DNA from: Candidatus Nomurabacteria bacterium
GTDB lineage: Bacteria > Patescibacteriota > Minisyncoccia > Phycocordibacterales > UBA9973
Assembly: GCA_943350875.1 (NCBI GenBank)
Contig: CALRAL010000003.1
Span: 25,174-89,173 of the forward strand
Reading direction: 5' to 3'
Length of the DNA stretch: 64,000 nucleotides
Part shown: piece by piece, positions 1 to 64,000 of the stretch
Layout of the letters: each line of letters starts with the position of its first letter
How positions within the stretch are numbered: position 1 is the stretch's first letter
Position numbers and translations under genes: made by a program
The notes under the pieces: model-generated
Databases searched by the model: none
The model's input: only the letters and a program-made list of their open reading frames with translations
What the model was told of the DNA's origin: nothing

Positions 1-65
1 TCGATGTCTAATTCTCCTTCGATTTCTACTTCGCTTTTTTCTAGTTTCTTTATTTTTGTTTGCAT
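1..65 (-). CDS. Partial CDS whose 5' end starts at 65 and runs off the window. The N-terminus MQTKIKKLEKSEVEIEGELDI resembles the N-terminus of trigger factor.
   Basis: I translated the minus strand by hand from the ATG (rc of 63-65) and found no stop before the window edge. The trigger-factor-like N-terminal pattern is a weak call. Confidence 0.2.
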   Translation of the reverse strand, partial: MQTKIKKLEKSEVEIEGELDI

Positions 66-88
66 ATTTTTTTTGATTTTTATTTTTT

Positions 89-2101
89 TTATATCAAAAA
101 TGCTACTAAAAGCAAAGCCACAATGTTCAAGATTTTTATCATTGGATTGATAGCAGGACCGGCAGTGTCTTTGTAAGGGTCTCCAACAGTGTCGCCAGTG
201 ATAGCTGCTTTGTGCGCATCGCTTCCTTTACCACCAAAGTGTCCCTTTTCAATATGCTTCTTGGCATTATCCCAAGCGCCTCCACCTGAGGTCATTGAGA
301 TAGCTACGAAAAGTCCAGTGATGATAGAACCAACCAAAAGTCCACCGAGGGCTACTGGTCCTAGGATAAAGCCAACTAAAATAGGAGTGATAACGGGAAT
401 AAGAGCAGGCAGAATCATTTGCTTGATAGCGCTAGTAGTCACCAAGTCAACACATTTGCCGTATTCTGGCTTGCCAGTGCCTTCCATGATGCCTTTGATA
501 TCTCTAAATTGTCGGCGGACTTCTTCTACGACTTTTCCAGCTGTTTTACCTACGGCTTCCATACAAAGTGCACCAAAATAATATGGCAAAAGTCCACCAA
601 TGAAAAGTCCAGCGATTACTTTTGGATCTTCAAGAGTAAAATTCAAATGGACTCCTGCGTTTAAAAATTCTTGAGTATAAGAAGAGAACAACACCAAAGC
701 TGCAAGTCCGGCTGAACCGATGGCATATCCTTTGGTGACAGCTTTAGTGGTGTTGCCGACAGCATCGAGAGCGTCTGTTACTTCACGAACTTTTTCATCC
801 ATTCCAGACATTTCTGCTATCCCTCCAGCATTGTCCGTGATTGGTCCATAAGAATCAATAGCTACGATAATTCCTGTCATTGAGAGCATGCTCATGGCTG
901 CGATAGCAATACCGTAAAGTCCAGCAAAATTATATGAAAGTAAAATACCAGCGACGATGACGAGTAAAGGCCAAGCAGTGGATTTCATTGAAATAGCCAA
1001 ACCTTGAATAATATTTGTGCCGTGTCCTGAGACAGAAGATTCAGCAATGGATTTCACCGGAGCGTATTTTGAAGATGTGAAATATTCTGTGATCACTACG
1101 AGCAGAGCAGTGATGACAAGCCCGACTATAGAAGCGAAGAAAAGATTGTTTACACTATAAATACCATTTTCACTCATCAAAATTTTAGTAATTGGATAAA
1201 AGAGGATAGCAGAGATGACACCGGCACTGACTAGACCTTTGTAAAGAGCATTCATGATGTTTGGAGTTTCACCTTCTTTTTTGGATTTGCCTAATCGGAC
1301 GAACCAAGTTCCAATGATCGAAGCGAGAGTGGCTGCTCCGCCTAAAACTAACGGATAAACGAGAGCATTTTCCATTTTAGTAAATAAAAGAGAGCCGAGG
1401 AGCATCGCTGCGATAGAAGTGACAGCATAAGTCTCAAAAAGGTCTGCTGCCATACCTGCACAATCCCCAACATTGTCTCCGACATTGTCTGCTATTACTG
1501 CCGGGTTTCTTGGATCATCTTCTGGAATACCAGCTTCTAATTTACCGACGAGATCTGCGCCCACATCTGCAGCCTTGGTAAAGATTCCTCCACCAAGTCT
1601 AGCAAACACTGAGATCAAAGATCCTCCAAAACCGAAACCAATTAGAGCTTTTATATCATTTGTTAAAGCGAAAAATCCTGCTACTCCCAAAAGGGCTAGT
1701 CCAACGACGAGGAGTCCGGTGACTGATCCACCCTTAAAAGCAACGGACAATGCACTTGCTAATCCGTCCTTGGCAGCTTCTGCAGTACGGACATTAGCAC
1801 GGACAGAAACATTCATTCCGATATATCCTGCTAAAGCAGAGAGTATTGCGCCTAGTATAAATCCGAGTGCAGAAGTGATACCTAAACCAAGCCATAATAT
1901 GATAAATAGAACAACAGCTATAGCACCGATAGTTTTGTATTGTCTATTTAGATATGCTTTCGCGCCTTCCGCTATGGCCGAAGCGATAGATTGCATTTTT
2001 TCATTCCCAGCGCTTTTTTTTAAGATAGATTTTGCTAAAAATATTCCATAAACGATAACTACCACTGAACTTATAATTGCAAACAATAAAAATTGATTCA
2101 T
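89..2101 (-). CDS. hppA: Membrane-bound proton- or sodium-translocating pyrophosphatase (V-type H+-PPase)
   Basis: The 670-aa ORF is a multi-pass membrane protein. It carries the characteristic H+-PPase motifs [26 protein letters not shown] and [17 protein letters not shown]. Confidence 0.9.
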
Positions 2102-2124
2102 CTTTTTATTTTTTAACTAATAAT

Positions 2125-3375
2125 TTATTCTTTTTCCCCGCCTGCATCGCTATGCGAAACATTGCGGGCAGGTTCAATTATTTCAACTTTTTCTCCGTCA
2201 GTGGAAGCAAGCACTTTGCCTGCCTGCGCAGGCAGGCCATTACCTTTGATGTCTATTCTCCATCCAGTAAGTTTAGCGGCTAGACGTACATTTTGGCCAC
2301 CTTTACCGATGGCGAGTGATAATTGATCATCAGAGACTTCTACTACTGCTTTGTGTTCTTTTTCATCTACTTTAATAGAGATAACTTTGGCTGGGGAGAG
2401 GGAATTAGAAACGAATTGTTTTGGATCGGCAGTCCAAGGGATAATGTCTATTTTTTCTCCACCCAATTCTTGAGTAATAGTATTTACTCTGGTACCTTTT
2501 TGTCCAACACAAGAACCAACTGGGTCGATATGTTCATCGTTAGAGAAGACTGCTATTTTTGAGCGAGCACCTGCTTCACGAGCGATTGATTTTATCTCTA
2601 CCACGCCATTTTCTATCTCTGGTGCTTCGATGGCAAAGAGTTTCTCGATGAATTTAGGATGGGTCCTAGAAAGCCTCAAATTTATTCCTCTTGGTGAGTC
2701 TTCTACAGAATACAAATATGCGCGGATTCTCTGACCTCGGGCAAAATATTCCCCAGGGATTTGTTCCTCAGCAGGGAGGATGCCAGTTGCGCGGTTGAAA
2801 TCAATATAAACATTCCCTCTTTCCACTTTTTGCACTATGCCAGAAATAACTTCTCCTTCTTTGGTGCCATATTCGTCTATGATGGATGTACGTTCTGCTT
2901 CACGGATCTTTTGGATTATGACCTGCTTTGCAGTTTGAGCTGCGATACGTCCATAATCCTCTTTTGGATCCAGTGGAAAGATTATCTCATCATTCAGTTC
3001 CACCCCCTTTTTTATCTTTCTGGCATCTTCGAGCATGATGTGATGTTCTGCATTGAAACGGACTCTTTCATCATCACTCTTAAAGGAATATTCCCCGCCT
3101 GCATCGCTATGCGAAGCATTGCGGGCAGGAGCTTCTTCTCCTTCCTCTTCTATTTTAGCAATAGTTTCATCTACTACTATTTTCACTTGGTAGAAATCAG
3201 CTTTGCCATTCTCCAAATCAAATTTAGCCCTTATTATTTGGCCTTTTTTACCGTAATCTTTCTTGTAAGCGGCGGCCATGGCTTGCTCGATAGCGTCCAA
3301 TATTTTCTCTTTTGGAATTTTCCTTTCTTCCTCTAGTTGCTCTAATGCTGATTTGAATGTTTTTAGATCTAACAT
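2125..3375 (-). CDS. nusA: Transcription termination/antitermination factor NusA. It carries two in-frame palindromic-element insertions.
   Basis: The 416-aa ORF has a NusA N-terminal domain, S1 and tandem KH domains (GGEKIDIIPW, IGKGGQNVRLAAKLTGWRIDI). The peptide PARNxSHSDAGGE occurs twice, each encoded by a copy of a 37-bp palindromic repeat. Confidence 0.9.
   Translation of the reverse strand: MLDLKTFKSALEQLEEERKIPKEKILDAIEQAMAAAYKKDYGKKGQIIRAKFDLENGKADFYQVKIVVDETIAKIEEEGEEAPARNASHSDAGGEYSFKSDDERVRFNAEHHIMLEDARKIKKGVELNDEIIFPLDPKEDYGRIAAQTAKQVIIQKIREAERTSIIDEYGTKEGEVISGIVQKVERGNVYIDFNRATGILPAEEQIPGEYFARGQRIRAYLYSVEDSPRGINLRLSRTHPKFIEKLFAIEAPEIENGVVEIKSIAREAGARSKIAVFSNDEHIDPVGSCVGQKGTRVNTITQELGGEKIDIIPWTADPKQFVSNSLSPAKVISIKVDEKEHKAVVEVSDDQLSLAIGKGGQNVRLAAKLTGWRIDIKGNGLPAQAGKVLASTDGEKVEIIEPARNVSHSDAGGEKE
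2136..2172. repeat. Family-1 palindromic element (CCCCGCCTGCATCGCTATGCGAAACATTGCGGGCAGG), in-frame in the 3' end of nusA
   Basis: It is near-identical to the copy at 3093-3129 and related to 44821-44860. The sequence is an imperfect hairpin and is GC-rich in an AT-rich context. Confidence 0.8.
3093..3129. repeat. Family-1 palindromic element, second copy, in-frame inside nusA
   Basis: It differs from 2136-2172 at one position and encodes APARNASHSDAGGE in the nusA frame. Confidence 0.8.
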
Positions 3376-3402
3376 AATATTGTTTCGTTTAATGATTGTT
3401 AA

Positions 3403-3446
3403 TTTTTACCTGCCCGCCAAAGCTTTAGCGTCGGCGGGTAAAAATA
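3403..3446. repeat. Family-1-related hairpin (TTTTTACCTGCCCGCC...GGCGGGTAAAAA) in the nusA upstream intergenic region
   Basis: It shares the CCTGCCCGC...AGCG...GGCGGG core with the in-gene family-1 copies. It forms a stem-loop but has no following U-run, so it is not a canonical terminator. Confidence 0.5.
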
Positions 3447-3558
3447 AAAGCCCCAGTTGTGACAGGACTTATACTTGTCTATATTATCACAGTTTACTTT
3501 TTCTTGCAACATACGATTTTATCCACAGATTTTGTTTGTTTCTTAATTTCTTTTTTAG

Positions 3559-3921
3559 TTGTATAATATACATGATATGTCTAGAAAAAATATAATAATA
3601 TTATTTTCTGTCTTAATATTGATATTTACCTTTTTCTTCTTTTATGTGATGGACAAGTCTATTTTCTCTGGTTTTAAATTCGGTGGTCCTAGTGAAGAAT
3701 TAAAAGACTTTTCTCAAGATCCTAAATATACCACCAAGCAAGCACAAACAATTAGAGAACTTGAGAATTTTAAACCCATCCCTAGTCAATCTGTTTCAGG
3801 GGTTGAAATCAAACCAAGAACTCCAGAAGAAATAGTGAAAGAACTTAATTCTTTTAAACCTACAAAAAAAACTTCTCTCAGCGCTAGTCAATTAAAAGCC
3901 CTAAATGATTTTCACCCATAA
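3559..3921 (+). CDS. Small membrane-anchored hypothetical protein
   Basis: 120-aa ORF with an N-terminal TM helix (IIILFSVLILIFTFFFFYV) and low-complexity KP-rich repeats. Confidence 0.3.
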   Translation: MYNIHDMSRKNIIILFSVLILIFTFFFFYVMDKSIFSGFKFGGPSEELKDFSQDPKYTTKQAQTIRELENFKPIPSQSVSGVEIKPRTPEEIVKELNSFKPTKKTSLSASQLKALNDFHP

Positions 3922-3923
3922 TT

Positions 3924-4910
3924 ATGAGCAATTTTAAAAAAATATTTATATTAAGCGCTATTGTAGTGGCTTTTGGTATTTATATTGGTTTTTATGGTTT
4001 TGCAATGTCTGCTAATACACAAAGTCTTTCGGGATATGGGTGGAATGCAGATACATCAACAGGGGGAGTAGGTGGTATGGGTTGGCTTGGTTTTAATGGA
4101 GCTAATTACGGCGTAGATTTAGATAAAGATGCATATTTATTAGGTTATGCTTGGTCCAGTAATTATGGTTGGATTAAATTTGGTGGTCTTGCTGATTTTC
4201 CTGTAGGTGCTGGAACCACAACAGCCAATGCTCAGTTAATTAATGGTGAATTGACAGGCTGGGCGAGAGCTTGCAGTACTTTTCAATCTGGTTGTTCTGG
4301 TGATTATTATTATGGCAATAGTCATCCTGATCCGTTAATTTTTAATGACTTGTCGACTAATCCTTACCTTGGTGGTTGGGATGGATGGATAAGTTTAAGT
4401 GGAAATAGTTTAAATGGGGGCAAATACGGTGTGACTTTTTCTGGTAAAGGTGGAGTATCAAATGCTACCGGTTATGCTTGGGGTGGTGGAGGATATAATA
4501 TAGGTTGGATTGATTTTTCTCAAGTGAAGTTAGGAATTATTGATACTTCTTATTTTACTTTAGTATCAGATAAAACTTTTGTTACTGCTTCAACAGATTC
4601 ATTTAATTTAACTTTACAAGGTTCAGGATTGAATTCAAACAGTGGTGTTGCTACTGGTGGTGATCCAAACTGGATAAATCAAGGATTAAATTTATGCCCT
4701 AATTCCGGTTCACCTGTTACATATGGTCCTCGTAGTTTAAGTGAGATTAGTTCTACAACTACATCTGCAACCTATACACTTACATGTACTACTCTTGCTG
4801 GGAATTTTTTAACAAAGAGCGTGACAATAACTTTAAGAGATGTCAATTTTTGCATAAATAATCCGACTGATCCGACTTGTAAAAAGACACCACATTACAT
4901 TGAGAGATAG
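3924..4910 (+). CDS. Secreted or membrane-anchored repeat protein (GYAWxxxxGWIxF repeats)
   Basis: 328-aa ORF with a signal/TM N-terminus, a Gly/aromatic-rich repeated motif and a Cys-rich C-terminus. Confidence 0.35.
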   Translation: MSNFKKIFILSAIVVAFGIYIGFYGFAMSANTQSLSGYGWNADTSTGGVGGMGWLGFNGANYGVDLDKDAYLLGYAWSSNYGWIKFGGLADFPVGAGTTTANAQLINGELTGWARACSTFQSGCSGDYYYGNSHPDPLIFNDLSTNPYLGGWDGWISLSGNSLNGGKYGVTFSGKGGVSNATGYAWGGGGYNIGWIDFSQVKLGIIDTSYFTLVSDKTFVTASTDSFNLTLQGSGLNSNSGVATGGDPNWINQGLNLCPNSGSPVTYGPRSLSEISSTTTSATYTLTCTTLAGNFLTKSVTITLRDVNFCINNPTDPTCKKTPHYIER

Positions 4911-4955
4911 TGTGTTATAATTATTAAATAACTTTATAAATTTAACTTTTAAAAA

Positions 4956-6863
4956 ATGAATCAAAAATCAAAAATATTTTTAAAATCAATTCTTTTACTT
5001 GTCGTTGTTCTTTTTTCAATAAAAGTTTTTGCTGTAGCTATTAATAGTTGGACAGAGCCTACTCTTTCACCGCCTGGTGGCAATATGCTATCTCCTGTTA
5101 ATGTGGGAGGAACACAACAATATAAAGCTGGATCATTGATTTTAGATGGATTTCGATCTTTAGGTGTTGGTCTTTTTGATGGCTATATTAAAATTGGTAA
5201 TACCTCATCTAGTTGTGATTCTGGAACTGCAGGGGCACAAAAATATAATGGCACCAAAATGCAATATTGTGATGGCGTAGGGTGGAAAGATCTTGGCGGA
5301 TCAAGTACTATTAGCGGAACAGTAAATAATATTGCTATGTTTACCCCTTCTGGAACAAGTATTGGAAATTCTTCAATAACTCAAGATGGCAATACTGGTT
5401 TTGTGGGGATTGGGTTGGCTACAGGTGTATCGGCAGCTAAATTGCTTGATGTGGCTGGAGGAATTAAAACTAGAAGTATTCAGATTACAGGACTAGCGGG
5501 AGATCCATCACCTGTAGGGAAATGGTTAAAAGCAGGCATTAATGGTTTTGCTACTTGGGAAGATCTTCCCGCAGCTGCGGCTGGGGTTTGGGTTCCTGCA
5601 ACCGGAGGTAGTATTAATTACGTCGGTGGGAATGTGGGGATTGGGACAAGTGATCCAAAATCATTATTACATGTATATGGGAGTGCAACTTTAAAAAATC
5701 TTCATTTTGGAGAATCTTTAGGGGCTAATTATATACAAAGTGGAAATTCTCAAATAACTGATGGAAGTTGGCTTCCCCTATTTTTTGGACCATACGGATC
5801 AGGTATAGCTGATGCAAAAATGATGATAGATGGGAGTGGAAATGTTGGGATCGGAACGACAACACCAAACTCTAAACTTACTGTAGCAGGAGATCTTCGC
5901 CTTGAAGGTACTACTGCTTATCCAAGTCTTTTCCCTTTAGATCCAACAGAAAATGTGAATCGTATAACTTGGCCTGGGCACTTTCTCCTTTTGCAAAATA
6001 ATGGTTATGCCCATAACCGTGTAGTTATAGCTCCAGGTGGAGCAACTAGTGGTACAACTGATTCTGAACTTAAAATGTATAGTGCAAGTGCTTCAGCAAC
6101 ACCAGTATATACACAAAAAATTGGTTTTGATACCGGTGGTAATAATTTTTTCATGGGTAATTTGGGGATTGGGACAAGTTCACCAAGCTCGAAATTAACT
6201 GTTGCTGGTACCATCGAATCAACTACTGGTGGTATTAAGTTTCCAGATGGAACTGTGCAAGCTACAGCTTATGTGCCTCATGGCAGCCAAAACTTTTTTT
6301 CGCCAGGAACTTTTCCCTTAACTGTTCCATATGGTGTATCTGAAGTTTTTGTCACAATGAGTGGCGGCGGTGGTGGCGGCGGTGGTGGCGGCGGCAATTG
6401 TCGGGGAGATCATAGTAATTATGCAGGTGCTGGCGGCGGCGGCGGCGGCTCTGCTGGTCCATCTTCTAGGACAAGTTTAACTGTGACACCTAACCAATCT
6501 TACGCGATTGTAGTTGGTTCTGGTGGTTCTGGTGGTCAGGGTGGTAACGGTGGTACTTCCTGTCAAAACAATGCTGGAAATGCTAACGCTGGTCTTGCTA
6601 GTTCTTTTGGATCTTTATTTACAGTGTCTGGTGGTGGAGGTGGTTATAGAGGTGAAGCGGGTAATCTTACTGGCGCTTCTCCTGGATCTGGTGGTCCTGC
6701 TGGCTCCGGCGGTTCTTCTGGTTCCGAAGGTTCTGGTACGTCTGGTGGTACTGGGGCTACTGATGGTTATGGGCATGGCGGTAATGGCGGTAATGGTAGT
6801 AGTGCAGGTAATGGGTCATCTGGTTCTAGTGGTTCACCTGGTTTTATTTCTATAGACTGGTAA
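4956..6863 (+). CDS. Secreted surface protein with tail-fibre-like GNVGIGTxxPxxKLxVAG repeats and a C-terminal Gly-rich, collagen- or PGRS-like low-complexity region
   Basis: 635-aa ORF with a signal peptide and repeated NVGIGTTTPNSKLTVAGD/NLGIGTSSPSSKLTVAG motifs. The long (GGY)n tracts at 6361-6450 encode poly-Gly. Confidence 0.4.
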   Translation: MNQKSKIFLKSILLLVVVLFSIKVFAVAINSWTEPTLSPPGGNMLSPVNVGGTQQYKAGSLILDGFRSLGVGLFDGYIKIGNTSSSCDSGTAGAQKYNGTKMQYCDGVGWKDLGGSSTISGTVNNIAMFTPSGTSIGNSSITQDGNTGFVGIGLATGVSAAKLLDVAGGIKTRSIQITGLAGDPSPVGKWLKAGINGFATWEDLPAAAAGVWVPATGGSINYVGGNVGIGTSDPKSLLHVYGSATLKNLHFGESLGANYIQSGNSQITDGSWLPLFFGPYGSGIADAKMMIDGSGNVGIGTTTPNSKLTVAGDLRLEGTTAYPSLFPLDPTENVNRITWPGHFLLLQNNGYAHNRVVIAPGGATSGTTDSELKMYSASASATPVYTQKIGFDTGGNNFFMGNLGIGTSSPSSKLTVAGTIESTTGGIKFPDGTVQATAYVPHGSQNFFSPGTFPLTVPYGVSEVFVTMSGGGGGGGGGGGNCRGDHSNYAGAGGGGGGSAGPSSRTSLTVTPNQSYAIVVGSGGSGGQGGNGGTSCQNNAGNANAGLASSFGSLFTVSGGGGGYRGEAGNLTGASPGSGGPAGSGGSSGSEGSGTSGGTGATDGYGHGGNGGNGSSAGNGSSGSSGSPGFISIDW

Positions 6864-6887
6864 TTAAAATTTTAAATAAACAACTTC

Positions 6888-6917
6888 AAAAAAATCCCCA
6901 TTATGGGGATTTTTTTG
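6888..6917 (+). terminator. Rho-independent terminator (AAAAAATCCCCATTATGGGGATTTTTTT)
   Basis: Perfect stem with a U-run immediately 3' of the 4956..6863 CDS. A TATAAT-like -10 follows at about 6920, ahead of pilB. Confidence 0.7.
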
Positions 6918-6931
6918 ATATAATATAATTA

Positions 6932-8680
6932 ATGCAAATCAATCAGGAACAATTGAAGAAATTTATTTTGGAGGCAGGATTAATTTCTCGTTCTGATCTA
7001 GAGGCTGAGGAAAAAAAGGCAGGGGGAAATAAGCAAAGTTTTGGAGATACTCTCTTGTCAGATGGAAAAATTTCTGAGGCAGATCTAAAAAAGATGGAGG
7101 CGTATGTGCTAGGGATTCCTTTTGTAAGTTTAGCAACAGAGAAGATTGATTTCTCTATACTTTCTTTTATCCCTGAACCAATAGCGCGCAATTACAATAT
7201 TATCGCTTACAAAAAGACTGATACAAGTCTCGAAGTGGCGATGTTAGATATAGATAATTTGCCGATAATTGATTTTGTAAAAAAGCGTTCAGGCCTCAAA
7301 GTCTTACCACGACTCACTGATTCTGCTTCTATAAAATCTGCTTTGCTTCAGTATAAGAAAAGTCTACAGGCTGAATTTAGTGACATCATTCAAAAAGAAT
7401 CAAACTCGCTTGACGGCTCTCTGAAAGACGAAGTTGAAGAATCAGAAGAGGAATTAAAGGAGATGGCAGATGATTTGCCGGTGGTAAAGATAGTGGATTC
7501 TCTTGTTTCTCATGCAATTTTACAAAATGCGTCTGATATACATATCGAACCAGGGGAGAATGATCTGACAGTGAGGTACAGGATAGATGGGATACTACAT
7601 GACGCGATGGTACTCGACAAGAAAGCAAGTGCTGGTATCACTGCTCGCATAAAAGTTCTTTCCAATTTGAAACTTGATGAAAAAAGACTGCCTCAAGATG
7701 GTAGGTTTAAAATTGATCAAAATGGTCAACGTGTTTCTTTCCGTGTTTCTACTTTGCCGACATTTTATGGAGAGAAAACTGTTATCAGAATATTGCGAGA
7801 AAGCTCACATGGATTTTCCTTAGAGGGTCTTGGTTTTCATGGAGAGGCGTTAGAGAGGATTCATGATTCACTAAAACAAAAGACAGGCATGGTGCTTGCC
7901 GCTGGGCCGACGGGTTCTGGTAAGACGACTACTCTCTACACCATGCTCGATATGTTGAACAAGCCAGATGTAAATATTTCTACTGTTGAAGATCCTATCG
8001 AATATCAGATGCCGAGGATAAATCAGACCCAAGTGAAGTCTGAAATTGGTCTTACTTTTGCCAATGGACTCCGCTCACTCCTACGTCAAGATCCAGATGT
8101 AATAATGGTGGGGGAGATTCGTGATAAAGAGACGGCTGGACTAGCGGTCAATGCTTCACTCACTGGGCACTTGGTGCTATCTACTATCCATACAAACTCC
8201 GCATCTGGAGCTATTCCTAGAATGATAGACATGGGAGTGGAACCATTTTTGATAATTTCTACTGTAAAAACAATTATTGCTCAGAGACTGGTGCGTAAAT
8301 TGACTTCAGGTAAAAAAGAATATTTTTTGTCTTCGGCTGAAATAAAAAACATGGCGAAATATGTTGATTTAGAAAAAATGCTTAGGATTTTAAAAGAAGA
8401 AAAAGTTATAGGACCGAATGCAGTTTGGGATAAAATACCTTTTTATAAACCAGTCAAGGATGCTTCTTCAGAAGATGGATATTCTGGTCGGGTAGGTATA
8501 CACGAAGTGTTAAAAGTTACATCGACTATAAAAGAAATGATCATAAAAGGGTCGTCAGAAGATGAGATAGAGACTCAGGCTAAAAAAGAAGGAATGACAA
8601 CTATGCTTGAAGATGGGATTTTTAAAGCTATATCTGGGGAGACATCTATCGAAGAAGTCTTTCGTGTTATTTCCGAATAA
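6932..8680 (+). CDS. pilB: Type IV pilus assembly ATPase PilB (GspE family)
   Basis: 582 aa with the N-terminal GSPII domain, Walker A GPTGSGKTTT, Asp box and Walker B (VDPDVIMVGEIRD), and the conserved histidine box. Confidence 0.85.
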   Translation: MQINQEQLKKFILEAGLISRSDLEAEEKKAGGNKQSFGDTLLSDGKISEADLKKMEAYVLGIPFVSLATEKIDFSILSFIPEPIARNYNIIAYKKTDTSLEVAMLDIDNLPIIDFVKKRSGLKVLPRLTDSASIKSALLQYKKSLQAEFSDIIQKESNSLDGSLKDEVEESEEELKEMADDLPVVKIVDSLVSHAILQNASDIHIEPGENDLTVRYRIDGILHDAMVLDKKASAGITARIKVLSNLKLDEKRLPQDGRFKIDQNGQRVSFRVSTLPTFYGEKTVIRILRESSHGFSLEGLGFHGEALERIHDSLKQKTGMVLAAGPTGSGKTTTLYTMLDMLNKPDVNISTVEDPIEYQMPRINQTQVKSEIGLTFANGLRSLLRQDPDVIMVGEIRDKETAGLAVNASLTGHLVLSTIHTNSASGAIPRMIDMGVEPFLIISTVKTIIAQRLVRKLTSGKKEYFLSSAEIKNMAKYVDLEKMLRILKEEKVIGPNAVWDKIPFYKPVKDASSEDGYSGRVGIHEVLKVTSTIKEMIIKGSSEDEIETQAKKEGMTTMLEDGIFKAISGETSIEEVFRVISE

Positions 8681-8688
8681 ACAATAAA

Positions 8689-9906
8689 ATGCTTTTTACA
8701 TATAAGGCAAAGTTAAAAACTGGTGAAATTGTTGAAGATACTATAGATTCAATAGATCGTTTTTCAGTTTCCAGAGAATTACGATCGAGGGGTTATACAC
8801 CTTTGTTTATTTCTAAAAAAAATAGTAACTTTTTCAGTTCATTTTTTCGGTCAGAAAATTTTTTAAATAAAGTGAAAGTAGCGGAGCAGATTTTATTTAC
8901 TAAAAACTTGGCAGGAATGTTAAAAGCAGGATTATCACTTTCACGGGCCTTGTCGGTATTACAAAAACAAACCAAAAATGCTTACTTGGGAAAGATTTTG
9001 GCTTCGATATCTACTGAGATAAATTCTGGGGGAACTCTTTCTTCTGGACTTTCTAAATTCCCAAATGTTTTCTCGAAACTTTTTGTATCAATGACTAAAG
9101 CTGGGGAAGAATCTGGTAATTTAGACTTAACTCTTACTGAAGTTGGCGTAAATTTAGAGAAATCTCATGCTTTGACTAAAAAGGTCAAGGGAGCGCTCAT
9201 TTATCCGGGAGTCATATTGTGTGCAATGATTTTAATTGGTGTTTTAATGTTTGCTTTTGTCGTACCAACACTGGCTAATACTTTTAAAGACTTGGGTGCA
9301 AAACTACCCGCCTCGACCCAAATGATAATTTTCCTAGGGGATTTTTTCTCTCACTATTTACTTTTGTCATTGAGTATGATTATATTTTCAATATTTGGAT
9401 TGGTTTCACTCTTTCGTGCGGATTTTATGGCAAAATATATTGATTTCTTTGTACTTAAAATCCCAGTTATTGGAAAATTAGCAAAAGAATTAAATACTGC
9501 TCGTACTGCTCGTACTATGTCTTCGCTTCTCATCTCAGGTATTGCTATTACTCGAGCTGTGGAGATAACACAAGATGTGGTGCAAAATATTTATTATAAA
9601 AAAGTTTTAGATGAAGCCAAAGTTTTTATAGAAAAGGGCATTCCATTCTCTCAAGCTTTTTTAGAAAATACCAATCTCTATCCGGTAATAATGTCAGAGA
9701 TGACTCAAGTGGGTGAGGAAACAGGCAAACTCTCCGAAATGTTACTTCAAATTGCTCTTTTTTATGAAGGGGAAATTGAAAATAAAACTAAAAACCTTTC
9801 CACAATTATTGAACCATTCTTAATGATTTTTATTGGCGCTGCTGTAGGATTCTTTGCTATCTCCATGATCTCTCCTATGTATTCAATCTTAGATAGCATA
9901 AAATAA
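8689..9906 (+). CDS. pilC: Type IV pilus platform protein PilC (GspF family)
   Basis: 405 aa with two GspF-type repeats and TM helices. It sits immediately downstream of pilB. Confidence 0.85.
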   Translation: MLFTYKAKLKTGEIVEDTIDSIDRFSVSRELRSRGYTPLFISKKNSNFFSSFFRSENFLNKVKVAEQILFTKNLAGMLKAGLSLSRALSVLQKQTKNAYLGKILASISTEINSGGTLSSGLSKFPNVFSKLFVSMTKAGEESGNLDLTLTEVGVNLEKSHALTKKVKGALIYPGVILCAMILIGVLMFAFVVPTLANTFKDLGAKLPASTQMIIFLGDFFSHYLLLSLSMIIFSIFGLVSLFRADFMAKYIDFFVLKIPVIGKLAKELNTARTARTMSSLLISGIAITRAVEITQDVVQNIYYKKVLDEAKVFIEKGIPFSQAFLENTNLYPVIMSEMTQVGEETGKLSEMLLQIALFYEGEIENKTKNLSTIIEPFLMIFIGAAVGFFAISMISPMYSILDSIK

Positions 9907-10020
9907 AACTGTTTAGTTAACCTTCAAGGGTGATACTGTGCTAACGCAAATTTTCTTAGTTATAGATGTATTAAATGATTTAATAGTAGAAATGGTATTT
10001 TAATGATATTATTATAGATA

Positions 10021-10542
10021 ATGGAAAAAAGATATAATAATTATGCTTTTATTGATGCTCAAAATGTACATTTAGGAATTTTGGAATTTGGTTGGAAAAT
10101 TGATTGGAGTAAATTTAGGATTTGGCTTCGTGATAAATTTAATGTTGGGAAAGCTTTGATATTTATTGGGTATCAAAGTGGCAACGAAAGTCTTTATGCT
10201 TTTTTGCAACATGCGAGTTTCGTTTGTATTTTTAAGCCCATGCTTAAATACAAGGATGGTACAATTAAAGGAAATTGTGATGCAGAACTAGTTTTACATT
10301 CTAGTGCTATCGAATTTAAAAATTATGAAAAAGCTGTAATAGTGTCTGGTGATGGTGATTTTTCTTGTTTGATAGAATTTTTGCAAGAAAAAAACAAGCT
10401 TGAAATGCTTATTGTTCCGAACGAAAACAAGTATTCTGCGTTGTTGAAAAGATTCAATTTTTCAGACAGGAAATTTATTTTGTTTTTAAATAGAGAAAGA
10501 TCTAAAATAGAATATAGGCCCTTAAATGAAAAGGGCGCATAA
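10021..10542 (+). CDS. NYN-domain (LabA-like, PIN-like) predicted ribonuclease
   Basis: 173 aa with AFIDAQNV, GNCDAELVLH and VSGDGDFSCL, the acidic NYN catalytic signature. It is embedded in the pilus operon. Confidence 0.6.
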   Translation: MEKRYNNYAFIDAQNVHLGILEFGWKIDWSKFRIWLRDKFNVGKALIFIGYQSGNESLYAFLQHASFVCIFKPMLKYKDGTIKGNCDAELVLHSSAIEFKNYEKAVIVSGDGDFSCLIEFLQEKNKLEMLIVPNENKYSALLKRFNFSDRKFILFLNRERSKIEYRPLNEKGA

Positions 10543-10572
10543 GGCATTAAGCCATATGCAGCCTTTTCGTGA

Positions 10573-10588
10573 TGATATAATCAGTATA
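10573..10588 (+). promoter_or_regulatory. Extended -10 promoter (TGATGATATAAT) upstream of the major pilin gene
   Basis: TGnTATAAT-type match about 35 bp upstream of the 10623 start. Confidence 0.4.
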
Positions 10589-10622
10589 TATCAATGAAAA
10601 CAAAAGTCAAGCAAACAAAACC

Positions 10623-11093
10623 ATGAAGAATTTTTATAAAAAAGGAATAAGTATGCTTGAGATGTTGATGGTTGTGGCTATTATTGGGATTATCATGGCA
10701 ATTGTGACACCTCAATTTTCAAAAATAAAAGAGAATCAAGTATTAAAAACAGCTTCTGCTGATGTTTTTTCTTCTATAAATAAAGCTTACTCCCAAACTC
10801 TTGCCTCCTTAAATTCTTCCCAATATGGAGTACACTTTCAATCTGATAAAGTTATAATTTTTAAAGGTACATCTTATGTAGTAAATAATGCAAATAATGA
10901 AACCATAAGCATAATTGCACCTGCGACTATTTCTTCAAGTCTTTCATTAATAGCTGGTGGAACAGTGGTTTCTGACTTGTATTTTAGTCGTCTTTCTGGT
11001 GTCCCAAATGCGATTGGTACTATTACTGTTTCCACTACTTCTTATTCCAAAATAATCACGATATTAGCCACTGGTGCCTTTAGTATAAATTAA
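10623..11093 (+). CDS. Type IV pilin, probably the major pilin
   Basis: 156 aa. It has a class III signal of short basic leader, G|ISMLEMLMVVAIIGI with Glu at +5, and a hydrophobic N-terminal helix. Confidence 0.7.
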   Translation: MKNFYKKGISMLEMLMVVAIIGIIMAIVTPQFSKIKENQVLKTASADVFSSINKAYSQTLASLNSSQYGVHFQSDKVIIFKGTSYVVNNANNETISIIAPATISSSLSLIAGGTVVSDLYFSRLSGVPNAIGTITVSTTSYSKIITILATGAFSIN

Positions 11094-11620
11094 TGTTTAA
11101 TTTTTTTAAAAAAAATAAAAAGTGTGGTGGATTTCTAATGGTGGAAATGATGATAGCTGTGTCTATAATTAGTATATTAGTTTTAGTTGTTATGTCTGTA
11201 GCAAGCAAATCTATCACTGTATCTCGCCAAGCTTTACATGTATCACAAGCAAATTTTCTTCTGGAAGAAGGTGCTGAAGTAGTCAGAATTTTTAGAGATA
11301 ATAATTCTTGGTCATCAGGAACAAATTTTACAAATATGTTTTATAATTTTGCAGTTCGTTATATCCCTAGTTCTATTTCTAGTTGGACTACATCTTTACC
11401 ATATATGTCTTTTGGTAATTTAGTTGGTATTTTTACTCGGACAGTCAGAGCAGATCCAGTAAGTCGTGATAATATTACTAATGATATTGTTGCTAATGGA
11501 GCATCGAATAGTAGTGTTGATTCTGGTACGAAATTAATGACAATCACAGTATCTTGGCCAGAGGGCGAAATCACAGTCACTAAAACTTTAAAATTTTATA
11601 TAATGGATATTTTTTCATGA
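11093..11620 (+). CDS. Type IV minor pilin/pseudopilin
   Basis: 175 aa with the prepilin motif KCGG|FLMVEMMIAV, again with Glu at +5. Confidence 0.6.
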   Translation: MFNFFKKNKKCGGFLMVEMMIAVSIISILVLVVMSVASKSITVSRQALHVSQANFLLEEGAEVVRIFRDNNSWSSGTNFTNMFYNFAVRYIPSSISSWTTSLPYMSFGNLVGIFTRTVRADPVSRDNITNDIVANGASNSSVDSGTKLMTITVSWPEGEITVTKTLKFYIMDIFS

Positions 11621-12141
11621 TTATAATTAAAATTAATAAAAAAAATTTTATAGGAAAGAAAAATAAAGGAGATACTCTAGTAGAAACTCTTTTTTATATA
11701 GCACTTTTTGCTGTCCTTTCTATCGCAGTAATAAATTCAATGATCACCATGATGAAGTCTTTTAAAGAAACAGCGATACAGAGAGAGTTAGCCCAAGGAG
11801 CAAATATTATGGAGAGAATTTCTCGTGAAATAAGAGGTGCTTCCAGTGTTAGTTTTACAAACTCAAATGATATAATTTTAACAGAAACGGGGAAGACTTT
11901 AGAGTTTAAAATGTCTGTTGGTACTAATTATATTCAACTTATAGATACTCCCACTTCAGGTAGTCCCACTATAGCTAATTTAAATCCTTCCAATGTTGCA
12001 GTTTCTGGTTTAACCTTCACACAGATTACAACAGCAAAAGGTGTAGCAGTGAAAGTGTTTTTAACTATTTATTCCAATCATGATACATCAAGTCGCACAG
12101 AAAACTTTTATGATACAATAGTTTTGCGTGGAGATTATTAA
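11617..12141 (+). CDS. Type IV minor pilin/pseudopilin
   Basis: 174 aa with the prepilin motif KG|DTLVETLFYIALFAV. Confidence 0.6.
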   Translation: MIIIKINKKNFIGKKNKGDTLVETLFYIALFAVLSIAVINSMITMMKSFKETAIQRELAQGANIMERISREIRGASSVSFTNSNDIILTETGKTLEFKMSVGTNYIQLIDTPTSGSPTIANLNPSNVAVSGLTFTQITTAKGVAVKVFLTIYSNHDTSSRTENFYDTIVLRGDY

Positions 12142-12143
12142 TT

Positions 12144-13937
12144 ATGAAAATAAATTTTAATTTTCTTAAAAAAGAAAACTTGCCTGCCAATAGGCAGGGT
12201 GGGGCAGCAATGCTGATATCTGTAGTTTTTTTTATTTTTATTTCTCTGGCTATTGTTTCTGGACTAGTATCACCCACAGTGCGTGATTTTAAAAATTCTA
12301 CTGTAAATTTGAATTCTAAAAAATCATATTTTTTATCTGAATCAGGTATAGAAGATGCGACATATCGTATTGTAAAAAATAAAACAATTGGATCAAGTGA
12401 GACTATTACTCTCGATTCAAATACTGTGACAACAACGATTACGTCTGTTTCAGGTAGTATAAAACAAATAAGTTCAGAAATAATTTCCGGTGGAAACGCT
12501 CCTATTTATAATCGTAAGAATAGTGCCACGCTTACAAGTAGTGCTGGGACTTCTTTTAACTATGGTGTCCAAGTAGGACAAGGCGGAGTGTATCTTTCAA
12601 GTGGTACGATAAATGGTAATGTGTATGCCAATGGACCGATTATGGTTGATGACTCTAACAATAATGCTATTACTGGTACTGCTATTTCGGCTAATAGTCC
12701 AGCTTTGACTTCCGACCAGTCCAATGGTGCTGGCACTCCTGCTTATAATATTGTTTTTGGTAATGCCAATAGTGCTCAAGATATAGCTCAGAGTTTTCAA
12801 GTTTCAACTGACCAAAATCCATTTAATAAAATACGATTATATATTAAAAAAGTTGGCTCACCGAGCGATGCTACTATTAAAATAGTGAATGATTCAAATG
12901 GCCTTCCTGGAAACACTGTATTTGCCACTGGTACACTTTTAGCTTCCTCTGTGACAATTTCTTATGGTTGGCTTGATATAACTTTTGATTCTAATCCATT
13001 ATTGGATATTAATACTACATATTGGATTACAGTAAATGCTAGTAGTTCGAGTAGCAAATATTATACTATTGGTGCATCAAATGGAGGCTATCCTAATGGT
13101 CTTGGTAAAATTGGTCAAGTAGGTGGAACTTGGAACAGTACCACACCTTCCGGACTCGATTATTTTTTCAGTATTTATTTAGGTGGGGTGAATGGTTCAA
13201 TTATTGGAGATAATGTAAACAATCAACTGCACATAGGCACTGTTTCCGGTACAGCTCAAGCCCATACAGTAAATTATGTAACTGCTACTGGAAACATTTA
13301 TTGTGTCTTTGGTACTGGAAATAATAAATCTTGTACTTCGCAAGCAGATCCGACTTATATAGCTTATCCAATTTCTGATGCCAATATTACCCAATGGCAA
13401 GCCGATGCTCTAGCTGGAGGTATTTCTAATGGTAATTATTCTGTAGGCGGGGCTGGAGCAACTTTAGGTCCTAAAAAAATAGTTGGTGATTTATCTGTTT
13501 CTGATAGTGGTGTCTTGACTGTGTCTGGGACATTGTGGGTGACAGGTAATATTAATTTATCTGGTAACGGAACAATTCAATTGGCTTCTAGCTATGGGAC
13601 AAATGATGGAGTATTGGTTGTTGATGGTACTGTGTCTGTTTCTGGTGGTGGTCATGCTACTGGCTCAGGAATAGCCGGTAGTTATATTATGATGCTTACT
13701 AATGATTCTTCTGAAAATGCTGTTAAAATAGTTGGCGGAGCTGGAGCAGTTATTGTCTATGCCCCAAATGGTACTATTGAAATAGGAGGCGGTGCTAGCC
13801 TGAAAGAGGCAACTGGATATAAAGTTAAAATTGAAGGTAGATCGAGTATTACCTACGAGTCTGGCTTGGCAAACAGCAATTTCTCGAGTGGACCTTCTGG
13901 TTCGTGGACAGTGGGAGGCTGGGGTGAAACACAGTAA
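12144..13937 (+). CDS. Large pilus-associated protein (PilX/PilY-like minor pilin or adhesin)
   Basis: 597 aa with the pilin-like N-terminus RQGGAAMLISVVFFIF, a Thr/Ser/Gly/Asn-rich beta-type body, and position as the last gene of the pilin operon. Confidence 0.45.
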   Translation: MKINFNFLKKENLPANRQGGAAMLISVVFFIFISLAIVSGLVSPTVRDFKNSTVNLNSKKSYFLSESGIEDATYRIVKNKTIGSSETITLDSNTVTTTITSVSGSIKQISSEIISGGNAPIYNRKNSATLTSSAGTSFNYGVQVGQGGVYLSSGTINGNVYANGPIMVDDSNNNAITGTAISANSPALTSDQSNGAGTPAYNIVFGNANSAQDIAQSFQVSTDQNPFNKIRLYIKKVGSPSDATIKIVNDSNGLPGNTVFATGTLLASSVTISYGWLDITFDSNPLLDINTTYWITVNASSSSSKYYTIGASNGGYPNGLGKIGQVGGTWNSTTPSGLDYFFSIYLGGVNGSIIGDNVNNQLHIGTVSGTAQAHTVNYVTATGNIYCVFGTGNNKSCTSQADPTYIAYPISDANITQWQADALAGGISNGNYSVGGAGATLGPKKIVGDLSVSDSGVLTVSGTLWVTGNINLSGNGTIQLASSYGTNDGVLVVDGTVSVSGGGHATGSGIAGSYIMMLTNDSSENAVKIVGGAGAVIVYAPNGTIEIGGGASLKEATGYKVKIEGRSSITYESGLANSNFSSGPSGSWTVGGWGETQ

Positions 13938-13961
13938 TTTAAATAATGGTATAATCTTTTT

Positions 13962-14750
13962 ATGTCTAAAAAAATAGTAATTGCCAATTGGAAAATGAAT
14001 CCGCTTTCATTAAAAGAAGCAGAGAAATTATTTTCTGATATAGCCAAACTTGTTTTAGATATTAAAAAAACAAAAATTGTTGTCTGTCCACCTATTGTGT
14101 ACACAGAGAAATTAAAAAAGCTTTCCCTCGGCTGTACGGGCAAGGCTAGAAAAATAATTCTTGGTGTACAAGATGCCTTTTATGAAGATATGGGAGCTTA
14201 TACAGGTAAAATTAGCACAGAAATGCTTTATAATATCGGGGCTAGGTATATTATTTTAGGGCATTCTGAAACACGAGCATTAGGGGATACAAATCAAGAT
14301 GTAAATAAAAAGATTAAATCTTCGCTCAAAGCAGGACTCTCGCCGGTACTTTGTATTGGAGAGAATGTACGAGATGAGAATCATGAATATTTAAATGCTA
14401 TTAAAACTCAAATTTTTGAGTGCTTGAATGGAGTTTCTAAAGCTTCATTTTCCAAGATAATCATCGCTTATGAGCCAATTTGGTCCATTTCTACTACAGT
14501 GAATCATCATAATGCGACTCCGACAGACTCCATAGAGATGATCATATTTATAAAGAAAGTTCTTTCTGATATTAGCTCGCCAGATATAGCTCAAAGTATG
14601 CGTATGATATATGGTGGTTCTGTGAACAAAAAAAACACTTTTGATTTTTTGAAGAATGGTGGAGTCTCTGGTGTGCTAATTGGTAAAGCGAGTTTGGATG
14701 CAAAAGAATTTTCTGAAATAGTAAAAATTACTGAAAATGAAATCAATTAA
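13962..14750 (+). CDS. tpiA: Triosephosphate isomerase
   Basis: IANWKMN, ILGHSETR and IAYEPIWSI motifs. Confidence 0.9.
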   Translation: MSKKIVIANWKMNPLSLKEAEKLFSDIAKLVLDIKKTKIVVCPPIVYTEKLKKLSLGCTGKARKIILGVQDAFYEDMGAYTGKISTEMLYNIGARYIILGHSETRALGDTNQDVNKKIKSSLKAGLSPVLCIGENVRDENHEYLNAIKTQIFECLNGVSKASFSKIIIAYEPIWSISTTVNHHNATPTDSIEMIIFIKKVLSDISSPDIAQSMRMIYGGSVNKKNTFDFLKNGGVSGVLIGKASLDAKEFSEIVKITENEIN

Positions 14751-15888
14751 ACAATTAAAAAATGTAAAAGGTAAAGTATCTCTGGTGCGAGTTGATTTTA
14801 ATGTGCCCATCAAAGATGGGGTAGTGGAAGATGATTTTAGAATCAAAAAAGCTCTACCCACTATTAAATTTTTAATCAAAAAAGGTATGAAAGTAGTCCT
14901 CATTACTCATTTAGGCAAAGGCGGTGAGACACTGTTACCTGTGGCAAAAGCTTTAAATAAATTTATTAAAACAAAATTTATACCGGAAATAATAAGTGAA
15001 AATGTTTCAAAAGCAGTTAGAGAGATGAAAAATGGTGATGTTATTTTGCTTGAGAATCTAAGGAATGATAAAGGGGAACAGTCTGGTGATAAATTTTTTG
15101 CCATGAATTTGGCTAAATTAGCAGACCCGACCTTAAGTGGACGGGCAGGCATCTATGTAAATGAAGCATTTCCAGTTTCGCATAGAGATGATTCCTCAAT
15201 AGTGCTTTTACCTAAGCTTTTACCGAGTTTTGCTGGACTTCAGATGGAGCTAGAAGTGAAAAATCTTTCTAAAGTCATGAAAAATCCAAAGCATCCATTT
15301 TTATTTATTTTGGGTGGAGCTAAATTTTCGACTAAAATGCCTCTAATCAAGAAATATTTAAAATTAGCAGATTATGTATTTATAGCTGGGGCATTACTAG
15401 ATGATTTCTTAAAAGATGAAGGCTATGAAGTGGGTCAATCTTTGGTAGATGATGAAAACTTTGGGATAGATAAAATTTTAAAAAACAAAAAACTTATTTT
15501 ACCTGTCGATGTGGTTGTACAACACAAAGATAGTTTGATAAATAAAAAAGTAAATGAGATAAATAAAGATGAAATAATCATAGATATAGGGAGTGAGTCA
15601 GTCGAAATGCTAAAACCTTATATCAAAAATTCCAAATTAATACTTTGGAACGGTCCTTTGGGTAAATATGAGTCTGGTGGTGGAGTTGCCACAAAAGAAG
15701 TATTAAAATTAGTTGCAAAAAGTAAAGCGGAAAGTGTTATTGGAGGAGGTGATACCGTGGAGATAATTTCTGAAATGACTAATAAAAATTTTAGCGAAAA
15801 TAAATTCTCTTTTGTTTCAACTGGTGGTGGTGCTACTTTGGACTTTTTAGTAAATGGTACATTACCAGGGATTAAAGCATTGAAATAA
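14737..15888 (+). CDS. pgk: Phosphoglycerate kinase
   Basis: VRVDFNVP N-terminal motif, glycine-rich hinge and a C-terminal GGGDT-like motif (GGGDTVE). It overlaps the tpiA stop. Confidence 0.9.
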   Translation: MKSIKQLKNVKGKVSLVRVDFNVPIKDGVVEDDFRIKKALPTIKFLIKKGMKVVLITHLGKGGETLLPVAKALNKFIKTKFIPEIISENVSKAVREMKNGDVILLENLRNDKGEQSGDKFFAMNLAKLADPTLSGRAGIYVNEAFPVSHRDDSSIVLLPKLLPSFAGLQMELEVKNLSKVMKNPKHPFLFILGGAKFSTKMPLIKKYLKLADYVFIAGALLDDFLKDEGYEVGQSLVDDENFGIDKILKNKKLILPVDVVVQHKDSLINKKVNEINKDEIIIDIGSESVEMLKPYIKNSKLILWNGPLGKYESGGGVATKEVLKLVAKSKAESVIGGGDTVEIISEMTNKNFSENKFSFVSTGGGATLDFLVNGTLPGIKALK

Positions 15889-15987
15889 ATTTTTTCGCAA
15901 GGTATTTCTTTTTTAATTATTTTACAAAATATACAATCGTCTTTTTTTTATAAGATATATTTTAACATATATGTTAAAATTTGCTCT

Positions 15988-17691
15988 ATGCAAAAGTATG
16001 GGGAATTATTAAGAATGCTATTAGAGAAGAGAGGTATAAAGGACGAGGCGCAAGCTGAAGTTTTTCTTAACCCATCTTATAAAAGGGATCTTCACGATCC
16101 GTTTTTAATGAGAGATATGAATGTGGCTTGTGAGAGGATTCTGGAAGCCATAAAAAATAATGAAAGAATAGTTATTTATGCGGATTATGATTGTGATGGT
16201 ATTCCCGGGGCGGTGATTTTACATGATTTGTTTACTAAATTAGATTATAAAAATTACGAGGTTTATATTCCCCAGAGGAATTCGGAAGGTTATGGGTTAA
16301 ATAGTGAGGCAATAGAAATATTTTCAAAAAGTAATGCGAAATTAATAATTACCATAGACTTGGGTATTACAGCTATAGATGAAGTAGCACAAGCAAATGG
16401 CCTTGGCATAGATGTGATTATTACAGATCATCATTTACCTCACAAGAATTTACCAAAAGCTTTGGCCATTTTAAATCCCAAAGTGGATAGTTATCCAGAG
16501 AAGATGTTGTGTGGAGCAGGAGTTGTTTTTAAATTAGTACAGGGTTTAATTCAAAAGATAGTTCCTCAAGGACTTGTCTTGGACCCTCTAAAGGCAAGAC
16601 CTTTCCCCACTATCCTTGATGGTTGGGAGAAATGGATGCTTGATATGGCAGGGCTTGCCACACTTTCAGATATGGTCCCACTTACAGGAGAGAATAGGGC
16701 TATATCTTATTTCGGAATGAAAGTTTTAAGGAAGTCCCCACGTCCAGGATTGATTAAGCTTCTTGCAAAAATGAAAGTGGATCAGAAGTATATGTCAGAA
16801 GATGATGTGAGTTTTATGATTACTCCTAAAATAAATGTCGCTTCTCGCATGGGTGACCCAGTAAAAGCGTATGAACTTCTTTCTGCAAAGGATGAGGCAC
16901 AGGCCGGGGCTATTGTGGATTATTTATTAAAAATAAATGATGAAAGAAAAACTATGGTGACAGGCATAATGCGAGAAGTAAATAAAAAATTAAGCGTAAG
17001 AGAAACAAAAGAAGTAATAGTGATAGGTAATGGTGAATGGAGGGTTGGAGTTTTGGGACTTGTAGCAGGGAAAATCTGTGATGAATATCAAAAGCCAGTT
17101 TTTGTATGGGGCAGAGATGAAAATGACGCTATAAAAGGTTCTTGTCGTTCGGATGGGTCCGTGTCGGTGGTTGAGCTTATGACTGAAGCTACTGAACACT
17201 TTTCTGATTTTGGTGGTCATGAACTAGCAGGAGGTTTTACTGTCCGAAACGATAAAATTCATTTTTTGGAAGATGCTTTATCTGTTGTATTTTTAAAAAT
17301 TTGCGGGAAAAGGCAAGACCTTAAGGAGATTCAAGGTCTTGCATTGAAGAGCGATCTAACTATAAATCTGGGGCAGGTGAATATGAAAAATTGGAATGAG
17401 ATAGAGAAGATGGCGCCTTTTGGCCTAGCAAATCATAAACCAATTTTTCTTTTTGAAAATGTAAAAATAGAAAAAATAAAAAAATTTGGCAAAAATGGTT
17501 CAGGCGAGCATTTGGAAATAATATTTTCTGATTCTTTAGGTAAAGTAAAGGCAATTTCTTTTTTCTCTACCGTTGATTCCTTTAAAAGGACAATCTCAGG
17601 CGGAGAGAGGGTTAAATTACTAGCAAGTTTTGATTTGTCTTATTTTGGTGGTAAAAAAGAGCTTCGATTACGAATTATTGATATAATATAA
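15988..17691 (+). CDS. recJ: Single-stranded-DNA-specific exonuclease RecJ (DHH/DHHA1). It carries two in-frame family-3 element insertions.
   Basis: DYDCDGI, the DHH motif (ITDHH) and a DHHA1 C-terminal region. Insertions lie at 16564-16608 and 17303-17352. Confidence 0.85.
   Translation: MQKYGELLRMLLEKRGIKDEAQAEVFLNPSYKRDLHDPFLMRDMNVACERILEAIKNNERIVIYADYDCDGIPGAVILHDLFTKLDYKNYEVYIPQRNSEGYGLNSEAIEIFSKSNAKLIITIDLGITAIDEVAQANGLGIDVIITDHHLPHKNLPKALAILNPKVDSYPEKMLCGAGVVFKLVQGLIQKIVPQGLVLDPLKARPFPTILDGWEKWMLDMAGLATLSDMVPLTGENRAISYFGMKVLRKSPRPGLIKLLAKMKVDQKYMSEDDVSFMITPKINVASRMGDPVKAYELLSAKDEAQAGAIVDYLLKINDERKTMVTGIMREVNKKLSVRETKEVIVIGNGEWRVGVLGLVAGKICDEYQKPVFVWGRDENDAIKGSCRSDGSVSVVELMTEATEHFSDFGGHELAGGFTVRNDKIHFLEDALSVVFLKICGKRQDLKEIQGLALKSDLTINLGQVNMKNWNEIEKMAPFGLANHKPIFLFENVKIEKIKKFGKNGSGEHLEIIFSDSLGKVKAISFFSTVDSFKRTISGGERVKLLASFDLSYFGGKKELRLRIIDII
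16564..16608. repeat. Family-3 palindromic element, orientation A (CCTCAAGGACTTGTCTTGGACCCTCTAAAGGCAAGACCTTTCCCC), in-frame in recJ
   Basis: Near-identical to 18575-18619 in comEC. It encodes PQGLVLDPLKARPFP. Confidence 0.8.
17303..17352. repeat. Family-3 palindromic element, orientation B (GCGGGAAAAGGCAAGACCTTAAGGAGATTCAAGGTCTTGC...), in-frame in recJ
   Basis: Perfect 10-bp inverted repeat GCAAGACCTT/AAGGTCTTGC. It is homologous to 25269-25320 in argS and is the reverse complement of orientation A. Confidence 0.8.
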
Positions 17692-17696
17692 AGACG

Positions 17697-18227
17697 ATGA
17701 AGAATGATGAGATTATAGTTTATACAGATGGTAGCTCGCTTGGGAATCCTGGGCGGGGCGGTTGGGCTTCTGTTTTAGTGATGCCGGAGGATAAAGTCAG
17801 AGAGTTAGGGGGAAGAGAAAATGAATCCACAAATAACAGGATGGAGATAACAGCTGCTATTGAAGCATTGAAGTTTATTGAGGAGAGAAAAGTAAAAGCA
17901 AAAAGAATAAAAATACACACTGATTCACTTTATTTATTAAATGGTATCACAATGTGGATCTATGTTTGGGTCAAGAATAATTGGCGCACCAAAGGCAAAG
18001 ATCCAGTCCTCAATAAAGATCTATGGGAAATACTTTTTAAAGTTCATTCTAATTTAAAGATGAAATATGAGATAGATTGGATAAAAGTTGAAGGGCACGC
18101 TGGGGTAGATCTAAATGAAAGGTGTGATGTTATAGCTACGAATTTGGCTGGAGAAGAAAGAATGGTTCTATTTACTGGAGATATTAAAGACTATAAAAAA
18201 CTTTTTAGATTCTCTAATATAACTTAA
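17697..18227 (+). CDS. rnhA: Ribonuclease HI
   Basis: VYTDGSSLGNPGRGGWA and TNNRMEITAAIEAL match the RNase H fold signature. Confidence 0.85.
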   Translation: MKNDEIIVYTDGSSLGNPGRGGWASVLVMPEDKVRELGGRENESTNNRMEITAAIEALKFIEERKVKAKRIKIHTDSLYLLNGITMWIYVWVKNNWRTKGKDPVLNKDLWEILFKVHSNLKMKYEIDWIKVEGHAGVDLNERCDVIATNLAGEERMVLFTGDIKDYKKLFRFSNIT

Positions 18228-18229
18228 TA

Positions 18230-19750
18230 ATGAAAGACAAAGCTTTTTACGCTTGTTGTTTTGGTGTCATATTTGGGATATTTTTACGTTCTTTTATTGC
18301 AATAGACATTTATGCACTTATATTTTTTGCTTTAATTTCTATCTCTTTGCTCTTGTTTTTTAGCTTTATCTCAAAAAGAAAATTAGGAATAATATTTTCG
18401 ATTTTTCTATTTGCTTTTTGTTTAGGTGTTTTCAGGTTTCATATATATGACAAAATAAATCCTGATATTTTTGAAACAAAAGTGGGTAAAGAATTTTCTT
18501 TTTCTGGGTTAATAATAGATGAACCAAGCGTTGCAGAAAATAATCAGAAATTAATTATTGAAACAGGATTGGCTCCTCAAGGACTCGCCTTGGACTCCCT
18601 TAAGGCAAGACCTTTTCCCGCCAAAAGTCGCATTTTGGTATCTACGAATTTTGATGAGAGTTTTAAATATGGTGACGAGATAAGTTTTAAGGGAATTTTA
18701 GAAAAACCGGAGAATTTTATTACAGATCAGGGCAAAGAATTTGATTATGTAAATTATCTCAAAAAAGACGGAATATTTTACGTGATGAAATACCCAAAAA
18801 TAGATATTTTGTCCCATAGTAACGGAAGTTTTATAAAAAGTATCTTATTTTCTGCAAAAGAAAAGTTTCTGGATAAAATAAATTTTGTAATTCCAGAACC
18901 AGAGAGCTTACTCATGGGCGGACTTATTTTAGGCGAAAAATCTTCGTTTGGTCAAGAATTAAGGCAAAGTTTTGTAAATACTGGGACTATCCACATAGTG
19001 GCTTTATCTGGGTACAATGTGACAATAGTAGCCGAATGGTTTATGAAATTATTTTCTTTTTTACCTATAAATTTTAGTATTTTTGCTGGTATTTTAGCCA
19101 TCTTACTTTTTATCTTGATGACTGGAGGATCTTCCACTGCTATCAGAGCAGGGGTAATGGCAACTTTGGCTTTGATAGCCCGCGCCACTGGTAGGAATTA
19201 TGATGTGGCGCGGGCGCTTATTCTCTCTGGTGTAGTGATGCTCCTATTTAATCCACTTTTGCTAGTGTATGATGTGTCATTTCAACTATCTTTTTTGGCG
19301 ACCATTGCGGTAATATTTTTGACGCCAAAAATTGAGAAATACTTTTTTTGGGTGACGGAAAGATTTGGTCTGCGGGATGTCGTATCTATCACATTTTCTG
19401 CTTACATTTTTGTGATGCCTTTTATTTTGTATAAGATGGGGAACCTTTCGTTGGTGGCTTTACCTACAAATGTTTTGGTTCTCCCATTTATTCCGTTTAC
19501 CATGTTACTAGGATTTGTGACTGGATTTATAGGACTTATTTCAAGTATCCTAGCTATCCCTCTTGGGTATATTTCTTACTTTTTCTTACATTATGAATTA
19601 TTTATAATTAATTTATTCTCAAACATTCCATTTTCTTCCATATCTATATCAAATTTCCCATTGTTTATTACAATTTTAATTTACATAGTTTTTATTTACA
19701 AAATTTTCGGCACAGATGTTAAAAAACTTTTTACTGTTTTGCCTGAATAA
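18230..19750 (+). CDS. comEC: ComEC/Rec2 competence channel protein (DUF4131 plus competence domain) lacking the C-terminal metallo-beta-lactamase domain. It carries an in-frame family-3 insertion.
   Basis: Polytopic membrane protein with the ComEC competence motif (GTIHIVALSGYNV). The MBL domain is encoded separately at 20342..21211. Confidence 0.75.
   Translation: MKDKAFYACCFGVIFGIFLRSFIAIDIYALIFFALISISLLLFFSFISKRKLGIIFSIFLFAFCLGVFRFHIYDKINPDIFETKVGKEFSFSGLIIDEPSVAENNQKLIIETGLAPQGLALDSLKARPFPAKSRILVSTNFDESFKYGDEISFKGILEKPENFITDQGKEFDYVNYLKKDGIFYVMKYPKIDILSHSNGSFIKSILFSAKEKFLDKINFVIPEPESLLMGGLILGEKSSFGQELRQSFVNTGTIHIVALSGYNVTIVAEWFMKLFSFLPINFSIFAGILAILLFILMTGGSSTAIRAGVMATLALIARATGRNYDVARALILSGVVMLLFNPLLLVYDVSFQLSFLATIAVIFLTPKIEKYFFWVTERFGLRDVVSITFSAYIFVMPFILYKMGNLSLVALPTNVLVLPFIPFTMLLGFVTGFIGLISSILAIPLGYISYFFLHYELFIINLFSNIPFSSISISNFPLFITILIYIVFIYKIFGTDVKKLFTVLPE
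18575..18619. repeat. Family-3 palindromic element, orientation A, in-frame in comEC
   Basis: CCTCAAGGACTCGCCTTGGACTCCCTTAAGGCAAGACCTTTTCCC encodes PQGLALDSLKARPFP. Confidence 0.8.
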
Positions 19751-20327
19751 AGTTTTTTTCAACTGCTTCCCAATTTAAATTTTCAAAAAATGCTTCAATG
19801 TAATGTTTTTTCCCACTTGGTTGAAAGTCTGTGATAAAAGCATGTTCCCACATATCAAGTGCAAGGATGAGTTTGCAGTCTTGAAGTTGTCCTAAATGCT
19901 GTTCATCTACCCAGGCATTCATTAATTTGTTTTCTTTTTTATCAAAATAAAGCATAGCCCAACCGACGCCTCGGATGGTAGCGATACTTTTAAATAATTC
20001 TAGCCATTTTTCAAATGATCCCCATTCTGAAGATATCGCTTTTTTGAGTTCGCTATTTTCTGTCAGATTATTTGATTTTCCAGACAAAGAATTGAAATAA
20101 ATTTCATGATTACGCATACCATTGTATTCAAAACCAAATCTTCTCTGTAATCCACTCAAAATGCCTATATTTTCTTCAGGTTTTACAGATAGTTCTTCTA
20201 TTTTAGCCAGCACTAAGTTTGATTGATTCACATACCCCGCATAGAGTTTTAGATGTTCCTCGATGTTTTTAGCACTTATGCCTTTTAACTCACCAATGTT
20301 AAACTTCTGTTCTTCAAATTTTTTCAT
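19731..20327 (-). CDS. sodA: Fe/Mn superoxide dismutase
   Basis: 198 aa with the DMWEHAF signature and N-terminal metal-ligand His residues. It is convergent with comEC and overlaps it by about 20 bp. Fe versus Mn specificity cannot be decided from the sequence. Confidence 0.85.
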   Translation of the reverse strand: MKKFEEQKFNIGELKGISAKNIEEHLKLYAGYVNQSNLVLAKIEELSVKPEENIGILSGLQRRFGFEYNGMRNHEIYFNSLSGKSNNLTENSELKKAISSEWGSFEKWLELFKSIATIRGVGWAMLYFDKKENKLMNAWVDEQHLGQLQDCKLILALDMWEHAFITDFQPSGKKHYIEAFFENLNWEAVEKNFIQAKQ

Positions 20328-20341
20328 GCTAGTATTATAAC

Positions 20342-21211
20342 ATGCTTCTATATTGCAAAAAGTATGGACTGTTGATTTTTATTTTAGTCCTGATTTTTGC
20401 AGACTTTTTCATTTTTAAAATTGATTTACAAAGTTCAAATCATGAGCTTACTTTTGCGATGCTTGATATTGGGCAAGGTGATGCTATTTTTATACAATCG
20501 CCGACTGGTACACAGATCATGTTTGATGGTGGGCCGATACATAAAGTTCTAGGTCCACTTTCTCGTGTCATGCCTTTCTATGATAAAACTATAGATGCGA
20601 TTGTTATTACAAATCCTGATGCAGATCACATCGGAGGATTTTTAGATATTTTAAAGAATTATAAAGTTAGTACGGTATTTGAGCCAGGAACGAGTAATGT
20701 GTCAAAAACATATCAGAATTTAGAAAATGAAATAAAAAAACAAAATATTAAAGATGTTTTAGTAAAAAGGGGGATGAGGTTAGATATCGGCGGGGGAGCA
20801 TATATAGATATTTTATTCCCGGATCGTGATGTGTCTTCTTGGAGTACAAATGACGGTTCTATAGTGGCAAGACTTGTATATGGTAACACCTCTGTGATGC
20901 TGACTGGAGATGCGACAAAGATGACAGAGCAAATAGTTATGGCAGAGAATTCACCTTCGAAATTAAAAAGTAATATTTTGAAAGTTGGACATCATGGCTC
21001 ACATACTTCTACATCAGCAGAATTTATACAGGAAGTTGCGCCTGCTTATGCGCTCATTTCTGATGGTAAAAATAATAAATATGGACATCCGCATCAAGAA
21101 ACTCTAGACACTTTGAATAATTTTGGCACGAAGATTTTTAGGACTGATTTGTTGGGTACTATAATTATAAATTCAGATGGAGAAAAGTTTTCTTTCATCA
21201 CGAATTTTTGA
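20342..21211 (+). CDS. MBL-fold metallo-hydrolase that corresponds to the detached C-terminal domain of ComEC
   Basis: 289 aa with MLDIGQGDA, HxHxDH-like PDADHIGG and a C-terminal HHGSH. It has an N-terminal TM anchor. Confidence 0.7.
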   Translation: MLLYCKKYGLLIFILVLIFADFFIFKIDLQSSNHELTFAMLDIGQGDAIFIQSPTGTQIMFDGGPIHKVLGPLSRVMPFYDKTIDAIVITNPDADHIGGFLDILKNYKVSTVFEPGTSNVSKTYQNLENEIKKQNIKDVLVKRGMRLDIGGGAYIDILFPDRDVSSWSTNDGSIVARLVYGNTSVMLTGDATKMTEQIVMAENSPSKLKSNILKVGHHGSHTSTSAEFIQEVAPAYALISDGKNNKYGHPHQETLDTLNNFGTKIFRTDLLGTIIINSDGEKFSFITNF

Positions 21212-21326
21212 TCGACACGCATAATTTTCTGCTGAAAATTTGCTATGCTCGGCCCAGTCGGCCTGTGCAATGTCTCTCAAAAACTGTGATTTCAAGAAAA
21301 ACTATAATTTATGATACAATAAAAAC

Positions 21327-22523
21327 ATGCAAGACAAACAAGTGGAAAAATTAATAAAAGATGAGGCAAAAAGGCAGAAAAGCGTCATAAATCTCATAGC
21401 TTCTGAGAACTATGTTTCCAAGGATATTTTACAAGCCTTGGGCTCAGAATTGACCAATAAATATGCAGAAGGGTACCCTGGGAGGCGATATTACGGAGGT
21501 AACACTATCATTGATAAAGTTGAGAATTTGGCCATTTCTCGTGCCTTAAAATTGTTCAAGTTAAAACCTGAGGATTGGCATGTGAATGTGCAACTCCTAT
21601 CTGGTAGCCCTGCGAACTTTGCTCTATATTCCGCTCTTGTATCCCCAGAATTTGATAAAGAAGGCAAACCAACAAAAAAAATCATGGGTATGAAATTGAC
21701 TTCTGGTGGGCACCTTACTCACGGACATCCGCTTTCGATAACTGGTAAACTCTGGAAATCAATCCAGTTCGAATTAGATCCTGTGACTCAAATGATTGAT
21801 TATGAAAAATTAAAAGCTTTGGCTGTGGCAGAAAAGCCAGATATCATAGTGGCTGGATTTACTGCGTATCCTCGTTTTGTAGATTTTAAAAAATTTAGAG
21901 AAATTGCAGATGTGTCAGATTCTTTGCTCCATGTAGATATGTCTCACTTTGCAGGACTCGTGGCAGGGGGAGTGTATCCTTCGCCATTTCCTTATGCCGA
22001 TAGTGTGATGACAACTACTCACAAATCTCTCCGCGGTCCAAGGCAAGCTATTTTATTTGTGAAAAAAGATGAACGTGGATTTGATAAGAAATTAGACAAA
22101 ATGGTTATTCCAGGACTTTTTGGTGGCCCTCATGAGAACAATATTGCAGGTGTAGCTATAGCTCTCAAAGAAGATGATACTCCGGCTTTCAAAAAATATG
22201 CAAAGCAAGTCGTGAAAAATGCGCAGACTCTTGCGAAAGGATTACAGAAATTAGGTTGGAAGATTATTTCTGGCGGGACTGATTCACATTTGATATTAAT
22301 GGATACTTTTTCTTCAAAAGGTATCTCTGGAAAAGAAGCGAGTGAAAAATTAGAAAAGGCAGGAATAATAGTAAATATGAATACTGTGCCAGGGGATACA
22401 CGCAGTGTCATGGACCCTTCTGGTATTCGTCTTGGCACTTGCGCAGAAACTACTCGTGGAAAGAAAGAAAAAGATATGCTCAAAATTGCCCAGAAAATAG
22501 ATAAAATTTTAAAAGGGAAATAA
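21327..22523 (+). CDS. glyA: Serine hydroxymethyltransferase
   Basis: 398 aa with SHMT motifs including the PLP-lysine region TTTHKSLRGPR. Confidence 0.9.
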   Translation: MQDKQVEKLIKDEAKRQKSVINLIASENYVSKDILQALGSELTNKYAEGYPGRRYYGGNTIIDKVENLAISRALKLFKLKPEDWHVNVQLLSGSPANFALYSALVSPEFDKEGKPTKKIMGMKLTSGGHLTHGHPLSITGKLWKSIQFELDPVTQMIDYEKLKALAVAEKPDIIVAGFTAYPRFVDFKKFREIADVSDSLLHVDMSHFAGLVAGGVYPSPFPYADSVMTTTHKSLRGPRQAILFVKKDERGFDKKLDKMVIPGLFGGPHENNIAGVAIALKEDDTPAFKKYAKQVVKNAQTLAKGLQKLGWKIISGGTDSHLILMDTFSSKGISGKEASEKLEKAGIIVNMNTVPGDTRSVMDPSGIRLGTCAETTRGKKEKDMLKIAQKIDKILKGK

Positions 22524-22527
22524 AAAT

Positions 22528-23220
22528 ATGATAAAAAGTGGCAAATTGATTGTGATAGACGGTACGGATGGGAGCGGGAAGACTACTCAGGCAGAATTGT
22601 TGATAAAACATCTAAAAGCAAATAAGCAAAAAGCAAAGTTTATTCATTTTCCACGATACGAAGATAATTTCTTTGGTAAATTCATAGCTCATTGTCTTTC
22701 TGAACAATATTACAATTGGGTAAATATTCACCCTAAAATAGCCAGCATTGCATATGCAGCTGATAGATGGGAGTCTTCAGAGAAAATCAAAAATTGGATA
22801 AAGAAAGGATATACAGTGGTTATGGATAGATATGTCTCTTCAAATCAAATACATCAAGGTGGTAAGATCGCTAATGTGAAGAAAAGAGAAGCATTTATAA
22901 AGTGGCTTGCTGAATTAGAGTATAAAGTTTTTAAAATTCCGGAACCAGATATGACTGTGTATTTGTCTTTACCCATCGAGATAGTTTTAAAATTAATAAA
23001 AAGCAGGGATTACAAAGGAGCCCGGGTATATCTAAACAGCAAAAAAGATGTTCATGAAAAGGACAAGAACTTTTTGAAGAATTCTATCAATAGCGCATTC
23101 TGGCTTTCTAAAACCCAGAAGAATTGGATAAAGATTGATTGTTCAAAGAATGGAGAGATTTTACCACGTGAAGAAATTCATGAGATGATTTATGAAAAAG
23201 TTAAAAAGATTATAAAATAA
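22528..23220 (+). CDS. tmk: Thymidylate kinase
   Basis: P-loop IDGTDGSGKTTQ, and DRY..S..AYQ-like VMDRYVSSNQIHQ. Confidence 0.8.
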   Translation: MIKSGKLIVIDGTDGSGKTTQAELLIKHLKANKQKAKFIHFPRYEDNFFGKFIAHCLSEQYYNWVNIHPKIASIAYAADRWESSEKIKNWIKKGYTVVMDRYVSSNQIHQGGKIANVKKREAFIKWLAELEYKVFKIPEPDMTVYLSLPIEIVLKLIKSRDYKGARVYLNSKKDVHEKDKNFLKNSINSAFWLSKTQKNWIKIDCSKNGEILPREEIHEMIYEKVKKIIK

Positions 23221-23223
23221 ATG

Positions 23224-23345
23224 AATCCCGTTAGAAATCATATAGTTAAGTTATGTTTCTTGGAAAAAATAAATTATGAATTATATAAAAATCATTATTA
23301 ATAAGTTAACTACGGAAATCTAAAGATTTCCTATTTCTAACGGGA
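23224..23345 (+). other. Long-range inverted repeat (AATCCCGTTAGAAAT ... ATTTCTAACGGGAT) enclosing an inner hairpin GGAAATCTAAAGATTTCC, in the tmk-dut intergenic region
   Basis: Seen directly in the sequence. The 13-bp arms lie about 90 nt apart. Confidence 0.4.
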
Positions 23346-23779
23346 TGAAACTAAAAATTAAAAAATTAAAAGAAGGGGCGAAGTTACCAACACATGGACA
23401 CCCAGGAGACGCAGGGATAGATATTTATGCGCTTGGAGAAGTGATTTTTTTACCCCATGAACAGAAACGGGTATATACCGGAATTGCATTTGAAATTCCT
23501 GAAGGGTATGTGGGTTTGGTGTGGGACAAGTCCAGTATTTCTTTCAATAAAAGTCTTAAAATTATGGGAGGAGTTATTGATGCCTGTTTTCGAGGAGAAT
23601 TTGTCGCTTCAATGGTGAATCTGTCGGATCAAAAACAAGTCATTGAAAAGGGTCAAAAATTTACTCAAATGGTTATACAGAAATTCGAGCATTGTGATAT
23701 TGTAGAGGTAGATAAATTGTCAGAAACTGCAAGAGGAGAAGGTAGAGAAGGGAGTACTGGTCATATGCACAAGGAATAG
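23345..23779 (+). CDS. dut: dUTP diphosphatase
   Basis: 144 aa with the GxxGDAGIDI and trimeric dUTPase motifs. Confidence 0.85.
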   Translation: MKLKIKKLKEGAKLPTHGHPGDAGIDIYALGEVIFLPHEQKRVYTGIAFEIPEGYVGLVWDKSSISFNKSLKIMGGVIDACFRGEFVASMVNLSDQKQVIEKGQKFTQMVIQKFEHCDIVEVDKLSETARGEGREGSTGHMHKE

Positions 23780-23780
23780 A

Positions 23781-25583
23781 ATGATAAAAGAAAAAATAGA
23801 AAAATTAATAAAAGATGCGTTGAAAAGTCTCGGTCTCGAAGATCTTAATTTTGTGGTAGAACATCCAGAGGATTTGAAGAATGGAGATTATTCTACAAAT
23901 GTAGCAATGGTTTGTGCTAAAAATCTAAAAACAAATCCTAGAGAATTGGCAGAAAATATAGTTGCCGAGTTAAAAAACTCTCCCCTTGCCAAGGGGGAGG
24001 TTGGAGGGGGTCTAATACATGAAATTCAAATAGCCGGTGCTGGGTTTATCAATTTTTATCTTTCTCGTGAATTTTTTTCAAACTCCATAAAAGAAATCCT
24101 AGAACAAAAAGAAAATTGGGGTAAAAATAGTTTCCTTGCGGGGAAAAAGGTAATGGTGGAATATACAGACCCAAATCCTTTTAAACCTTTTCATATCGGG
24201 CATTTGATGAGTAATGCTATAGGTGAATCAATATCAAGAATTTTTGAATTCTCTGGAGCACATACTGTTCGTGCAAATTATCAGGGTGATGTAGGGCTTC
24301 ATGTGGCCAAAGCAATATATGGGATTTTGAATGACCCTCTCGCCTTCGACACTCCCCCTTGGCAGGAGGAGATTGGAACGATGCCTGCTTCTGTGCAGGC
24401 AGACTATATTGGGCGATTCTATGCAAAAGGCAGTGATGCTTATGAAAGTGATGAAAAAGCAAAAAATGAAATTGATGAAATAAATAAAAAAGTTTATGAA
24501 AAAAGTGACGATGAAATAAATAAAATATATAATTGGGGTAGAAGAGTCACATTAGAGGCTTTTGAAGAAATATATAAAGTTCTTGGAACAAAATTCAAAT
24601 ATTACTTTTTTGAAAGCGAGATGGCGCCTATTGGCAATAAAATAGTCCGTGCAAATATGAGTAAAATTTTTGAAGAATCAGATAACGCAATAATTTTTCA
24701 TGCCGAAACATACGATCCAAAACTCCACACTCGTGTATTTGTAACTTCAAAGAATTTACCTACATATGAAGCAAAAGAAATTGGCTTAACATTCACAAAG
24801 TTTGAAAAAGAAAATCCAGATATTTCTGTAGTAGTGACAGCACACGAGCAAGCTGAATATATGAAAGTTGTAGCGAAAGCCATCTCACTAATACACCCTG
24901 AATACGAAAACAGGATGAAACACATCACTCATGGTATGATGCGCCTAGCCTCGGGCAAGATGTCTTCTCGAAAGGGAAATGTGGTCACCGGTGAATCCCT
25001 TTTGCATGATTCGATAGATACGATAAAAGAAAAAATATCCGCCCGAGGCGGACCAGCCTTGGGCTGGAAAGAAGTAGAAGTTCAAGAAGTTTCAGAATCT
25101 GTGGGAGTATCGGCGCTTAAATATTCAATTCTTCGTTCCTCAATGGGTTCTGATATAGTTTATGATTTTGAGAAGTCCATTTCGTTTGAAGGTGATTCTG
25201 GGCCATATCTGCAATATTCTGCAATTCGTGCGAAATCAGTTTTAGCAAAAGCTGGCGATACCAACTTTGGCGGGAAAAGGTCAGACCTTAAGAATTTAGA
25301 AAGGTCTGTCCTTGAGGAGCCAAAAGAAGTTTCAAATTTAGAAAAAACCCTATATCGTTTCCCCGAAGTTGTAGTTTTGTCATATCAAAAGTTTGAACCA
25401 CATCATATTGCAACATATCTGACAGAACTTGCCTCATCATTTAACACTTTTTACACAGAAACAAAAATAATAAACGAAGCAGATAAATATTCACCATATT
25501 ATCTTGCATTGACCAAAGCATTTCTACAAACAATACAAAACGGCCTTTGGCTCCTTGGCATCACTCTGCCAGAGAAGATGTAA
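23781..25583 (+). CDS. argS: Arginine--tRNA ligase. It carries two in-frame GC-rich element insertions.
   Basis: 600 aa with HIGH (PFHIGHLMS), the DALR anticodon-binding domain and a C-terminal Met. Insertions lie at 23981-24017 and 25269-25320. Confidence 0.9.
   Translation: MIKEKIEKLIKDALKSLGLEDLNFVVEHPEDLKNGDYSTNVAMVCAKNLKTNPRELAENIVAELKNSPLAKGEVGGGLIHEIQIAGAGFINFYLSREFFSNSIKEILEQKENWGKNSFLAGKKVMVEYTDPNPFKPFHIGHLMSNAIGESISRIFEFSGAHTVRANYQGDVGLHVAKAIYGILNDPLAFDTPPWQEEIGTMPASVQADYIGRFYAKGSDAYESDEKAKNEIDEINKKVYEKSDDEINKIYNWGRRVTLEAFEEIYKVLGTKFKYYFFESEMAPIGNKIVRANMSKIFEESDNAIIFHAETYDPKLHTRVFVTSKNLPTYEAKEIGLTFTKFEKENPDISVVVTAHEQAEYMKVVAKAISLIHPEYENRMKHITHGMMRLASGKMSSRKGNVVTGESLLHDSIDTIKEKISARGGPALGWKEVEVQEVSESVGVSALKYSILRSSMGSDIVYDFEKSISFEGDSGPYLQYSAIRAKSVLAKAGDTNFGGKRSDLKNLERSVLEEPKEVSNLEKTLYRFPEVVVLSYQKFEPHHIATYLTELASSFNTFYTETKIINEADKYSPYYLALTKAFLQTIQNGLWLLGITLPEKM
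23981..24017. repeat. Family-2-type GC-rich hairpin (CTCCCCTTGCCAAGGGGGAGGTTGGAGGGGGTC), in-frame in argS
   Basis: CTCCCC/GGGGAG stem. It is related to the CCCCTTGTCAGGGGG and GGAGGGGGTTGGGGGTGG modules at 60524, 63845 and 52830. Confidence 0.6.
25269..25320. repeat. Family-3 palindromic element, orientation B, in-frame in argS
   Basis: GGCGGGAAAAGGTCAGACCTTAAGAATTTAGAAAGGTCTGTCCTTGAGGAGC encodes GGKRSDLKNLERSVLEE. Compare recJ GKRQDLKEIQGLALKS. Confidence 0.8.
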
Positions 25584-25644
25584 TCTTGTAAAAGTTATCC
25601 CCGTTTTTGTTGTGTATTAGTGGTAGACCTGTATAATTGGACTA

Positions 25645-28600
25645 ATGCGTACAAACAAGACGTTTAGTTTCCTGTTTGTGTTTTTTATTTTTCTCAGCAT
25701 TTTCTATATTTTTACTCCGAAAGTTTACGCTAATTCTCCGACCATTGTGACGAATAATATTACGGAAAATATAACTTGGAATTTAGAAGGAAGTCCATAT
25801 TTAGTGGTTGATCATATCACTGTAATTCGGGGTGTGACCCTTACTATAGATGCAGGAGTTGTTGTTAAATTTGACGACAACTCCATCGCTGTTTTAGGTA
25901 CCATAAATGTAAATGGTACTTCTGGCTTACCAGTATTTTTTACTTCGTATTATGATGATACAGTTAGTGGTAGTATTGATGATAAAGAATCTTGTTATGA
26001 AAATATAGATGAGGAAGGTAATGACTTAGGTGAAATTTGTGAAACCTACGATCTGGGCGATCCATCTTTTGAGGATTGGCATGGAATTTTTGTAAGTGAT
26101 ATAACAGGTGCTAGCAATTTCTCTTATGCTAATTTTAGCTATGCTAGAACTGCCTTATTTTTAGATAGTAATCCTTCATTTACAGCGGACGATATAAATA
26201 TCAATGAAGCCAAGAGTGGTATTACCATTAGTAAAAGCACAGCTAATTTTTCAAATTTAAAGGAAAATAATGTTTCTTCTGATGGTTTGGTAATTTATGA
26301 TCATGGCATTGTCACTTTGGATGGTTTTATAAATGCTGGTAGTCGTGATGCAGTGAGTGTTTATAATACGAGCTCTCTTACACTAAAAAATGCTAGCATT
26401 TCAAGTGCCTTCGGTGATAGTATAGCTATTTTTAATGATAGTAGTTTAATTTCGACCAATGTAATGATAAGTGAATCATTCCACAATTCTCTAGCCATTT
26501 TTAATAACAGTAAGGCAGTTTTTAATAATAGTAAAATCACTAATGGTCAATATATCTTTAATGCTGTTGCGGTTTTTAATGATTCTTCACTTTCAGCGGA
26601 TAAGACTATTTTTGATGGAGGTTTAAGTGGCGGTATTGAAATTTTTAATAGTTCTAAGCTAATACTGACGCATTCTGTCGTGAAGAATTTTCTAACAGCA
26701 GGTATCGAAGATTATGGAAGTGAATTAAATTCCGAGCCTAATGTTATTTCTATTAATAATTCAAGCATCACAAACAATGATATAGGGCTAGACATTTATA
26801 ATGCACCTACTCGGACTCCTACTACACTCTTGGTTTCCAATAATATTATTTCAGACAATACTTCTTTTGGGGCACGGACTTTTAGTGAAATTATTGATGC
26901 ATCTTTTGAGAAGAATTGGTGGGGAGACAAAACTGGACCATACAATGACCCCTCGAATCCTGATGGCCTAGGTGATATGGTTTCCAGTCATATAGCCTTT
27001 ACTCCATGGTGTCTGAATAAATTCTGCTCTTTTCATGAGTCTGTGATAATCATCCCGGGGATAATGGGTTCAGAAATTGTAAAGAATTATGATGATTTTG
27101 GGGAAGTGTGGCCGAATGTCACGAAGCTAGTCCTTTCTTTCTTTGACGGCCACTTAGATGAGCTGATATTGAACCCTGACGGCACGGAGAGTGTAGACAG
27201 GCCAATGCTCGAGCCAGACATCATCCGGAAGACAGTCACGACAGATACATTTGATGGATTGATCAAAGAATTAACCGCTAATGGCTATGAAGAGGGCAAG
27301 GATTTATTTGTTTTCCCTTATGATTGGCGCAAAGATAATGCAGAGACAGCTCTAAAGTTGAAAGAGAAAATTGCAGAAGTGCTGAAGATAGATGGAGGGA
27401 CAAAGGTAGACATCGTTGCGCACTCGATGGGTGGCTTGGTAGCGAAGGCATACATTGCAGAGAACGGCGTCAGTAAAGTGGACCAGCTTTTCTTTGTAGG
27501 CACACCGCACCTGGGTGCGCCAAAGGCCTTCAAAGCTCTGATGTATGGAGATGATATGGGAATAAATACATTTTTTGGTTTTATACAACTTTTAAGTCCA
27601 AACAGAATAAGAGTAATTTCTCAAAATATGCCTGCAGTATATGAGCTCCTACCAAGTCGGAAATATGTGGATACTTTGGGTTTTAAATATGTAAAAGATT
27701 TATTTACTGGTTTCTTGTATGGAGCGGAACTTGCGAATTTGAATTATGCAGATACGCAGGCTTTGATGGTCAAAGATGGCAGGAATAAAGATATGTTTCT
27801 GATGGCGAATAGTTTACACGAGAGCATAGATAGTTTAGATTTATCCAAAATAGACGTTTATAACTTCATCGGCGCCGGCACGAAGACCTTGGGCAAGATA
27901 ATAATCAAAAACAAGAGGGAGAGGATGGGCTTCTTCTCCCTTTTCTCTCCAGACTATATGTTGGAGTATGTGAGTGGCGACAAGACAGTGCCGAAGGCCT
28001 CGGCGGAGGGCCAAATATATGGCAAGAAATATTACGTAGATAGCGTGTCACACTCAGAGCTTCCTTCATTCCAAAGTGTGAGAGATAAAATCTTGGAAAT
28101 ATTAAAGAAAGATACAGAGAAAGATTTAGCACATCTTTCAAAGAATCAGAAAGCGTACAATATATCTGGCAAAGTAGTGAGCTCACATGATTCTGTGGTG
28201 CTTCATATATATGATGACGCGGGGCACCATACAGGCCCAGTGGATGAAAAGGGTGTACCATCAAAGACGAATACTGGCCATATAGAACAGGGGATAAGCG
28301 GGGTGAGCTATGACCAGATAGGGGCAAATAGCTTTGCTTTCTTGCCAGCTGAGGGACATTATAAAGTAGTGAATTATACAGCAGAGGCTGATTCTACCGG
28401 ATATTACAATTTTTACATTGAAAACATAGACACAGATGATATAAAGACAAAAGAGACATATTGGGACCAAATACCTGTGAAAACTCCTGAGACTGTTTCT
28501 GAGATAGATGTAGTGGATGATGTAGCTATTCCAGATCCATCAATACCAGAAGCTTTACCTGTAATCCTTGTGGATAATGATGGCGATGGTGTTTTTGAGC

Positions 28601-29232
28601 AGAGCATCACTCCTTCTTCAGTGCTTGATACAGTACAGGCATCTGACTTGATTCCGCCAGTGGCTGTGGGCTCTGTAGTAGAGAATACTGTCTCTATTAT
28701 ATCTACCGATGAGAACTCGGGGGTATTAAAAACTGAATATTCTACAGACGGAGCGACTTGGCTGAAATATGAAATTCCTATTTTAGTAAAGCCTCATACT
28801 GACGGCACAGAGATAGTTTTCCAATATTTTTCTACTGATAAAGCGGGGAATGTGGGCGAAGTGAAGACTCTAAATATTCTACCATCAGTACCTGAAAAGG
28901 TAATTGCTCAAGATGTTGTGCCTGTAGTGCATAGTTCTGGAGGCGGACATGTGTTTTTGAATAATCAACCGAATATTCCCGTTTTAGTAACTGTAGTGCA
29001 AAATAAAGAAGAAGTGACAGAAAAAAAGCCGAAGGTCCCGACAACAGGAGGGATAAAAAAGAAGACCGTAAAAGTAGCTGTAACACCAAATATTCCTAAA
29101 AATAAAATAGAGCCGATAGACCTTACAGCTTCAGCGGGCAGTACGGGCACACATACGAATACAGTGCTACTTATCTCTGTCATAGGTGGTTCTGCAGTTT
29201 TGTTATTAGCTAAAAGGTTTATAAAAATGTAG
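25645..29232 (+). CDS. Large secreted surface protein with a right-handed beta-helix region, an alpha/beta-hydrolase (LCAT/PGAP1-like lipase, GxSxG) domain, and a C-terminal TM anchor with a basic tail
   Basis: 1195 aa with a signal peptide and NNS/NDS beta-helix repeats. DIVAHSMGGLVAKAY is the serine nucleophile elbow. It ends in a hydrophobic helix followed by KRFIKM. Confidence 0.5.
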   Translation: MRTNKTFSFLFVFFIFLSIFYIFTPKVYANSPTIVTNNITENITWNLEGSPYLVVDHITVIRGVTLTIDAGVVVKFDDNSIAVLGTINVNGTSGLPVFFTSYYDDTVSGSIDDKESCYENIDEEGNDLGEICETYDLGDPSFEDWHGIFVSDITGASNFSYANFSYARTALFLDSNPSFTADDININEAKSGITISKSTANFSNLKENNVSSDGLVIYDHGIVTLDGFINAGSRDAVSVYNTSSLTLKNASISSAFGDSIAIFNDSSLISTNVMISESFHNSLAIFNNSKAVFNNSKITNGQYIFNAVAVFNDSSLSADKTIFDGGLSGGIEIFNSSKLILTHSVVKNFLTAGIEDYGSELNSEPNVISINNSSITNNDIGLDIYNAPTRTPTTLLVSNNIISDNTSFGARTFSEIIDASFEKNWWGDKTGPYNDPSNPDGLGDMVSSHIAFTPWCLNKFCSFHESVIIIPGIMGSEIVKNYDDFGEVWPNVTKLVLSFFDGHLDELILNPDGTESVDRPMLEPDIIRKTVTTDTFDGLIKELTANGYEEGKDLFVFPYDWRKDNAETALKLKEKIAEVLKIDGGTKVDIVAHSMGGLVAKAYIAENGVSKVDQLFFVGTPHLGAPKAFKALMYGDDMGINTFFGFIQLLSPNRIRVISQNMPAVYELLPSRKYVDTLGFKYVKDLFTGFLYGAELANLNYADTQALMVKDGRNKDMFLMANSLHESIDSLDLSKIDVYNFIGAGTKTLGKIIIKNKRERMGFFSLFSPDYMLEYVSGDKTVPKASAEGQIYGKKYYVDSVSHSELPSFQSVRDKILEILKKDTEKDLAHLSKNQKAYNISGKVVSSHDSVVLHIYDDAGHHTGPVDEKGVPSKTNTGHIEQGISGVSYDQIGANSFAFLPAEGHYKVVNYTAEADSTGYYNFYIENIDTDDIKTKETYWDQIPVKTPETVSEIDVVDDVAIPDPSIPEALPVILVDNDGDGVFEQSITPSSVLDTVQASDLIPPVAVGSVVENTVSIISTDENSGVLKTEYSTDGATWLKYEIPILVKPHTDGTEIVFQYFSTDKAGNVGEVKTLNILPSVPEKVIAQDVVPVVHSSGGGHVFLNNQPNIPVLVTVVQNKEEVTEKKPKVPTTGGIKKKTVKVAVTPNIPKNKIEPIDLTASAGSTGTHTNTVLLISVIGGSAVLLLAKRFIKM

Positions 29233-29241
29233 AATGCTATT

Positions 29242-29583
29242 ATGGCTGGAAAATTACAAAATTTATTTCATACTGAAACTTGGTGGGGTAAAACAATTTT
29301 TATTGTTTTAGTATATTCTATTTTCTGGTGTATTTCTTATGGAAGTATTCTTCTTATTCCAGAAGATACTTTCACTAATTCCAATAGTTATATGCCTTTT
29401 TTCTTATTTATTTATGTTGCAGTATTATTACCTATCTTGAGTTTATTTTTTACTTCTCGTATTAGAAAATCTATTTTTATAAAACATTATTATTTATTTA
29501 ATACCATTTTTATAATTTTATCTCTTCTCTTATTTTTTTACATTGATTTATTAAAGTCAATGCCTAATTGGTTTAATTTCTAA
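29242..29583 (+). CDS. Small polytopic membrane protein, hypothetical
   Basis: 113 aa with three predicted TM helices. Confidence 0.25.
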   Translation: MAGKLQNLFHTETWWGKTIFIVLVYSIFWCISYGSILLIPEDTFTNSNSYMPFFLFIYVAVLLPILSLFFTSRIRKSIFIKHYYLFNTIFIILSLLLFFYIDLLKSMPNWFNF

Positions 29584-29715
29584 TCCACTTTACTTTACTA
29601 AACTAAAGTAGATAGGAGGGGGGAATGGGAGTTTTTTTTAAAGGTCTTTCCTTGAAGGGGGAGCGTAGCGACGGGAAAGGTGAGGCCTTGGGGAGTTTTG
29701 TGGTAGACTTAAGGG

Positions 29716-30009
29716 GTGAAGAAGAAACCATCAAAATTAAAGTCTACAAAAGACAGGGTTATCAAATATTGTATTCTTTGTAGTAGTAAAATTAAGGTTA
29801 TTTTATATACTGACCGTTCTTATGTGGGTGGGTATTATTTTGGTAAGATTCCAATGTCTACAAAAAAAGAATGGGCAAGAGTTATGAAACTTGGAACAAG
29901 GAAATCAAAAATAGGGAGTTTAGATATTCAAGTCTTAAAAGAAGATCCAAAACCATATAAATATTTTGAGTATTGGGAATGTTTGAAGTGTTGCACGGAT
30001 GCTATTTGA
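29716..30009 (+). CDS. Small basic hypothetical protein with CxxC...CxxCC (zinc-ribbon-like) cysteines
   Basis: 97 aa with YCILCSS and WECLKCC, at the edge of the accessory island. Confidence 0.3.
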   Translation: MKKKPSKLKSTKDRVIKYCILCSSKIKVILYTDRSYVGGYYFGKIPMSTKKEWARVMKLGTRKSKIGSLDIQVLKEDPKPYKYFEYWECLKCCTDAI

Positions 30010-30143
30010 GCCTGTTTTTCTAGGTGTTTTTGTGGTAAAATGAATGTTTAATATAAAGAACAAATTAGATATCTAAAACTTATGATGATTACAAAATTGG
30101 TGAAAGTGGTTGGGATTTTAGTTAATAAACTTTTGAAATAATT

Positions 30144-33100
30144 ATGGCAATTACCAACATTGGAACAAATACATTATCTTCAAACCTAAAAACAATCTTA
30201 CCTGAGTGCGACAAGATTGATGCTTTAGTTGGCTATTTTTATTTTTCAGGGTTTAAAGATTTACACAATGAACTAAAAGATAAACAAATCCGTATTCTTG
30301 TGGGAATGGATATTGATAAAAAAATTATTGAAAAAGTATCAACGTTAAAAGAATTAAATTTAGACTCTTATTCTATAGATACTCACATAACTTCCCGATC
30401 AAGTGTTACTGAAGATTATATTGATAATTTCTCTCAAATTTTTAATGATAATGATTATTTCGATAACGAAGAATCACAAAATGCATTTGAAATATTTTTG
30501 AATAAAATAAAAGACGGTAGTTTGCAAATTAAGAAAACAGCTAAGGCTAACCACTCTAAATTTTATATACTACATAATAAAAATGGAGGCGGAATAGTAA
30601 TTGAGGGCTCAAGCAATTTAACGTTATCCGGATTGCGAGGACAAGCGGAACATAATAGAATCTTGACTGAAAAACATTATTACGATGATGATGTAAATAG
30701 ATTTGAAGAATGCTGGAACGATCAAGAGAATATAATTTTAACTAATATTGAATCAGCGGATAATTTTATAAAAGAAGTAAAAAGTAAAATTTGGTTATAT
30801 GCATTACCTGACCCACTGTTAATGTATTATAGAGTTTTAAATGAATATTTCTCAATTACTGAAATTGAGAATATGAAGACTCCTAAAAACATAACTGCTG
30901 GTAAGTTCTCTGATTTAAAATATCAAAAAGATGCGATTAATTTAGGTATTGATAGAATAAACAAATTTGGTGGTGTAATTATTGCAGATGTTGTTGGACT
31001 TGGAAAAAGTATTATTGCTTCAGCAATTGCACATAATTTGGGATTAAAAACTGTGATAATTGCTCCACCTCATCTTGAAGATCAATGGAATGACTATCGT
31101 TCTGATTTTAATTTTAACGGATTTGTTTACAGCACAGGTAAAATTGAAGAAGCCCTTGAAAGACATCAAAATGACGAAAAACTCCTCATTGTTTTAGATG
31201 AAGCACATAAACATAGAAATGAGGATACAGATAATTATAAACTTCTTCATAAACTTTGTGCCGGTCATCCTGTTATGGCTCTTTCTGCCACACCATTTAA
31301 CAATGATCCTAAAGATATTTATGCTTTGATAAAATTATTTAGTACACCCGGACAATCTACCATAAGGACAGTAGAAAATTTAAGCATGGCTTTCCATACT
31401 CTTTTTAAGAGATATAAAAAAGTTAGAAAAGATTTAAGAAAAACTAATGCAAAGGAAGAAAAGAAAGATGAAGTAAATAAAGAATCACATGAAATAGCAA
31501 AATATCTTAGAATAATGATCGAACCACTCATTATTCGTCGTTCCCGTAGAGATTTAGAAGAAATAGAAGATTATAAAAATGACCTAAAAAATCAAGGGGT
31601 TGCTTTTGCGAAAGTGAAAGAACCGGAATTGCTAGAATATCCACTTAACGGAATGTCAGACCTTTACATTAGAACACTTGAAAAAATATCACCGAATGAT
31701 AAAAGTGTAAGTTTTCGTGGTGTTCGATACAAGATATTAAGTTATTTAAAAGAGGGTTCAAATTTTGCTGAAAAATTAGTAGAAGATATTGATGATGATA
31801 GTATTTCTGCAGAAGAAAAAGTACAGCAAATTAAACAAGCTCAAGTAAACATAGCAAAATTTATGAGACGTTTGCTTGTGCGTAGATTTGAGAGTTCTGT
31901 TGGTGCTTTCAACATATCTCTTGAAAATATGATAACTTCTTCTGAAAAAATTCTTGAATGGTATAAAAATAGGCAAGAAATTCCAATATATAAGAAGGGT
32001 GAACTACCAACCGCAGAATATCTAAACGATTTAGATGAGGAAGAATTGGAGGGGGTTTTATCTAATTTGGACGCTAAAGGATTAATTCGTGTTCCCACTT
32101 CTGAATTACAATCTTCTTTTGAAAAACACTTAAATGAAGATATCGCATTATTAAAAAAAATAAAATCAGAATGGTTAGAAAATAATGAAGATCCTAAATT
32201 TGATTTCCTTAAAGAAAAAATTGCGAATTCTATATCAAGTGATTCTAATAGGAAAATTATAATTTTTACTGAATTTTCTGATACTGCAAATTATTTATTT
32301 AAAAAATTTAATGAGGATAATTTTAAGCGTATTTTCAAATATAGCTCAGAGGATTCTAACGATACTAATAAAAAGATTATTCGTTCAAATTTTGATGCTG
32401 GATTAGAAAAATTACAACAGGCTAACGATTTTGATGTAATTATCGCCACAGATGCAATTTCTGAAGGTTTTAATTTACATAGAGCAGGAAGTGTTATAAA
32501 TTACGATATTCCTTATAATCCAACAAAGGTTATACAGCGAGTTGGTCGTATTAATCGCATTAATAAAAAAGTTTTTGAAGAATTATATATTTTTAACTTT
32601 TTTCCTACATTTATTGGTGAAGAAGAAACCGGTATGCGTTCTATATCCACACTAAAAATGGATTTTATTCATGATCTTTTGGGTGAAGATACAAAAATCT
32701 TAACAAAAGAGGAAGACCTGAAAAATTATTTTGCTAAACAATATCAAGAAGAAAATACTAAAAATGATAGTTTGTCTTGGGATGCAAGATATAGAAATGA
32801 TTGGCTTAAAATAAAAGATGATCAAGATATAATTGCAAAAATTTCAAAGATTCCTCATAGATCAAGAATTGCTAGAAAATCTAAAGATATTTCTGGTGTT
32901 GTAGCATTTGCAAAAAAGGGTTCAAATTACATTTTTGCATTTGGTGAGAACCCTGAAAATGTTCGGATTGTTTCGCCTGAAGAAGCATTACCACTTTTCA
33001 ATGAAGTTGCTGATATGGAAAAATCTCTTGAGACAAGTATTAAATTTGAGCCCATCTATAAAATAGCAAAAGAACATATATTTAAGGACAATACCCACGC

Positions 33101-33404
33101 ACCGATAGACACCGGCAGAAGACAAGACGCTTTGTTGAAATTAACCCTTATCAAAGAAAACTACACACAAGCAGTTGAGTTGTGTAAAGATTTAGAGACT
33201 TTAATAAAAGATTTTGATGCGCTACCAAATGGGTTACTAAAAGATATTATTGACTTATCTATTGATAGAAATGATTATAGTAAGATTTTTAAAGAATTAA
33301 AAAATATGTTTCCTAATAATTATATTAAAAAGTTATTCCTAACAGCTGATAAAGCCAAAGATAATGGAAAACTTATTGTATTATCCGAAGAACTAATTGC
33401 ATGA
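30144..33404 (+). CDS. Fusion protein of a PLD-family (HKD) nuclease domain and an SNF2/SF2 helicase. Candidate restriction or DISARM-like DrmC+DrmD-type effector.
   Basis: 1086 aa. The N-terminus has the HKD motif NHSKFYILHNKNGGGIVIEGSSNLT. The SNF2 motifs are I (ADVVGLGKS), II (LIVLDEAHKHRN), III (SATPFNND) and V/VI (TDAISEGFNLHRAGSVINYDIPYNPTKVIQRVGRINR). It overlaps the downstream MTase by 4 bp. Confidence 0.75.
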   Translation: MAITNIGTNTLSSNLKTILPECDKIDALVGYFYFSGFKDLHNELKDKQIRILVGMDIDKKIIEKVSTLKELNLDSYSIDTHITSRSSVTEDYIDNFSQIFNDNDYFDNEESQNAFEIFLNKIKDGSLQIKKTAKANHSKFYILHNKNGGGIVIEGSSNLTLSGLRGQAEHNRILTEKHYYDDDVNRFEECWNDQENIILTNIESADNFIKEVKSKIWLYALPDPLLMYYRVLNEYFSITEIENMKTPKNITAGKFSDLKYQKDAINLGIDRINKFGGVIIADVVGLGKSIIASAIAHNLGLKTVIIAPPHLEDQWNDYRSDFNFNGFVYSTGKIEEALERHQNDEKLLIVLDEAHKHRNEDTDNYKLLHKLCAGHPVMALSATPFNNDPKDIYALIKLFSTPGQSTIRTVENLSMAFHTLFKRYKKVRKDLRKTNAKEEKKDEVNKESHEIAKYLRIMIEPLIIRRSRRDLEEIEDYKNDLKNQGVAFAKVKEPELLEYPLNGMSDLYIRTLEKISPNDKSVSFRGVRYKILSYLKEGSNFAEKLVEDIDDDSISAEEKVQQIKQAQVNIAKFMRRLLVRRFESSVGAFNISLENMITSSEKILEWYKNRQEIPIYKKGELPTAEYLNDLDEEELEGVLSNLDAKGLIRVPTSELQSSFEKHLNEDIALLKKIKSEWLENNEDPKFDFLKEKIANSISSDSNRKIIIFTEFSDTANYLFKKFNEDNFKRIFKYSSEDSNDTNKKIIRSNFDAGLEKLQQANDFDVIIATDAISEGFNLHRAGSVINYDIPYNPTKVIQRVGRINRINKKVFEELYIFNFFPTFIGEEETGMRSISTLKMDFIHDLLGEDTKILTKEEDLKNYFAKQYQEENTKNDSLSWDARYRNDWLKIKDDQDIIAKISKIPHRSRIARKSKDISGVVAFAKKGSNYIFAFGENPENVRIVSPEEALPLFNEVADMEKSLETSIKFEPIYKIAKEHIFKDNTHAPIDTGRRQDALLKLTLIKENYTQAVELCKDLETLIKDFDALPNGLLKDIIDLSIDRNDYSKIFKELKNMFPNNYIKKLFLTADKAKDNGKLIVLSEELIA

Positions 33405-36400
33405 TAAATTTTAATGATAAATATAATTATAATGAGTTTATAGATTTCTTATGTAACTTTCTACCGAATGACTTCAAGGAAATAGAAAAAGATATTGTTA
33501 TAAAAAAAGAAAGATATAAAGAAATTTCTAAAGCAAAAATACTTGGCTATTCAAGCTCTTTAGATTTGCATGTATTAGAAATGGATCATGCTCGTGAAAA
33601 TGACCCGAGAATTACGATTGCGACAGATGCTTTCAAAATACTTGCTGATAATTGGGTACATAAAGCTTTAGTAATCTTCAAGAACAGCACTTCAGATAAT
33701 TATCGATTTTCTTACTTAACAATATCTATAGATTTAAATGATAAAAATAAACCAATTAAAACATATTCAAACGCCCGCCGGTATTCTTTTTATCTTGGTT
33801 CCGGCGCAAAAATTAACACCCCAAAACAACAACTTGTTAGTAAGGGTCGAATAAAAGATTTAAATGATTTAGTAAGTAGATTTTCTGTTGAAGTTGTGAA
33901 TAAGCAATTTTACTTTGAGATTGCAAAATTCTTTGATGAACTTGTTTCGAGTGAGGATAAAAATCTAGCACTTCCGGGTATATCAGAAGAAGACACGAAT
34001 ATCAGAAAGAGTTTTGCTGTTCGGCTTATTGGTCGTATAATGTTTTGTTGGTTTTTGAAACAGAAAAAATCTGACAATGGTCAACTTATTCCTGATGAAC
34101 TACTTTCCTCAAAAACAGTATCGGATAGTTATTATCACAGTACTCTTGAACCATTATTTTTCGGCGTATTAAATACCAGCATTGAATCTCGAGATATTCG
34201 TAGTGATTTGTTTGATAAAGTGCCGTATCTCAATGGAGGACTGTTTAATCCTCAATCAGACGACTATTATGACCTAGATAGAGAAACTTTTACCTCGAGA
34301 CATATTAACACTCTTAAAATCAGTGATGACTGGTTCAAGAACTTCTTTGAGCTTCTCGAGACTTATAATTTTACAATTGATGAGAATACTGTTTTTGATC
34401 AAGAGCTTTCTGTTGATCCAGAAATGCTTGGAAGGATTTTTGAGAATTTGCTTGCAGAAATAAACCCAGAAACTGGAAGCAGTGAGCGTAAGCGTACGGG
34501 AAGTTTTTATACGCCACGTCAGATTGTTGAATATATGGTAGACCAGTCTTTGATTGAATATTTAAAAACAAAAACAGGGATTCAAGATAAAAAATTATCT
34601 GCTCTTGTTAGCTACGATTTAGCAGACGATACAGAGCACCCACTAGACGATAAGGATAAACAAGAAATAATAAACGCAATAGAATCTCTTAAAATTCTTG
34701 ATCCAGCTTGTGGTTCGGGGGCATACTCAATCGGTGCGCTTCAAAAAATTGTTTATATTCTTCAACAAATAGATCCAGATTGTAAATTATGGCTTGAGCA
34801 AAAATTAAAAGGTGTTCCAGAGTTGTATAAGAAAAAAATAATTGATGAAGTTAAATCGAACCCTTTTGACTACACACGGAAACTAGATATTATTAAAAAT
34901 TCAATCTTTGGCGTAGATATTCAGCCAATTGCTGTAGATGTTTCCCGTTTGAGATGCTTTTTGACACTTGTCGTTGAGTCAGAAGTAAATGATACAAAAC
35001 TAAACAGAGGGATAGAACCTTTACCGAACTTGGACTTTAAATTTGTCTGTGCAAATACTTTGATTAGCTTGCCAAAATCTCAATCTAGCAATCTTTTCGA
35101 AGACCATTCCGGTATCATCGAGCTTTCAAAAATAATGTCGGAATATTTCTCTTGCAATAGCCAAAGAAAAAATGAAATTAAACTTAAATTTACAAATTTA
35201 CAAAAAGAAATACTAGAAAAGACAATATCCGCTTTCGGTAAAAATACGGGAGAGCTAACTTTAAAACTTACAACTTGGAATCCATTTAGTAATAATTCAA
35301 ATTCTTGGTTTGACCCGGAATGGATGTTTGGGTTGGAGGAAAAGTTTGATGTGGTTATCGGTAATCCGCCCTATGTTGATTCAGAGACAATGGTAAAAGA
35401 TAACCCTGATTTGAGAAATTTGTATACTTTGCTTTACAAAACAGCTATAGGTAATTGGGATTTGTTTATCATTTTTATAGAGCAGGGCATCAATTTTCTA
35501 AGCAATTATGGAAATTTGTCATTTATCGTGCCTAACAAATTGATTGCTGCGAAATATTCTGAGTCTATTAGATTACACATGCAGACTAAAAATATAAAAT
35601 ACATAAGAGATTATTCTGATGTGAGAGTATTTAAGGAAGCGAGCGTGTATCCTATTGTTTTTCAGATATCGAACTCATTGAATTCAGATTCAAGCGTTAT
35701 CTTAACAAAAATGAAAGATATCGAAGAATATGAATTAATTAACAAAATACCCCATGCACTGTTTTATGCGGATGTATTTTGGGATAGGTATTTTATAAAA
35801 CCAGAAGCACTCAAGGTAATTATTAAAATCTCACAAAATCCTAAACTTGAAAAAATTAATGATTTAGTTTTGGGTGCAGCCACTGTTAATGAAGCATATA
35901 AATTAAAAGAAATTATTACTGAGGCAGAAATTGAAAAACAAGAATATAAAAAACTAATTAATTCCGGGACAATTGATCCATATACTTCTTTATGGGGTGA
36001 CAAAAAAACTCAATATATTAAATCGTCATATAAAGTGCCTGTGGTGGAAAATGACAAGCTAAATAAATTATTACCGAGACGATTTATTCAAGCAAATAGT
36101 GAAAAGCTTATTATTGCCGGGATGTCAAAGAGATTAGAGGTTTTCTATGATTCCGGTGAATACATTGCTGGTAAATCTACCACAATCATTTTAAATAATG
36201 AGAAAATTGACTTGTTATATTTACTTGCAGTTCTTAATTCAAAATTGATTTCTTATTGGTATAAGGTATATTTTAGTTCTTTGTCACTTGCTGGAGGTTA
36301 TTTGAGAATTAGTAATAACGAAATCAAAAAGATTCCAATTGTAGTGGCTAATAAAAAGACGCAAGAAGGTATAATTAAAATTGTTAACCAAATTCACGAT

Positions 36401-36514
36401 TGTAAAAAAGGAAGTAATAAAAATACAGACGACCTAGAGTCAAAAATTGATGAATTGGTCATGGATTTATACGGACTAAATGAAGATGAAAAAGAAATTA
36501 TTAGAAATTCGTAA
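33401..36514 (+). CDS. Large gamma-class N6-adenine DNA methyltransferase (Eco57I/type IIG/BREX-PglX-like) with a C-terminal specificity region
   Basis: 1037 aa with LGRIFENLL...GSFYTPRQIVEYMV, motif I LDPACGSGAYSIG and motif IV VIGNPPYV. It is translationally coupled to the PLD-SNF2 gene. Confidence 0.8.
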   Translation: MINFNDKYNYNEFIDFLCNFLPNDFKEIEKDIVIKKERYKEISKAKILGYSSSLDLHVLEMDHARENDPRITIATDAFKILADNWVHKALVIFKNSTSDNYRFSYLTISIDLNDKNKPIKTYSNARRYSFYLGSGAKINTPKQQLVSKGRIKDLNDLVSRFSVEVVNKQFYFEIAKFFDELVSSEDKNLALPGISEEDTNIRKSFAVRLIGRIMFCWFLKQKKSDNGQLIPDELLSSKTVSDSYYHSTLEPLFFGVLNTSIESRDIRSDLFDKVPYLNGGLFNPQSDDYYDLDRETFTSRHINTLKISDDWFKNFFELLETYNFTIDENTVFDQELSVDPEMLGRIFENLLAEINPETGSSERKRTGSFYTPRQIVEYMVDQSLIEYLKTKTGIQDKKLSALVSYDLADDTEHPLDDKDKQEIINAIESLKILDPACGSGAYSIGALQKIVYILQQIDPDCKLWLEQKLKGVPELYKKKIIDEVKSNPFDYTRKLDIIKNSIFGVDIQPIAVDVSRLRCFLTLVVESEVNDTKLNRGIEPLPNLDFKFVCANTLISLPKSQSSNLFEDHSGIIELSKIMSEYFSCNSQRKNEIKLKFTNLQKEILEKTISAFGKNTGELTLKLTTWNPFSNNSNSWFDPEWMFGLEEKFDVVIGNPPYVDSETMVKDNPDLRNLYTLLYKTAIGNWDLFIIFIEQGINFLSNYGNLSFIVPNKLIAAKYSESIRLHMQTKNIKYIRDYSDVRVFKEASVYPIVFQISNSLNSDSSVILTKMKDIEEYELINKIPHALFYADVFWDRYFIKPEALKVIIKISQNPKLEKINDLVLGAATVNEAYKLKEIITEAEIEKQEYKKLINSGTIDPYTSLWGDKKTQYIKSSYKVPVVENDKLNKLLPRRFIQANSEKLIIAGMSKRLEVFYDSGEYIAGKSTTIILNNEKIDLLYLLAVLNSKLISYWYKVYFSSLSLAGGYLRISNNEIKKIPIVVANKKTQEGIIKIVNQIHDCKKGSNKNTDDLESKIDELVMDLYGLNEDEKEIIRNS

Positions 36515-36577
36515 ATAACAGGAAAAATCACTGTAACCGGCGTAAGTGATTTTTCAAAACTTCAACATAAGAAGTTT

Positions 36578-36796
36578 TTAACCGCGTGGTGGAAATGGAT
36601 CGTTTCCAAAAGAGTTTCTTTCACGAATTTTGCCATCTCGTCCGTGGATGAGAAGTTCAACTTGGTATGCTATTGCAAGTGATGTACCAGAATCTATGAT
36701 TTCTGATTGTGTCTTTGCTGTAAATACCGGATATGGATTGTGTTCTTGTTTGAGTGCCCAGTTTTGTCCGTTTTTTACTACATGTAGATTACTCAT
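36578..36796 (-). CDS. DUF2188-like small protein
   Basis: 72 aa with the C-terminal LIHGRDGKIRERNSFGNDPFPPRG signature, which I recall as typical of the DUF2188 family. Called from memory of the family consensus. Confidence 0.35.
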   Translation of the reverse strand: MSNLHVVKNGQNWALKQEHNPYPVFTAKTQSEIIDSGTSLAIAYQVELLIHGRDGKIRERNSFGNDPFPPRG

Positions 36797-36951
36797 AATG
36801 AATTTGAATTAAAGTTTTATTATTTTAGTTCTGTAATTTTCATTTCTTCGATTTCAGTGCCGGTTTCTGGTAAGCCGAAATGTAGACCTACATTTGCATT
36901 ATAGCATATTTTTTATTGAATCCAAAATTTTGCCGACGAAGAGGGGGATTG

Positions 36952-37118
36952 ACTTGAACGAAGCTCATGAACTCTGGCAAGAGCTTTAACTTTAACTTCA
37001 CCACTCAGCTAGGCCTTACCTATCAATTAACAAGGCCCAAAATCAATCTACTTTACTCAACTAAAGTGTAGAATGGTTTTTGGGGTTCTGTGAATTATCA
37101 TTACTGTGATAGACTTAG
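36952..37118 (+). repeat. Direct repeat copy A of an approximately 170-bp repeat (AACGAAGCTCATGAACTCTGGCAAGAGCTTTAACTTT ... ATCAATCTACTTTACTCAACTAAAGTGTAGAATGG...)
   Basis: Approximately 85-90% identical to copy B at 37352-37520. It contains a degenerate CTAGGC..CCTA hairpin. Confidence 0.7.
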
Positions 37119-37127
37119 CAAGTGAAA

Positions 37128-37304
37128 GAAGAAAATAATGTTGCCTATATAGACGGAGCTAACTTGCACAATGGTGTGGAAACTTTAGATTGGGAATTTG
37201 ATTACAAACGCTTCAGAGTATGGTTAAAAGAAAAATACAGTGTTAAGCAAGCTTATTTATTTCTAGGATTAATTCCAAAATATAAAGATCTTTGAATAGT
37301 AAGA
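37128..37304 (+). pseudogene. Truncated NYN-domain gene fragment (VKEENNVAYIDGANLHNGVETLDWEFDYKRFRVWLKEKYSVKQAYLFLGLIPKYKDL*)
   Basis: I translated it by hand. It is homologous to the N-terminal 60 aa of the NYN protein at 10021..10542, has a GTG start and a premature stop, and is flanked by the 170-bp direct repeats. Confidence 0.45.
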
Positions 37305-37351
37305 ACCGTTCTTGCTATAGGACATGACTTCAAGAACTTATCGATGAAACT

Positions 37352-37520
37352 GGATTAGATGTAAACGAAGCTCATGAACTCTGGCAAGAGTTTTAACTTT
37401 CATTCTATGAATTGCTAGGCAAGACCTAGCAATTACAATTAACAAGGCCCAGAATCAATCTACTTTACTAAACTAAAGTGTAGAATGTTTTTTTGATTCT
37501 GTAAATCGTCATAGTAATTT
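37352..37520 (+). repeat. Direct repeat copy B of the approximately 170-bp repeat, containing the GCTAGGCAAGACCTAGC hairpin
   Basis: See copy A. Its internal hairpin is identical to the rpsR terminator core at 57466-57482. Confidence 0.7.
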
Positions 37521-37536
37521 TAATATTTCAGAGAGC

Positions 37537-37830
37537 TTATGATTTAGTCTTGAATGGTCGTTTGTTTGCTTCTTTTAGAATTCTAAGTGTTGCTTGTACT
37601 GAAAGGTTCTCGCTGGTAAGAAGCACTAATCTATCATTCAACTGATTAAGTAATGGGCTTAAAAACTCATCTGCCCATGATGGCGACAATGTCAAAACAC
37701 CAGCGAAATCTATTTCTAGTTCTTCGTCTTTAGGAAACTCACGCAAGGTCGGAGTAAATGCTTTGAAAGCCTCACTGCCCAATTCTCGTGATATTAATGT
37801 CTTTCCAAATTTTTCTAATTGTAATTTCAT
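37537..37830 (-). CDS. STAS-like DUF4325-type small protein, the putative partner of the upstream GHKL ATPase
   Basis: 97 aa with an anti-sigma-antagonist-like fold signature (ELEIDFAGVLTLSPSWADEFL). It is immediately downstream of 37855..38610 on the same strand. Confidence 0.45.
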   Translation of the reverse strand: MKLQLEKFGKTLISRELGSEAFKAFTPTLREFPKDEELEIDFAGVLTLSPSWADEFLSPLLNQLNDRLVLLTSENLSVQATLRILKEANKRPFKTKS

Positions 37831-37854
37831 ATATTTTAAAAATTATTAAACTAC

Positions 37855-38610
37855 TTAAAATTCTATTTTTGCTAAACAGCCTCGTACGATACGCTGACCA
37901 CGCGTAACATGAAACACTTTGTCTGGACTACTCATACGTACTTCGGCATCACCACTTTTATAAAATAAATCTATTGGCTGATCAGTAACGACTTCTCTGA
38001 CAAGTTTCAAACCGTTCCCGCGCTTCTCCGGCGCACGCCCAGAAATGAATTCTGTAAAGGCGACTTCCACGGCAGCGACATGGCTCGGAAGCTCCGGCCG
38101 AATTTGCCGTAATGTTTCTAAAATGCCCAATCCTCTATCGGCAAGAACAATGATCCGTTTTTCCAGATCGTAGCCAAAGAATATTCCCGCGGTGTCTGGC
38201 CATTTGCCTAAGTTGTGAGCAAACGAGTTATCACCAATCTCCCCAGTAATCAAAGTGATCAAAGAATACAACTGCTCAAACCCTGGCTTTCCCAATAATG
38301 CATTTTGCATCTTAATCAGTCTGGCATTAAAAATAGAACTTGTCGGACAGTAAAACGTCCCCGGGAACTCAGTCCCATTTTCTATCCAATCGGATGCAAA
38401 CTTTATCAAATCGCTAGCAAATATTTCCAAGTCTTTTTCACGGTAATATCGATGAGTACCCCCGTCCTTTTTAATCGGTAGCAGTTTACCGCTTTCGTCC
38501 CAACGACGAAGCGTTTGCAAGGAAATCCCTAGATATTCAGCTGCCTGGCTGATTGTAAGTAATTTTTCATCCATATAATTAAGGATACCATAATATACAA
38601 ATCTATACAA
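37855..38610 (-). CDS. MerR-type HTH fused to a GHKL (HATPase_c, RsbW-like) ATPase/kinase domain
   Basis: LTISQAAEYLGISLQTLRRWDESGKL is the MerR/excisionase HTH. The ATPase shows N-box ITGEIGDNSFAHN and G-boxes LADRGLGI and RGNGLKLV. The real start is probably the internal Met at about 38574, since the annotated start is TTG. Confidence 0.55.
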   Translation of the reverse strand: MYRFVYYGILNYMDEKLLTISQAAEYLGISLQTLRRWDESGKLLPIKKDGGTHRYYREKDLEIFASDLIKFASDWIENGTEFPGTFYCPTSSIFNARLIKMQNALLGKPGFEQLYSLITLITGEIGDNSFAHNLGKWPDTAGIFFGYDLEKRIIVLADRGLGILETLRQIRPELPSHVAAVEVAFTEFISGRAPEKRGNGLKLVREVVTDQPIDLFYKSGDAEVRMSSPDKVFHVTRGQRIVRGCLAKIEF

Positions 38611-38650
38611 CTAGAAGATAAATCTATACAAAAATATACCAATCTATACA
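38600..38650. promoter_or_regulatory. Three direct AATCTATACA repeats spaced 20-21 bp apart, immediately upstream of the MerR-GHKL gene
   Basis: Repeats at 38600, 38621 and 38641 have about two-helical-turn spacing, which is iteron- or operator-like. Confidence 0.4.
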
Positions 38651-38777
38651 TTTCTTAGTAAAAACTACCCTTAAAATAGTTTCGTATAATCAGCTAGGCC
38701 TTGCCTAGCAGTTTTGCTCGGTTTTAGGCTGATAACCGTGAAAAATGGCATTAAAAACACAGCTTTTCACGATTATG

Positions 38778-38805
38778 TTGACAAAAGCGTGAAAATGACT
38801 ATAAT
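38778..38805 (+). promoter_or_regulatory. Consensus sigma70-type promoter (TTGACA, 16-bp spacer, TATAAT) for the Fic gene, overlapped by three CGTGAAAA repeats
   Basis: TTGACA lies at 38778-38783 and TATAAT at 38800-38805. The CGTGAAAA octamer occurs at 38742, 38764 (reverse complement) and 38787. Confidence 0.55.
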
Positions 38806-38807
38806 AG

Positions 38808-39710
38808 ATGTATATGGCGAAAGTCCCTGCAGTATTTAATAAAATAAATTCTCTTCGCGAGAGGTACTGGAAAGCTTTCAATAACAAAGAATCTCTAATT
38901 AAACTTGTTAGCGAGTCAGAAATTGCTGAGCAAGTGTATAACTCAAATGCTATCGAAAATAGTACTCTTACACTTGAAGAAACAGAAAAAATTTTATTAC
39001 AGATTGACCTAGATCGATATATAAGTGAGCGCGAGATTTTTGAAGCCAAAAATCTCGCGCGAGTGGTGTCATATATTGAGAAGCGAGCAAAAGAACAGGA
39101 GTTAACACTTGAAGTTGTATTATCACTTCACAAGATGCTTATTTCAAATATTCGTGATGAAATTGCAGGCAGGTTTAGAAAAGAAAAAGAATTTGTGCGA
39201 GTGGGTAGTCACATTGCTCCCGCACCGCAAGAAATACTTGAGAGGTTGGGAAATATGCTCGCAGAATATAATGCAAATAATCATGAAAATATTGTAAAAT
39301 GTATTGCACGATTGCATTTAGATTTTGAGTATATCCATCCATTTATCGATGGCAATGGTTGTATTGGTCGCGCGCTTAATAATTATCTTTTGATTCGTGA
39401 AGGATTTGTCCCCATCAATATTAAATTTATAGATCGCAAAAAATATTATGATGCATTTAAAGAATTTGATGAAAAAGGTAAAATAGAAATAATGGAAGAA
39501 ATTGTTGCCAAAGCTCTGACCAATAGTTATCACAAGCGTTTGGCATATTTAGAAGACAAGAAAATTATAACATTAGTGGAATATGCAAAATCTCAAAAAA
39601 TTTCTCATTCAAATTTGATAAATAAAGCTAAACGACAAACTATTGAAGCTTTTATGGAACGAGGGATTTGGAAAATAGGAGTTGAGTATAAGAAAAAATT
39701 ATATGAATGA
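38808..39710 (+). CDS. Fic/Doc family protein (AMPylator or toxin-like)
   Basis: 300 aa with the canonical Fic motif HPFIDGNGCIGRAL. The start may be the ATG at 38814, giving a leaderless transcript. Confidence 0.8.
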   Translation: MYMAKVPAVFNKINSLRERYWKAFNNKESLIKLVSESEIAEQVYNSNAIENSTLTLEETEKILLQIDLDRYISEREIFEAKNLARVVSYIEKRAKEQELTLEVVLSLHKMLISNIRDEIAGRFRKEKEFVRVGSHIAPAPQEILERLGNMLAEYNANNHENIVKCIARLHLDFEYIHPFIDGNGCIGRALNNYLLIREGFVPINIKFIDRKKYYDAFKEFDEKGKIEIMEEIVAKALTNSYHKRLAYLEDKKIITLVEYAKSQKISHSNLINKAKRQTIEAFMERGIWKIGVEYKKKLYE

Positions 39711-42700
39711 AGAAAATGTAAAAAATAATAAATCAGAAGTAGCTCTCAGGGAGGAGAGGGTTTTGGAATTTTGGGAGCAAAATAAAATATTTGAAAAAGT
39801 TTCAAAAAAGGTAGCGAAGAAGGGTGACTATGTATTTTATGACGGTCCGCCGACGGCCAACGGCATGCCGGGGCTACACCATGTGGAGCCACAATCTTTC
39901 AAGGATTTAATTCCTCGATACAAAACTATGCGAGGGTATAATGTCTTGCGTAAAGCGGGCTGGGATACACACGGGCTTCCAGTAGAGCTTCAAGTAGAAA
40001 AAGCGCTTGGGCTAAAATCTAAAAAAGATATTGAAAAATACGGAGTAGAACTTTTTAATCAGAAATGCAAAGAAAGTGTTTGGCAATATAAAGCAGAATG
40101 GATGAAAATGCGTACTCGCATGGGTTTCTGGACTGATCTGGAGAATGCATACGTAACTTATACGAATAATTATATTGAAGCCTTGTGGGGAGTAGTGCAA
40201 AAGGCAGATGAGAGAGGATTCTTGTATAAAGATTTCAAGATCTTGCCTTGGTGCCCTCGCTGTGGGACAGCTCTCTCTAGCCATGAGCTCAATCAGCCTG
40301 GGGCATACAAAGATGTAAAAGATCTGTCTGTTTATGTGAAATTTAAAATTATTGGTGGCAATGATGCTTTTGCGGGGTCGCTGTCTCCGTCTGTTGACGG
40401 AGCGCTGCCTCTCGGCTCGTCAGCCTGCGAGACACCCCGACAAAAGCACATTGCCACCAATTTTTACATTCTTGCTTGGACAACAACACCTTGGACTTTG
40501 CCGGGGAATGTGGCTTTGGCAGTGGGGAATGATATTGATTACGTAAAAGTGAAATTTGGTGGGGAGATTTTGATTTTAGCAGAGGCTAGACTTTCTGTTT
40601 TGGGTGGCGAATATGAAATTTTGGAAAAATTGAAAGGCAAAGATTTAATTGGTTTAGAATATGAACCACTTTTTCCATATTTGTCCGCCCAAGGCGGATC
40701 CGCCTCTGGCGGAAAAGATTTTAGTGAAAGTATAAAAAATGCTTTTAAAATTTATCCAGCAGACTTTGTGACGACCACAGACGGCACAGGAGTGGTGCAT
40801 ACAGCTGTGATGTATGGAGTGGATGATTTTGAGCTTGGAACTAAATTAAATTTACCGAAATATCATCTCGTAAATGAAGAAGGTAAATTTATAAAAGGTA
40901 CAGGATTCTTGGAGGGGCGATATGTTAAGGAAGCTGACGAGAATGGCAAGCCGACACTCGCTGTGGACATCATTGATGACTTAACCAAGCGTGGACTTTT
41001 GTTTAAAAAAGAAAATCACTTGCACAGCTATCCACATTGTTGGCGTTGTGATACACCACTTATTTATTACGCTCGGATGTCTTGGTATTTTAAGATGAGT
41101 GCGCTACGTAGCCAATTAATGGCTGGAAATGAAAAGATACATTGGGAGCCAGAACATATCAAACACGGACGTTTTGGTGAGTGGCTTGATGGTATAAAAG
41201 ACTGGGCCATTTCTCGGGACAGATATTGGGGTACACCGATACCAGTCTGGCAGAAAAAAGATGGCACATATAAAACTATCGGCTCACTTTCAGAACTAAA
41301 AAAATATACTAAAAAGTCAGGTAATAAGTATTTTGTCATGCGACATGGGGAAGCAGAAAATAATATGGGAGAATTATATAAAGTTGATCCGACTCAAAGT
41401 TTTAATCTTACTGAAAAAGGGTGTCAACAGGTTTTAGAAAATATTAAAAATTTTAAAGAAAAAGTAGATGTTATTATTTCTTCCCCATTTGAACGAACAA
41501 GAGAAACTACAAAAATAGTTTGTGAATTTTTAGGTTTTCCGTTAGATAAAGTTATTTATGATGATAGAGTGCAAGAGTGGGAAGTAAGCTCTATGTTTAA
41601 TGGTAAGACACGTAAAGAGATGAAACAATATTATGATAATGATTATATGTATGCTCCACACGAAAGTCTTGCTGATGCAGAAAGTTTTATCCATGTTGTA
41701 AAAAGAACTGGGGATTTCCTTTATGACATAGAATCTAAATATAAAGATAAAACTATTTTACTTGTTAGCCATGCTGGGGCAGGCAGGGCTATGACGTTTG
41801 TCTCGAATGGAGCTACTTTTACTGATTTACCAAATAGACCAGATATAACCAAGATGCTAGATAATGCAGAAATCAAAAAACTTGATTTCGTGCCACTTCC
41901 TCACAATCAAAATTATGAACTTGATTTTCATAAACCATATATTGATGAAATAATTTTAGAAGAAAACGGAGAACAAATGTCTCGCACACCGGAGGTGATG
42001 GATGTGTGGTTTGATTCAGGGGCTATGCCTTATGCACAGAGTCATGTGTTAGGTACTCCGATGGACTTCTCTCCAGCCAAGGCAGACTACATATCTGAAG
42101 CGATAGATCAGACTCGTGGATGGTTCTATACTTTGCATGCAGTTATAAATTTGGTAAATAATAAATCAAGTAATGCTTTTAAAAATGTTATTTGTCTCGG
42201 GCATATTTTGGATGCGAATGGGCAGAAAATGTCTAAATCAAAAGGCAATGTAGTGGACCCATGGATGATGTTTGATAAATACGGGGCGGACACCCTCCGC
42301 TTATGGATGTATTCTGTGAATCAGCCAGGGGAGTCAAAGAACTTTGACGAGAAAAATGTTTTGGAATTAAATAGACAAGTTTTTGGCTTGCTTTATAATA
42401 TTGTGGCTTTTTATGAGCTTTATCGGGATAAAGATTTAGAAATTATACAAGGACAGTCCTTAAGAGAGTTTCCCCAAGGACTGTCCTTTAAAAATATTTT
42501 AGATATTTGGATTCTTGCTAGATTAAACGAGTTGATAGAACTCACTACTAAAAATCTAGATAGTTTTAAACTTTTAGAGCCGACTCGAGCTATGAAAGAT
42601 TTTATAAATGATCTCTCTACATGGTATCTGCGTCGTTCTAGAGATAGATTAAAAGATGAAGATAAAAATGCAAAACTTACACTGTATTTTGTATTAAAAA

Positions 42701-43347
42701 ATCTGGCAAAACTTATGGCACCATTTGCTCCCTTTTCTGCGGAAGATATCTGGCAGAAATTGAAAAATGAGGAAGATGTAGAAAGTGTGCATTTGGTAGA
42801 TTGGCCAAAAGTGTCAAAGGGCATCTTTGACATGTTTAGCAAAAAAGAGGAGAAAGTCTTGAAAAATATGCAAATTGTGCGTGATATTGTTTCTCTTGGG
42901 CTTGAAGCGAGGCAGAAAGCGGGGATAAAAGTCCGTCAACCGCTCGCTACGCTCAAGTGTAAAGTAGAAAGTGGAAAGTTGTCGAGTGAATACTTGGAAC
43001 TTATTAAAGACGAGTTGAACGTAAAAGAAGTATTATTAGAGCCTCGAGCCTCGAACCTAGAAACTAATGTAGAACTCGATACAAGAATAACTCCAGAATT
43101 AAAATCTGAAGGAGATTATAGGGAGCTTGTGCGAGCAATACAGGATATGAGGAAAAAGATGGGGCTGACTCCGAGTGATGTGGTGTCTTTCTCCTTTGAC
43201 ACAAATGAAGAAGGAAAAAAGTTAATCCAGAATTTTGAAAAGGAACTAAAAAAAGTAATTCTTGCTTCAGAAATAAAATTCATGGCAAATGATGGCGACC
43301 CAATCGTTATAGATGAACTAATATTTAAAATAAAAGTGGTAAAATAA
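39682..43347 (+). CDS. ileS: Isoleucine--tRNA ligase with an inserted histidine-phosphatase (PGAM-like) domain and two short in-frame palindromic-element insertions
   Basis: 1221 aa with HVEPQ (HIGH-like), TTTPWTLPGN, HKPYIDE, KMSKSKGN and the anticodon-binding domain. The phosphatase insertion is bounded by FVMRHGEAENN...SSPFERTRET...LLVSHAG at about 41300-41925. Confidence 0.9.
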   Translation: MSIRKNYMNEENVKNNKSEVALREERVLEFWEQNKIFEKVSKKVAKKGDYVFYDGPPTANGMPGLHHVEPQSFKDLIPRYKTMRGYNVLRKAGWDTHGLPVELQVEKALGLKSKKDIEKYGVELFNQKCKESVWQYKAEWMKMRTRMGFWTDLENAYVTYTNNYIEALWGVVQKADERGFLYKDFKILPWCPRCGTALSSHELNQPGAYKDVKDLSVYVKFKIIGGNDAFAGSLSPSVDGALPLGSSACETPRQKHIATNFYILAWTTTPWTLPGNVALAVGNDIDYVKVKFGGEILILAEARLSVLGGEYEILEKLKGKDLIGLEYEPLFPYLSAQGGSASGGKDFSESIKNAFKIYPADFVTTTDGTGVVHTAVMYGVDDFELGTKLNLPKYHLVNEEGKFIKGTGFLEGRYVKEADENGKPTLAVDIIDDLTKRGLLFKKENHLHSYPHCWRCDTPLIYYARMSWYFKMSALRSQLMAGNEKIHWEPEHIKHGRFGEWLDGIKDWAISRDRYWGTPIPVWQKKDGTYKTIGSLSELKKYTKKSGNKYFVMRHGEAENNMGELYKVDPTQSFNLTEKGCQQVLENIKNFKEKVDVIISSPFERTRETTKIVCEFLGFPLDKVIYDDRVQEWEVSSMFNGKTRKEMKQYYDNDYMYAPHESLADAESFIHVVKRTGDFLYDIESKYKDKTILLVSHAGAGRAMTFVSNGATFTDLPNRPDITKMLDNAEIKKLDFVPLPHNQNYELDFHKPYIDEIILEENGEQMSRTPEVMDVWFDSGAMPYAQSHVLGTPMDFSPAKADYISEAIDQTRGWFYTLHAVINLVNNKSSNAFKNVICLGHILDANGQKMSKSKGNVVDPWMMFDKYGADTLRLWMYSVNQPGESKNFDEKNVLELNRQVFGLLYNIVAFYELYRDKDLEIIQGQSLREFPQGLSFKNILDIWILARLNELIELTTKNLDSFKLLEPTRAMKDFINDLSTWYLRRSRDRLKDEDKNAKLTLYFVLKNLAKLMAPFAPFSAEDIWQKLKNEEDVESVHLVDWPKVSKGIFDMFSKKEEKVLKNMQIVRDIVSLGLEARQKAGIKVRQPLATLKCKVESGKLSSEYLELIKDELNVKEVLLEPRASNLETNVELDTRITPELKSEGDYRELVRAIQDMRKKMGLTPSDVVSFSFDTNEEGKKLIQNFEKELKKVILASEIKFMANDGDPIVIDELIFKIKVVK
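40351..40460. repeat. MITE-like 110-bp GC-rich element with perfect 13-bp terminal inverted repeats (ATTGGTGGCAATG / CATTGCCACCAAT), in-frame in ileS just upstream of TTTPWTLP
   Basis: The terminal and nested inverted repeats (CTCCGTC/GACGGAG) are visible directly. It encodes IGGNDAFAGSLSPSVDGALPLGSSACETPRQKHIATN. Confidence 0.7.
40685..40717. repeat. Family-4 palindromic element (CCGCCCAAGGCGGATCCGCCTCTGGCGGAAAAG), in-frame in ileS
   Basis: It shares GGATCCGCCTTGGGCGGAAAA with the copies at 57605-57628 and 62428-62451 and encodes SAQGGSASGGKD. Confidence 0.7.
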
Positions 43348-43351
43348 AAGT

Positions 43352-43915
43352 ATGAAAAAGGTATTTATGATACATGGTTTTGAGGGAGAACCAAATGGCG
43401 GTTGGAGGCCTTGGCTGATGGGTGAATTAGCAAAGAAGGATATTTATGCGTGTGCCTTACCTATGCCCACTCCAGATAAGCCAGAGAAAAATGAATGGAT
43501 AAAAGTTGTCTCTGATTCTGTTAGAGTCCCAACTGAAGAAATATTTCTAATTGGCCATTCTCTCGGTGTGCCAACTATTCTAAGATATTTAGAAACTTTG
43601 CCAGAAGAAACAAAAATCGGTGGGGCTATACTTATAGCTGGTCCAGCTTTTGTAATAAATAAGTCTGGGTATGAAAAAGTAAACGTTTTTTTAAAAGAGC
43701 CATTTGATTTTGGGCATATAAAAAATGCTTGTAAAAAATTTGCCATAATTCATGGAGATAATGATACAGCTGTTCTATTTTCTGATGCCGAATATTTAGC
43801 AAAAAATCTTTCTTGTAGTTTAATTTCTATAAAAAATGGTAAACATTTAGCTGGTCACGATGGTTTTTATGAACTCCCAGAAGCATTAGAAGAAATTTTA
43901 AAAATGGTAAAATAA
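43352..43915 (+). CDS. RBBP9/YdeN-family alpha/beta serine hydrolase
   Basis: 187 aa with the GHSLG nucleophile elbow and small esterase architecture. Confidence 0.55.
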   Translation: MKKVFMIHGFEGEPNGGWRPWLMGELAKKDIYACALPMPTPDKPEKNEWIKVVSDSVRVPTEEIFLIGHSLGVPTILRYLETLPEETKIGGAILIAGPAFVINKSGYEKVNVFLKEPFDFGHIKNACKKFAIIHGDNDTAVLFSDAEYLAKNLSCSLISIKNGKHLAGHDGFYELPEALEEILKMVK

Positions 43916-43919
43916 TGGT

Positions 43920-44423
43920 ATGGAAAGAAAATTAATTTGTGGAGATAAATTTGTTTTTGGTCACGGGACTATATCATTACCAGTTTCGTTTGAAAATGTT
44001 CCAAATGAGCTAGTATTTGAGGGTAATAATCTTTTGATAAATGATTTTTTACATGTGAGTTTGGTATGTATAGGTAAAATAATTGAAAAATATAATGTTA
44101 AGATTCCTGATTTTGAAAATAAAATAATAGAAGATTTTTGTGAGTTTTCTAATGAAAATAGTGTTGAACCTGTAATTTATAATAATGATTATAAATTAGC
44201 TGAGAAAGATGAAAAGAAAACTATAGTTGTGATGTGCAAGGTTCCTAACCTGAATAAATTTTTTGAATTGATAAATAAAAAATATGGATTAAATGTAGAA
44301 TATCCTCCTACACATGTGACTTTGTACAAACAGCCTGGTAAACTTGGTATATTCTTAACTAATATGGAAGATATAAAAAATTTTACTAAGCCTATTACAA
44401 ATCCAATAGGCCATTTGTTGTAA
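43920..44423 (+). CDS. Hypothetical protein, possibly a 2H phosphoesterase (LigT/ThpR-like)
   Basis: 167 aa with two H-x-[ST]-L motifs (HVSL, HVTL) about 90 aa apart. Confidence 0.3.
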   Translation: MERKLICGDKFVFGHGTISLPVSFENVPNELVFEGNNLLINDFLHVSLVCIGKIIEKYNVKIPDFENKIIEDFCEFSNENSVEPVIYNNDYKLAEKDEKKTIVVMCKVPNLNKFFELINKKYGLNVEYPPTHVTLYKQPGKLGIFLTNMEDIKNFTKPITNPIGHLL

Positions 44424-44427
44424 TCTA

Positions 44428-45051
44428 ATGCATCATATACACCACACAGAGGGGATAATATTAGGGAGTAGGAATTTTGGAGAGACGGGGAAATATTATT
44501 CCATTTTCACTCGTGATTTGGGCTTGGTATATGCTAGCGCGCAGGGAGTACGCAAGATGTCCTCCAAACTCCGTTTTGTCCTTTCAGATTATTCTCATAT
44601 AAAAGTGGATTTAGTAAAAGGCAAAGACCTCTGGCGAGTGACGAGCGCTTCAAAGACAGGGAGTCTTGAAGACATCTCAAAAGATAAAGAGAATTTTGTA
44701 GTTTTTGTCAGTATTTTAAATCTATTGAAAAGATTATTAGCTGGGCAAGAAGCAAATGAAACTTTATTTACAGATTTGGTAAAAGGTTTTAATTTTTTAG
44801 AAAAAGTTGGGCAAAAAGAACCTGCCCGCAATGCTTTCAGTATAGCTGATGCAGGCGGGGATAATTTAAGGAATATAGAAATAATAATAGTTTTACGAAT
44901 GTTGAATAATCTGGGATACATAGGAGCCGGAGAAACATCAGAGAATATAATAAAATCTCCATTTGAAGAGAATTTGGTGTTTGAAGTATCAAAGAATAGG
45001 TCTAAAGTTTTAGAGCAGATAAACAAGGCCTTAAAAGAGACTCATTTGTAA
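44428..45051 (+). CDS. recO: DNA repair protein RecO, compact, with an in-frame family-1 insertion
   Basis: RecO N-terminal OB-fold pattern EGIILGSRNFGETGKYYSIFTRDLGLVYASAQGVRK. The insertion at 44821-44860 encodes EPARNAFSIADAGGD. Confidence 0.65.
   Translation: MHHIHHTEGIILGSRNFGETGKYYSIFTRDLGLVYASAQGVRKMSSKLRFVLSDYSHIKVDLVKGKDLWRVTSASKTGSLEDISKDKENFVVFVSILNLLKRLLAGQEANETLFTDLVKGFNFLEKVGQKEPARNAFSIADAGGDNLRNIEIIIVLRMLNNLGYIGAGETSENIIKSPFEENLVFEVSKNRSKVLEQINKALKETHL
44821..44860. repeat. Family-1 palindromic element, in the reverse-complement orientation relative to the nusA copies, in-frame in recO
   Basis: CCTGCCCGCAATGCTTTCAGTATAGCTGATGCAGGCGGGG. Confidence 0.75.
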
Positions 45052-45107
45052 TGTGTTTGCCCCGTAAGAAATTTCTAAAATTTCGTTCGGGGTGGTATAA
45101 TTAAAGG

Positions 45108-47033
45108 ATGTCATTGCGAGACAGAGAGAAATTAAATAGGGTGGAAGAACTAAAAGCCAAGCTATTTAGTAAAGATTATCAGACAAAGATAGGCTTTAGG
45201 GATGGCTTTTCTCATACAGAACGGGTGGATGTGCCGGATTCTTGGCAGGATGATACTAAAAACAGTTTGAAAGAAAAGTTTTTTATGAAGACATCCATGT
45301 TTAAAAAGTTTTTTATTTTTTCTATTGTATTTTTTATTCTAGCTTTGGGATATGCTTCCTATGTATTTTTCGTAGGTAGTAACATCGTATCTAATGACAA
45401 CATAGAGATATCAGTATTAGGGAATGCTTTCACCGCTGGTGGGGAAGATCTACCACTCCAAGTGGAAATAGCTAATAAAAATAATTCTGCCCTCGAACTC
45501 GTGGATCTAGTATTAGAATATCCAAAAAGTTCATCCACAGATCTCTCCCAGGACACTGAGCACATCAGGGAGTCATTAGGTACTATTCCTGCGGGGTCAG
45601 TAAAAGATGAAAATGTAAAAGTCATGCTTTTTGGAGAACAAGGTAGTACTCGCCAAGTAAAAATCTCTATTGAATACAGAGTAGAAGGCTCAAACGCTAT
45701 ATTTGTGAAAGATAAATTATATGATGTCAGCATAAATGGAACCCCGATAAACCTCTCGGTGGATGCTCCAGAAGAAACGACTCCAAACCAAGACATAACT
45801 TTGAACGTGAAAGCTACCTTGAATGCTACCAAGCCAGCGTCTAAAATGCTTATAAAGGTTGATTATCCAGCTGGTTTTCAATTTGCATCTGCAAAACCTT
45901 CTCCTTCTTTTGGTAATAATGTCTGGAATTTAGGGGATCTGGCGCCTGGGTCTGAACGCAACATCTCGATCCTAGGCAAGATGGTGGATGTGTTTGACGG
46001 GGAAGATAAAACTTTCCATATCTGGAGTGGTCCGCAATCTGATTCGGATAAATCATTGATCGGAGTAGTGTTCAATTCACTTGGGCATACTGTTGCTATA
46101 AAGAAGTCTTCTGTAGAAGCTCGACTTTTCATAAACGGTGTCTACCAGAGAGAATATGCTATTAACACTAAGACTATCATTCAAGGAAATATAAATTGGG
46201 CAAACAATTTAGACACTAAAATAAACGATCTTACTATTACTGCTAAAATATCTGGAAATGCTGTAAATAAAAGTACTATTTCGGCTTCGCAAGGATTTTA
46301 TAATTCTTTAACTAACTCCATCATCTGGGATAAAAATTCACAAAATAATTTAGCAGGAGTAAATCCTGGAGATACAGGTACTGTCACTTTTTCTCTGTAT
46401 CCACTTTCACTTTTCTCTGGGGGTAGTGGGATGCTCACTGAGCCGAGTGTGAATATAGAGGTGAATATCACAGGTAAGCAATCTCTCGAAGGTTATGCTG
46501 TGAAAAACCTTGGCAGTTCTGAATCAAAAGTTGTAAAAATAATTTCAGATGTTGGATTTGCCACTAAAGCCCTTTACTATTCTGGGCCTTTTTCAAACAC
46601 TGGACCTATTCCTCCAAAAGTAGATAAAGAGACTACTTATACTATCGTTTGGACTCTTTCAAATACTGCTAATAATATATCAAATGCACAAGTGAGCTCG
46701 ACTTTGCCACCATGGATCCGTTTTGTGGGGCCTATTTCGCCTCCAGCTGAAGACCTGACTTATAACCCTTCTACCAAGGAAATCCTTTGGAAAATAGGAG
46801 GAATTCCTAGGGGGACGGGCATCACAGAGGCTGGCAGGGAAGTTGCTTTTCAAGTGGCCCTCATTCCTTCGCTTTCTCAGGTGAATACCGCGCCTCTATT
46901 GATCAATGATGCTATTTTGACGGGACACGATGATTTTGCTAATGTGAATGTGAGGGTGAATAAATCGTCGCTTAATACTTTGCTTTCAAATGATCCATTG
47001 TTACCTCCTTCTGGAGATAGGGTGGTGGAATAA
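45108..47033 (+). CDS. Large membrane-anchored extracytoplasmic protein, hypothetical
   Basis: 641 aa with a cytoplasmic N-terminus, a single TM segment at about aa 65-87, and a large beta-rich ectodomain. Confidence 0.35.
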   Translation: MSLRDREKLNRVEELKAKLFSKDYQTKIGFRDGFSHTERVDVPDSWQDDTKNSLKEKFFMKTSMFKKFFIFSIVFFILALGYASYVFFVGSNIVSNDNIEISVLGNAFTAGGEDLPLQVEIANKNNSALELVDLVLEYPKSSSTDLSQDTEHIRESLGTIPAGSVKDENVKVMLFGEQGSTRQVKISIEYRVEGSNAIFVKDKLYDVSINGTPINLSVDAPEETTPNQDITLNVKATLNATKPASKMLIKVDYPAGFQFASAKPSPSFGNNVWNLGDLAPGSERNISILGKMVDVFDGEDKTFHIWSGPQSDSDKSLIGVVFNSLGHTVAIKKSSVEARLFINGVYQREYAINTKTIIQGNINWANNLDTKINDLTITAKISGNAVNKSTISASQGFYNSLTNSIIWDKNSQNNLAGVNPGDTGTVTFSLYPLSLFSGGSGMLTEPSVNIEVNITGKQSLEGYAVKNLGSSESKVVKIISDVGFATKALYYSGPFSNTGPIPPKVDKETTYTIVWTLSNTANNISNAQVSSTLPPWIRFVGPISPPAEDLTYNPSTKEILWKIGGIPRGTGITEAGREVAFQVALIPSLSQVNTAPLLINDAILTGHDDFANVNVRVNKSSLNTLLSNDPLLPPSGDRVVE

Positions 47034-47036
47034 AAT

Positions 47037-48260
47037 ATGAAAAAAGAAAATACAGAAGAAAATAATTTAATGGAGAAAATAGTGTCGCTATGTAAAAGGC
47101 GAGGCTTTATCTTTTCTGGTTCAGAGATATACGGTGGGTTTGCCGGCACGTATGATTGGGGGCATTTTGGGTTGGCATTAAAGAATAATATAAAGCAAAA
47201 TTGGTGGAAAAAGTTTGTGGATTCGAGGCGTGATATGTATGGCATAGATGCTGCGATATTGATGCGACAAGAAGTCTGGCAGGCCACGGGGCATGTGGCG
47301 AATTTTGCTGACCCCCTTGATGGTAAAGCTTTTAATACGATGCTCAAGACGCAAGTCGGGGCCAAGAAAGACGAAATTGCAGTTTCTTATTTACGTCCAG
47401 AAACAGCTCAGGGAATGTTTGTGAATTTTAAAAATACAGTGGATGCTTTTCATCCAAAACTTCCTTTTGGTATGGCGCAAATTGGTAAAGCGTTTAGGAA
47501 TGAAATAGCTCCACGGGATTTTCTTTTTCGTCAGAGAGAGTTTGAGCAGATGGAAATAGAATATTTTATAAGAGCAGAAGATTGGGAAAAATATTTTGAT
47601 TATTGGAAAGATGAAATGCTTGTTTGGATGGAAGAAGTTGGTATTGATATGTCCAAAGTGCATGAACTAGAGGTAGTAAAAGAAGATAGAGCTCATTATT
47701 CTAGCCGAACCATTGATTTTGAATTTGATTATCCTTTTGGCAAGAAAGAACTTTTTGGTTTAGCTTATAGAACTGATTTTGATTTAAAAACTCACAAACT
47801 TGAATATATAGACGAAGAAGAAGGTGGAAAAATGGTTCCACATGTGATAGAGCCGACTTTTGGAGTAGATAGAGCATTTTTAGCTTTGATACTTTCTTCC
47901 TACAAAGAAGATGAGAAGGACGGGGAAGTGCGTTCATATCTTAAATTTAAACCCAGCATTGCTCCAGTGATCTGTGCCGTGTCTCCACTTTTGAAAAATA
48001 AACCAGAACTCGTGGAATATGCAAATACCAAAGTTTTCGTTCCACTCAAATCAGAATTTGGACGAGTGATCTGGGATGACAATGGGAACATTGGTAAGCG
48101 GTACCGCCGTCAAGATGAGATAGGCACTCCATGGTGTATCGTTGTTGATTTTGATACTTTGACAAACAATACTGTGACGGTCCGCGACCGTGATACAGGA
48201 GAGCAAGAACGAGTAAAAGTCTCCGAATTAATTTCGTATATAAAAGATAAGTTGGATTAA
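47037..48260 (+). CDS. glyQS: Glycine--tRNA ligase, alpha2 dimeric class II type
   Basis: SEIYGGFAGTYDWGHFG and class II motifs 2 and 3 (FRNE, GxGxGxxR-like), with a C-terminal anticodon-binding domain. Confidence 0.85.
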   Translation: MKKENTEENNLMEKIVSLCKRRGFIFSGSEIYGGFAGTYDWGHFGLALKNNIKQNWWKKFVDSRRDMYGIDAAILMRQEVWQATGHVANFADPLDGKAFNTMLKTQVGAKKDEIAVSYLRPETAQGMFVNFKNTVDAFHPKLPFGMAQIGKAFRNEIAPRDFLFRQREFEQMEIEYFIRAEDWEKYFDYWKDEMLVWMEEVGIDMSKVHELEVVKEDRAHYSSRTIDFEFDYPFGKKELFGLAYRTDFDLKTHKLEYIDEEEGGKMVPHVIEPTFGVDRAFLALILSSYKEDEKDGEVRSYLKFKPSIAPVICAVSPLLKNKPELVEYANTKVFVPLKSEFGRVIWDDNGNIGKRYRRQDEIGTPWCIVVDFDTLTNNTVTVRDRDTGEQERVKVSELISYIKDKLD

Positions 48261-48718
48261 TGAAAACTTTGACTTTGGCAATTTTGTTTCGAGGGGATAA
48301 AATTCTTCTAGCGATGAAGAAGCGGGGTTTTGGTGTAGGGAAGTGGAATGGTTATGGAGGTAAATTAGAAGGAGTAGAAAAGCCGATAGATGCTATTGTG
48401 CGCGAAATAGAAGAAGAAAGTGGTTTGGTTGTGGATAGAAATTTACTGAAAGAACTTGGTTTCATAGATTTTTATTTTGATGATAAAAAAGAATGGGATC
48501 AAAGAGTAATAATTTACAGACTTAATAAGTTTACAGGTGAACCGATAGAGACAGAAGAAATGGCGCCAGAATTTTTTGATTTAGATAAAATACCATACAA
48601 TGATATGTGGCCTGCTGATAGTAAATGGTTGCCATACGTTATTTCGGGGATAAAATTTAGTGGTGAAATACATTTTTCTGGCACTGGTGAGCGTATTTTT
48701 AGTTGTGTGATAGAATAA
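48260..48718 (+). CDS. NUDIX hydrolase (MutT-like)
   Basis: Nudix box GGKLEGVEKPIDAIVREIEEESGL. Confidence 0.75.
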   Translation: MKTLTLAILFRGDKILLAMKKRGFGVGKWNGYGGKLEGVEKPIDAIVREIEEESGLVVDRNLLKELGFIDFYFDDKKEWDQRVIIYRLNKFTGEPIETEEMAPEFFDLDKIPYNDMWPADSKWLPYVISGIKFSGEIHFSGTGERIFSCVIE

Positions 48719-48755
48719 CTTGACATCCTGTAGCACAATTTGCTACACTTAAAAT

Positions 48756-48971
48756 ATGAGAACAACATTAAATATATCAATGCCACCGAAGCTTTTTAGC
48801 CAAGTGGAATCAACAGTTAGGGAACATAATTATTCATCTATAAGTGAGTTTATTCGTGATGCTATAAGGGCATGGAATGAGGAGCAACTGTATCAGTCTG
48901 TTTTACGAAGTGAAAGAGAATTTGCTCAAGGAAAAGGGAAGAGACTTCGTTCACTAAAGGATTTATTGTAA
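48756..48971 (+). CDS. Ribbon-helix-helix antitoxin (ParD/RelB-like)
   Basis: 71 aa with N-terminal beta-strand LNISMP and an RHH pattern. It is immediately upstream of a RelE/ParE-like toxin. Confidence 0.5.
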   Translation: MRTTLNISMPPKLFSQVESTVREHNYSSISEFIRDAIRAWNEEQLYQSVLRSEREFAQGKGKRLRSLKDLL

Positions 48972-48979
48972 TTATTTTT

Positions 48980-49237
48980 ATGGATATAGATTATTCACCG
49001 GAATTTAATCATTGTTTTAAAAAATTACCTCACAAACTAAAGCTTAAAGCTATTGAAAAAGAAAAAATTTTTAGAAAAAATCAGTTTGATCCCCAGTTAA
49101 AAACTCATAAACTTTCGGGTAAGTTAAAAGGTAAGTATGCTTTTTGGATTGATTTTAAAAATAGAATCATTTTTTCTATTATCAATTCAAAAATAATCTA
49201 CTTTCACTCCATTGGCAGTCATGATATTTATAAATAG
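48980..49237 (+). CDS. RelE/ParE-family toxin
   Basis: 85 aa with LKTHKLSGKLKGKYAFWIDFKNRIIF...IYFHSIGSHDIYK, the RelE/ParE C-terminal pattern. Confidence 0.5.
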   Translation: MDIDYSPEFNHCFKKLPHKLKLKAIEKEKIFRKNQFDPQLKTHKLSGKLKGKYAFWIDFKNRIIFSIINSKIIYFHSIGSHDIYK

Positions 49238-49270
49238 AGTTATGTGATAGAATGAAGATAATTTAAATTT

Positions 49271-49702
49271 ATGCAAAAAGGGATTGATTATGTAGGTGTC
49301 ACTGTGTCTTACATTTGCCATGATGGCAAGGGTAACTATATCATGAATAAGAGGAGTAAAAATTGTCGTGATGAGCATGGCACGTGGGATTTTGGCGGTG
49401 GCGGTTTAGATTTTGGTGATACTGTGGAAGAAACACTCAAGAAAGAATTAAGAGAAGAATATTGTGTAGAAAATATTAGTTATGAATTTCTTGGGTATTA
49501 TGATTTGTTTCGTGAATTAAATGGAAAGAAAACCCATTGGCTTGCATTAAACTTTTTAGTGCTTGTCGATCCAAAAGAGGTAAAAAATGGTGAGCCACAT
49601 AAATTTGATGATTTACAATGGTTTAAAATTGATAATTTACCCACACCACTTCATTCTGCCATGCCTTTATTTATAAAAAAATACAAAGATAAATTAATTT
49701 AA
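49271..49702 (+). CDS. NUDIX hydrolase
   Basis: Nudix box GGGLDFGDTVEETLKKELREEYCVE. Confidence 0.7.
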   Translation: MQKGIDYVGVTVSYICHDGKGNYIMNKRSKNCRDEHGTWDFGGGGLDFGDTVEETLKKELREEYCVENISYEFLGYYDLFRELNGKKTHWLALNFLVLVDPKEVKNGEPHKFDDLQWFKIDNLPTPLHSAMPLFIKKYKDKLI

Positions 49703-49707
49703 GATTT

Positions 49708-50979
49708 ATGCAATTCTCAAAAAAGATTTTAAAGAATGGTTTGCGTGTGGTGACAGTACCGATGAAAGACAATCCGACTGTGACGGTGTTGGTACTCGTC
49801 GAAGCAGGTTCAAAATACGAGACGAAAAGGGTAAATGGCATATCCCACTTTTTGGAGCATATGTGTTTTAAAGGTACTGTGAAAAGGCCAAAGGCTATTG
49901 ATATATCTAAAGAATTAGACTCTATTGGGAGCCAATATAATGCTTTTACAGCTCAAGAATACACTGGATATTATGCCAAATCCGATGCTAAGCATTTTGC
50001 TAGAATTTTTGATGTAGTTTCTGATATTTATTTGAATTCTACTTTTCCTGAGGCAGAGATAGAAAGGGAAAAAGGTGTGATAATCGAGGAAATAAATATG
50101 TATGAAGATATGCCAAACAGACACGTACAGGATCTGATCATGGAGCTACTTTATGGTGACCAGCCAGCTGGCTGGAATGTAGCCGGAGAGAAAAAGAATA
50201 TTACAGATATGAAACGTACTGATTTCGTGGCTTACAAAAAAGCTCATTATGTACCGAGCGCGACCACGATAGTAGTATCAGGCTCTGTGACAGAAAAAGA
50301 AGTTTTAAAAGAAGTTAAAAAAGTTTTCGGTGACATTTCCGGTGGTAAAAAAACAGGTAAATTAAAAGTAAAAGAAAGTCAGAACAAACCAGAAGTTTTA
50401 GTGAAATTTAAAAAGACGGATCAGACCCATTTCGTGCTTGGCGTGCGCACTTATGATTTGTTTAGTAAGAAAAATGCTGTTTTGTCAGTTTTAGGAGGAG
50501 TGCTTGGTGGGGGAATGAGTTCCAGACTTTTCCAAAAACTGCGGGAAGAGATGGGAGTTTGCTATTACGTGCGTGCTTACAATGACTCTTATACTGACCA
50601 CGGATTTTTCCAGATATCTGCCGGAGTAGACAATAAAAGAGTCACAGAGGTTGTAAAAGTTATCTTAGAAGAATGTAAGAAATTAAAAAATGAGAAAGTA
50701 AGTGCAGATGAATTGGAAAAAGTAAAAGAATGCTTGATAGGTAACATGAAGCTTTCTCTTGAGTCTAGCGACGACATAGCAAACTTCATCGGTGGACAAG
50801 AATTGTTAAAAAAAGAGATTTTGTTGGCCGAAGAAAAAGCCAAAGAGATAAGGAAAGTAAAAGCGGAAGACGTACAGAAGTTAGCTAAAGAAATATTTAT
50901 AGATAAAAAATTAAATCTGGGCTTGATTGGACCTTTTGCAGGCAAAAAAGAGTTTTTAGATATATTAAGTCTAAAGTAG
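49708..50979 (+). CDS. M16-family (pitrilysin/insulinase-like) zinc peptidase
   Basis: Inverted zinc motif HFLEHMCFKGT with the downstream Glu. Confidence 0.8.
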   Translation: MQFSKKILKNGLRVVTVPMKDNPTVTVLVLVEAGSKYETKRVNGISHFLEHMCFKGTVKRPKAIDISKELDSIGSQYNAFTAQEYTGYYAKSDAKHFARIFDVVSDIYLNSTFPEAEIEREKGVIIEEINMYEDMPNRHVQDLIMELLYGDQPAGWNVAGEKKNITDMKRTDFVAYKKAHYVPSATTIVVSGSVTEKEVLKEVKKVFGDISGGKKTGKLKVKESQNKPEVLVKFKKTDQTHFVLGVRTYDLFSKKNAVLSVLGGVLGGGMSSRLFQKLREEMGVCYYVRAYNDSYTDHGFFQISAGVDNKRVTEVVKVILEECKKLKNEKVSADELEKVKECLIGNMKLSLESSDDIANFIGGQELLKKEILLAEEKAKEIRKVKAEDVQKLAKEIFIDKKLNLGLIGPFAGKKEFLDILSLK

Positions 50980-51011
50980 TTTATAGTATTTTTTTATGAT
51001 ATAGTATTTGT

Positions 51012-52091
51012 ATGTTTGAAAAGGATGAAATAACTTCTATCTCAATATCGACGGGTACGCTGATTCGCGCAGTTTTGGTCGCGCTTGGTGTTTTCCTTCT
51101 ATGGTATTTGCATGGTTTGATTTTAATTATTTTGACGGCGATAGTTTTGGCTTCTTTTGTGGAGTCTACCTTGCCATATTTCGCTAAAATAAAGATTTCT
51201 CGTGTTTGGGGAGTAGTTATATTTTATTTTCTTTCTATCCTTATATTTGCCGGAGTATTTTATTTATTTGCGCCACTTCTCATCACTGAAGTTTATAATT
51301 TTTCTACATTCATTTCTCATTATGTGCAGGGAGTGGACTTTTTGGATTATTTCAAGAGCAATAATTTCTCTGGGGCCAAGGATCTAGTAGCCAATCTTTC
51401 TAATAATTTTTCCTTACCAGAACTCCTCTCTGTATCCAAAGCATTTATCACCAATCTTTCTGGAGGATTCTTTCAGACTCTCTCCATCACTTTCGGTAGC
51501 ATCTTTAATTTTATCTTAATAATCATTATTTCTTTTTACCTTTCCATTCAAGAGAGGGGAATTGAAGACTTTTTAGGAATTATTGTACCGGCTAAATATG
51601 AAGATTATGCGATAGATTTATGGCAACGTTCAAATAGGAAAATAGCTCTTTGGATCAGGGGCCAGATGCTTGTCGGATTCTTGATAGCAGTGCTAACTTA
51701 CCTAGTACTCTCGCTTATGGGCATACAGTATGCTTTGCTTTTGTCTATCATTTCTGGAGCCATGGATTTGGTGCCATATGGTATCCTAATAGCTTTGATA
51801 CCTGCCGCTTCTTTTTCATATGTTTCAGGTGGTATCTCAACTGCTCTCATGGTGACTGGCGCTTATTTGATAATTCACCAATTTGAAGTTTTCCTTTTTG
51901 CTCCGCTTATTATTAAAAAAGTAGTAGGACTTTCACCCCTCGTCATTATTCTCTCTGCGGTGGTTGGGTTTGAATTGGGTGGTATCTGGGGGCTCGTGCT
52001 TGCAATACCTCTGACTATATTTATCATGGAATTGATAGGTGATGTTGAAAAGCATAAAAGTTTTGCTAGAACAAAAAATGAAGAAAAATAG
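51012..52091 (+). CDS. AI-2E family (PerM/UPF0118-like) membrane transporter
   Basis: 359 aa with about 8 TM helices and the AI-2E topology. Confidence 0.5.
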   Translation: MFEKDEITSISISTGTLIRAVLVALGVFLLWYLHGLILIILTAIVLASFVESTLPYFAKIKISRVWGVVIFYFLSILIFAGVFYLFAPLLITEVYNFSTFISHYVQGVDFLDYFKSNNFSGAKDLVANLSNNFSLPELLSVSKAFITNLSGGFFQTLSITFGSIFNFILIIIISFYLSIQERGIEDFLGIIVPAKYEDYAIDLWQRSNRKIALWIRGQMLVGFLIAVLTYLVLSLMGIQYALLLSIISGAMDLVPYGILIALIPAASFSYVSGGISTALMVTGAYLIIHQFEVFLFAPLIIKKVVGLSPLVIILSAVVGFELGGIWGLVLAIPLTIFIMELIGDVEKHKSFARTKNEEK

Positions 52092-53607
52092 TTTTTATAT
52101 TACCACTACTTTGCCTTATGTAAATGCTCCATTGCATTTAGGACACGCTACGGAGATAATACGTGCAGATACTATAGCTCGATTTAAAAAAATACAAGGT
52201 TTCGATGTGTTTTTTAATACTGGAACAGATGAACATGGGCAAAAAATTTATGAATCTGCAGAAAAGGCTGGTAAGGGAGTAAAAGAATATGTTGATTATT
52301 ATGCGGATTTATACAAGAGAACTTTAGAGAGGTTTGGTGTATTGTCAGATGTGCATTATATCCGGACGACAGATGAAAATCATACAAAAGCCGCAAAAGA
52401 ATTTTGGGCAAGATGTAAAGACAAGGGTTTTATATACAAAAAGAATTACCAGGCAAAGTATTGTGTTGGTTGCGAGGAAGAGAAAACTGAAAGTGAACTG
52501 GTTGATGGCAAATGCCCTGAACATGATAGGGTTCCGGATTTAATAAACGAAGAGAACTACTTTTTTAAATTTAGTGCTTTTACAGATAAATTAGAGAATT
52601 TCTATAAAGAAAATTCAGATTTTATCGTTCCTAATTATAGGATGAATGAGATGCGTGAGTTCATAAAACATGGACTCAATGATTTTAGTATTTCTCGCTT
52701 AAAATCAAAGATGTCTTGGGGTATAGATGTGCCGGGAGATGAAGATCATGTCATGTATGTCTGGTTTGATGCATTAACAAATTATATTTCTACATTAGGA
52801 TGGCCGGATAAAACTCCCCTCCTTATGGAGGAGGGGGTTGGGGGTGGTAATTCAAAAAATCACCACCTCGCCCTAAAGGGCTCTCCTCCTCAACAAGGAG
52901 GAGAGGAATCTCTATTTTCAAAGTACTGGATAAATGGTAATCCAACACAATATTGTGGTAAAAATAATACTCGTTTTCAAGGTCTTATGTGGCAGGCAAT
53001 GCTCTTGGCAGTAGATTTGCCATTAACACATCAGATTATCGTTGATGGTTTTATTTTAGGAGAAGGAGGTATAAAAATGTCTAAGACTCTTGGCAACACA
53101 ATAGATCCACTAGATTTAATACAAGAATATGGGACCGATGGACTCCGATATTTCGTATTACGAGATTTTCATTCTTTTGAGGATACCGCGGTTTCAAAAG
53201 ATAGGCTTAAAGAATCATATAATGCAAATCTGGCGAATGGGCTAGGGAATCTGACTAGTCGCATTTTGACTTTATCTGAGAAATATTTAGATAATGGAAT
53301 AAAAGAAACGAAATTTTCTATACCACAAGTAAATGATTTCTTAAATACTTTTGACATACAGCTTGCAATGAAAGTTATTTTTGATTTGATAAACGATTTG
53401 GATAAACAAATACAGAAAACAGAACCGTTCAAAGTTATAAAAGTGAATGAAGAAGAAGGAAAGAAATTAATTAAAAGTCATGTAAAGCAACTCCTTACCA
53501 TCGCGAAATCTTTAGCTCCATTTTTGCCTGAGACCTCAGAAAAAATAGTAGAACTTATTAAACAAAATAAAAAACCAGAAAAGCCCCTATTTTTAAGGAA
53601 AGAATAA
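52039..53607 (+). CDS. metG: Methionine--tRNA ligase with an in-frame family-2 GC-rich element insertion
   Basis: LHLGHA (HIGH) and KMSKT motifs. The insertion at 52813-52915 encodes DKTPLLMEEGVGGGNSKNHHLALKGSPPQQGGEESLF. Confidence 0.9.
   Translation: MMLKSIKVLLEQKMKKNSFYITTTLPYVNAPLHLGHATEIIRADTIARFKKIQGFDVFFNTGTDEHGQKIYESAEKAGKGVKEYVDYYADLYKRTLERFGVLSDVHYIRTTDENHTKAAKEFWARCKDKGFIYKKNYQAKYCVGCEEEKTESELVDGKCPEHDRVPDLINEENYFFKFSAFTDKLENFYKENSDFIVPNYRMNEMREFIKHGLNDFSISRLKSKMSWGIDVPGDEDHVMYVWFDALTNYISTLGWPDKTPLLMEEGVGGGNSKNHHLALKGSPPQQGGEESLFSKYWINGNPTQYCGKNNTRFQGLMWQAMLLAVDLPLTHQIIVDGFILGEGGIKMSKTLGNTIDPLDLIQEYGTDGLRYFVLRDFHSFEDTAVSKDRLKESYNANLANGLGNLTSRILTLSEKYLDNGIKETKFSIPQVNDFLNTFDIQLAMKVIFDLINDLDKQIQKTEPFKVIKVNEEEGKKLIKSHVKQLLTIAKSLAPFLPETSEKIVELIKQNKKPEKPLFLRKE
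52813..52915. repeat. Family-2 composite GC-rich hairpin element (CCCCTCC..GGAGGGG, GGTGGTAATT..AATCACCACC, GCCCTAAAGGGC, CTCCTCC..GGAGGAG), in-frame in metG
   Basis: Collinear with the intergenic copy at 60509-60655 and with the ftsK copy at 62891-62975. All three are read in frame. Confidence 0.8.
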
Positions 53608-53611
53608 ATTA

Positions 53612-53636
53612 CACAGGGTTCCCCTGTGTAATTTAT
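53612..53636. repeat. REP-like 24-bp palindrome TTACACAGGGTTCCCCTGTGTAAT, copy 1
   Basis: Identical palindromes occur at 54228-54252 and 54941-54965, flanking the RAYT gene. Confidence 0.8.
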
Positions 53637-53650
53637 ATAAGACTTACAAT

Positions 53651-54202
53651 TTAATTAGCTGTACAAAAAAACTCTCTTACGCACCAAACTTTTCCATCTA
53701 CAGGCTGACTTATCGATTCGCTAACAAAAGATTTTGGCATTCTATGGTTACCATATTTTAAATTAAAAGTGTCCATCATTTGTTGCACTTTACCTGATTG
53801 TTTAAGTTCTGTCTCTACATTATCATGAGCTATTTGAGGTGTTTCCCCAAACAAAAGTGTTCCTCGTCTATCGAAATAGTAATCAGCTTCTTCTTTTTTA
53901 GATTTAACAAAATTGCAATGCCAAGTAAATTTAAACTTACTTACTCCTGATTCTTTAATAACCTCGATTTTTACCAATGGATTTTGGACTTTTGAAGGAT
54001 ATTGTTTTTTTAAAGTGTCTCCAACTATTTTTGCAAATTCATTCCCACTTTTATGAGCTTCTGCTCCATTTGTAGATTCAAATGTATATTCATTATGTTC
54101 TCGAAAATTCTTATCACTAAACGCATCTAGTGAACCAAAGATCGCCGTTCCCGCTATAATTTTACTTGTTTGTTTTATAAAATTTCTTCGTGATTCATCC
54201 AT
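53651..54202 (-). CDS. Tat-signal secreted hypothetical protein, lying between REP copies
   Basis: 183 aa whose N-terminus SRRNFIKQTSKIIAGTAIFG is a twin-arginine motif. Confidence 0.45.
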   Translation of the reverse strand: MDESRRNFIKQTSKIIAGTAIFGSLDAFSDKNFREHNEYTFESTNGAEAHKSGNEFAKIVGDTLKKQYPSKVQNPLVKIEVIKESGVSKFKFTWHCNFVKSKKEEADYYFDRRGTLLFGETPQIAHDNVETELKQSGKVQQMMDTFNLKYGNHRMPKSFVSESISQPVDGKVWCVREFFCTAN

Positions 54203-54227
54203 CTTTAAATTATATCACAACGAAGGT

Positions 54228-54252
54228 TATACACAGGGTTCCCCTGTGTAAT
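54228..54252. repeat. REP-like palindrome, copy 2, at the 5' flank of the RAYT gene
   Basis: ACACAGGGTTCCCCTGTGTAAT. Confidence 0.8.
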
Positions 54253-54267
54253 GTGTGGTATATTACA

Positions 54268-54966
54268 GTAATGGAAAGAAAAATACCTTTTGTGAAAGGT
54301 GAATACTATCATATTTATAATCGTGGCGTAGAAAAGAGAATTATATTTAAGACAGATTTTGATTATAAAAGATTTATTCTTTTGTTGCATGTTTTGAATA
54401 CAGACAAAAATCTTAAAATAAGGGATTTACTCCGGTCTAGTTCTTTTAATGAATTGTTAAAAATAAAAAATGATAATCCTATTGTGGCGATTGGATCATA
54501 CTGCCTGATGCCAAATCATTTCCATCTACTTATTACTCCTTTGGTGGAGGGAGGTATTTCAAAATTTATGTTGAAATTAGAAACTGCGTATTCTATGTAT
54601 TTTAATGGAAAAAATGAACGAAGTGGTGCTTTATTTCAAGGTGTGTTTAAATCGCAACATCTAGACAATGATGAGTATTTAAGATACATATATTCTTATA
54701 TACACTTAAATCCAGCAAAATTAAAAGATAAAAATTGGAAAGAGAATAGACCCAAAGATTCTAGATCTTTAAAAGAATTTATTGTGAGTTATAAATATTC
54801 TAGTATTGGAGAATATATTAATAATAACTTTACTATAGTAAATATTTCAGTTTTTCCTGATTATAGAGAGTTATATAAATCTAATAAGGAATTTTTCAAG
54901 ATTATGATTGATGATTGGTTGAATTATAAGGAGATTACAACAATTACACAGGGGAACCCTGTGTAA
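54268..54966 (+). CDS. REP-associated tyrosine transposase (RAYT; IS200/IS605 TnpA-like HUH Y1 transposase)
   Basis: YHIYNRGVEKRIIF, the HUH motif LMPNHFHLLI and Tyr-containing YIYSYIHLNPAK. I placed the start at 54268 (MERKIPFVKGEYY), whereas the ORF track begins at 54190. It is flanked by identical REP hairpins. Confidence 0.7.
   Translation, partial: VMERKIPFVKGEYYHIYNRGVEKRIIFKTDFDYKRFILLLHVLNTDKNLKIRDLLRSSSFNELLKIKNDNPIVAIGSYCLMPNHFHLLITPLVEGGISKFMLKLETAYSMYFNGKNERSGALFQGVFKSQHLDNDEYLRYIYSYIHLNPAKLKDKNWKENRPKDSRSLKEFIVSYKYSSIGEYINNNFTIVNISVFPDYRELYKSNKEFFKIMIDDWLNYKEITTITQGNPV
54941..54965. repeat. REP-like palindrome, copy 3, in the reverse-complement orientation, at the 3' end of the RAYT gene
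   Basis: ATTACACAGGGGAACCCTGTGTAAT overlaps the last RAYT codons. Confidence 0.8.
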
Positions 54967-54977
54967 TTTAAGAGATT

Positions 54978-55817
54978 ATGCCAATATATATAGATATACA
55001 TAGTCATGTTAATTTCAAAGCTTTTGACGAAGACAGAGATACTGTCATCAAACGAGCTCTTGATAATGATACGTGGGTCATAAATGTAGGCACTCAAGTA
55101 GATACTTCAAGGAGTGCAGTAGAACTTGCAGATAAATACGAGGACGGGGTGTATGCTATCGTCGGTCTTCACCCGATACATACCAGTGCATCGTATCATG
55201 ATGAGCAAGAGTTGGGTGTTGGTGGTGTAGAATTTACTTCGCGTGGAGAAATTTTTGATAAAAACGTTTACAGAGAATTCTTAAAAGATCCAAAGGTAGT
55301 GGCGATAGGTGAGTGTGGGTTAGATTATTTTAGATGTACCCCTGAAACTATTTCAAAACAAAAAGAAGCCTTTATCGCGCAAATAGGACTTGCAAATGAA
55401 TTCAATAAGCCGTTGATGCTTCATATCCGTAATAATCCTAAAGACAAAACGAAAGATGCTTACAAAGATGCAATAGAAATTCTTAAGAAATATCCTACGG
55501 TTAGGGGCAATGTGCATTTTTTCGCTGGGATGCCAGAACATGCGAAAAGTTTCCTTGAGATTGGCTTTACACTTTCTTTTACCGGAGTGATAACTTTTAC
55601 CCATGATTATGATGAAGTAATTAAAAATACTCCGCTAGATATGATCATGTCTGAGACGGATTCCCCGTATGTTGCTCCTGTGCCATATAGGGGCAAAAGA
55701 AATGAGCCGGTGTATGTAAGTGAGGTGGTCAAAAAGATTGCTGAAATAAAAAATTTGCCAATAGACGAGGTTGCACAGGCGATAATAGCCAATGCAAAGC
55801 GAGTTTTTTGGATTTGA
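54978..55817 (+). CDS. tatD: TatD-family metal-dependent DNase/hydrolase
   Basis: IDIHSHVNF N-terminus and TIM-barrel TatD motifs. Confidence 0.85.
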   Translation: MPIYIDIHSHVNFKAFDEDRDTVIKRALDNDTWVINVGTQVDTSRSAVELADKYEDGVYAIVGLHPIHTSASYHDEQELGVGGVEFTSRGEIFDKNVYREFLKDPKVVAIGECGLDYFRCTPETISKQKEAFIAQIGLANEFNKPLMLHIRNNPKDKTKDAYKDAIEILKKYPTVRGNVHFFAGMPEHAKSFLEIGFTLSFTGVITFTHDYDEVIKNTPLDMIMSETDSPYVAPVPYRGKRNEPVYVSEVVKKIAEIKNLPIDEVAQAIIANAKRVFWI

Positions 55818-55943
55818 TTTCTTATACCTTTCTATGTTATAATACATTTGGTTCAGTGAGAAGAGGGTTTGTGTTCTCACCGGAGACTTTGGTCTTTGAA
55901 AACTTAAATTCACAATTTTTTTCAGGGAGTGAAAGACAGAAAT

Positions 55944-56087
55944 TATGCTGAAAAAATTCCTATATTTTGTTCTTGTATTTATAGGAGTAATGTGTTTACT
56001 TTACAGTATTCACTTACTCTATGCTTATAAAGAACAATCAGTAAAAAATACCCACCAGACTACTGTCGGTGGGTATTTTATTTTTTA
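55944..56087 (+). CDS. Possible small hydrophobic peptide (MLKKFLYFVLVFIGVMCLLYSIHLLYAYKEQSVKNTHQTTVGGYFIF)
   Basis: I translated it by hand. It ends in a hairpin plus T-run at 56044-56088. It is speculative. Confidence 0.15.
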
Positions 56088-56095
56088 GATTTAAA

Positions 56096-56190
56096 TTCTC
56101 CTCTTGAGGAGTACCTGCAGGGGGAGGTGGATGAATTCTTCCACCTCGTCTTTTGATTACAAAAGCCACCCCTCAAGAGGGGAATATGAA
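56096..56190. repeat. Cluster of GC-rich hairpins (CTCCTCTTGAGGAG; GAGGTGG..CCACCTC; CCCCTCAAGAGGGG) upstream of rpsF
   Basis: Same polypurine/polypyrimidine stem style as family 2. Confidence 0.5.
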
Positions 56191-56231
56191 AACAGTGGAC
56201 TTTTCCAAAACTTTTTGCTATTATCAATCCA

Positions 56232-56753
56232 ATGAAAGATTTAGGAGTTAAAAATGAAAATGACTCATTGGTAGATGAGAATGGTGTTTCGGACGCTCGG
56301 GTCTACGAAGTGGGGTACCTTTTGGTGCCTACTTTGGGCGAGGAAAACGTTCCTGCCATCTATGGCAACTTGAAAGAACTCGTGTCCTCTTTTGGTGGGG
56401 AGATGATCTCAGATGAAATGCCAAAGATGATAGATCTTGCCTACACTATGGAAAAAGTCACAGCAAATGTCCGCAGTAAATTCAACACTGCTTATTTTGG
56501 TTGGGTGAAATTCTACATAGACAGTCAGAAAGTTTTAGAATTAAAGAAAAAGCTCGCCCTCGATGCAAACATTATTCGTTTTTTGATAGTGAAGACTGTT
56601 AAAGAAAATACAATTGCTGCCAAGAGATTTGTGCATAGAGATACTTTTAAAAAGAGGACGCCTGTTATGAAAGAGGGTGCTGAAAATGAAGAAGTAGTGC
56701 CTATAAACAAAGAAGAGATAGATAAAGAAATAGATGCGATGGTAGCTGTTTAA
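56232..56753 (+). CDS. rpsF: 30S ribosomal protein S6, with terminal extensions
   Basis: The S6 core VYEVGYLLVP...LAYTMEK. It is followed by ssb and rpsR in the conserved order. Confidence 0.7.
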   Translation: MKDLGVKNENDSLVDENGVSDARVYEVGYLLVPTLGEENVPAIYGNLKELVSSFGGEMISDEMPKMIDLAYTMEKVTANVRSKFNTAYFGWVKFYIDSQKVLELKKKLALDANIIRFLIVKTVKENTIAAKRFVHRDTFKKRTPVMKEGAENEEVVPINKEEIDKEIDAMVAV

Positions 56754-56775
56754 TTATCATTTAACCAATCAAATT

Positions 56776-57231
56776 ATGTATTTAAACAAAGCAATTGTAA
56801 TAGGGAACTTAACTCGTGATCCAGAATTAAAGTCTTTGCCTTCTGGTATCAAAGTATGTTCTTTTTCTTTAGCTACAAATCGTGTTTGGAAAGATAAGAA
56901 TGGTGCTCGCCAAGAATCTGCTGATTATCACAATGTGGTAGTATTTGGACGCCAAGCCGAGACAGTCGCTCAGTATATGAAAAAGGGAAGCTCAATGATG
57001 GTAGAAGGCAGGATGCAGACTAGGAGCTGGGATGATAAAAACAGTGGTGAGAAGAAATACCGCACCGAGATAGTAGCAGAGAAAACACAGTTTGGTCCAA
57101 AAAGTGCTGGTTCTACAGGTGGATCATCGATGTCATCTCCTAAAACACCGACAGTAGATGTGGCAGGTGGGGAAGTAGATACCATAGAATACCCAGAAGA
57201 GGACATTAACCCAGAAGATATACCATTTTAA
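56776..57231 (+). CDS. ssb: Single-stranded DNA-binding protein
   Basis: OB-fold N-terminus NKAIVIGNLTRDPEL, with an acidic C-terminal tip DIPF. Confidence 0.9.
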   Translation: MYLNKAIVIGNLTRDPELKSLPSGIKVCSFSLATNRVWKDKNGARQESADYHNVVVFGRQAETVAQYMKKGSSMMVEGRMQTRSWDDKNSGEKKYRTEIVAEKTQFGPKSAGSTGGSSMSSPKTPTVDVAGGEVDTIEYPEEDINPEDIPF

Positions 57232-57249
57232 TAAAATTTTAATAAATAT

Positions 57250-57450
57250 ATGAAACAAGATTATTTTTCAGCCAACAACATAAAACACATAGATTACAAA
57301 GATATTGAGATCTTAAGTAAATTCATCAACCCAAATGGCAAGATTTTAAGCCACAAGAAGACTGGGGTGACAGCTAAAAACCAGCGTCAACTCTCAGGAG
57401 CCATCAAAAACGCTCGTTTTATGGGCCTTTTGCCTTTCGTAGCGAAGTAG
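57250..57450 (+). CDS. rpsR: 30S ribosomal protein S18
   Basis: IDYKDIEILSKFI...RQLSGAIKNARFMGLLPF. Confidence 0.85.
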   Translation: MKQDYFSANNIKHIDYKDIEILSKFINPNGKILSHKKTGVTAKNQRQLSGAIKNARFMGLLPFVAK

Positions 57451-57456
57451 TTTAGT

Positions 57457-57491
57457 GTCAAAGTTGCTAGGCAAGACCTAGCAACTTTGAC
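57457..57491 (+). terminator. Rho-independent terminator with a perfect 15-bp stem (GTCAAAGTTGCTAGG-CAAGA-CCTAGCAACTTTGAC) plus T-rich tail
   Basis: Immediately 3' of rpsR. The core GCTAGGCAAGACCTAGC recurs at 37405 and, in variant form, at 38699 and 59830. Confidence 0.7.
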
Positions 57492-57527
57492 TTTATATGT
57501 TAATAACTTTGCCTTTACTTCTCGCGC

Positions 57528-57538
57528 GGGGGGGGGGG
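57528..57538. repeat. Homopolymeric G11 tract upstream of a surface-protein gene
   Basis: GGGGGGGGGGG sits in an AT-rich intergenic region about 95 bp upstream of the ATG at 57632. Confidence 0.8.
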
Positions 57539-57604
57539 TTATACTTACCTTATGCTTAAAAGGTGTATCTTTTTGAGCTTTAAAATTAACTTATTTCAGC
57601 CATA

Positions 57605-57628
57605 GGCTGATCCGCCTTGGGCGGAAAA
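57605..57628. repeat. Family-4 palindromic element (GGCTGATCCGCCTTGGGCGGAAAA) immediately upstream of the 57632 start codon
   Basis: Matches 62428-62451 in ftsK and 40685-40717 in ileS. Confidence 0.7.
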
Positions 57629-59770
57629 ATTATGAAAAAATATATAGGAATTTTGTTTGTTTTGAGTTTTTTGATTGCCTCACCGAGTTTTGTTTTCGCT
57701 GCTCAGGATGGAGATCTTGATCCAGCCGATGTCGGAGCGAGTTGTGCCGATATTACTCATGACTTGCGTTATAGGATGCGAGATACTGCTACTAATGATG
57801 ACATTGCTGTCTTGCAAGATTTCTTGAATAGTAATGGATATACGACTGTATCTCCAGCTGGATTCTTCGGAACTTCTACCTTGAAAGCGGTTAAAAAGTT
57901 TCAGTCTGCCAATGGTTTGCGTCAAACTGGTTTCGTTGGTCCTAAAACTCGTGCCAAAATAAAAGCGATTGATTGTGGAGATGTAATTGTTCCCCCTGTT
58001 GCCGGTGCTCCTTGTATTTCTATAAATAGTCCATTAGCTAATTCGCAAGTTGCTCTTCCTTTTACTGTGAGAGGTGTATTTAATGATGACAGAAGTGAAA
58101 GACCTACAGGGTGTTCAATGTGGAAATTCTTTGAAGGACAGGCTGGGACAGCTAAATTACATTACAAGAATAATGGCTCTTGGTTTTCTCTAGGTGGAGT
58201 AAAAGTTATTCCAGTTTCTGATTGGATGTCATCAGGACCAAAATCTTTTTCTGTGATTATGGATTTGAAGGGTGGTAGTGGTGTTGACGCCATGTATTCA
58301 TTCAAAGACGGTATGCCATTGGAGGTTGTATTTCAAGAAGAAGATCCTTCGGGCATGGGTCATGGTAAAGCTTTTACATTACCACTTGTATATAAATCTA
58401 CAGTCACTCCTCCTACCACCCCATCCATTACAGTCCTTTCTCCAAATGGAGGGGAGACATATACAGCGGGACAACAGATTATGGTGAAATGGAACAGTTC
58501 AAATATTACATATCCAGTTTCAATTTATCTAGATAAAGTACCTGTAGGATATATTCCATCTTTTAGTAATGTAATATCTAGAGTTACTTTAGTTTCTAGT
58601 ACACCTAATGATGGACAAGAACAAATTACATTACCAAATTCTTCTGATTGGTTTTCTGGTCAAAAGCAATATGCTGTGACTGTATCTCCAGTAGAGTCAT
58701 CAGGTCTTGATGTTGCTGATATTTCTAATAATTCATTTACAATCAACGCCCCATCTTCCACCAATCCTCCCGTTATTGATGGCGTCTCTGGACCTTCAAC
58801 ATTAAACACAGGTGCGACAGGTACTTGGACAGTCACAGCTCACGATTCAAATGCTGGTAATTTGTCATACTCTGTAGTCTGGGGTGATGAAGGTTCTAAG
58901 AGAGCTATGGCTTCTTCTACCACATCTCAAACAGCTACATTTACACATGTTTACAGTACTGCTGGGAATTATGTTCCTACCTTTACAGTCACAAACATGA
59001 CAACCAATCAGAGTGCTACTACTAGTTTGAGTGTAAATGTGACAGCTACAACTCCTTCTCTATCTGTAGTTTTGTCTAGAAATACAGCTTATATAAATCA
59101 GAGTTTCTATACTAACAGTACTCATAAAAAAATTGCTTCATTTACAATACAAGCTGGAGGTTCTCAAGGTGTTCATGTAAACAATTTTCAGATGGATTTT
59201 TCTGGATATAATCCAGGAAGTATTGCTCCTACAGGTATTTCTAACTTAGGCATATATTCAAATGGTGTTCAGCTTGGTTCAACTATTGCTACTGTCCTTA
59301 CTATCAATAATGTCCCAATGAACTTCAATATAGTTGCTGGCAATACTTCTGTTATTGATGTTTATGCTGATTTAGGATCTTCAGCTGGTTCCTTGATAGT
59401 ACCATTAAATGCAAGTGGAATTGGTCTCGTATCTGGAACTACTTTCTCTACCCAGACAATGAATGGTCAAACAATCACTGTGAAGATTCCAACCCCTCCT
59501 CAAATATTTGGTGTCTCTGGTCCTTCATCGTTAGGTCCAAATCAAATGGGAACTTGGACAGTATCATCTCATGATAATAATACTGGTACTTTGCAATATG
59601 CCGTAAATTGGGGTGAATCAGATCCAAATTATTATCCACAATCAACTTCTGTTTTTACTCATGCTTATAAAACTGTGGGGACATATACAGCTACATATAT
59701 TGTCACGAATACTGCAACAGGTCAGTACACACAAAAGACATTTAGTACAAAAATCAGTTTAATTAATTAA
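57617..59770 (+). CDS. Secreted cell-surface protein with a peptidoglycan-binding (PG_binding_1) domain and tandem PKD/Ig-like domains
   Basis: Signal peptide MKKYIGILFVLSFLIASPSFVFA, so the likely true start is 57632. The PG-binding motif is LQDFLNSNGYTTVSPAGFFGTSTLKAVKKFQSANGL. The repeated PKD-like blocks are TGTWTVTAHDSNAGNLSYSVVWGDEGS and MGTWTVSSHDNNTGTLQYAVNWGESD. Confidence 0.6.
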   Translation: MGGKIMKKYIGILFVLSFLIASPSFVFAAQDGDLDPADVGASCADITHDLRYRMRDTATNDDIAVLQDFLNSNGYTTVSPAGFFGTSTLKAVKKFQSANGLRQTGFVGPKTRAKIKAIDCGDVIVPPVAGAPCISINSPLANSQVALPFTVRGVFNDDRSERPTGCSMWKFFEGQAGTAKLHYKNNGSWFSLGGVKVIPVSDWMSSGPKSFSVIMDLKGGSGVDAMYSFKDGMPLEVVFQEEDPSGMGHGKAFTLPLVYKSTVTPPTTPSITVLSPNGGETYTAGQQIMVKWNSSNITYPVSIYLDKVPVGYIPSFSNVISRVTLVSSTPNDGQEQITLPNSSDWFSGQKQYAVTVSPVESSGLDVADISNNSFTINAPSSTNPPVIDGVSGPSTLNTGATGTWTVTAHDSNAGNLSYSVVWGDEGSKRAMASSTTSQTATFTHVYSTAGNYVPTFTVTNMTTNQSATTSLSVNVTATTPSLSVVLSRNTAYINQSFYTNSTHKKIASFTIQAGGSQGVHVNNFQMDFSGYNPGSIAPTGISNLGIYSNGVQLGSTIATVLTINNVPMNFNIVAGNTSVIDVYADLGSSAGSLIVPLNASGIGLVSGTTFSTQTMNGQTITVKIPTPPQIFGVSGPSSLGPNQMGTWTVSSHDNNTGTLQYAVNWGESDPNYYPQSTSVFTHAYKTVGTYTATYIVTNTATGQYTQKTFSTKISLIN

Positions 59771-59810
59771 ATATTATTAATATCAAGGACTACCCTTGAT
59801 ATTAATACAA

Positions 59811-59886
59811 AAATCCCTAAGGTTAGCCTAGGGATTTTGCGTTAGGTCTTGCCTAACGCACAAATACACAGGCGTTGCCTGTGTAT
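59811..59886 (+). terminator. Three consecutive GC-rich hairpins (CCCTAAGG..CCTAGGG; GCGTTAGGTCTTGCCTAACGC; GCACAAATACACAGGCGTTGCCTGTGTATTTGTGC) between the convergent PKD-protein gene and efp
   Basis: Stems seen directly. The third resembles the REP palindrome TACACAGG..CCTGTGTA. They are probably bidirectional terminators and REP-like elements. Confidence 0.55.
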
Positions 59887-59895
59887 TTGTGCTAA

Positions 59896-60474
59896 TTACA
59901 CTCGCTCCACATATTCTCCAGTTTCTGTGTTGATGCGGATAGTGTCGCCTTCGGCGACGAACATCGGAGCGTTGATAGTGGTGCCATTTTCAAGGGTTAT
60001 GACTTTTATTCCACCTTTGGATGTGTCTCCACGGACTGCAGGAGGAGCTTCTTTGACTTTGAATTCCATTTTGATAGGCAGATCCACACTGATATTCACT
60101 TCTTCGCCGTCATTGTCCCAGACTAGGACTGTGGTGTTGCTATTTTGTTTCAAGAATTTTGCTGCAGTACCGATGAGTGATGCGTCTAGTTTGAATCTGT
60201 TTGCTTTGTCATTTGGATCGCAGAACCAATATTCTCCACGGTTAGCGTATAAGAATGTGACTTCGCGTTTCTGTATATCTGCTTCATCGGCAGAGTCTGC
60301 GACGTGAAAAGTAGCAGGGAAGACCTTACCAGATATTAAGCTTTTTAATTTGACCTGATTTTGAGGCTTCCTTTGTTGGGTACGAGCGACATGCGACTCC
60401 ACCACCATGCATGGCTCATCATTATGAATTATAATTTTTTTTTCTCTGATTTCAGAGTATTGTAATTGAGACAT
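59896..60474 (-). CDS. efp: Elongation factor P
   Basis: 192 aa with the three-domain EF-P pattern. The loop sequence is divergent from the canonical KPGKG. Confidence 0.8.
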   Translation of the reverse strand: MSQLQYSEIREKKIIIHNDEPCMVVESHVARTQQRKPQNQVKLKSLISGKVFPATFHVADSADEADIQKREVTFLYANRGEYWFCDPNDKANRFKLDASLIGTAAKFLKQNSNTTVLVWDNDGEEVNISVDLPIKMEFKVKEAPPAVRGDTSKGGIKVITLENGTTINAPMFVAEGDTIRINTETGEYVERV

Positions 60475-60508
60475 GACTTTATACTAGCAGAAAAATTGTT
60501 TAAATCAA

Positions 60509-60655
60509 CCCCCTAAATCCCCCTTGTCAGGGGGACTTTCTATTTTTCCTCCCCTCCTTAATCAAGGAGGGGAATGAGGGGTGGTAATTAAGAAATTTAA
60601 TAAATCACCACCTCGCCCTAAAGGGCACTCCTCCTCCACAAGGAGGAGATGATCC
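60509..60655. repeat. Family-2 composite GC-rich hairpin element, intergenic copy between efp and recA
   Basis: Its modules are CCCCTTGTCAGGGGG; CCCCTCCTTAATCAAGGAGGGG; GGTGGTAATTAAG...ATCACCACC; GCCCTAAAGGGC; and CTCCTCCTCCACAAGGAGGAG. It is collinear with the metG in-frame copy. Confidence 0.8.
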
Positions 60656-60657
60656 AA

Positions 60658-61701
60658 TTATGCCTCCTCCACAAATTTCTTGCGGATTTCCTTTAATATT
60701 TCATTTGCAATTTTTGTATTCTCTTTCAAGAATGTGCGAGTGGAGTCATAGCCTACACCTAGTTTCATTTTTTCTTTTGATTCACCACTTGGCATATAAA
60801 AGTATGAATTCCCAGTTTTCTCTACTATTTTAAATTTCTCTCCGAGGGCTATTATTTCTCCTTCTTTAGAAATTCCTTCGTTGTAGATGATATCAAACTC
60901 TGTTTGTTTAAACGGCGCGGCGACTTTGTTCTTGACCACTTTTATACGAGTTCTAGAACCCACTATTTCCTCTCCTTTTTTGATTTGGGCAATTTTACGT
61001 ATATCTAGGCGAACTGAAGTGTAGAATTTGAGAGCTTTACCTCCTGGGGTAGTCTCTGGGTTACCAAACATCACTCCTATCTGCATGCGGATCTGGTTTA
61101 TGAATATGACAGCTGTTTTAGAATGAGAAACTATCGCTGTGAGCTTGCGGAGCGCTTGAGACATCAGACGGGCTTGTTTACCCACGTGATATGCTCCCAT
61201 ATCGCCTTCTATTTCATCTTTTGGGGTGAGTGCTGCTACAGAGTCCACGACTATCACATCCACTTTACCTGTACGCACAAGGCTGTCCACTATGTCGAGA
61301 GCTTGTTCACCTGTGTCTGGTTGAGAAATGAGCAAGTCATTTATATTTACTCCGAGCTTTTTTGTGTAATCAGGATCCATCGCATGTTCGGCATCTATGT
61401 ATGCACAAACCCCGCCGAGTTTTTGCGCCTCAGCTACTATATGGAGCGAGAGGGTAGTCTTGCCGGAGGACTCTGGCCCGAATATCTCAATTATTCTTCC
61501 ACGTGGTATGCCTCCGATGCCGAGCGCCATGTCGAGCCCTATCGAGCCAGTCGGTATCGCATTTATGTGCACTTTTGGAGTTTCACCTAGTTTCATTATT
61601 GAACCCTCGCCGAATTTTGCTTGAATGGCCTTTAATGTATCATCTAGCCCTGTTGCTCCCATTGATTTGTCTTCTTTCTGCTCTTTTTTCTTTTTCATCA
61701 T
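60658..61701 (-). CDS. recA: Recombinase RecA
   Basis: [10 protein letters not shown] Walker A and full-length RecA signature motifs. Confidence 0.95.
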
Positions 61702-61816
61702 AATCTTATCCTTCTTAGGATTACAGGATTTGCTTTTTTGAGCTGGTCTGGCTGGGATAGGGACCCAGAGAACCGAGGACCCGAAAAAAAGAAAAGCCTG
61801 TGATCCTAATTATTAA

Positions 61817-62167
61817 CTAATAAACTAATTTATAATTTTTTTCATCAACATTCCCAAATTTATCGCTTGCTTTTATATTTACCACATTATACCCCGAAAG
61901 TAGAGCTATCGTTTCCTTAAAATTTCCACTCTGATCTACTGATATTTCTCGACCATTCAAGTAGAGTTTGTTGGCATTTTTGGCATTTCCAGCAATATTC
62001 ATAATACTTTCAGTTATTTTTGTCCCATCTACTATATTTACGTCTCTTATTTTTACTCCTGTTATCAGATTTTGTGAACGGTAAATTCCATAGAATATTA
62101 TTATTAAGAAAAACACTGCTAGCCCCATCATTTTCAATATCCTTTTGTTAGTTGGTTCTGTACTCAT
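61817..62167 (-). CDS. Small membrane-anchored protein, possibly a FtsQ/POTRA-like division protein
   Basis: 116 aa with an N-terminal TM helix. It sits immediately downstream of ftsK on the same strand. This is a weak call. Confidence 0.25.
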   Translation of the reverse strand: MSTEPTNKRILKMMGLAVFFLIIIFYGIYRSQNLITGVKIRDVNIVDGTKITESIMNIAGNAKNANKLYLNGREISVDQSGNFKETIALLSGYNVVNIKASDKFGNVDEKNYKLVY

Positions 62168-62168
62168 T

Positions 62169-63971
62169 TTATTGCATTATATTATTTCCAGATTCATCGT
62201 GTTCTATTTTTTGTAATACTTCCCTTGGTTTTGCTCCATCGCCAGGGCCTATCACTTCGCGTTCTTCGAGTTGGTCCATGAGTCGGGCTGCTCTAGCGTA
62301 GCCCAGCTTTAATTTCCTTTGTAAATACGAAGTAGATGCCTTGCCAGCTTCTATGACACAAGCTCGAGCTTCTTCATACATTTCATCATCTGATTCATTA
62401 TTTTCATCTAAGTTTTCCCAGCCAAAGGCTGGTCCGCCTTGGGCGGAAAATATCGATTTGTCAGCTGAGATACTTCCGTTACTGAGTGATATCTCTTCTG
62501 TTATTTCATCTCGATATTTATCTGCCAAATACTTGACCACTTTCTTTACTTCATTTTCAGAAATAAAGGCAGACTGGAGTCTTTCTGGTTGAGCTTCTCC
62601 CGAAGAGTAGAGCATGTCTCCAGCTCCGAGGAGCTTTTCTGCTCCGCCGGTGTCAAGTATAGTGCGAGAATCTATTTGGGAAGACACTTTTAGAGCGATG
62701 CGGGCAGGGATGTTGGCCTTGATGAGTCCAGTAATGACGTTTACCTCTGGGCGTTGAGTGGAAAGTATGAGGTGTATGCCCACAGCTCGAGACATTTGAG
62801 CCAGGCGCACGATAGCGGACTCGAGCTCTCTAGGATAGGAGCTCATTATATCTGCCAATTCATCCAATATTATGACTATATATGGCAAACGATCACCACC
62901 CCCTGCTCCCTCCTCCACAAAGAGGGGGTCTGAGTTTCCCCGCCTCGATGAGGAGGGGACGGAAGGGGTGGTCTTTCCCCATACATTATTGTGATAACTT
63001 TCTATATCTCGTACTGATTCCGCTTCCAAGATGTCATAACGGCGATCCATTTCTTTGGCCGCCCATTTAAGGGCGAGTATTGCCTTTTTGGCTTCAGTTA
63101 TGACAGGGGTGAGTAAGTGAGGGATCTTGTTATAAAGGGTGAGTTCTACTCGTTTTGGATCTATCATTATTAATTTCAAATCATCTGGACTATTTCTGTA
63201 TAACAAGGATGTGATGATAGCGTGTATTGAGACAGATTTTCCAGAGCCAGTAGTTCCTGCGATGAGAACGTGTGGCATCTTGGCCAAGTTCCCAAAGCTG
63301 GCTCTGCCAGATATTCCACGCCCGAGCGCAATAGTGAGTGGTTTAGTAGAATTTTGGAATTTCTCATCGGAAAGGAGAGTAGCGAGGCCCACGGTTGATT
63401 TTACTTTATTTGGGATTTCGATACCTACGAGGGATTTGCCAGGAATTGGTGCTTCTATGCGGATAGGGTGTGCGGCTAGGGCTAGGGCGAGGTCACTTTG
63501 AAGTCCGACTATGCGGGAGAGTTTCACTCCTTCGGCTGGTTTTAGCGCATACCTCGTCACTGTGGGGCCAATGGTTATCTCATCCATCTCGACTTCGATA
63601 CCGAAGTTCTGTAAGGTACGTTTTATTATATTTGCATTTGCTTTTATGTCTCCAGTATTTGGTTTGCCTTGATCGCCTTCGAGGAGGGAGAGTGGGGGAG
63701 GTGTATAAGCTGAAAATAGTCCAGACTTTATTTTTTTAATCGGCATCTCATCTTCTTCCTCTGTTTTTTCTTCTTTTTTATTTTTTCCTACACCTAATGC
63801 TTTTTTAATTTTTTCTCCTGTTGTCTCATTTCCCTCCTCCCCTGACAAGGGGAGGAAAGAGGAGGGGTTATTTACCCCCTCTGCTTCCGGTATCTCCCCC
63901 GAGGCCGAGGGCGAAATGTATCCATTTTTTTTCTTCCAAATCATCCCCCACACTTTTTTCAAAAATGGCAT
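62169..63971 (-). CDS. ftsK: DNA translocase FtsK/SpoIIIE with three in-frame palindromic-element insertions
   Basis: Walker A GTTGSGKSVSI, the motor domain, and a C-terminal gamma winged-helix. Insertions lie at 62428-62451, 62891-62975 and 63826-63895. Confidence 0.9.
   Translation of the reverse strand: MPFLKKVWGMIWKKKNGYISPSASGEIPEAEGVNNPSSFLPLSGEEGNETTGEKIKKALGVGKNKKEEKTEEEDEMPIKKIKSGLFSAYTPPPLSLLEGDQGKPNTGDIKANANIIKRTLQNFGIEVEMDEITIGPTVTRYALKPAEGVKLSRIVGLQSDLALALAAHPIRIEAPIPGKSLVGIEIPNKVKSTVGLATLLSDEKFQNSTKPLTIALGRGISGRASFGNLAKMPHVLIAGTTGSGKSVSIHAIITSLLYRNSPDDLKLIMIDPKRVELTLYNKIPHLLTPVITEAKKAILALKWAAKEMDRRYDILEAESVRDIESYHNNVWGKTTPSVPSSSRRGNSDPLFVEEGAGGGDRLPYIVIILDELADIMSSYPRELESAIVRLAQMSRAVGIHLILSTQRPEVNVITGLIKANIPARIALKVSSQIDSRTILDTGGAEKLLGAGDMLYSSGEAQPERLQSAFISENEVKKVVKYLADKYRDEITEEISLSNGSISADKSIFSAQGGPAFGWENLDENNESDDEMYEEARACVIEAGKASTSYLQRKLKLGYARAARLMDQLEEREVIGPGDGAKPREVLQKIEHDESGNNIMQ
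62428..62451. repeat. Family-4 palindromic element, in-frame in ftsK
   Basis: GGCTGGTCCGCCTTGGGCGGAAAA encodes, on the minus strand, FSAQGGPAFGW. Confidence 0.7.
62891..62975. repeat. Family-2 GC-rich hairpin element, in-frame in ftsK
   Basis: ACCACCCC...GGGGTGGT outer stem with inner CCCTCC/GGAGGG stems. It encodes ...PLFVEEGAGGGD. Compare the metG insertion PLLMEEGVGGGN. Confidence 0.75.
63826..63895. repeat. Family-2-type GC-rich nested hairpin (CCCTCCTC-CCCTGACAAGGGG-AGGAAA-GAGGAGGG), in-frame near the ftsK 5' end
   Basis: Encodes NNPSSFLPLSGEEGNE. It shares the CCCCTGACAAGGGG module with 60524-60538. Confidence 0.65.
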
Positions 63972-64000
63972 GAGTTCTGGTTTTGTATCAAATATAACGA

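Follow-up and report, generated by a model that had tools for sequence, protein, structure and literature searches.

A RAYT-like Y1 HUH transposase gene between two cognate hairpins in Candidatus Nomurabacteria, a probably domesticated resident of the genome

In this study, a RAYT-like Y1 HUH transposase gene lying between two cognate hairpins was identified in a 64,000-nucleotide stretch of a Candidatus Nomurabacteria genome (hereafter the window), and we interpret it, with moderate confidence, as a REPtron/TIRtron-like unit that has long resided in this member of the Candidate Phyla Radiation (CPR) and is probably domesticated. The predicted fold of the protein, the lack of an adjoining TnpB gene, the conserved position and rate of evolution and the hairpin architecture kept across the family argue for a long-resident unit and not for an IS200/IS605 element. 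Within one clade the unit stays between metG and tatD and evolves at the pace of housekeeping genes. Almost all characterised RAYT/REP systems come from Proteobacteria and a few further cultured phyla, and our literature search found no paper on such a system in the CPR; a hairpin-flanked RAYT-like gene is a known arrangement, here in a new bacterial group. The RAYT gene had been correctly identified in a first-pass annotation of the window; it is no active repeat generator here, and the other in-gene palindromes of the window should not be credited to this enzyme.

Table 1. Position of the transposase gene, hairpins and associated features in the window
Feature	Start	End	Strand	Description
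Hairpin copy 1	53604	53636		core TTACACAGGG-TTC-CCCTGTGTAAT at 53609-53632; perfect arms to 15 bp
183-aa ORF	53651	54202	-	from the ORF list; between hairpin copies 1 and 2
Hairpin copy 2	54229	54252	+	ATACACAGGG-TTC-CCCTGTGTAAT, 23/24 bases
Putative extended -10 promoter box	54256	54264	+	TGgTATATT, from reading of the sequence
RAYT-like Y1 HUH transposase gene	54271	54966	+	231 aa; Pfam, NCBIfam, motif columns, predicted fold
Hairpin copy 3	54942	54968	-	exact inverted 24-mer, 12-bp arms, loop GAA on + strand
Second RAYT-cognate-type hairpin	59775	59807		..TATCAAGG-ACTAC-CCTTGATA..; -10.9 kcal/mol, z -7.2
Diverged hairpin relative	59858	59892		35-nt perfect palindrome, GCACAAATACACAGGC-GTT-GCCTGTGTATTTGTGC

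Motifs and predicted fold of the transposase

By homology the gene starts at the ATG at 54271 (MERK...), which displaces the GTG at 54190 of the ORF list. The protein matched Pfam Y1_Tnp with 33.6 bits (gathering score 23), and its sole NCBIfam match was REP_Tyr_transpos (NF047646; 38.2 bits, E 1.2e-9), under the 80-bit equivalog cut-off of this model of the proteobacterial type. The call of a RAYT-type HUH/Y1 transposase, made initially from motifs, is borne out by these motifs, by Pfam and by a fold nearest to TnpAREP (4er8). YHIYNRG, NHFH and YIHLNP are all present in columns that are mostly invariant among 37 homologs, in which NHFH, LFQG, YIHLNP and YSS form invariant or near-invariant columns. 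The HUH motif H83-F84-H85 (54517-54525) is preceded by N82, the presumed catalytic residue Y143 lies within YIHLNP (54697-54699), and the tail motif is Y176-S177-S178; H83, H85, Y143 and N147 are invariant in the 37 homologs and P148 is nearly so (at least 90%). Class 2 TnpAY1 enzymes combine the HUH motif with a catalytic Tyr in Y---NP at a HuH-to-Y spacing of ~58-67 aa (PMC6006769), and the same motifs are found here with a spacing of 60 aa, from N82-H83-F84-H85 to Y143-I-H-L-N147-P148. Judged from its sequence, the protein is a class-2 (Y---NP) Y1 HUH enzyme with intact motifs. The signature of subclass 2.1 consists of NH[YF]H, FQ, Y[IV]HLNP, an SS tail motif and a length of ~238 aa (PMC6006769, Table 1), to which NHFH, LFQG, YIHLNP, Y176-S177-S178 and 231 aa correspond, and the assignment to Quentin subclass 2.1 / Bertels group 1 is made from motifs alone. 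The nearest plasmid homologs in cultured bacteria (24-41% identity over 34-71% of the protein) are uninformative for the subclass.

AlphaFold gave an unusable model from the single sequence (pLDDT 39) and, from alignment A1, one of pLDDT 81 in which residues 221-231 are disordered. The best PDB match of the latter model in Foldseek was 4er8_A, E. coli TnpAREP with its REP hairpin (E 7e-6, TM 0.64 on the target), and the TnpA folds of IS608, ISDra2 and IS200 ranked below it, at ~1e-3 or weaker; the predicted fold is RAYT-like, closer to TnpAREP than to IS200. Searched against the PDB by sequence, the protein itself matched only 4er8 (E 0.32) and, spuriously, PrgX, and the family profile matched no solved structure. 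Pfam detected no HTH domain in the protein. A TnpB neighbour had been named in advance as evidence against a RAYT; no TnpB gene is adjacent, the neighbours being metG, the 183-aa ORF and tatD.

Hairpins at the transposase locus

A 24-mer search allowing up to three mismatches recovered three copies of TACACAGGG-TTC/GAA-CCCTGTGTA in the window (53609-53632, 54229-54252 and 54943-54966), where none is expected by chance (no 24-mer match in 100 dinucleotide-preserving shuffles). The copy reported after metG (53609-53632) is indeed exact, on the plus strand; that at 54229-54252, also on the plus strand, agrees in 23 of 24 bases, with A for T at the first base as the sole mismatch; and that at 54943-54966 is exact and inverted, with GAA as the plus-strand loop. 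The gene had been described as bracketed by perfect copies, and cognate hairpins do stand on both sides of it, but the upstream one is the 23/24 copy and the downstream one the inverted exact copy. The cognate hairpin is ~21 bp long, with a perfect 10-bp stem and a 3-nt loop. Folded as single-stranded DNA, the hairpin copies in the window gave -8.6 to -18.4 kcal/mol (z -3.4 to -8.3 against shuffles).

Hairpin copy 1 (inverted repeat I7; -13.9 kcal/mol, z -7.8) directly follows metG and starts within its stop codon, and the same hairpin lies immediately 3' of metG at orthologous loci. Copy 2 is 19 nt 5' of the RAYT start codon and 27 nt 5' of the divergent 183-aa ORF. The last seven codons and the stop codon of the RAYT gene are encoded within copy 3, which stops 10 nt short of the start codon of tatD; in many homologs the C-terminus (...TQG[NS]PV) is likewise encoded by the 3' hairpin. 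The gene is thus bracketed by its cognate palindrome, the hallmark of a REPtron, as it is at all homolog loci examined. The putative promoter box ends 6 nt before the RAYT ATG, and a TGnTATAAT-like box stands at an equal distance from the ATG in the upstream regions of homologs inspected; the box of the window was not reported by a simple sigma-70 scan, which demands a -35 hexamer. The distance from box to ATG suggests that the RAYT mRNA is leaderless.

Between copies 1 and 2 an ORF is present where a Tat-signal protein gene had been annotated, and it begins with MDESRRNFIK, of which SRRNFIK fits a twin-arginine motif by eye; Pfam and NCBIfam models give neither a family nor Tat support. Searches gave just 10 homologs of this ORF; three were inspected, and all lie at unrelated loci. 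In other species the slot between the two hairpins is occupied by a ceramidase-like or an HD-domain gene, or is empty. The idea that the 183-aa gene is a hairpin-bounded mobile cassette is unsupported and survives only within the bolder version given below, its homologs in three other genomes lying at unrelated loci without palindrome brackets. One of these three has a single similar hairpin downstream.

Synteny, conservation and covariation across the family

Orthologs of the RAYT (66-81% identity) hold the position metG-[variable gene]-RAYT-tatD, within the gene order pepM16-AI2E-metG-...-RAYT-tatD-rpsF-ssb found in ~10 distinct lineages, and their hairpins, 5' of the ATG and across the stop codon, are the same as that of the window. 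At syntenic loci the RAYT is 72-78% identical, compared with 65-77% for tatD, 74-79% for efp, 57-69% for rpsF and 46-61% for metG; its conservation is on a par with that of tatD, efp and ssb. This conserved synteny and housekeeping-level conservation contradict, locally, the active or recently active dynamics proposed earlier. Homologs at 46-66% identity occupy other, unrelated loci, one of them adjoining conjugation-type genes (PrgI, TraC-like). The CPR family is large, with more than 7,700 close matches and, at E < 1e-30, 864 clusters (50% identity); its protein clusters are each found on few contigs, those with the protein of the window all representing one locus, and no second RAYT copy was seen in ~81 kb of the genome (the window and two extensions). 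In the L011 MAG, metG-hairpin-tatD lacks the gene on one contig and the gene is on another, a site taken from a co-assembled MAG in which mis-binning is possible.

These data bear on the alternative that the unit is an autonomous IS200-like insertion sequence of ~740 bp (hairpin-tnpA-hairpin), still selfish and between metG and tatD by chance. The 738 bp from 54229 to 54966 do have the size and layout of an IS200 (a lone Y1 gene with end hairpins), the more distant homologs at unrelated loci, including the one beside PrgI and TraC-like genes, and the gene-less site of the L011 MAG would suit a mobile element, and Bertels group 1 has been called the most IS-like RAYT group (PMC5581495). However, lineages with metG identities as low as 46-61% share the insertion site, the protein is conserved like tatD, efp and ssb, and neither a second copy in ~81 kb nor protein clusters spread beyond few contigs and one locus were seen; in addition, Y---NP and NHFH differ from the Y---Q and DH[VI]H of subclass 1.1, the fold is nearer TnpAREP than IS608 or IS200 TnpA, and TnpB is absent. 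We therefore regard a selfish IS200-like element as unlikely.

The association of gene and hairpin is a property of the whole family, every CPR member examined carrying a cognate hairpin at both gene ends, with a stem that changes with the protein. Relatives at 46-56% identity keep hairpin-gene-hairpin with compensatory changes in the stems, and the 5' hairpin lies ~20-40 nt before the ATG in all orthologs and distant homologs examined. Within a genome the 5' and 3' hairpins match, and between clades the outer stem covaries, 8 of the 12 stem pairs having changed on both sides. Paired cells amounted to 91.7% versus 68% in shuffles, and the covariation score was 0.575 versus at most 0.17 for slid controls, pairing figures that are inflated in that the hairpins compared were chosen as best local palindromes. 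Such covariation of a perfect palindrome fits the double-stranded site of a dimeric protein equally with a single-stranded hairpin. As a control, matching hairpins at both ends were found for 18 of 29 ORFs overlapping a RAYT match and for 2 of 354 other ORFs. The CPR family thereby offers natural material for working out hairpin recognition by Y1 HUH enzymes.

Rarity of the hairpin and copies away from the gene

The palindrome had been named a REP. No dispersed exact copy was found in ~81 kb, all three lying at the RAYT locus, and the total over this span is three clustered copies and one diverged relative; related GTDB MAGs hold 1-4 exact copies each, counted genome-wide as exact 21-mers only. 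Neither within ~81 kb nor in the MAG counts does it behave as the abundant repeat of tens to hundreds of dispersed copies that a REP is. A search for the conserved 5' tetranucleotide that had been suggested found no GTAG/CGTC-type tag at the hairpin foot, the bases outside the stem being variable and A/T-rich, and in the L053/L054 variant GTAG occurs but only inside the stem. The absence of a dispersed copy in ~81 kb, the ceiling of four exact copies per MAG and the missing GTAG-type tag together argue that this is not a classical REP system.

The exact hairpin was recovered at 14 loci in GTDB and 35 in metagenomes, and roughly half of these are remote from any RAYT gene. Identical solo hairpins of other CPR genomes lie in intergenic regions or, keeping the reading frame, within miaA, rplC and a Pif1 helicase gene. 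The rplC hairpin is not in the closest L3 orthologs (identity 86% or less), and the miaA hairpin keeps a constant codon position across lineages that are 51-73% identical; a comparison with E. coli MiaA suggests that it entails little net change in length, a point not relied on here. Species whose housekeeping proteins are about 50-75% identical have the hairpin unchanged to the base, and this exact conservation, with the in-frame copies inside genes, suggests DNA-level selection or homogenisation in very small genomes. A-run/T-run extensions are seen on many intergenic solo copies (L008, L012, L019, L039, L045 and L049).

It might be argued that the enzyme no longer moves DNA and that the palindromes are mainly regulatory, as a terminator for metG and the genes beside it and as an autoregulation operator, kept identical through binding of the same protein, the solo copies being terminators or binding sites recruited for host function. 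Hairpin copy 1 is terminator-like on the minus strand, that is, 3' of the 183-aa ORF, the A-run/T-run extensions are typical of bidirectional intrinsic terminators, the TGnTATAAT box is immediately 3' of the 5' hairpin, and base-for-base conservation and the constant miaA codon position would fit selection on a binding site. Terminators, however, need no sequence identity between species or between the two ends of a gene, and copies within rplC, miaA and the Pif1 helicase gene cannot act as terminators. Invariance of the catalytic HUH and Tyr residues moreover argues that the cleavage chemistry is retained, and the hairpin newly present in rplC of one lineage calls for a copying mechanism. A mainly regulatory role is consequently improbable in our view, and we retain the long-resident RAYT unit as the preferred reading.

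Other hairpins in the window

A relative of the hairpin had been placed at 59858-59880; it is real, and its coordinates are corrected to 59858-59892. It has 16-bp arms and a GTT loop, with the core ACACAGGC-GTT-GCCTGTGT at 59866-59884; compared with the conserved AGGG/CCCT core of the family, its innermost pair is swapped. This hairpin (family D4, 72% identity; inverted repeat I6) folds at -18.4 kcal/mol and is one of four clustered hairpins flanked by convergent genes. The second hairpin of RAYT-cognate type is without a matching gene within the window, and is one compensatory pair from TATCGAGGACTACCCTCGATA, found beside a 46%-identical RAYT homolog in L047. It also resembles the L063 hairpin. 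An Rfam search over 53300-60100 found no family at the hairpins. A weak match to IS605-orfB-I at 57454-57639 was far under its gathering score.

Palindromes do occur inside ORFs of the window, as first described: short perfect G+C-containing hairpins number 19, where ten Markov shuffles gave 1-7, and long ORFs contain 7 of the 19. A four-hairpin insert lies in metG at 52816-52905, and part of it recurs intergenically at 92% identity (D9). The earlier suggestion that the RAYT is the engine of these elements, so that it would also mobilise families such as the metG insert, could draw on their enrichment and on the D9 copy, by which something evidently moves them, as well as on the gene-less hairpin at 59775-59807 and the occurrence of the RAYT's own hairpin inside genes of other genomes. 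These families, which had been noted from the start to differ from the RAYT-flanking hairpin, do not share sequence with it, having neither its AGGG-NNN-CCCT core nor its 3-nt loop, and the pairing of each enzyme across the family with one specific stem argues for narrow specificity. We consider it very improbable that this RAYT mobilises them. Separately, the presence of its own hairpin inside miaA, rplC and the Pif1 helicase gene of other CPR genomes partly favours the earlier idea.

Proposed mechanism

By analogy with TnpAREP bound to its REP (4er8) and with IS608 TnpA, the enzyme would bind the hairpin when this is extruded as single-stranded DNA, for instance at replication forks, and would cut and rejoin DNA at the hairpin foot via Y143, with a metal ion held by H83 and H85. 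A hairpin or hairpin-bounded segment might occasionally be copied or moved in this way, and each of these steps, cleavage and movement alike, is inferred from the analogous systems. Such copying or moving would account for the solo hairpins and the gene turnover beside the 5' hairpin, and likewise for the gene-less metG-hairpin-tatD site and the long-term relocation of the unit. The 5' hairpin would occupy the -35 position, upstream of the TGnTATAAT box 6 nt before the ATG, and the enzyme may thereby repress its own leaderless mRNA. Where an intergenic copy has A-run/T-run extensions, it is probably a bidirectional terminator as well.

A bolder version, to which we give a small chance only, is that in this CPR clade a domesticated HUH enzyme keeps a few exact hairpins as functional genome landmarks, continually re-copied or homogenised, the hairpins flanking its own gene being a hot spot of gene-swap recombination; the landmark hairpins would then act as terminators, as the operator of the enzyme itself and as sites inside essential genes. 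This proposal draws on the variable slot (Tat-motif, ceramidase-like or HD-domain gene, or nothing) and on the gene-less solo-hairpin site of L011. If it is true, thousands of natural enzyme/hairpin pairs would form a readable recognition code of Y1 HUH enzymes.

Comparison with known systems

In the REPtron, an E. coli-type RAYT (TnpAREP; structure 4er8) is reportedly flanked by REP/BIME sequences (Nunvar 2010; Ton-Hoang 2012), and the E. coli type is Quentin subclass 2.2 / Bertels group 2. Both there and here a Y---NP Y1 HUH gene in single copy (here as seen in ~81 kb) has cognate hairpins on both sides, and TnpAREP is the closest PDB fold to our predicted model. On the other hand, the palindromes here are perfect, with 10-bp stems, a 3-nt loop and no GTAG/CGTC tag, they number three clustered copies in ~81 kb and at most four exact copies per related MAG as opposed to tens to hundreds of REPs, and the protein, with 231 aa, NHFH and FQ, differs from the E. 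coli type of ~165 aa with DHLH and WE and falls under the NCBIfam equivalog cut-off. The GTAG/CGTC super-families of REPs are marked by a conserved tetranucleotide tag at the hairpin foot (Di Nocera 2013, PMC3733652). Domesticated RAYTs are characterised by single copy, vertical inheritance and housekeeping-like conservation (Bertels 2017, PMC5581495), and the synteny and conservation of the present unit in ~10 lineages would fit the last two of these features, its distant relatives lying at other loci.

IS200 is alike in its ~0.7-kb size, its one Y1 gene between two end hairpins and its HUH/Y1 fold family. Members of IS200/IS605 subclass 1.1 have Y---Q and DH[VI]H (PMC6006769), whereas the present enzyme has Y---NP and NHFH, is bordered by metG, the 183-aa ORF and tatD with no TnpB, shows no multiple near-identical or second copy in ~81 kb and keeps its chromosomal position across species.

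Palindromic repeats inside coding regions are known from the Rickettsia palindromic elements. Intragenic REPs have also been listed (Di Nocera 2013, PMC3733652). The copies in miaA, rplC and the Pif1 helicase gene of related genomes resemble these in that a short palindrome is tolerated in frame in housekeeping genes, but here it is ~21 bp long, identical to the flanking hairpin of a Y1 gene, seen in few genes and found in genes of other genomes, not of this window.

The TIRtron/TIRYT (PMC3733652) probably equals subclass 2.1, as Quentin et al. suggest (PMC6006769). It shares with our unit low-copy flanking repeats at fixed distances, which can extend over the gene's 3' end and can be self-complementary, and few or no dispersed copies. 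The differences are that the hairpin GGGGAACC does not fit the TIR consensus GGGGWSAS and that Pfam finds no HTH-type C-terminal domain in the RAYT of the window. TIRYT flanks were considered for the hairpin and dismissed on this consensus. Quentin et al. found no REP-like structures adjoining subclass 2.1 genes (PMC6006769), whereas a hairpin pair is the rule in the CPR family, so that proteins bearing the subclass 2.1 signature now also count as hairpin-associated.

Enzyme and hairpin diverge together

The RAYT enzyme has its own specific hairpin, present at each end of its gene, and the two diverge together. At the locus in the window the flanking palindromes described in the first-pass annotation were confirmed (see table), with three copies where none was expected for TTACACAGGGTTCCCCTGTGTAAT in dinucleotide-preserving shuffles, and each forms a perfect stem of 9-15 bp with a 3-nt loop (TTC or GAA) and a ssDNA folding energy of -8.6 to -13.9 kcal/mol, far outside that of shuffles. 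The statement that perfect copies bracket the gene holds for copy 3, although inverted, and not for copy 2, which has one mismatch; the relative reported near 59858 is present.

Scanning for the exact 21-mer TACACAGGGTTCCCCTGTGTA gave 14 loci in GTDB genomes and 35 in JGI metagenomes, every one from the Candidate Phyla Radiation (CPR), and in about half of these loci there is a RAYT ortholog (66-81% identity), with one hairpin 20-40 nt before the ATG and a second across the stop codon. Five distant homologs fetched by protein (46-56% identity) lie in unrelated neighbourhoods and keep this architecture with a different outer stem, while the 5' and 3' hairpins of one RAYT gene match inside each genome. 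Hairpins sharing an 8-nt arm were found at both ends of 18 of the 29 ORFs overlapping a RAYT match, versus 2 of 354 other ORFs (at least 150 aa) at the same loci. When 21 distinct hairpins were aligned without gaps, the inner stem bases A-G-G/C-C-T did not vary, the innermost G-C pair was kept in at least 90% and two-sided changes occurred at 8 of 12 stem pairs. Paired cells amount to 91.7% versus 68% in shuffles, in an alignment for which the best palindrome of each region had been picked. The covariation score reaches 0.575, versus at most 0.17 with the partner column slid, although palindromic sequence covaries equally whether it acts in hairpin form or as a symmetric site in duplex DNA. 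Because the orientation of the loop (TTC or GAA; CTA or TAG) switches freely among orthologs, the enzyme probably does not read it.

Features of the RAYT locus, related hairpins and other repeats (window positions unless a locus of another CPR genome, L, is named; L070 belongs to the window's own genome)
Feature	Position	Strand	Remarks
RAYT gene	54271-54966	+	231 aa; enclosed by copies 2 and 3
Hairpin copy 1, TTACACAGGGTTCCCCTGTGTAAT	53609-53632		exact 24-mer; after metG stop codon
Hairpin copy 2	54229-54252		one mismatch (first base A)
Hairpin copy 3	54943-54966		exact 24-mer, inverted; final seven RAYT codons (TQGNPV-stop); tatD starts 12 nt past it
183-aa ORF	53651-54202	minus	starts MDESRRNFIK; enclosed by copies 1 and 2
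Box TGgTATATT	54256-54264		ends 6 nt 5' of RAYT ATG
Diverged relative, core ACACAGGC-GTT-GCCTGTGT	59858-59892		35-nt perfect palindrome; sole extra match to looser pattern
RAYT-type hairpin	59775-59807
Four-hairpin cluster	59771-59895		PKD-domain gene/efp (convergent)
metG insert	52816-52905		in frame
metG insert, second copy	60594-60652		intergenic, upstream of recA
Family D1, CAGCCATAGGCTG-ATCCGCCTTGGGCGGA	25029-25070, 40675-40716, 57587-57628, 62409-62450		42-nt double hairpins
Rfam match, IS605-orfB-I RNA	57454-57639	+	intergenic, before PKD-domain gene
Direct repeats (families D8, D14, D17)	36957-37081, 37364-37493		within 36514-37855
Palindrome pair AAGGACAGTCCTT ... AAGGACTGTCCTT	42449-42488		27 nt apart; in ORF 39682-43347
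Same pair type, another gene	L070 12541-12580
Outer-stem variant GTAGCAAGGG	L053
Outer-stem variant ATACCAAGGG	L055
Outer-stem variant CCCCGAGGG	L057
Outer-stem variant AGACCAAGGG	L060
Outer-stem variant CTGAGCAAGGG	L063
Outer-stem variant ATATCGAGGG	L047		metagenome match
Exact hairpin in miaA	L009, L017, L024, L041, L043, L051, L052		...ITQGSPVY...
Exact hairpin in rplC	L004, L030, L032, L040		...NTQGNPVY...
Exact hairpin in Pif1-type helicase gene	L013, L035, L046, L050		other reading frame than miaA/rplC
Short rplC call	L057 283-702		also L058, L059
Gene-free metG-tatD site	L011 4287-4340		MAG CAYGDR01, contig 14
Slot: Tat-motif ORF	53651-54202
Slot: ceramidase-like gene	L015 2562-3218; L027, L042, L044
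Slot: HD-domain gene	L016 1344-1934; L037
Slot: empty	L007, L010, L018

A new CPR clade of class-2 Y1 transposases

The RAYT start was set at the ATG at 54271, since the aligned homologs all start ME/QRK. The RAYT-type motifs noted in this ORF on first reading were borne out: (near-)invariant blocks in an alignment of 37 homologs are the N-terminal YH-YNRG, the HUH motif N82-H83-F84-H85, F122-Q123, the tyrosine motif Y143-I-H-L-N-P and Y176-S177-S178. Pfam Y1_Tnp scores 33.6 bits (gathering score 23), and the only NCBIfam match is REP_Tyr_transpos at 38 bits, under its cut-off of 80. PDB sequence searches were uninformative. An alignment-based AlphaFold model (pLDDT 81, tail residues 221-231 disordered) has as its top match the REP-associated tyrosine transposase of E. 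coli in its REP-hairpin-bound form (4er8_A, E 7e-6), ahead of IS608, ISDra2 and IS200 TnpA (E about 1e-3 to 1e-2). According to Quentin et al. (PMC6006769), class 2, marked by Y---NP, includes RAYTs, IS200 subclass 1.1 has the signature Y---Q and DH[VI]H, and subclass 2.1, identical to Bertels group 1 and with the TIRYTs of Di Nocera et al. as its probable counterpart, is characterized by NH[YF]H, FQ, Y[IV]HLNP, an SS tail and about 238 aa. Carrying Y---NP, the RAYT is assigned by sequence to class 2 and not to IS200 subclass 1.1, and its motifs place it putatively in subclass 2.1, whose signature it bears.

The identical protein was found on contigs of one organism, at a single locus throughout, and the nearest named homologs are in MAGs of Candidatus Nomurabacteria and other Parcubacteria. 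In a profile search against 1.84 billion cluster representatives, 864 matched below 1e-30 and 10,360 below 1e-10, and the nearest plasmid relatives in cultured bacteria reach only 24-41% identity across 34-71% of the protein. The RAYT and its CPR relatives form a new and large clade within the class-2 Y1 transposases.

Long residence between metG and tatD

The gene order pepM16-AI2E-metG-...-RAYT-tatD-rpsF-ssb-...-efp-recA is retained in about ten distinct lineages, thus the RAYT has stayed at the metG-tatD site since these lineages split. At syntenic loci its identity to the window protein (72-78%) is like that of housekeeping genes (tatD 65-77%, efp 74-79%, ssb 74-83%, rpsF 57-69%, metG 46-61%, recA 86-90%), which indicates purifying selection at housekeeping level. 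An active IS200-like element is argued against by this synteny and identity, by the absence of a TnpB gene near the RAYT, and by the absence of a second RAYT copy in the window and 17 kb of extensions; these features agree with what Bertels et al. (PMC5581495) describe as a "domesticated transposase". The unit is long resident and probably domesticated, and its synteny and housekeeping-level conservation speak, at this locus, against the recently active repeat dynamics proposed on first reading.

Solo hairpins, a gene-free site and a variable slot

The identical hairpin core (19-21 nt) also occurs away from RAYT genes, evidence that it is in fact copied. Intergenic solo hairpins often have A-run/T-run extensions (L008, L012, L019, L039, L045, L049) and from their sequence look like bidirectional terminators. 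In other CPR genomes the hairpin lies in frame within housekeeping genes, and its position in miaA is constant though the MiaA proteins of the seven loci are 51-73% identical. The hairpin-bearing L3 protein (207 aa) is limited to two close sequences, and since the nearest L3 orthologs without hairpin (at most 86% identity, 203 aa) read FR-TEGEP-TFKVGD, the rplC hairpin was acquired in its own lineage. Near the RAYT homolog of L057, the L3 gene is called at just 139 aa, of which the first 96 fail to align with the L004 protein; this rplC may be an interrupted or divergent gene.

On contig 14 of MAG CAYGDR01, the metG stop is followed by one hairpin, 15 nt and the tatD start with the RAYT gene absent, while the gene and hairpin are on contig 18 (L005). 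This site looks either unoccupied or as if a deletion between the two hairpins had removed the gene, and may also be a mis-binning artefact. Depending on the species, unrelated genes or none fill the slot that separates metG from the 5' hairpin (see table), which suggests a local gene-turnover hot spot. The 183-aa gene was also considered as a cassette bounded by hairpins; at other loci its homologs lack the bracketing palindromes, and the idea stays speculative.

Other palindromes of the window

Palindromic elements are abundant and enter ORFs, as the first-pass annotation had stated: 19 short perfect hairpins were found in the window versus 1-7 in shuffles, 7 of them inside ORFs. Its proposal that the RAYT may be the engine of the in-gene families has no support: these lack both the AGGG-NNN-CCCT core and the 3-nt loop, and each enzyme is tied to one stem sequence. 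The metG insert (about 55 aa, four short G+C-rich hairpins) is missing from metG orthologs, where tblastn alignments are interrupted at about residues 239-295, and 59 nt of it recur with 92% identity, thus one element has an in-gene as well as an intergenic copy. The hairpin at 59775-59807 is one compensatory pair off that of the 46%-identical RAYT in L047, so the genome has been host to more than one lineage of such hairpins.

Four different hairpins in a row form a BIME-like cluster at 59771-59895, where those at 59775-59807 and 59858-59892 are of RAYT-cognate type. Two of the four D1 copies lie directly upstream of gene starts. The weak full-length Rfam match (23 bits versus gathering 94, E 0.077) overlaps two strong hairpins and is probably due to chance. 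The direct repeats, separated by about 410 nt, share 95-97% identity and lie in 1.3 kb without a long ORF.

Putative mechanism and comparison with REP and TIRtron systems

Judging by its invariant motifs, the Y1 HUH enzyme appears catalytically intact; solo hairpin copies lie elsewhere and the unit is kept in place long-term. By analogy with TnpAREP and IS608 TnpA, the enzyme would recognise the hairpin once extruded in ssDNA, with H83 and H85 binding a metal ion and Y143 cleaving and rejoining DNA at the hairpin foot, and as a rare outcome the hairpin would be copied or hairpin-bounded DNA rearranged. The box before the ATG recurs in similar form at equal distance in homologs, suggesting a leaderless transcript. 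Its -35 region would then be the 3' arm of the upstream hairpin, so the enzyme could repress itself.

Overall the initial observation was confirmed and its interpretation supported only in part, and the value of the find lies not in repeat dynamics of the window but in enzyme/hairpin covariation across the family, base-for-base hairpin conservation between species and in-frame copies in housekeeping genes. The REPtron reading stands for a hairpin-bracketed RAYT-like unit and not for a classical REP system. The palindrome is not a dispersed repeat, with three exact copies in about 81 kb of the window's genome, all at the RAYT locus, and 1 to 4 per GTDB MAG, and the conserved 5' tetranucleotide sought at the hairpin is absent, no GTAG/CGTC-type tag lying next to the stem, where outer bases are variable A/T. 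The closest literature description is the TIRtron, whose flanks are self-complementary, low-copy and may overlap the gene's 3' end (PMC3733652), while the RAYT hairpin departs from the TIRYT consensus GGGGWSAS. The RAYT unit is REPtron/TIRtron-like, with a very low-copy cognate hairpin.

Follow-up and report, generated by a model that had tools for sequence, protein, structure and literature searches.

A G11 tract beside the -10 hexamer of a secreted protein gene in Candidatus Nomurabacteria is a candidate slippage-prone promoter switch

What is an uninterrupted run of eleven Gs doing just upstream of a gene for a secreted protein in an AT-rich bacterial genome? The question is raised by a locus of a Candidatus Nomurabacteria bacterium, and it was addressed in a window of 64,000 bp, which is the whole stretch of DNA that was analysed. 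The window has a GC content of 36%, and the G11 tract is its sole G or C run of 7 nt or more. The runner-up is a single G6, and C runs of 6 nt or more were not found in the window. For the window, an iid model predicts 0.0015 G or C runs of at least 11 nt and a first-order Markov model predicts 0.008, so the preliminary description of the locus was right to call such a tract very improbable in this genome. Four G8 words were observed, all within the G11 tract, compared with 0.42 in dinucleotide shuffles. Contingency loci are a textbook feature of pathogens adapted to a host, among them Neisseria, Haemophilus, Campylobacter and Mycoplasma, and bacteria of the CPR/Patescibacteria are thought to live attached to other cells. 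Judged from its sequence and from that of its relatives, the tract described here is probably a slippage-prone expression switch like those of pathogens.

The features of the locus are listed in Table 1. The tract begins 37 nt after the hairpin of the rpsR terminator, and 93 nt separate its end from the ATG of a gene for a 712-aa protein, in agreement with the earlier placement just past this terminator and about 95 bp before a start codon. The ATG at 57632 was favoured over a TTG at 57617 because the N-terminus MKKYIGIL was invariant among the homologues. The product, earlier described as a secreted surface protein of about 700 aa, has a Sec-type signal peptide (MKKYIGILFVLSFLIASPSFVFA), a PG_binding_1 domain (PF01471, residues 55-110, 1e-14) and PKD domains (PKD_4, 1e-10), which is in keeping with that description. 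It is thus a surface or secreted structure, the kind of product that contingency loci regulate, and the fact that a secreted, wall-binding protein with Ig-like domains belongs to the usual class of contingency targets counts for a switch. The closest relatives in the genome databases were MAGs of Paceibacteria, Nomurabacteria and Minisyncoccia. Nucleotides 1 to about 30 of the coding sequence (ATGAAAAAATATATAGGAATTTTGTTT, 57632-57661 of the window) were near-identical as DNA in three of the related loci (L008, L009 and L010), whose proteins are only 40-50% identical, and this pattern points to a putative conserved 5' expression cassette joined to a variable protein body. A paralogous gene for a 1247-aa PG_binding_1 protein just past the window end had no G tract upstream. 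At gathering thresholds Rfam gave zero matches in the window, and neither tRNA nor tmRNA genes were found in it.

Table 1. Features around the G11 tract (positions in the window).
Feature	Position	Strand	Basis or remark
rpsR (ribosomal protein S18), last gene of the rpsF-ssb-rpsR operon	57250..57450	+	ORF; PF01084 on identical product
rpsR terminator, perfect 15-bp hairpin, copy of a REP-like palindrome (core GCTAGGCAAGRCCTAGC)	57457..57491	+	terminator scan, inverted repeat
Degenerate copy TGTTAATAAC of the conserved upstream box TGTGGATAAC (DnaA-box-like 9-mer)	57498..57507	+	alignment A2
-35-like hexamer TTTACT (4/6)	57514..57519	+	register and hexamer as in L017
Promoter spacer of 20 nt (TCTCGCGC + G11 + T)	57520..57539	+	18 nt in allele L005 (G9)
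G11 homopolymeric tract GGGGGGGGGGG	57528-57538	+	candidate slipped-strand mutable element
-10 hexamer TATACT (5/6)	57540..57545	+	near-invariant in the promoters of the gene family
First 5'-UTR hairpin, about 2 nt past the predicted transcription start	57554..57578	+	folding
Two more 5'-UTR hairpins, CAGCCATAGGCTG and TCCGCCTTGGGCGGA, just before the start codon	57596..57625	+	kept in a Nomurabacteria relative (L010, L012)
Gene of the 712-aa secreted protein, downstream of the tract	57632..59770	+	ORF, domain search

The tract had been assigned to a promoter region, and this assignment is supported by the hexamers around it. A single base separates the Gs from TATACT, a -10 hexamer conserved throughout the gene family, and the tract falls within the spacer between this hexamer and a -35 candidate that is weak in the window and strong in the second allele of the source organism, contig L005. 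A consensus promoter scanner made no promoter call for the window allele. The window aligned without gaps to the locus L017 over TTTACTT, the following 7 nt and G(n), and its spacer exceeds that of L017 by 2 nt, which are an additional G and the T that follows the tract. Elsewhere in the window, consensus TATAAT was found 6-10 nt before the starts at 6932, 25645, 38808, 45108, 54202(-), 21327, 60474(-) and 62167(-). The presence of TATAAT at this distance from the starts of most window genes indicates that the -10 elements are of the sigma-70 type and that short or absent leaders are usual here, and it suggests that leaderless or near-leaderless mRNAs may be common in the source organism.

Other readings of the same nucleotides were tried and rejected. 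A TATAAT-like box downstream (TGTATCTT, TATAAT in L008 and L017), 16-18 nt past TATACT, is less likely to be the real -10, since it was not conserved across the family in our alignment (A2) and also lies within the loop of a hairpin preserved in both alleles. A terminator-like call, CTTCTCGCGCGGGGGGGGG, is not credible because it needs G-T pairs between CTTCTC and the G run. A switch by frameshift was rejected, as the only ORFs that cross the tract are spurious ones of 20 aa and 29 aa. A local inversion (inverton) was rejected as well: no inverted repeats bracket the promoter, it was not found in both orientations, and the alternative flank of L005 is missing from the window on both strands and is not the reverse complement of window sequence.

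Homologous genes were fetched from GTDB genomes and JGI metagenomes, and the same promoter layout was found in front of them. In at least 8 other lineages of Paceibacteria, homologous genes have in front of them the order box, TTGCTT or TTTACT, G(n) and TATACT, with runs of G6 to G11. The run was always on the sense strand and lay 0-2 nt upstream of TATACT, TACACT, TAAAAT or TAAACT. Its length was G11 in L052, G10 in L017 and L026, G9 in L007/L013 and L025, G8 in L024 and L030, and G7, G6, G5 and G4 in the P0056 group, L008, L015 and L027, respectively. The family consensus from alignment A2 was TGTGGATAACTATTTTGCTTTTTCGTnnG(n)TATACTTA. The last four Gs did not vary in this alignment, and neither did T, A, A and T within the hexamer. 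All G or C runs of 8 nt or more in 227 kb of related loci were located at promoters of this gene family. A G run was missing at the tract position in the family members L009 and L010/L012. In L024 and L030 the -10 hexamer lies 7-8 nt before the ATG, and leaders across the lineages ranged from 13 to 184 nt, those of lineages other than these two measuring 54-184 nt. Since tract and hexamer keep their fixed position relative to each other despite this variation, the tract belongs with the promoter rather than with the leader.

The upstream part of the layout was less regular. The spacer between the -10 and the TTGCTT, TTTACT or TTGACT hexamer clustered at 15-18 nt, with outliers of 13, 19 and 20 nt. 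It measured 17 nt in L007 and L030, 18 nt in L017, L026 and L005, and 16, 15, 19 and 13 nt in L025, L024, L052 and L008, respectively, with 20 nt in the window. The -35 candidates were weak (3-4/6), and the spacers of 13 and 15 nt in some lineages look non-functional. A perfect TGTGGATAA was found at a fixed place upstream of the tract in L008 (position 988), L017 (2858), L024 (2932) and L026 (2779), and the distance from the upstream box to the -10 was 23-37 nt across the relatives. DnaA boxes numbered 18 in 292 kb compared with 3.6 expected, with several of them within one conserved coding stretch. DnaA-box 9-mers in the window occur at 57498-57506 (2 mismatches) and at 3519. Viral contigs scanned for GGGGGGGGTATACTTA gave zero matches.

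A comparison of strains had been proposed as a check on the switch, and it revealed that tract length varies among relatives, both in the source organism and in a sister lineage. The source organism carries G11 in the window and in ERZ27280321, and G9 in contig L005 of ERZ27280322. L005 and the window have only 7 differences in 6.4 kb, all of them within the promoter and leader. One of these, T57516G, converts the -35 hexamer TTTACT to TTGACT (5/6), and for L005 the scanner called the promoter TTGACT-18-TATACT (10/12). The remaining six substitutions lie within 57558-57570, in the first leader hairpin. This cluster, with the fold kept, looks like local recombination or diversifying change rather than random drift. 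The shared sequence is preceded in L005 by 56 nt of a different flank. With this other flank and its 7 linked SNPs, the G9 allele makes up a haplotype of its own and is not a pure slippage variant. In the L017 lineage, L017 and L052 have G10 and G11, respectively, at 99.8% identity over 3.1 kb and with identical flanks, a difference of one G that lies within homopolymer sequencing and assembly error, tract lengths in Illumina-based assemblies being uncertain by about 1. All of these polymorphisms are differences between consensus sequences of samples or strains.

Short tracts, in contrast to the long ones, did not vary in 13 assemblies, which comprised five with G8 at 99.6-99.9% identity, two with G8 at 94-97% identity, four with G7 and two with G6. 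The L026 lineage had G10 unchanged between two assemblies, and L007 and L013 both had G9. Length variation was confined to tracts of G9 or longer, which fits the length dependence of slippage. Several contigs were interrupted in or near the tract. Contig L002 of ERZ27280322 has the window-type upstream flank and ends four Gs into the tract, in the two Logan runs of the source organism the contigs with the flanking genes leave a gap from 57480 to 57598, and a Logan contig of another lineage begins exactly at its own G7. Because the tract breaks short-read assemblies here, the genes and promoters of this family may be under-recovered in MAGs.

Contig breaks of this kind, together with the error-proneness of short reads in homopolymer length, are what could be said for an artefact of sequencing or assembly, either poly-G from two-colour chemistry or a chimeric join, a caveat that the preliminary description had itself raised. 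However, the tract is an internal one, bordered left and right by unique sequence, and an independent MEGAHIT contig (ERZ27280321 k141_192332) was 100% identical to the window over 12 kb, including the G11, and keeps the gene order across it. Moreover, in different species and in unrelated datasets (JGI, ENA, NCBI and Logan) a G run sits at the equivalent position of homologous promoters, and this recurrence effectively rules out an artefact, which we regard as extremely improbable. It is also highly improbable that the run belongs to the RNA or DNA structure of a mobile element (IS200/IS605-type or REP/RAYT-associated), or to a relic of one, and not to a promoter. A permissive search gave a weak full-length match to RF03065 (IS605-orfB-I) at 57454-57639, five REP-like hairpins occur in the window, the rpsR terminator among them, the segment 54190-54966 codes for a Y1_Tnp protein, and the promoter of the G9 allele adjoins a palindromic element. 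But at 23.1 bits the match falls well short of the 94.2 bits set as the gathering threshold, its E would be about 0.7 when scaled to the whole window, and it rests mainly on the hairpin loop GCAAGAC, so that membership of the RNA family was rejected and the match probably reflects the REP-like terminator hairpin. L024 and L030 keep G(n)-TATACT with neither the REP hairpin nor the leader, and no tnpB is adjacent to the tract.

With the run accepted as part of a promoter, the question is whether its length matters. It might instead be a fixed, sequence-specific promoter element whose length changes are slow neutral drift, with no switching; such an element could be an extended -10 G, a rigid G-rich spacer or a factor-binding site. 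We consider this unlikely, though it accounts for several observations, namely that the last four Gs and the adjacent TAtAcT are invariant across diverged species, that the run is always G on the sense strand, that G or TG stands just upstream of TATAAT at other promoters of the window, and that G6-G8 were stable over 94-99.9% identity and the G10 of L026 did not change. It also has a precedent in the T-tract of Mycoplasma agalactiae vpma, likewise a homopolymer immediately upstream of the -10 in the promoter of a variable surface protein, which makes no contribution to phase variation (PMC2268961); the position of a tract alone is therefore no proof of a switch. What speaks against a fixed element is that run length varies from 4 to 11 at an otherwise alignable position and differs between strains of 99.8% identity, that 9-11 identical bases would be neither needed nor tolerated by a sequence-specific site, that some family members (L009 and L010/L012) have no G run there, and that long uninterrupted runs decay fast without selection. 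Alternatively, the tract could be a slippage switch that acts by phasing, setting the distance or helical face between an activator-bound TGTGGATAAC-like box and the -10. The Bordetella fim C-stretch and the Neisseria nadA TAAA repeat act in this way, but for the present locus we think it improbable. The conserved box 23-37 nt upstream of the -10, its perfect form in four relatives, the weak -35 hexamers, as in activator-dependent promoters, and the fim precedent (PMC1891110) are all consistent with phasing. Yet the box of the window is degenerate (TGTTAATAA, 2 mismatches), in the G9 allele other sequence stands in place of the box and there is a near-consensus -35 instead, and the distance from the box to the -10 is inconstant.

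On balance we favour the reading, already given in the preliminary description, that the tract is a functional, slippage-mutable promoter element and a candidate contingency locus. A run of 11 Gs is much longer than the composition of the genome predicts and exceeds the length of about 8 nt from which such loci are recognised, and length differs among close strains, with identical flanks in L017 and L052 and with linked changes in the G11 and G9 alleles. Slipped-strand mispairing in replication would add or remove Gs, and each gain or loss would shift the distance between the -35-like hexamer and the -10. The optimum of the sigma-70 spacer is 17 +/- 1 nt. A tract of G8-G9 would give a productive spacer of 17-18 nt, whereas the G11 of the window, with its 20-nt spacer and weak -35, would be a low or OFF state under sigma-70 rules, and the G9/TTGACT allele would be an ON state under the same rules. 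Transcription would start near 57552 and produce a leader of about 80 nt that opens with a stabilising 5' hairpin. We infer which hexamer acts as the -35 and where transcription starts, and likewise that tract length governs transcription and that switching is reversible and occurs at high frequency.

The closest parallels in tract length, location and class of regulated gene are porA (poly-G) and opc (poly-C) of Neisseria meningitidis, in which the length of a spacer tract is described as setting expression via slipped-strand mispairing (van der Ende 1995 and Sarkari 1994, cited in PMC5084427). There, as probably here too, the spacer between the -35 and the -10 of an outer-surface protein gene contains a G or C homopolymer of about 9-13 nt. 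The host, however, is a member of the Patescibacteria/CPR and not a proteobacterial pathogen, the switch is a candidate, the tract directly abuts the -10, and many species and paralogues have kept the cassette in its entirety. In mycoplasmas, transcription of vlp of M. hyorhinis, maa2 of M. arthritidis and vmm of M. mycoides is switched ON or OFF by insertions and deletions between the -35 and the -10 (PMC2268961). With vlp the present locus has in common a reduced, AT-rich genome, a host-dependent life and a family of surface proteins that share a promoter and signal-peptide 5' cassette and have divergent bodies. The vlp tract is poly-A and its products are lipoproteins encoded in a clustered multigene locus, whereas here the tract is poly-G, the protein is secreted and PG-binding, and the genes are dispersed.

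In Bordetella pertussis, a single base in the C-stretch of fim2, fim3 and fimX alters the transcript level about fourfold, and the length of the stretch is polymorphic among strains (PMC1891110). There, too, a long C or G homopolymer lies in the promoter of a surface structure beside a conserved upstream box; the fim promoters work with the activator BvgA, whereas the G9 allele described here has a near-consensus -35. Poly-G or poly-C loci of Campylobacter and Helicobacter, as described in PMC8355987, have tracts of at least 8 nt in small AT-rich genomes and are hypermutable for surface-structure genes. Those tracts are mostly intragenic and act by frameshift, unlike the present one, which is located in a promoter and spanned by no substantial ORF.

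The combination of box, -35, G(n) and TATACT with a conserved signal-peptide start is common to a diversified family of Paceibacteria surface proteins and might therefore make up a family-wide switch of surface composition. We put forward only tentatively the wider proposal that this poly-G promoter and signal-peptide cassette, conserved by vertical descent, brings about stochastic ON/OFF expression of PG-binding, Ig-like surface proteins across the Paceibacteria, as a form of bet-hedging with G11 and G9 as co-existing OFF and ON states. On that proposal, the G11 allele with its weak -35 and the G9 allele with its consensus -35 and abutting palindromic element would be OFF-type and ON-type states within one community. 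If true, the uncultivated CPR/Patescibacteria episymbionts would have their first described contingency system of the simple-sequence kind, and it would mean bet-hedging in host attachment or evasion of recognition by the host or by phages. A heritable, reversible switch on a wall-binding protein would also flag proteins that mediate contact with the host, and G(8 or more)-TATACT would be a sequence signature for finding such genes in metagenomes. Two things are new: the lineage that hosts the locus, and the fact that promoter, tract and signal-peptide start have been conserved together in a diversified family of genes. In the portion of the full-text literature that was searched, no paper was found that joins Patescibacteria, the Candidate Phyla Radiation or Saccharibacteria with promoter phase variation of the SSR type; the nearest case is an intragenic hypervariable 9-mer repeat in a Gracilibacterium, ascribed to slipped-strand processes (PMC6851277).

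The leader between promoter and gene is structured. The 5' UTR of the 712-aa gene (57552-57645) folds into three hairpins with -28.2 kcal/mol (z = -4.5), and the leader of L005 still folds, with -27.4 kcal/mol (z = -3.7). The first hairpin forms in both alleles although they differ by 6 substitutions within 13 nt of it, which supports transcription from the predicted promoter, and the position of this hairpin would suit a 5' mRNA stabiliser. The last hairpin, TCCGCCTTGGGCGGA, ends 6 nt before the ATG and covers the sole purine-rich, SD-like stretch. Hairpins of a similar kind containing GCTAAAGC precede other genes, including nusA at 3375(-) in the window and genes in L008, L017 and L029.

Repeats are another feature of the region. 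REP-like hairpins with the core GCTAGGCAAGRCCTAGC were found at 37008-37024(-), 37414-37430(+), 38693-38709(-), 57466-57482(+) and 59841-59857(-), five compared with 0 expected. Two oppositely oriented copies, one in the rpsR terminator and one just past the gene, bracket the 712-aa gene and its promoter. Two others lie in the 1 kb of 36515-37536, which has no ORF of 80 aa or more and is situated between a 1037-aa gene and a MerR/HTH gene beside a Fic-domain gene. The gene of the Y1_Tnp protein (IS200-like, PF01797, 33 bits) stands on the + strand amid housekeeping genes and may encode a REP-associated tyrosine transposase (RAYT), one that could relate to the REP-like hairpins. A second palindromic element, with the conserved ends CCCGCACACTTA and TAAGTGTGCGGGT, was not found within the window and occurs in at least two species, at 1-45 of L005, at about 1975-2050 of L043 and at 5807-5876 of L030. 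Its right half supplies the alternative flank of the G9 allele, where it adjoins the -35, and in L030 it stands directly upstream of the 23S rRNA gene. In the source organism (L043, just past the window end) the element lies upstream of the 1247-aa PG_binding_1 paralogue and is followed by a perfect DnaA box, TTATCCACA.
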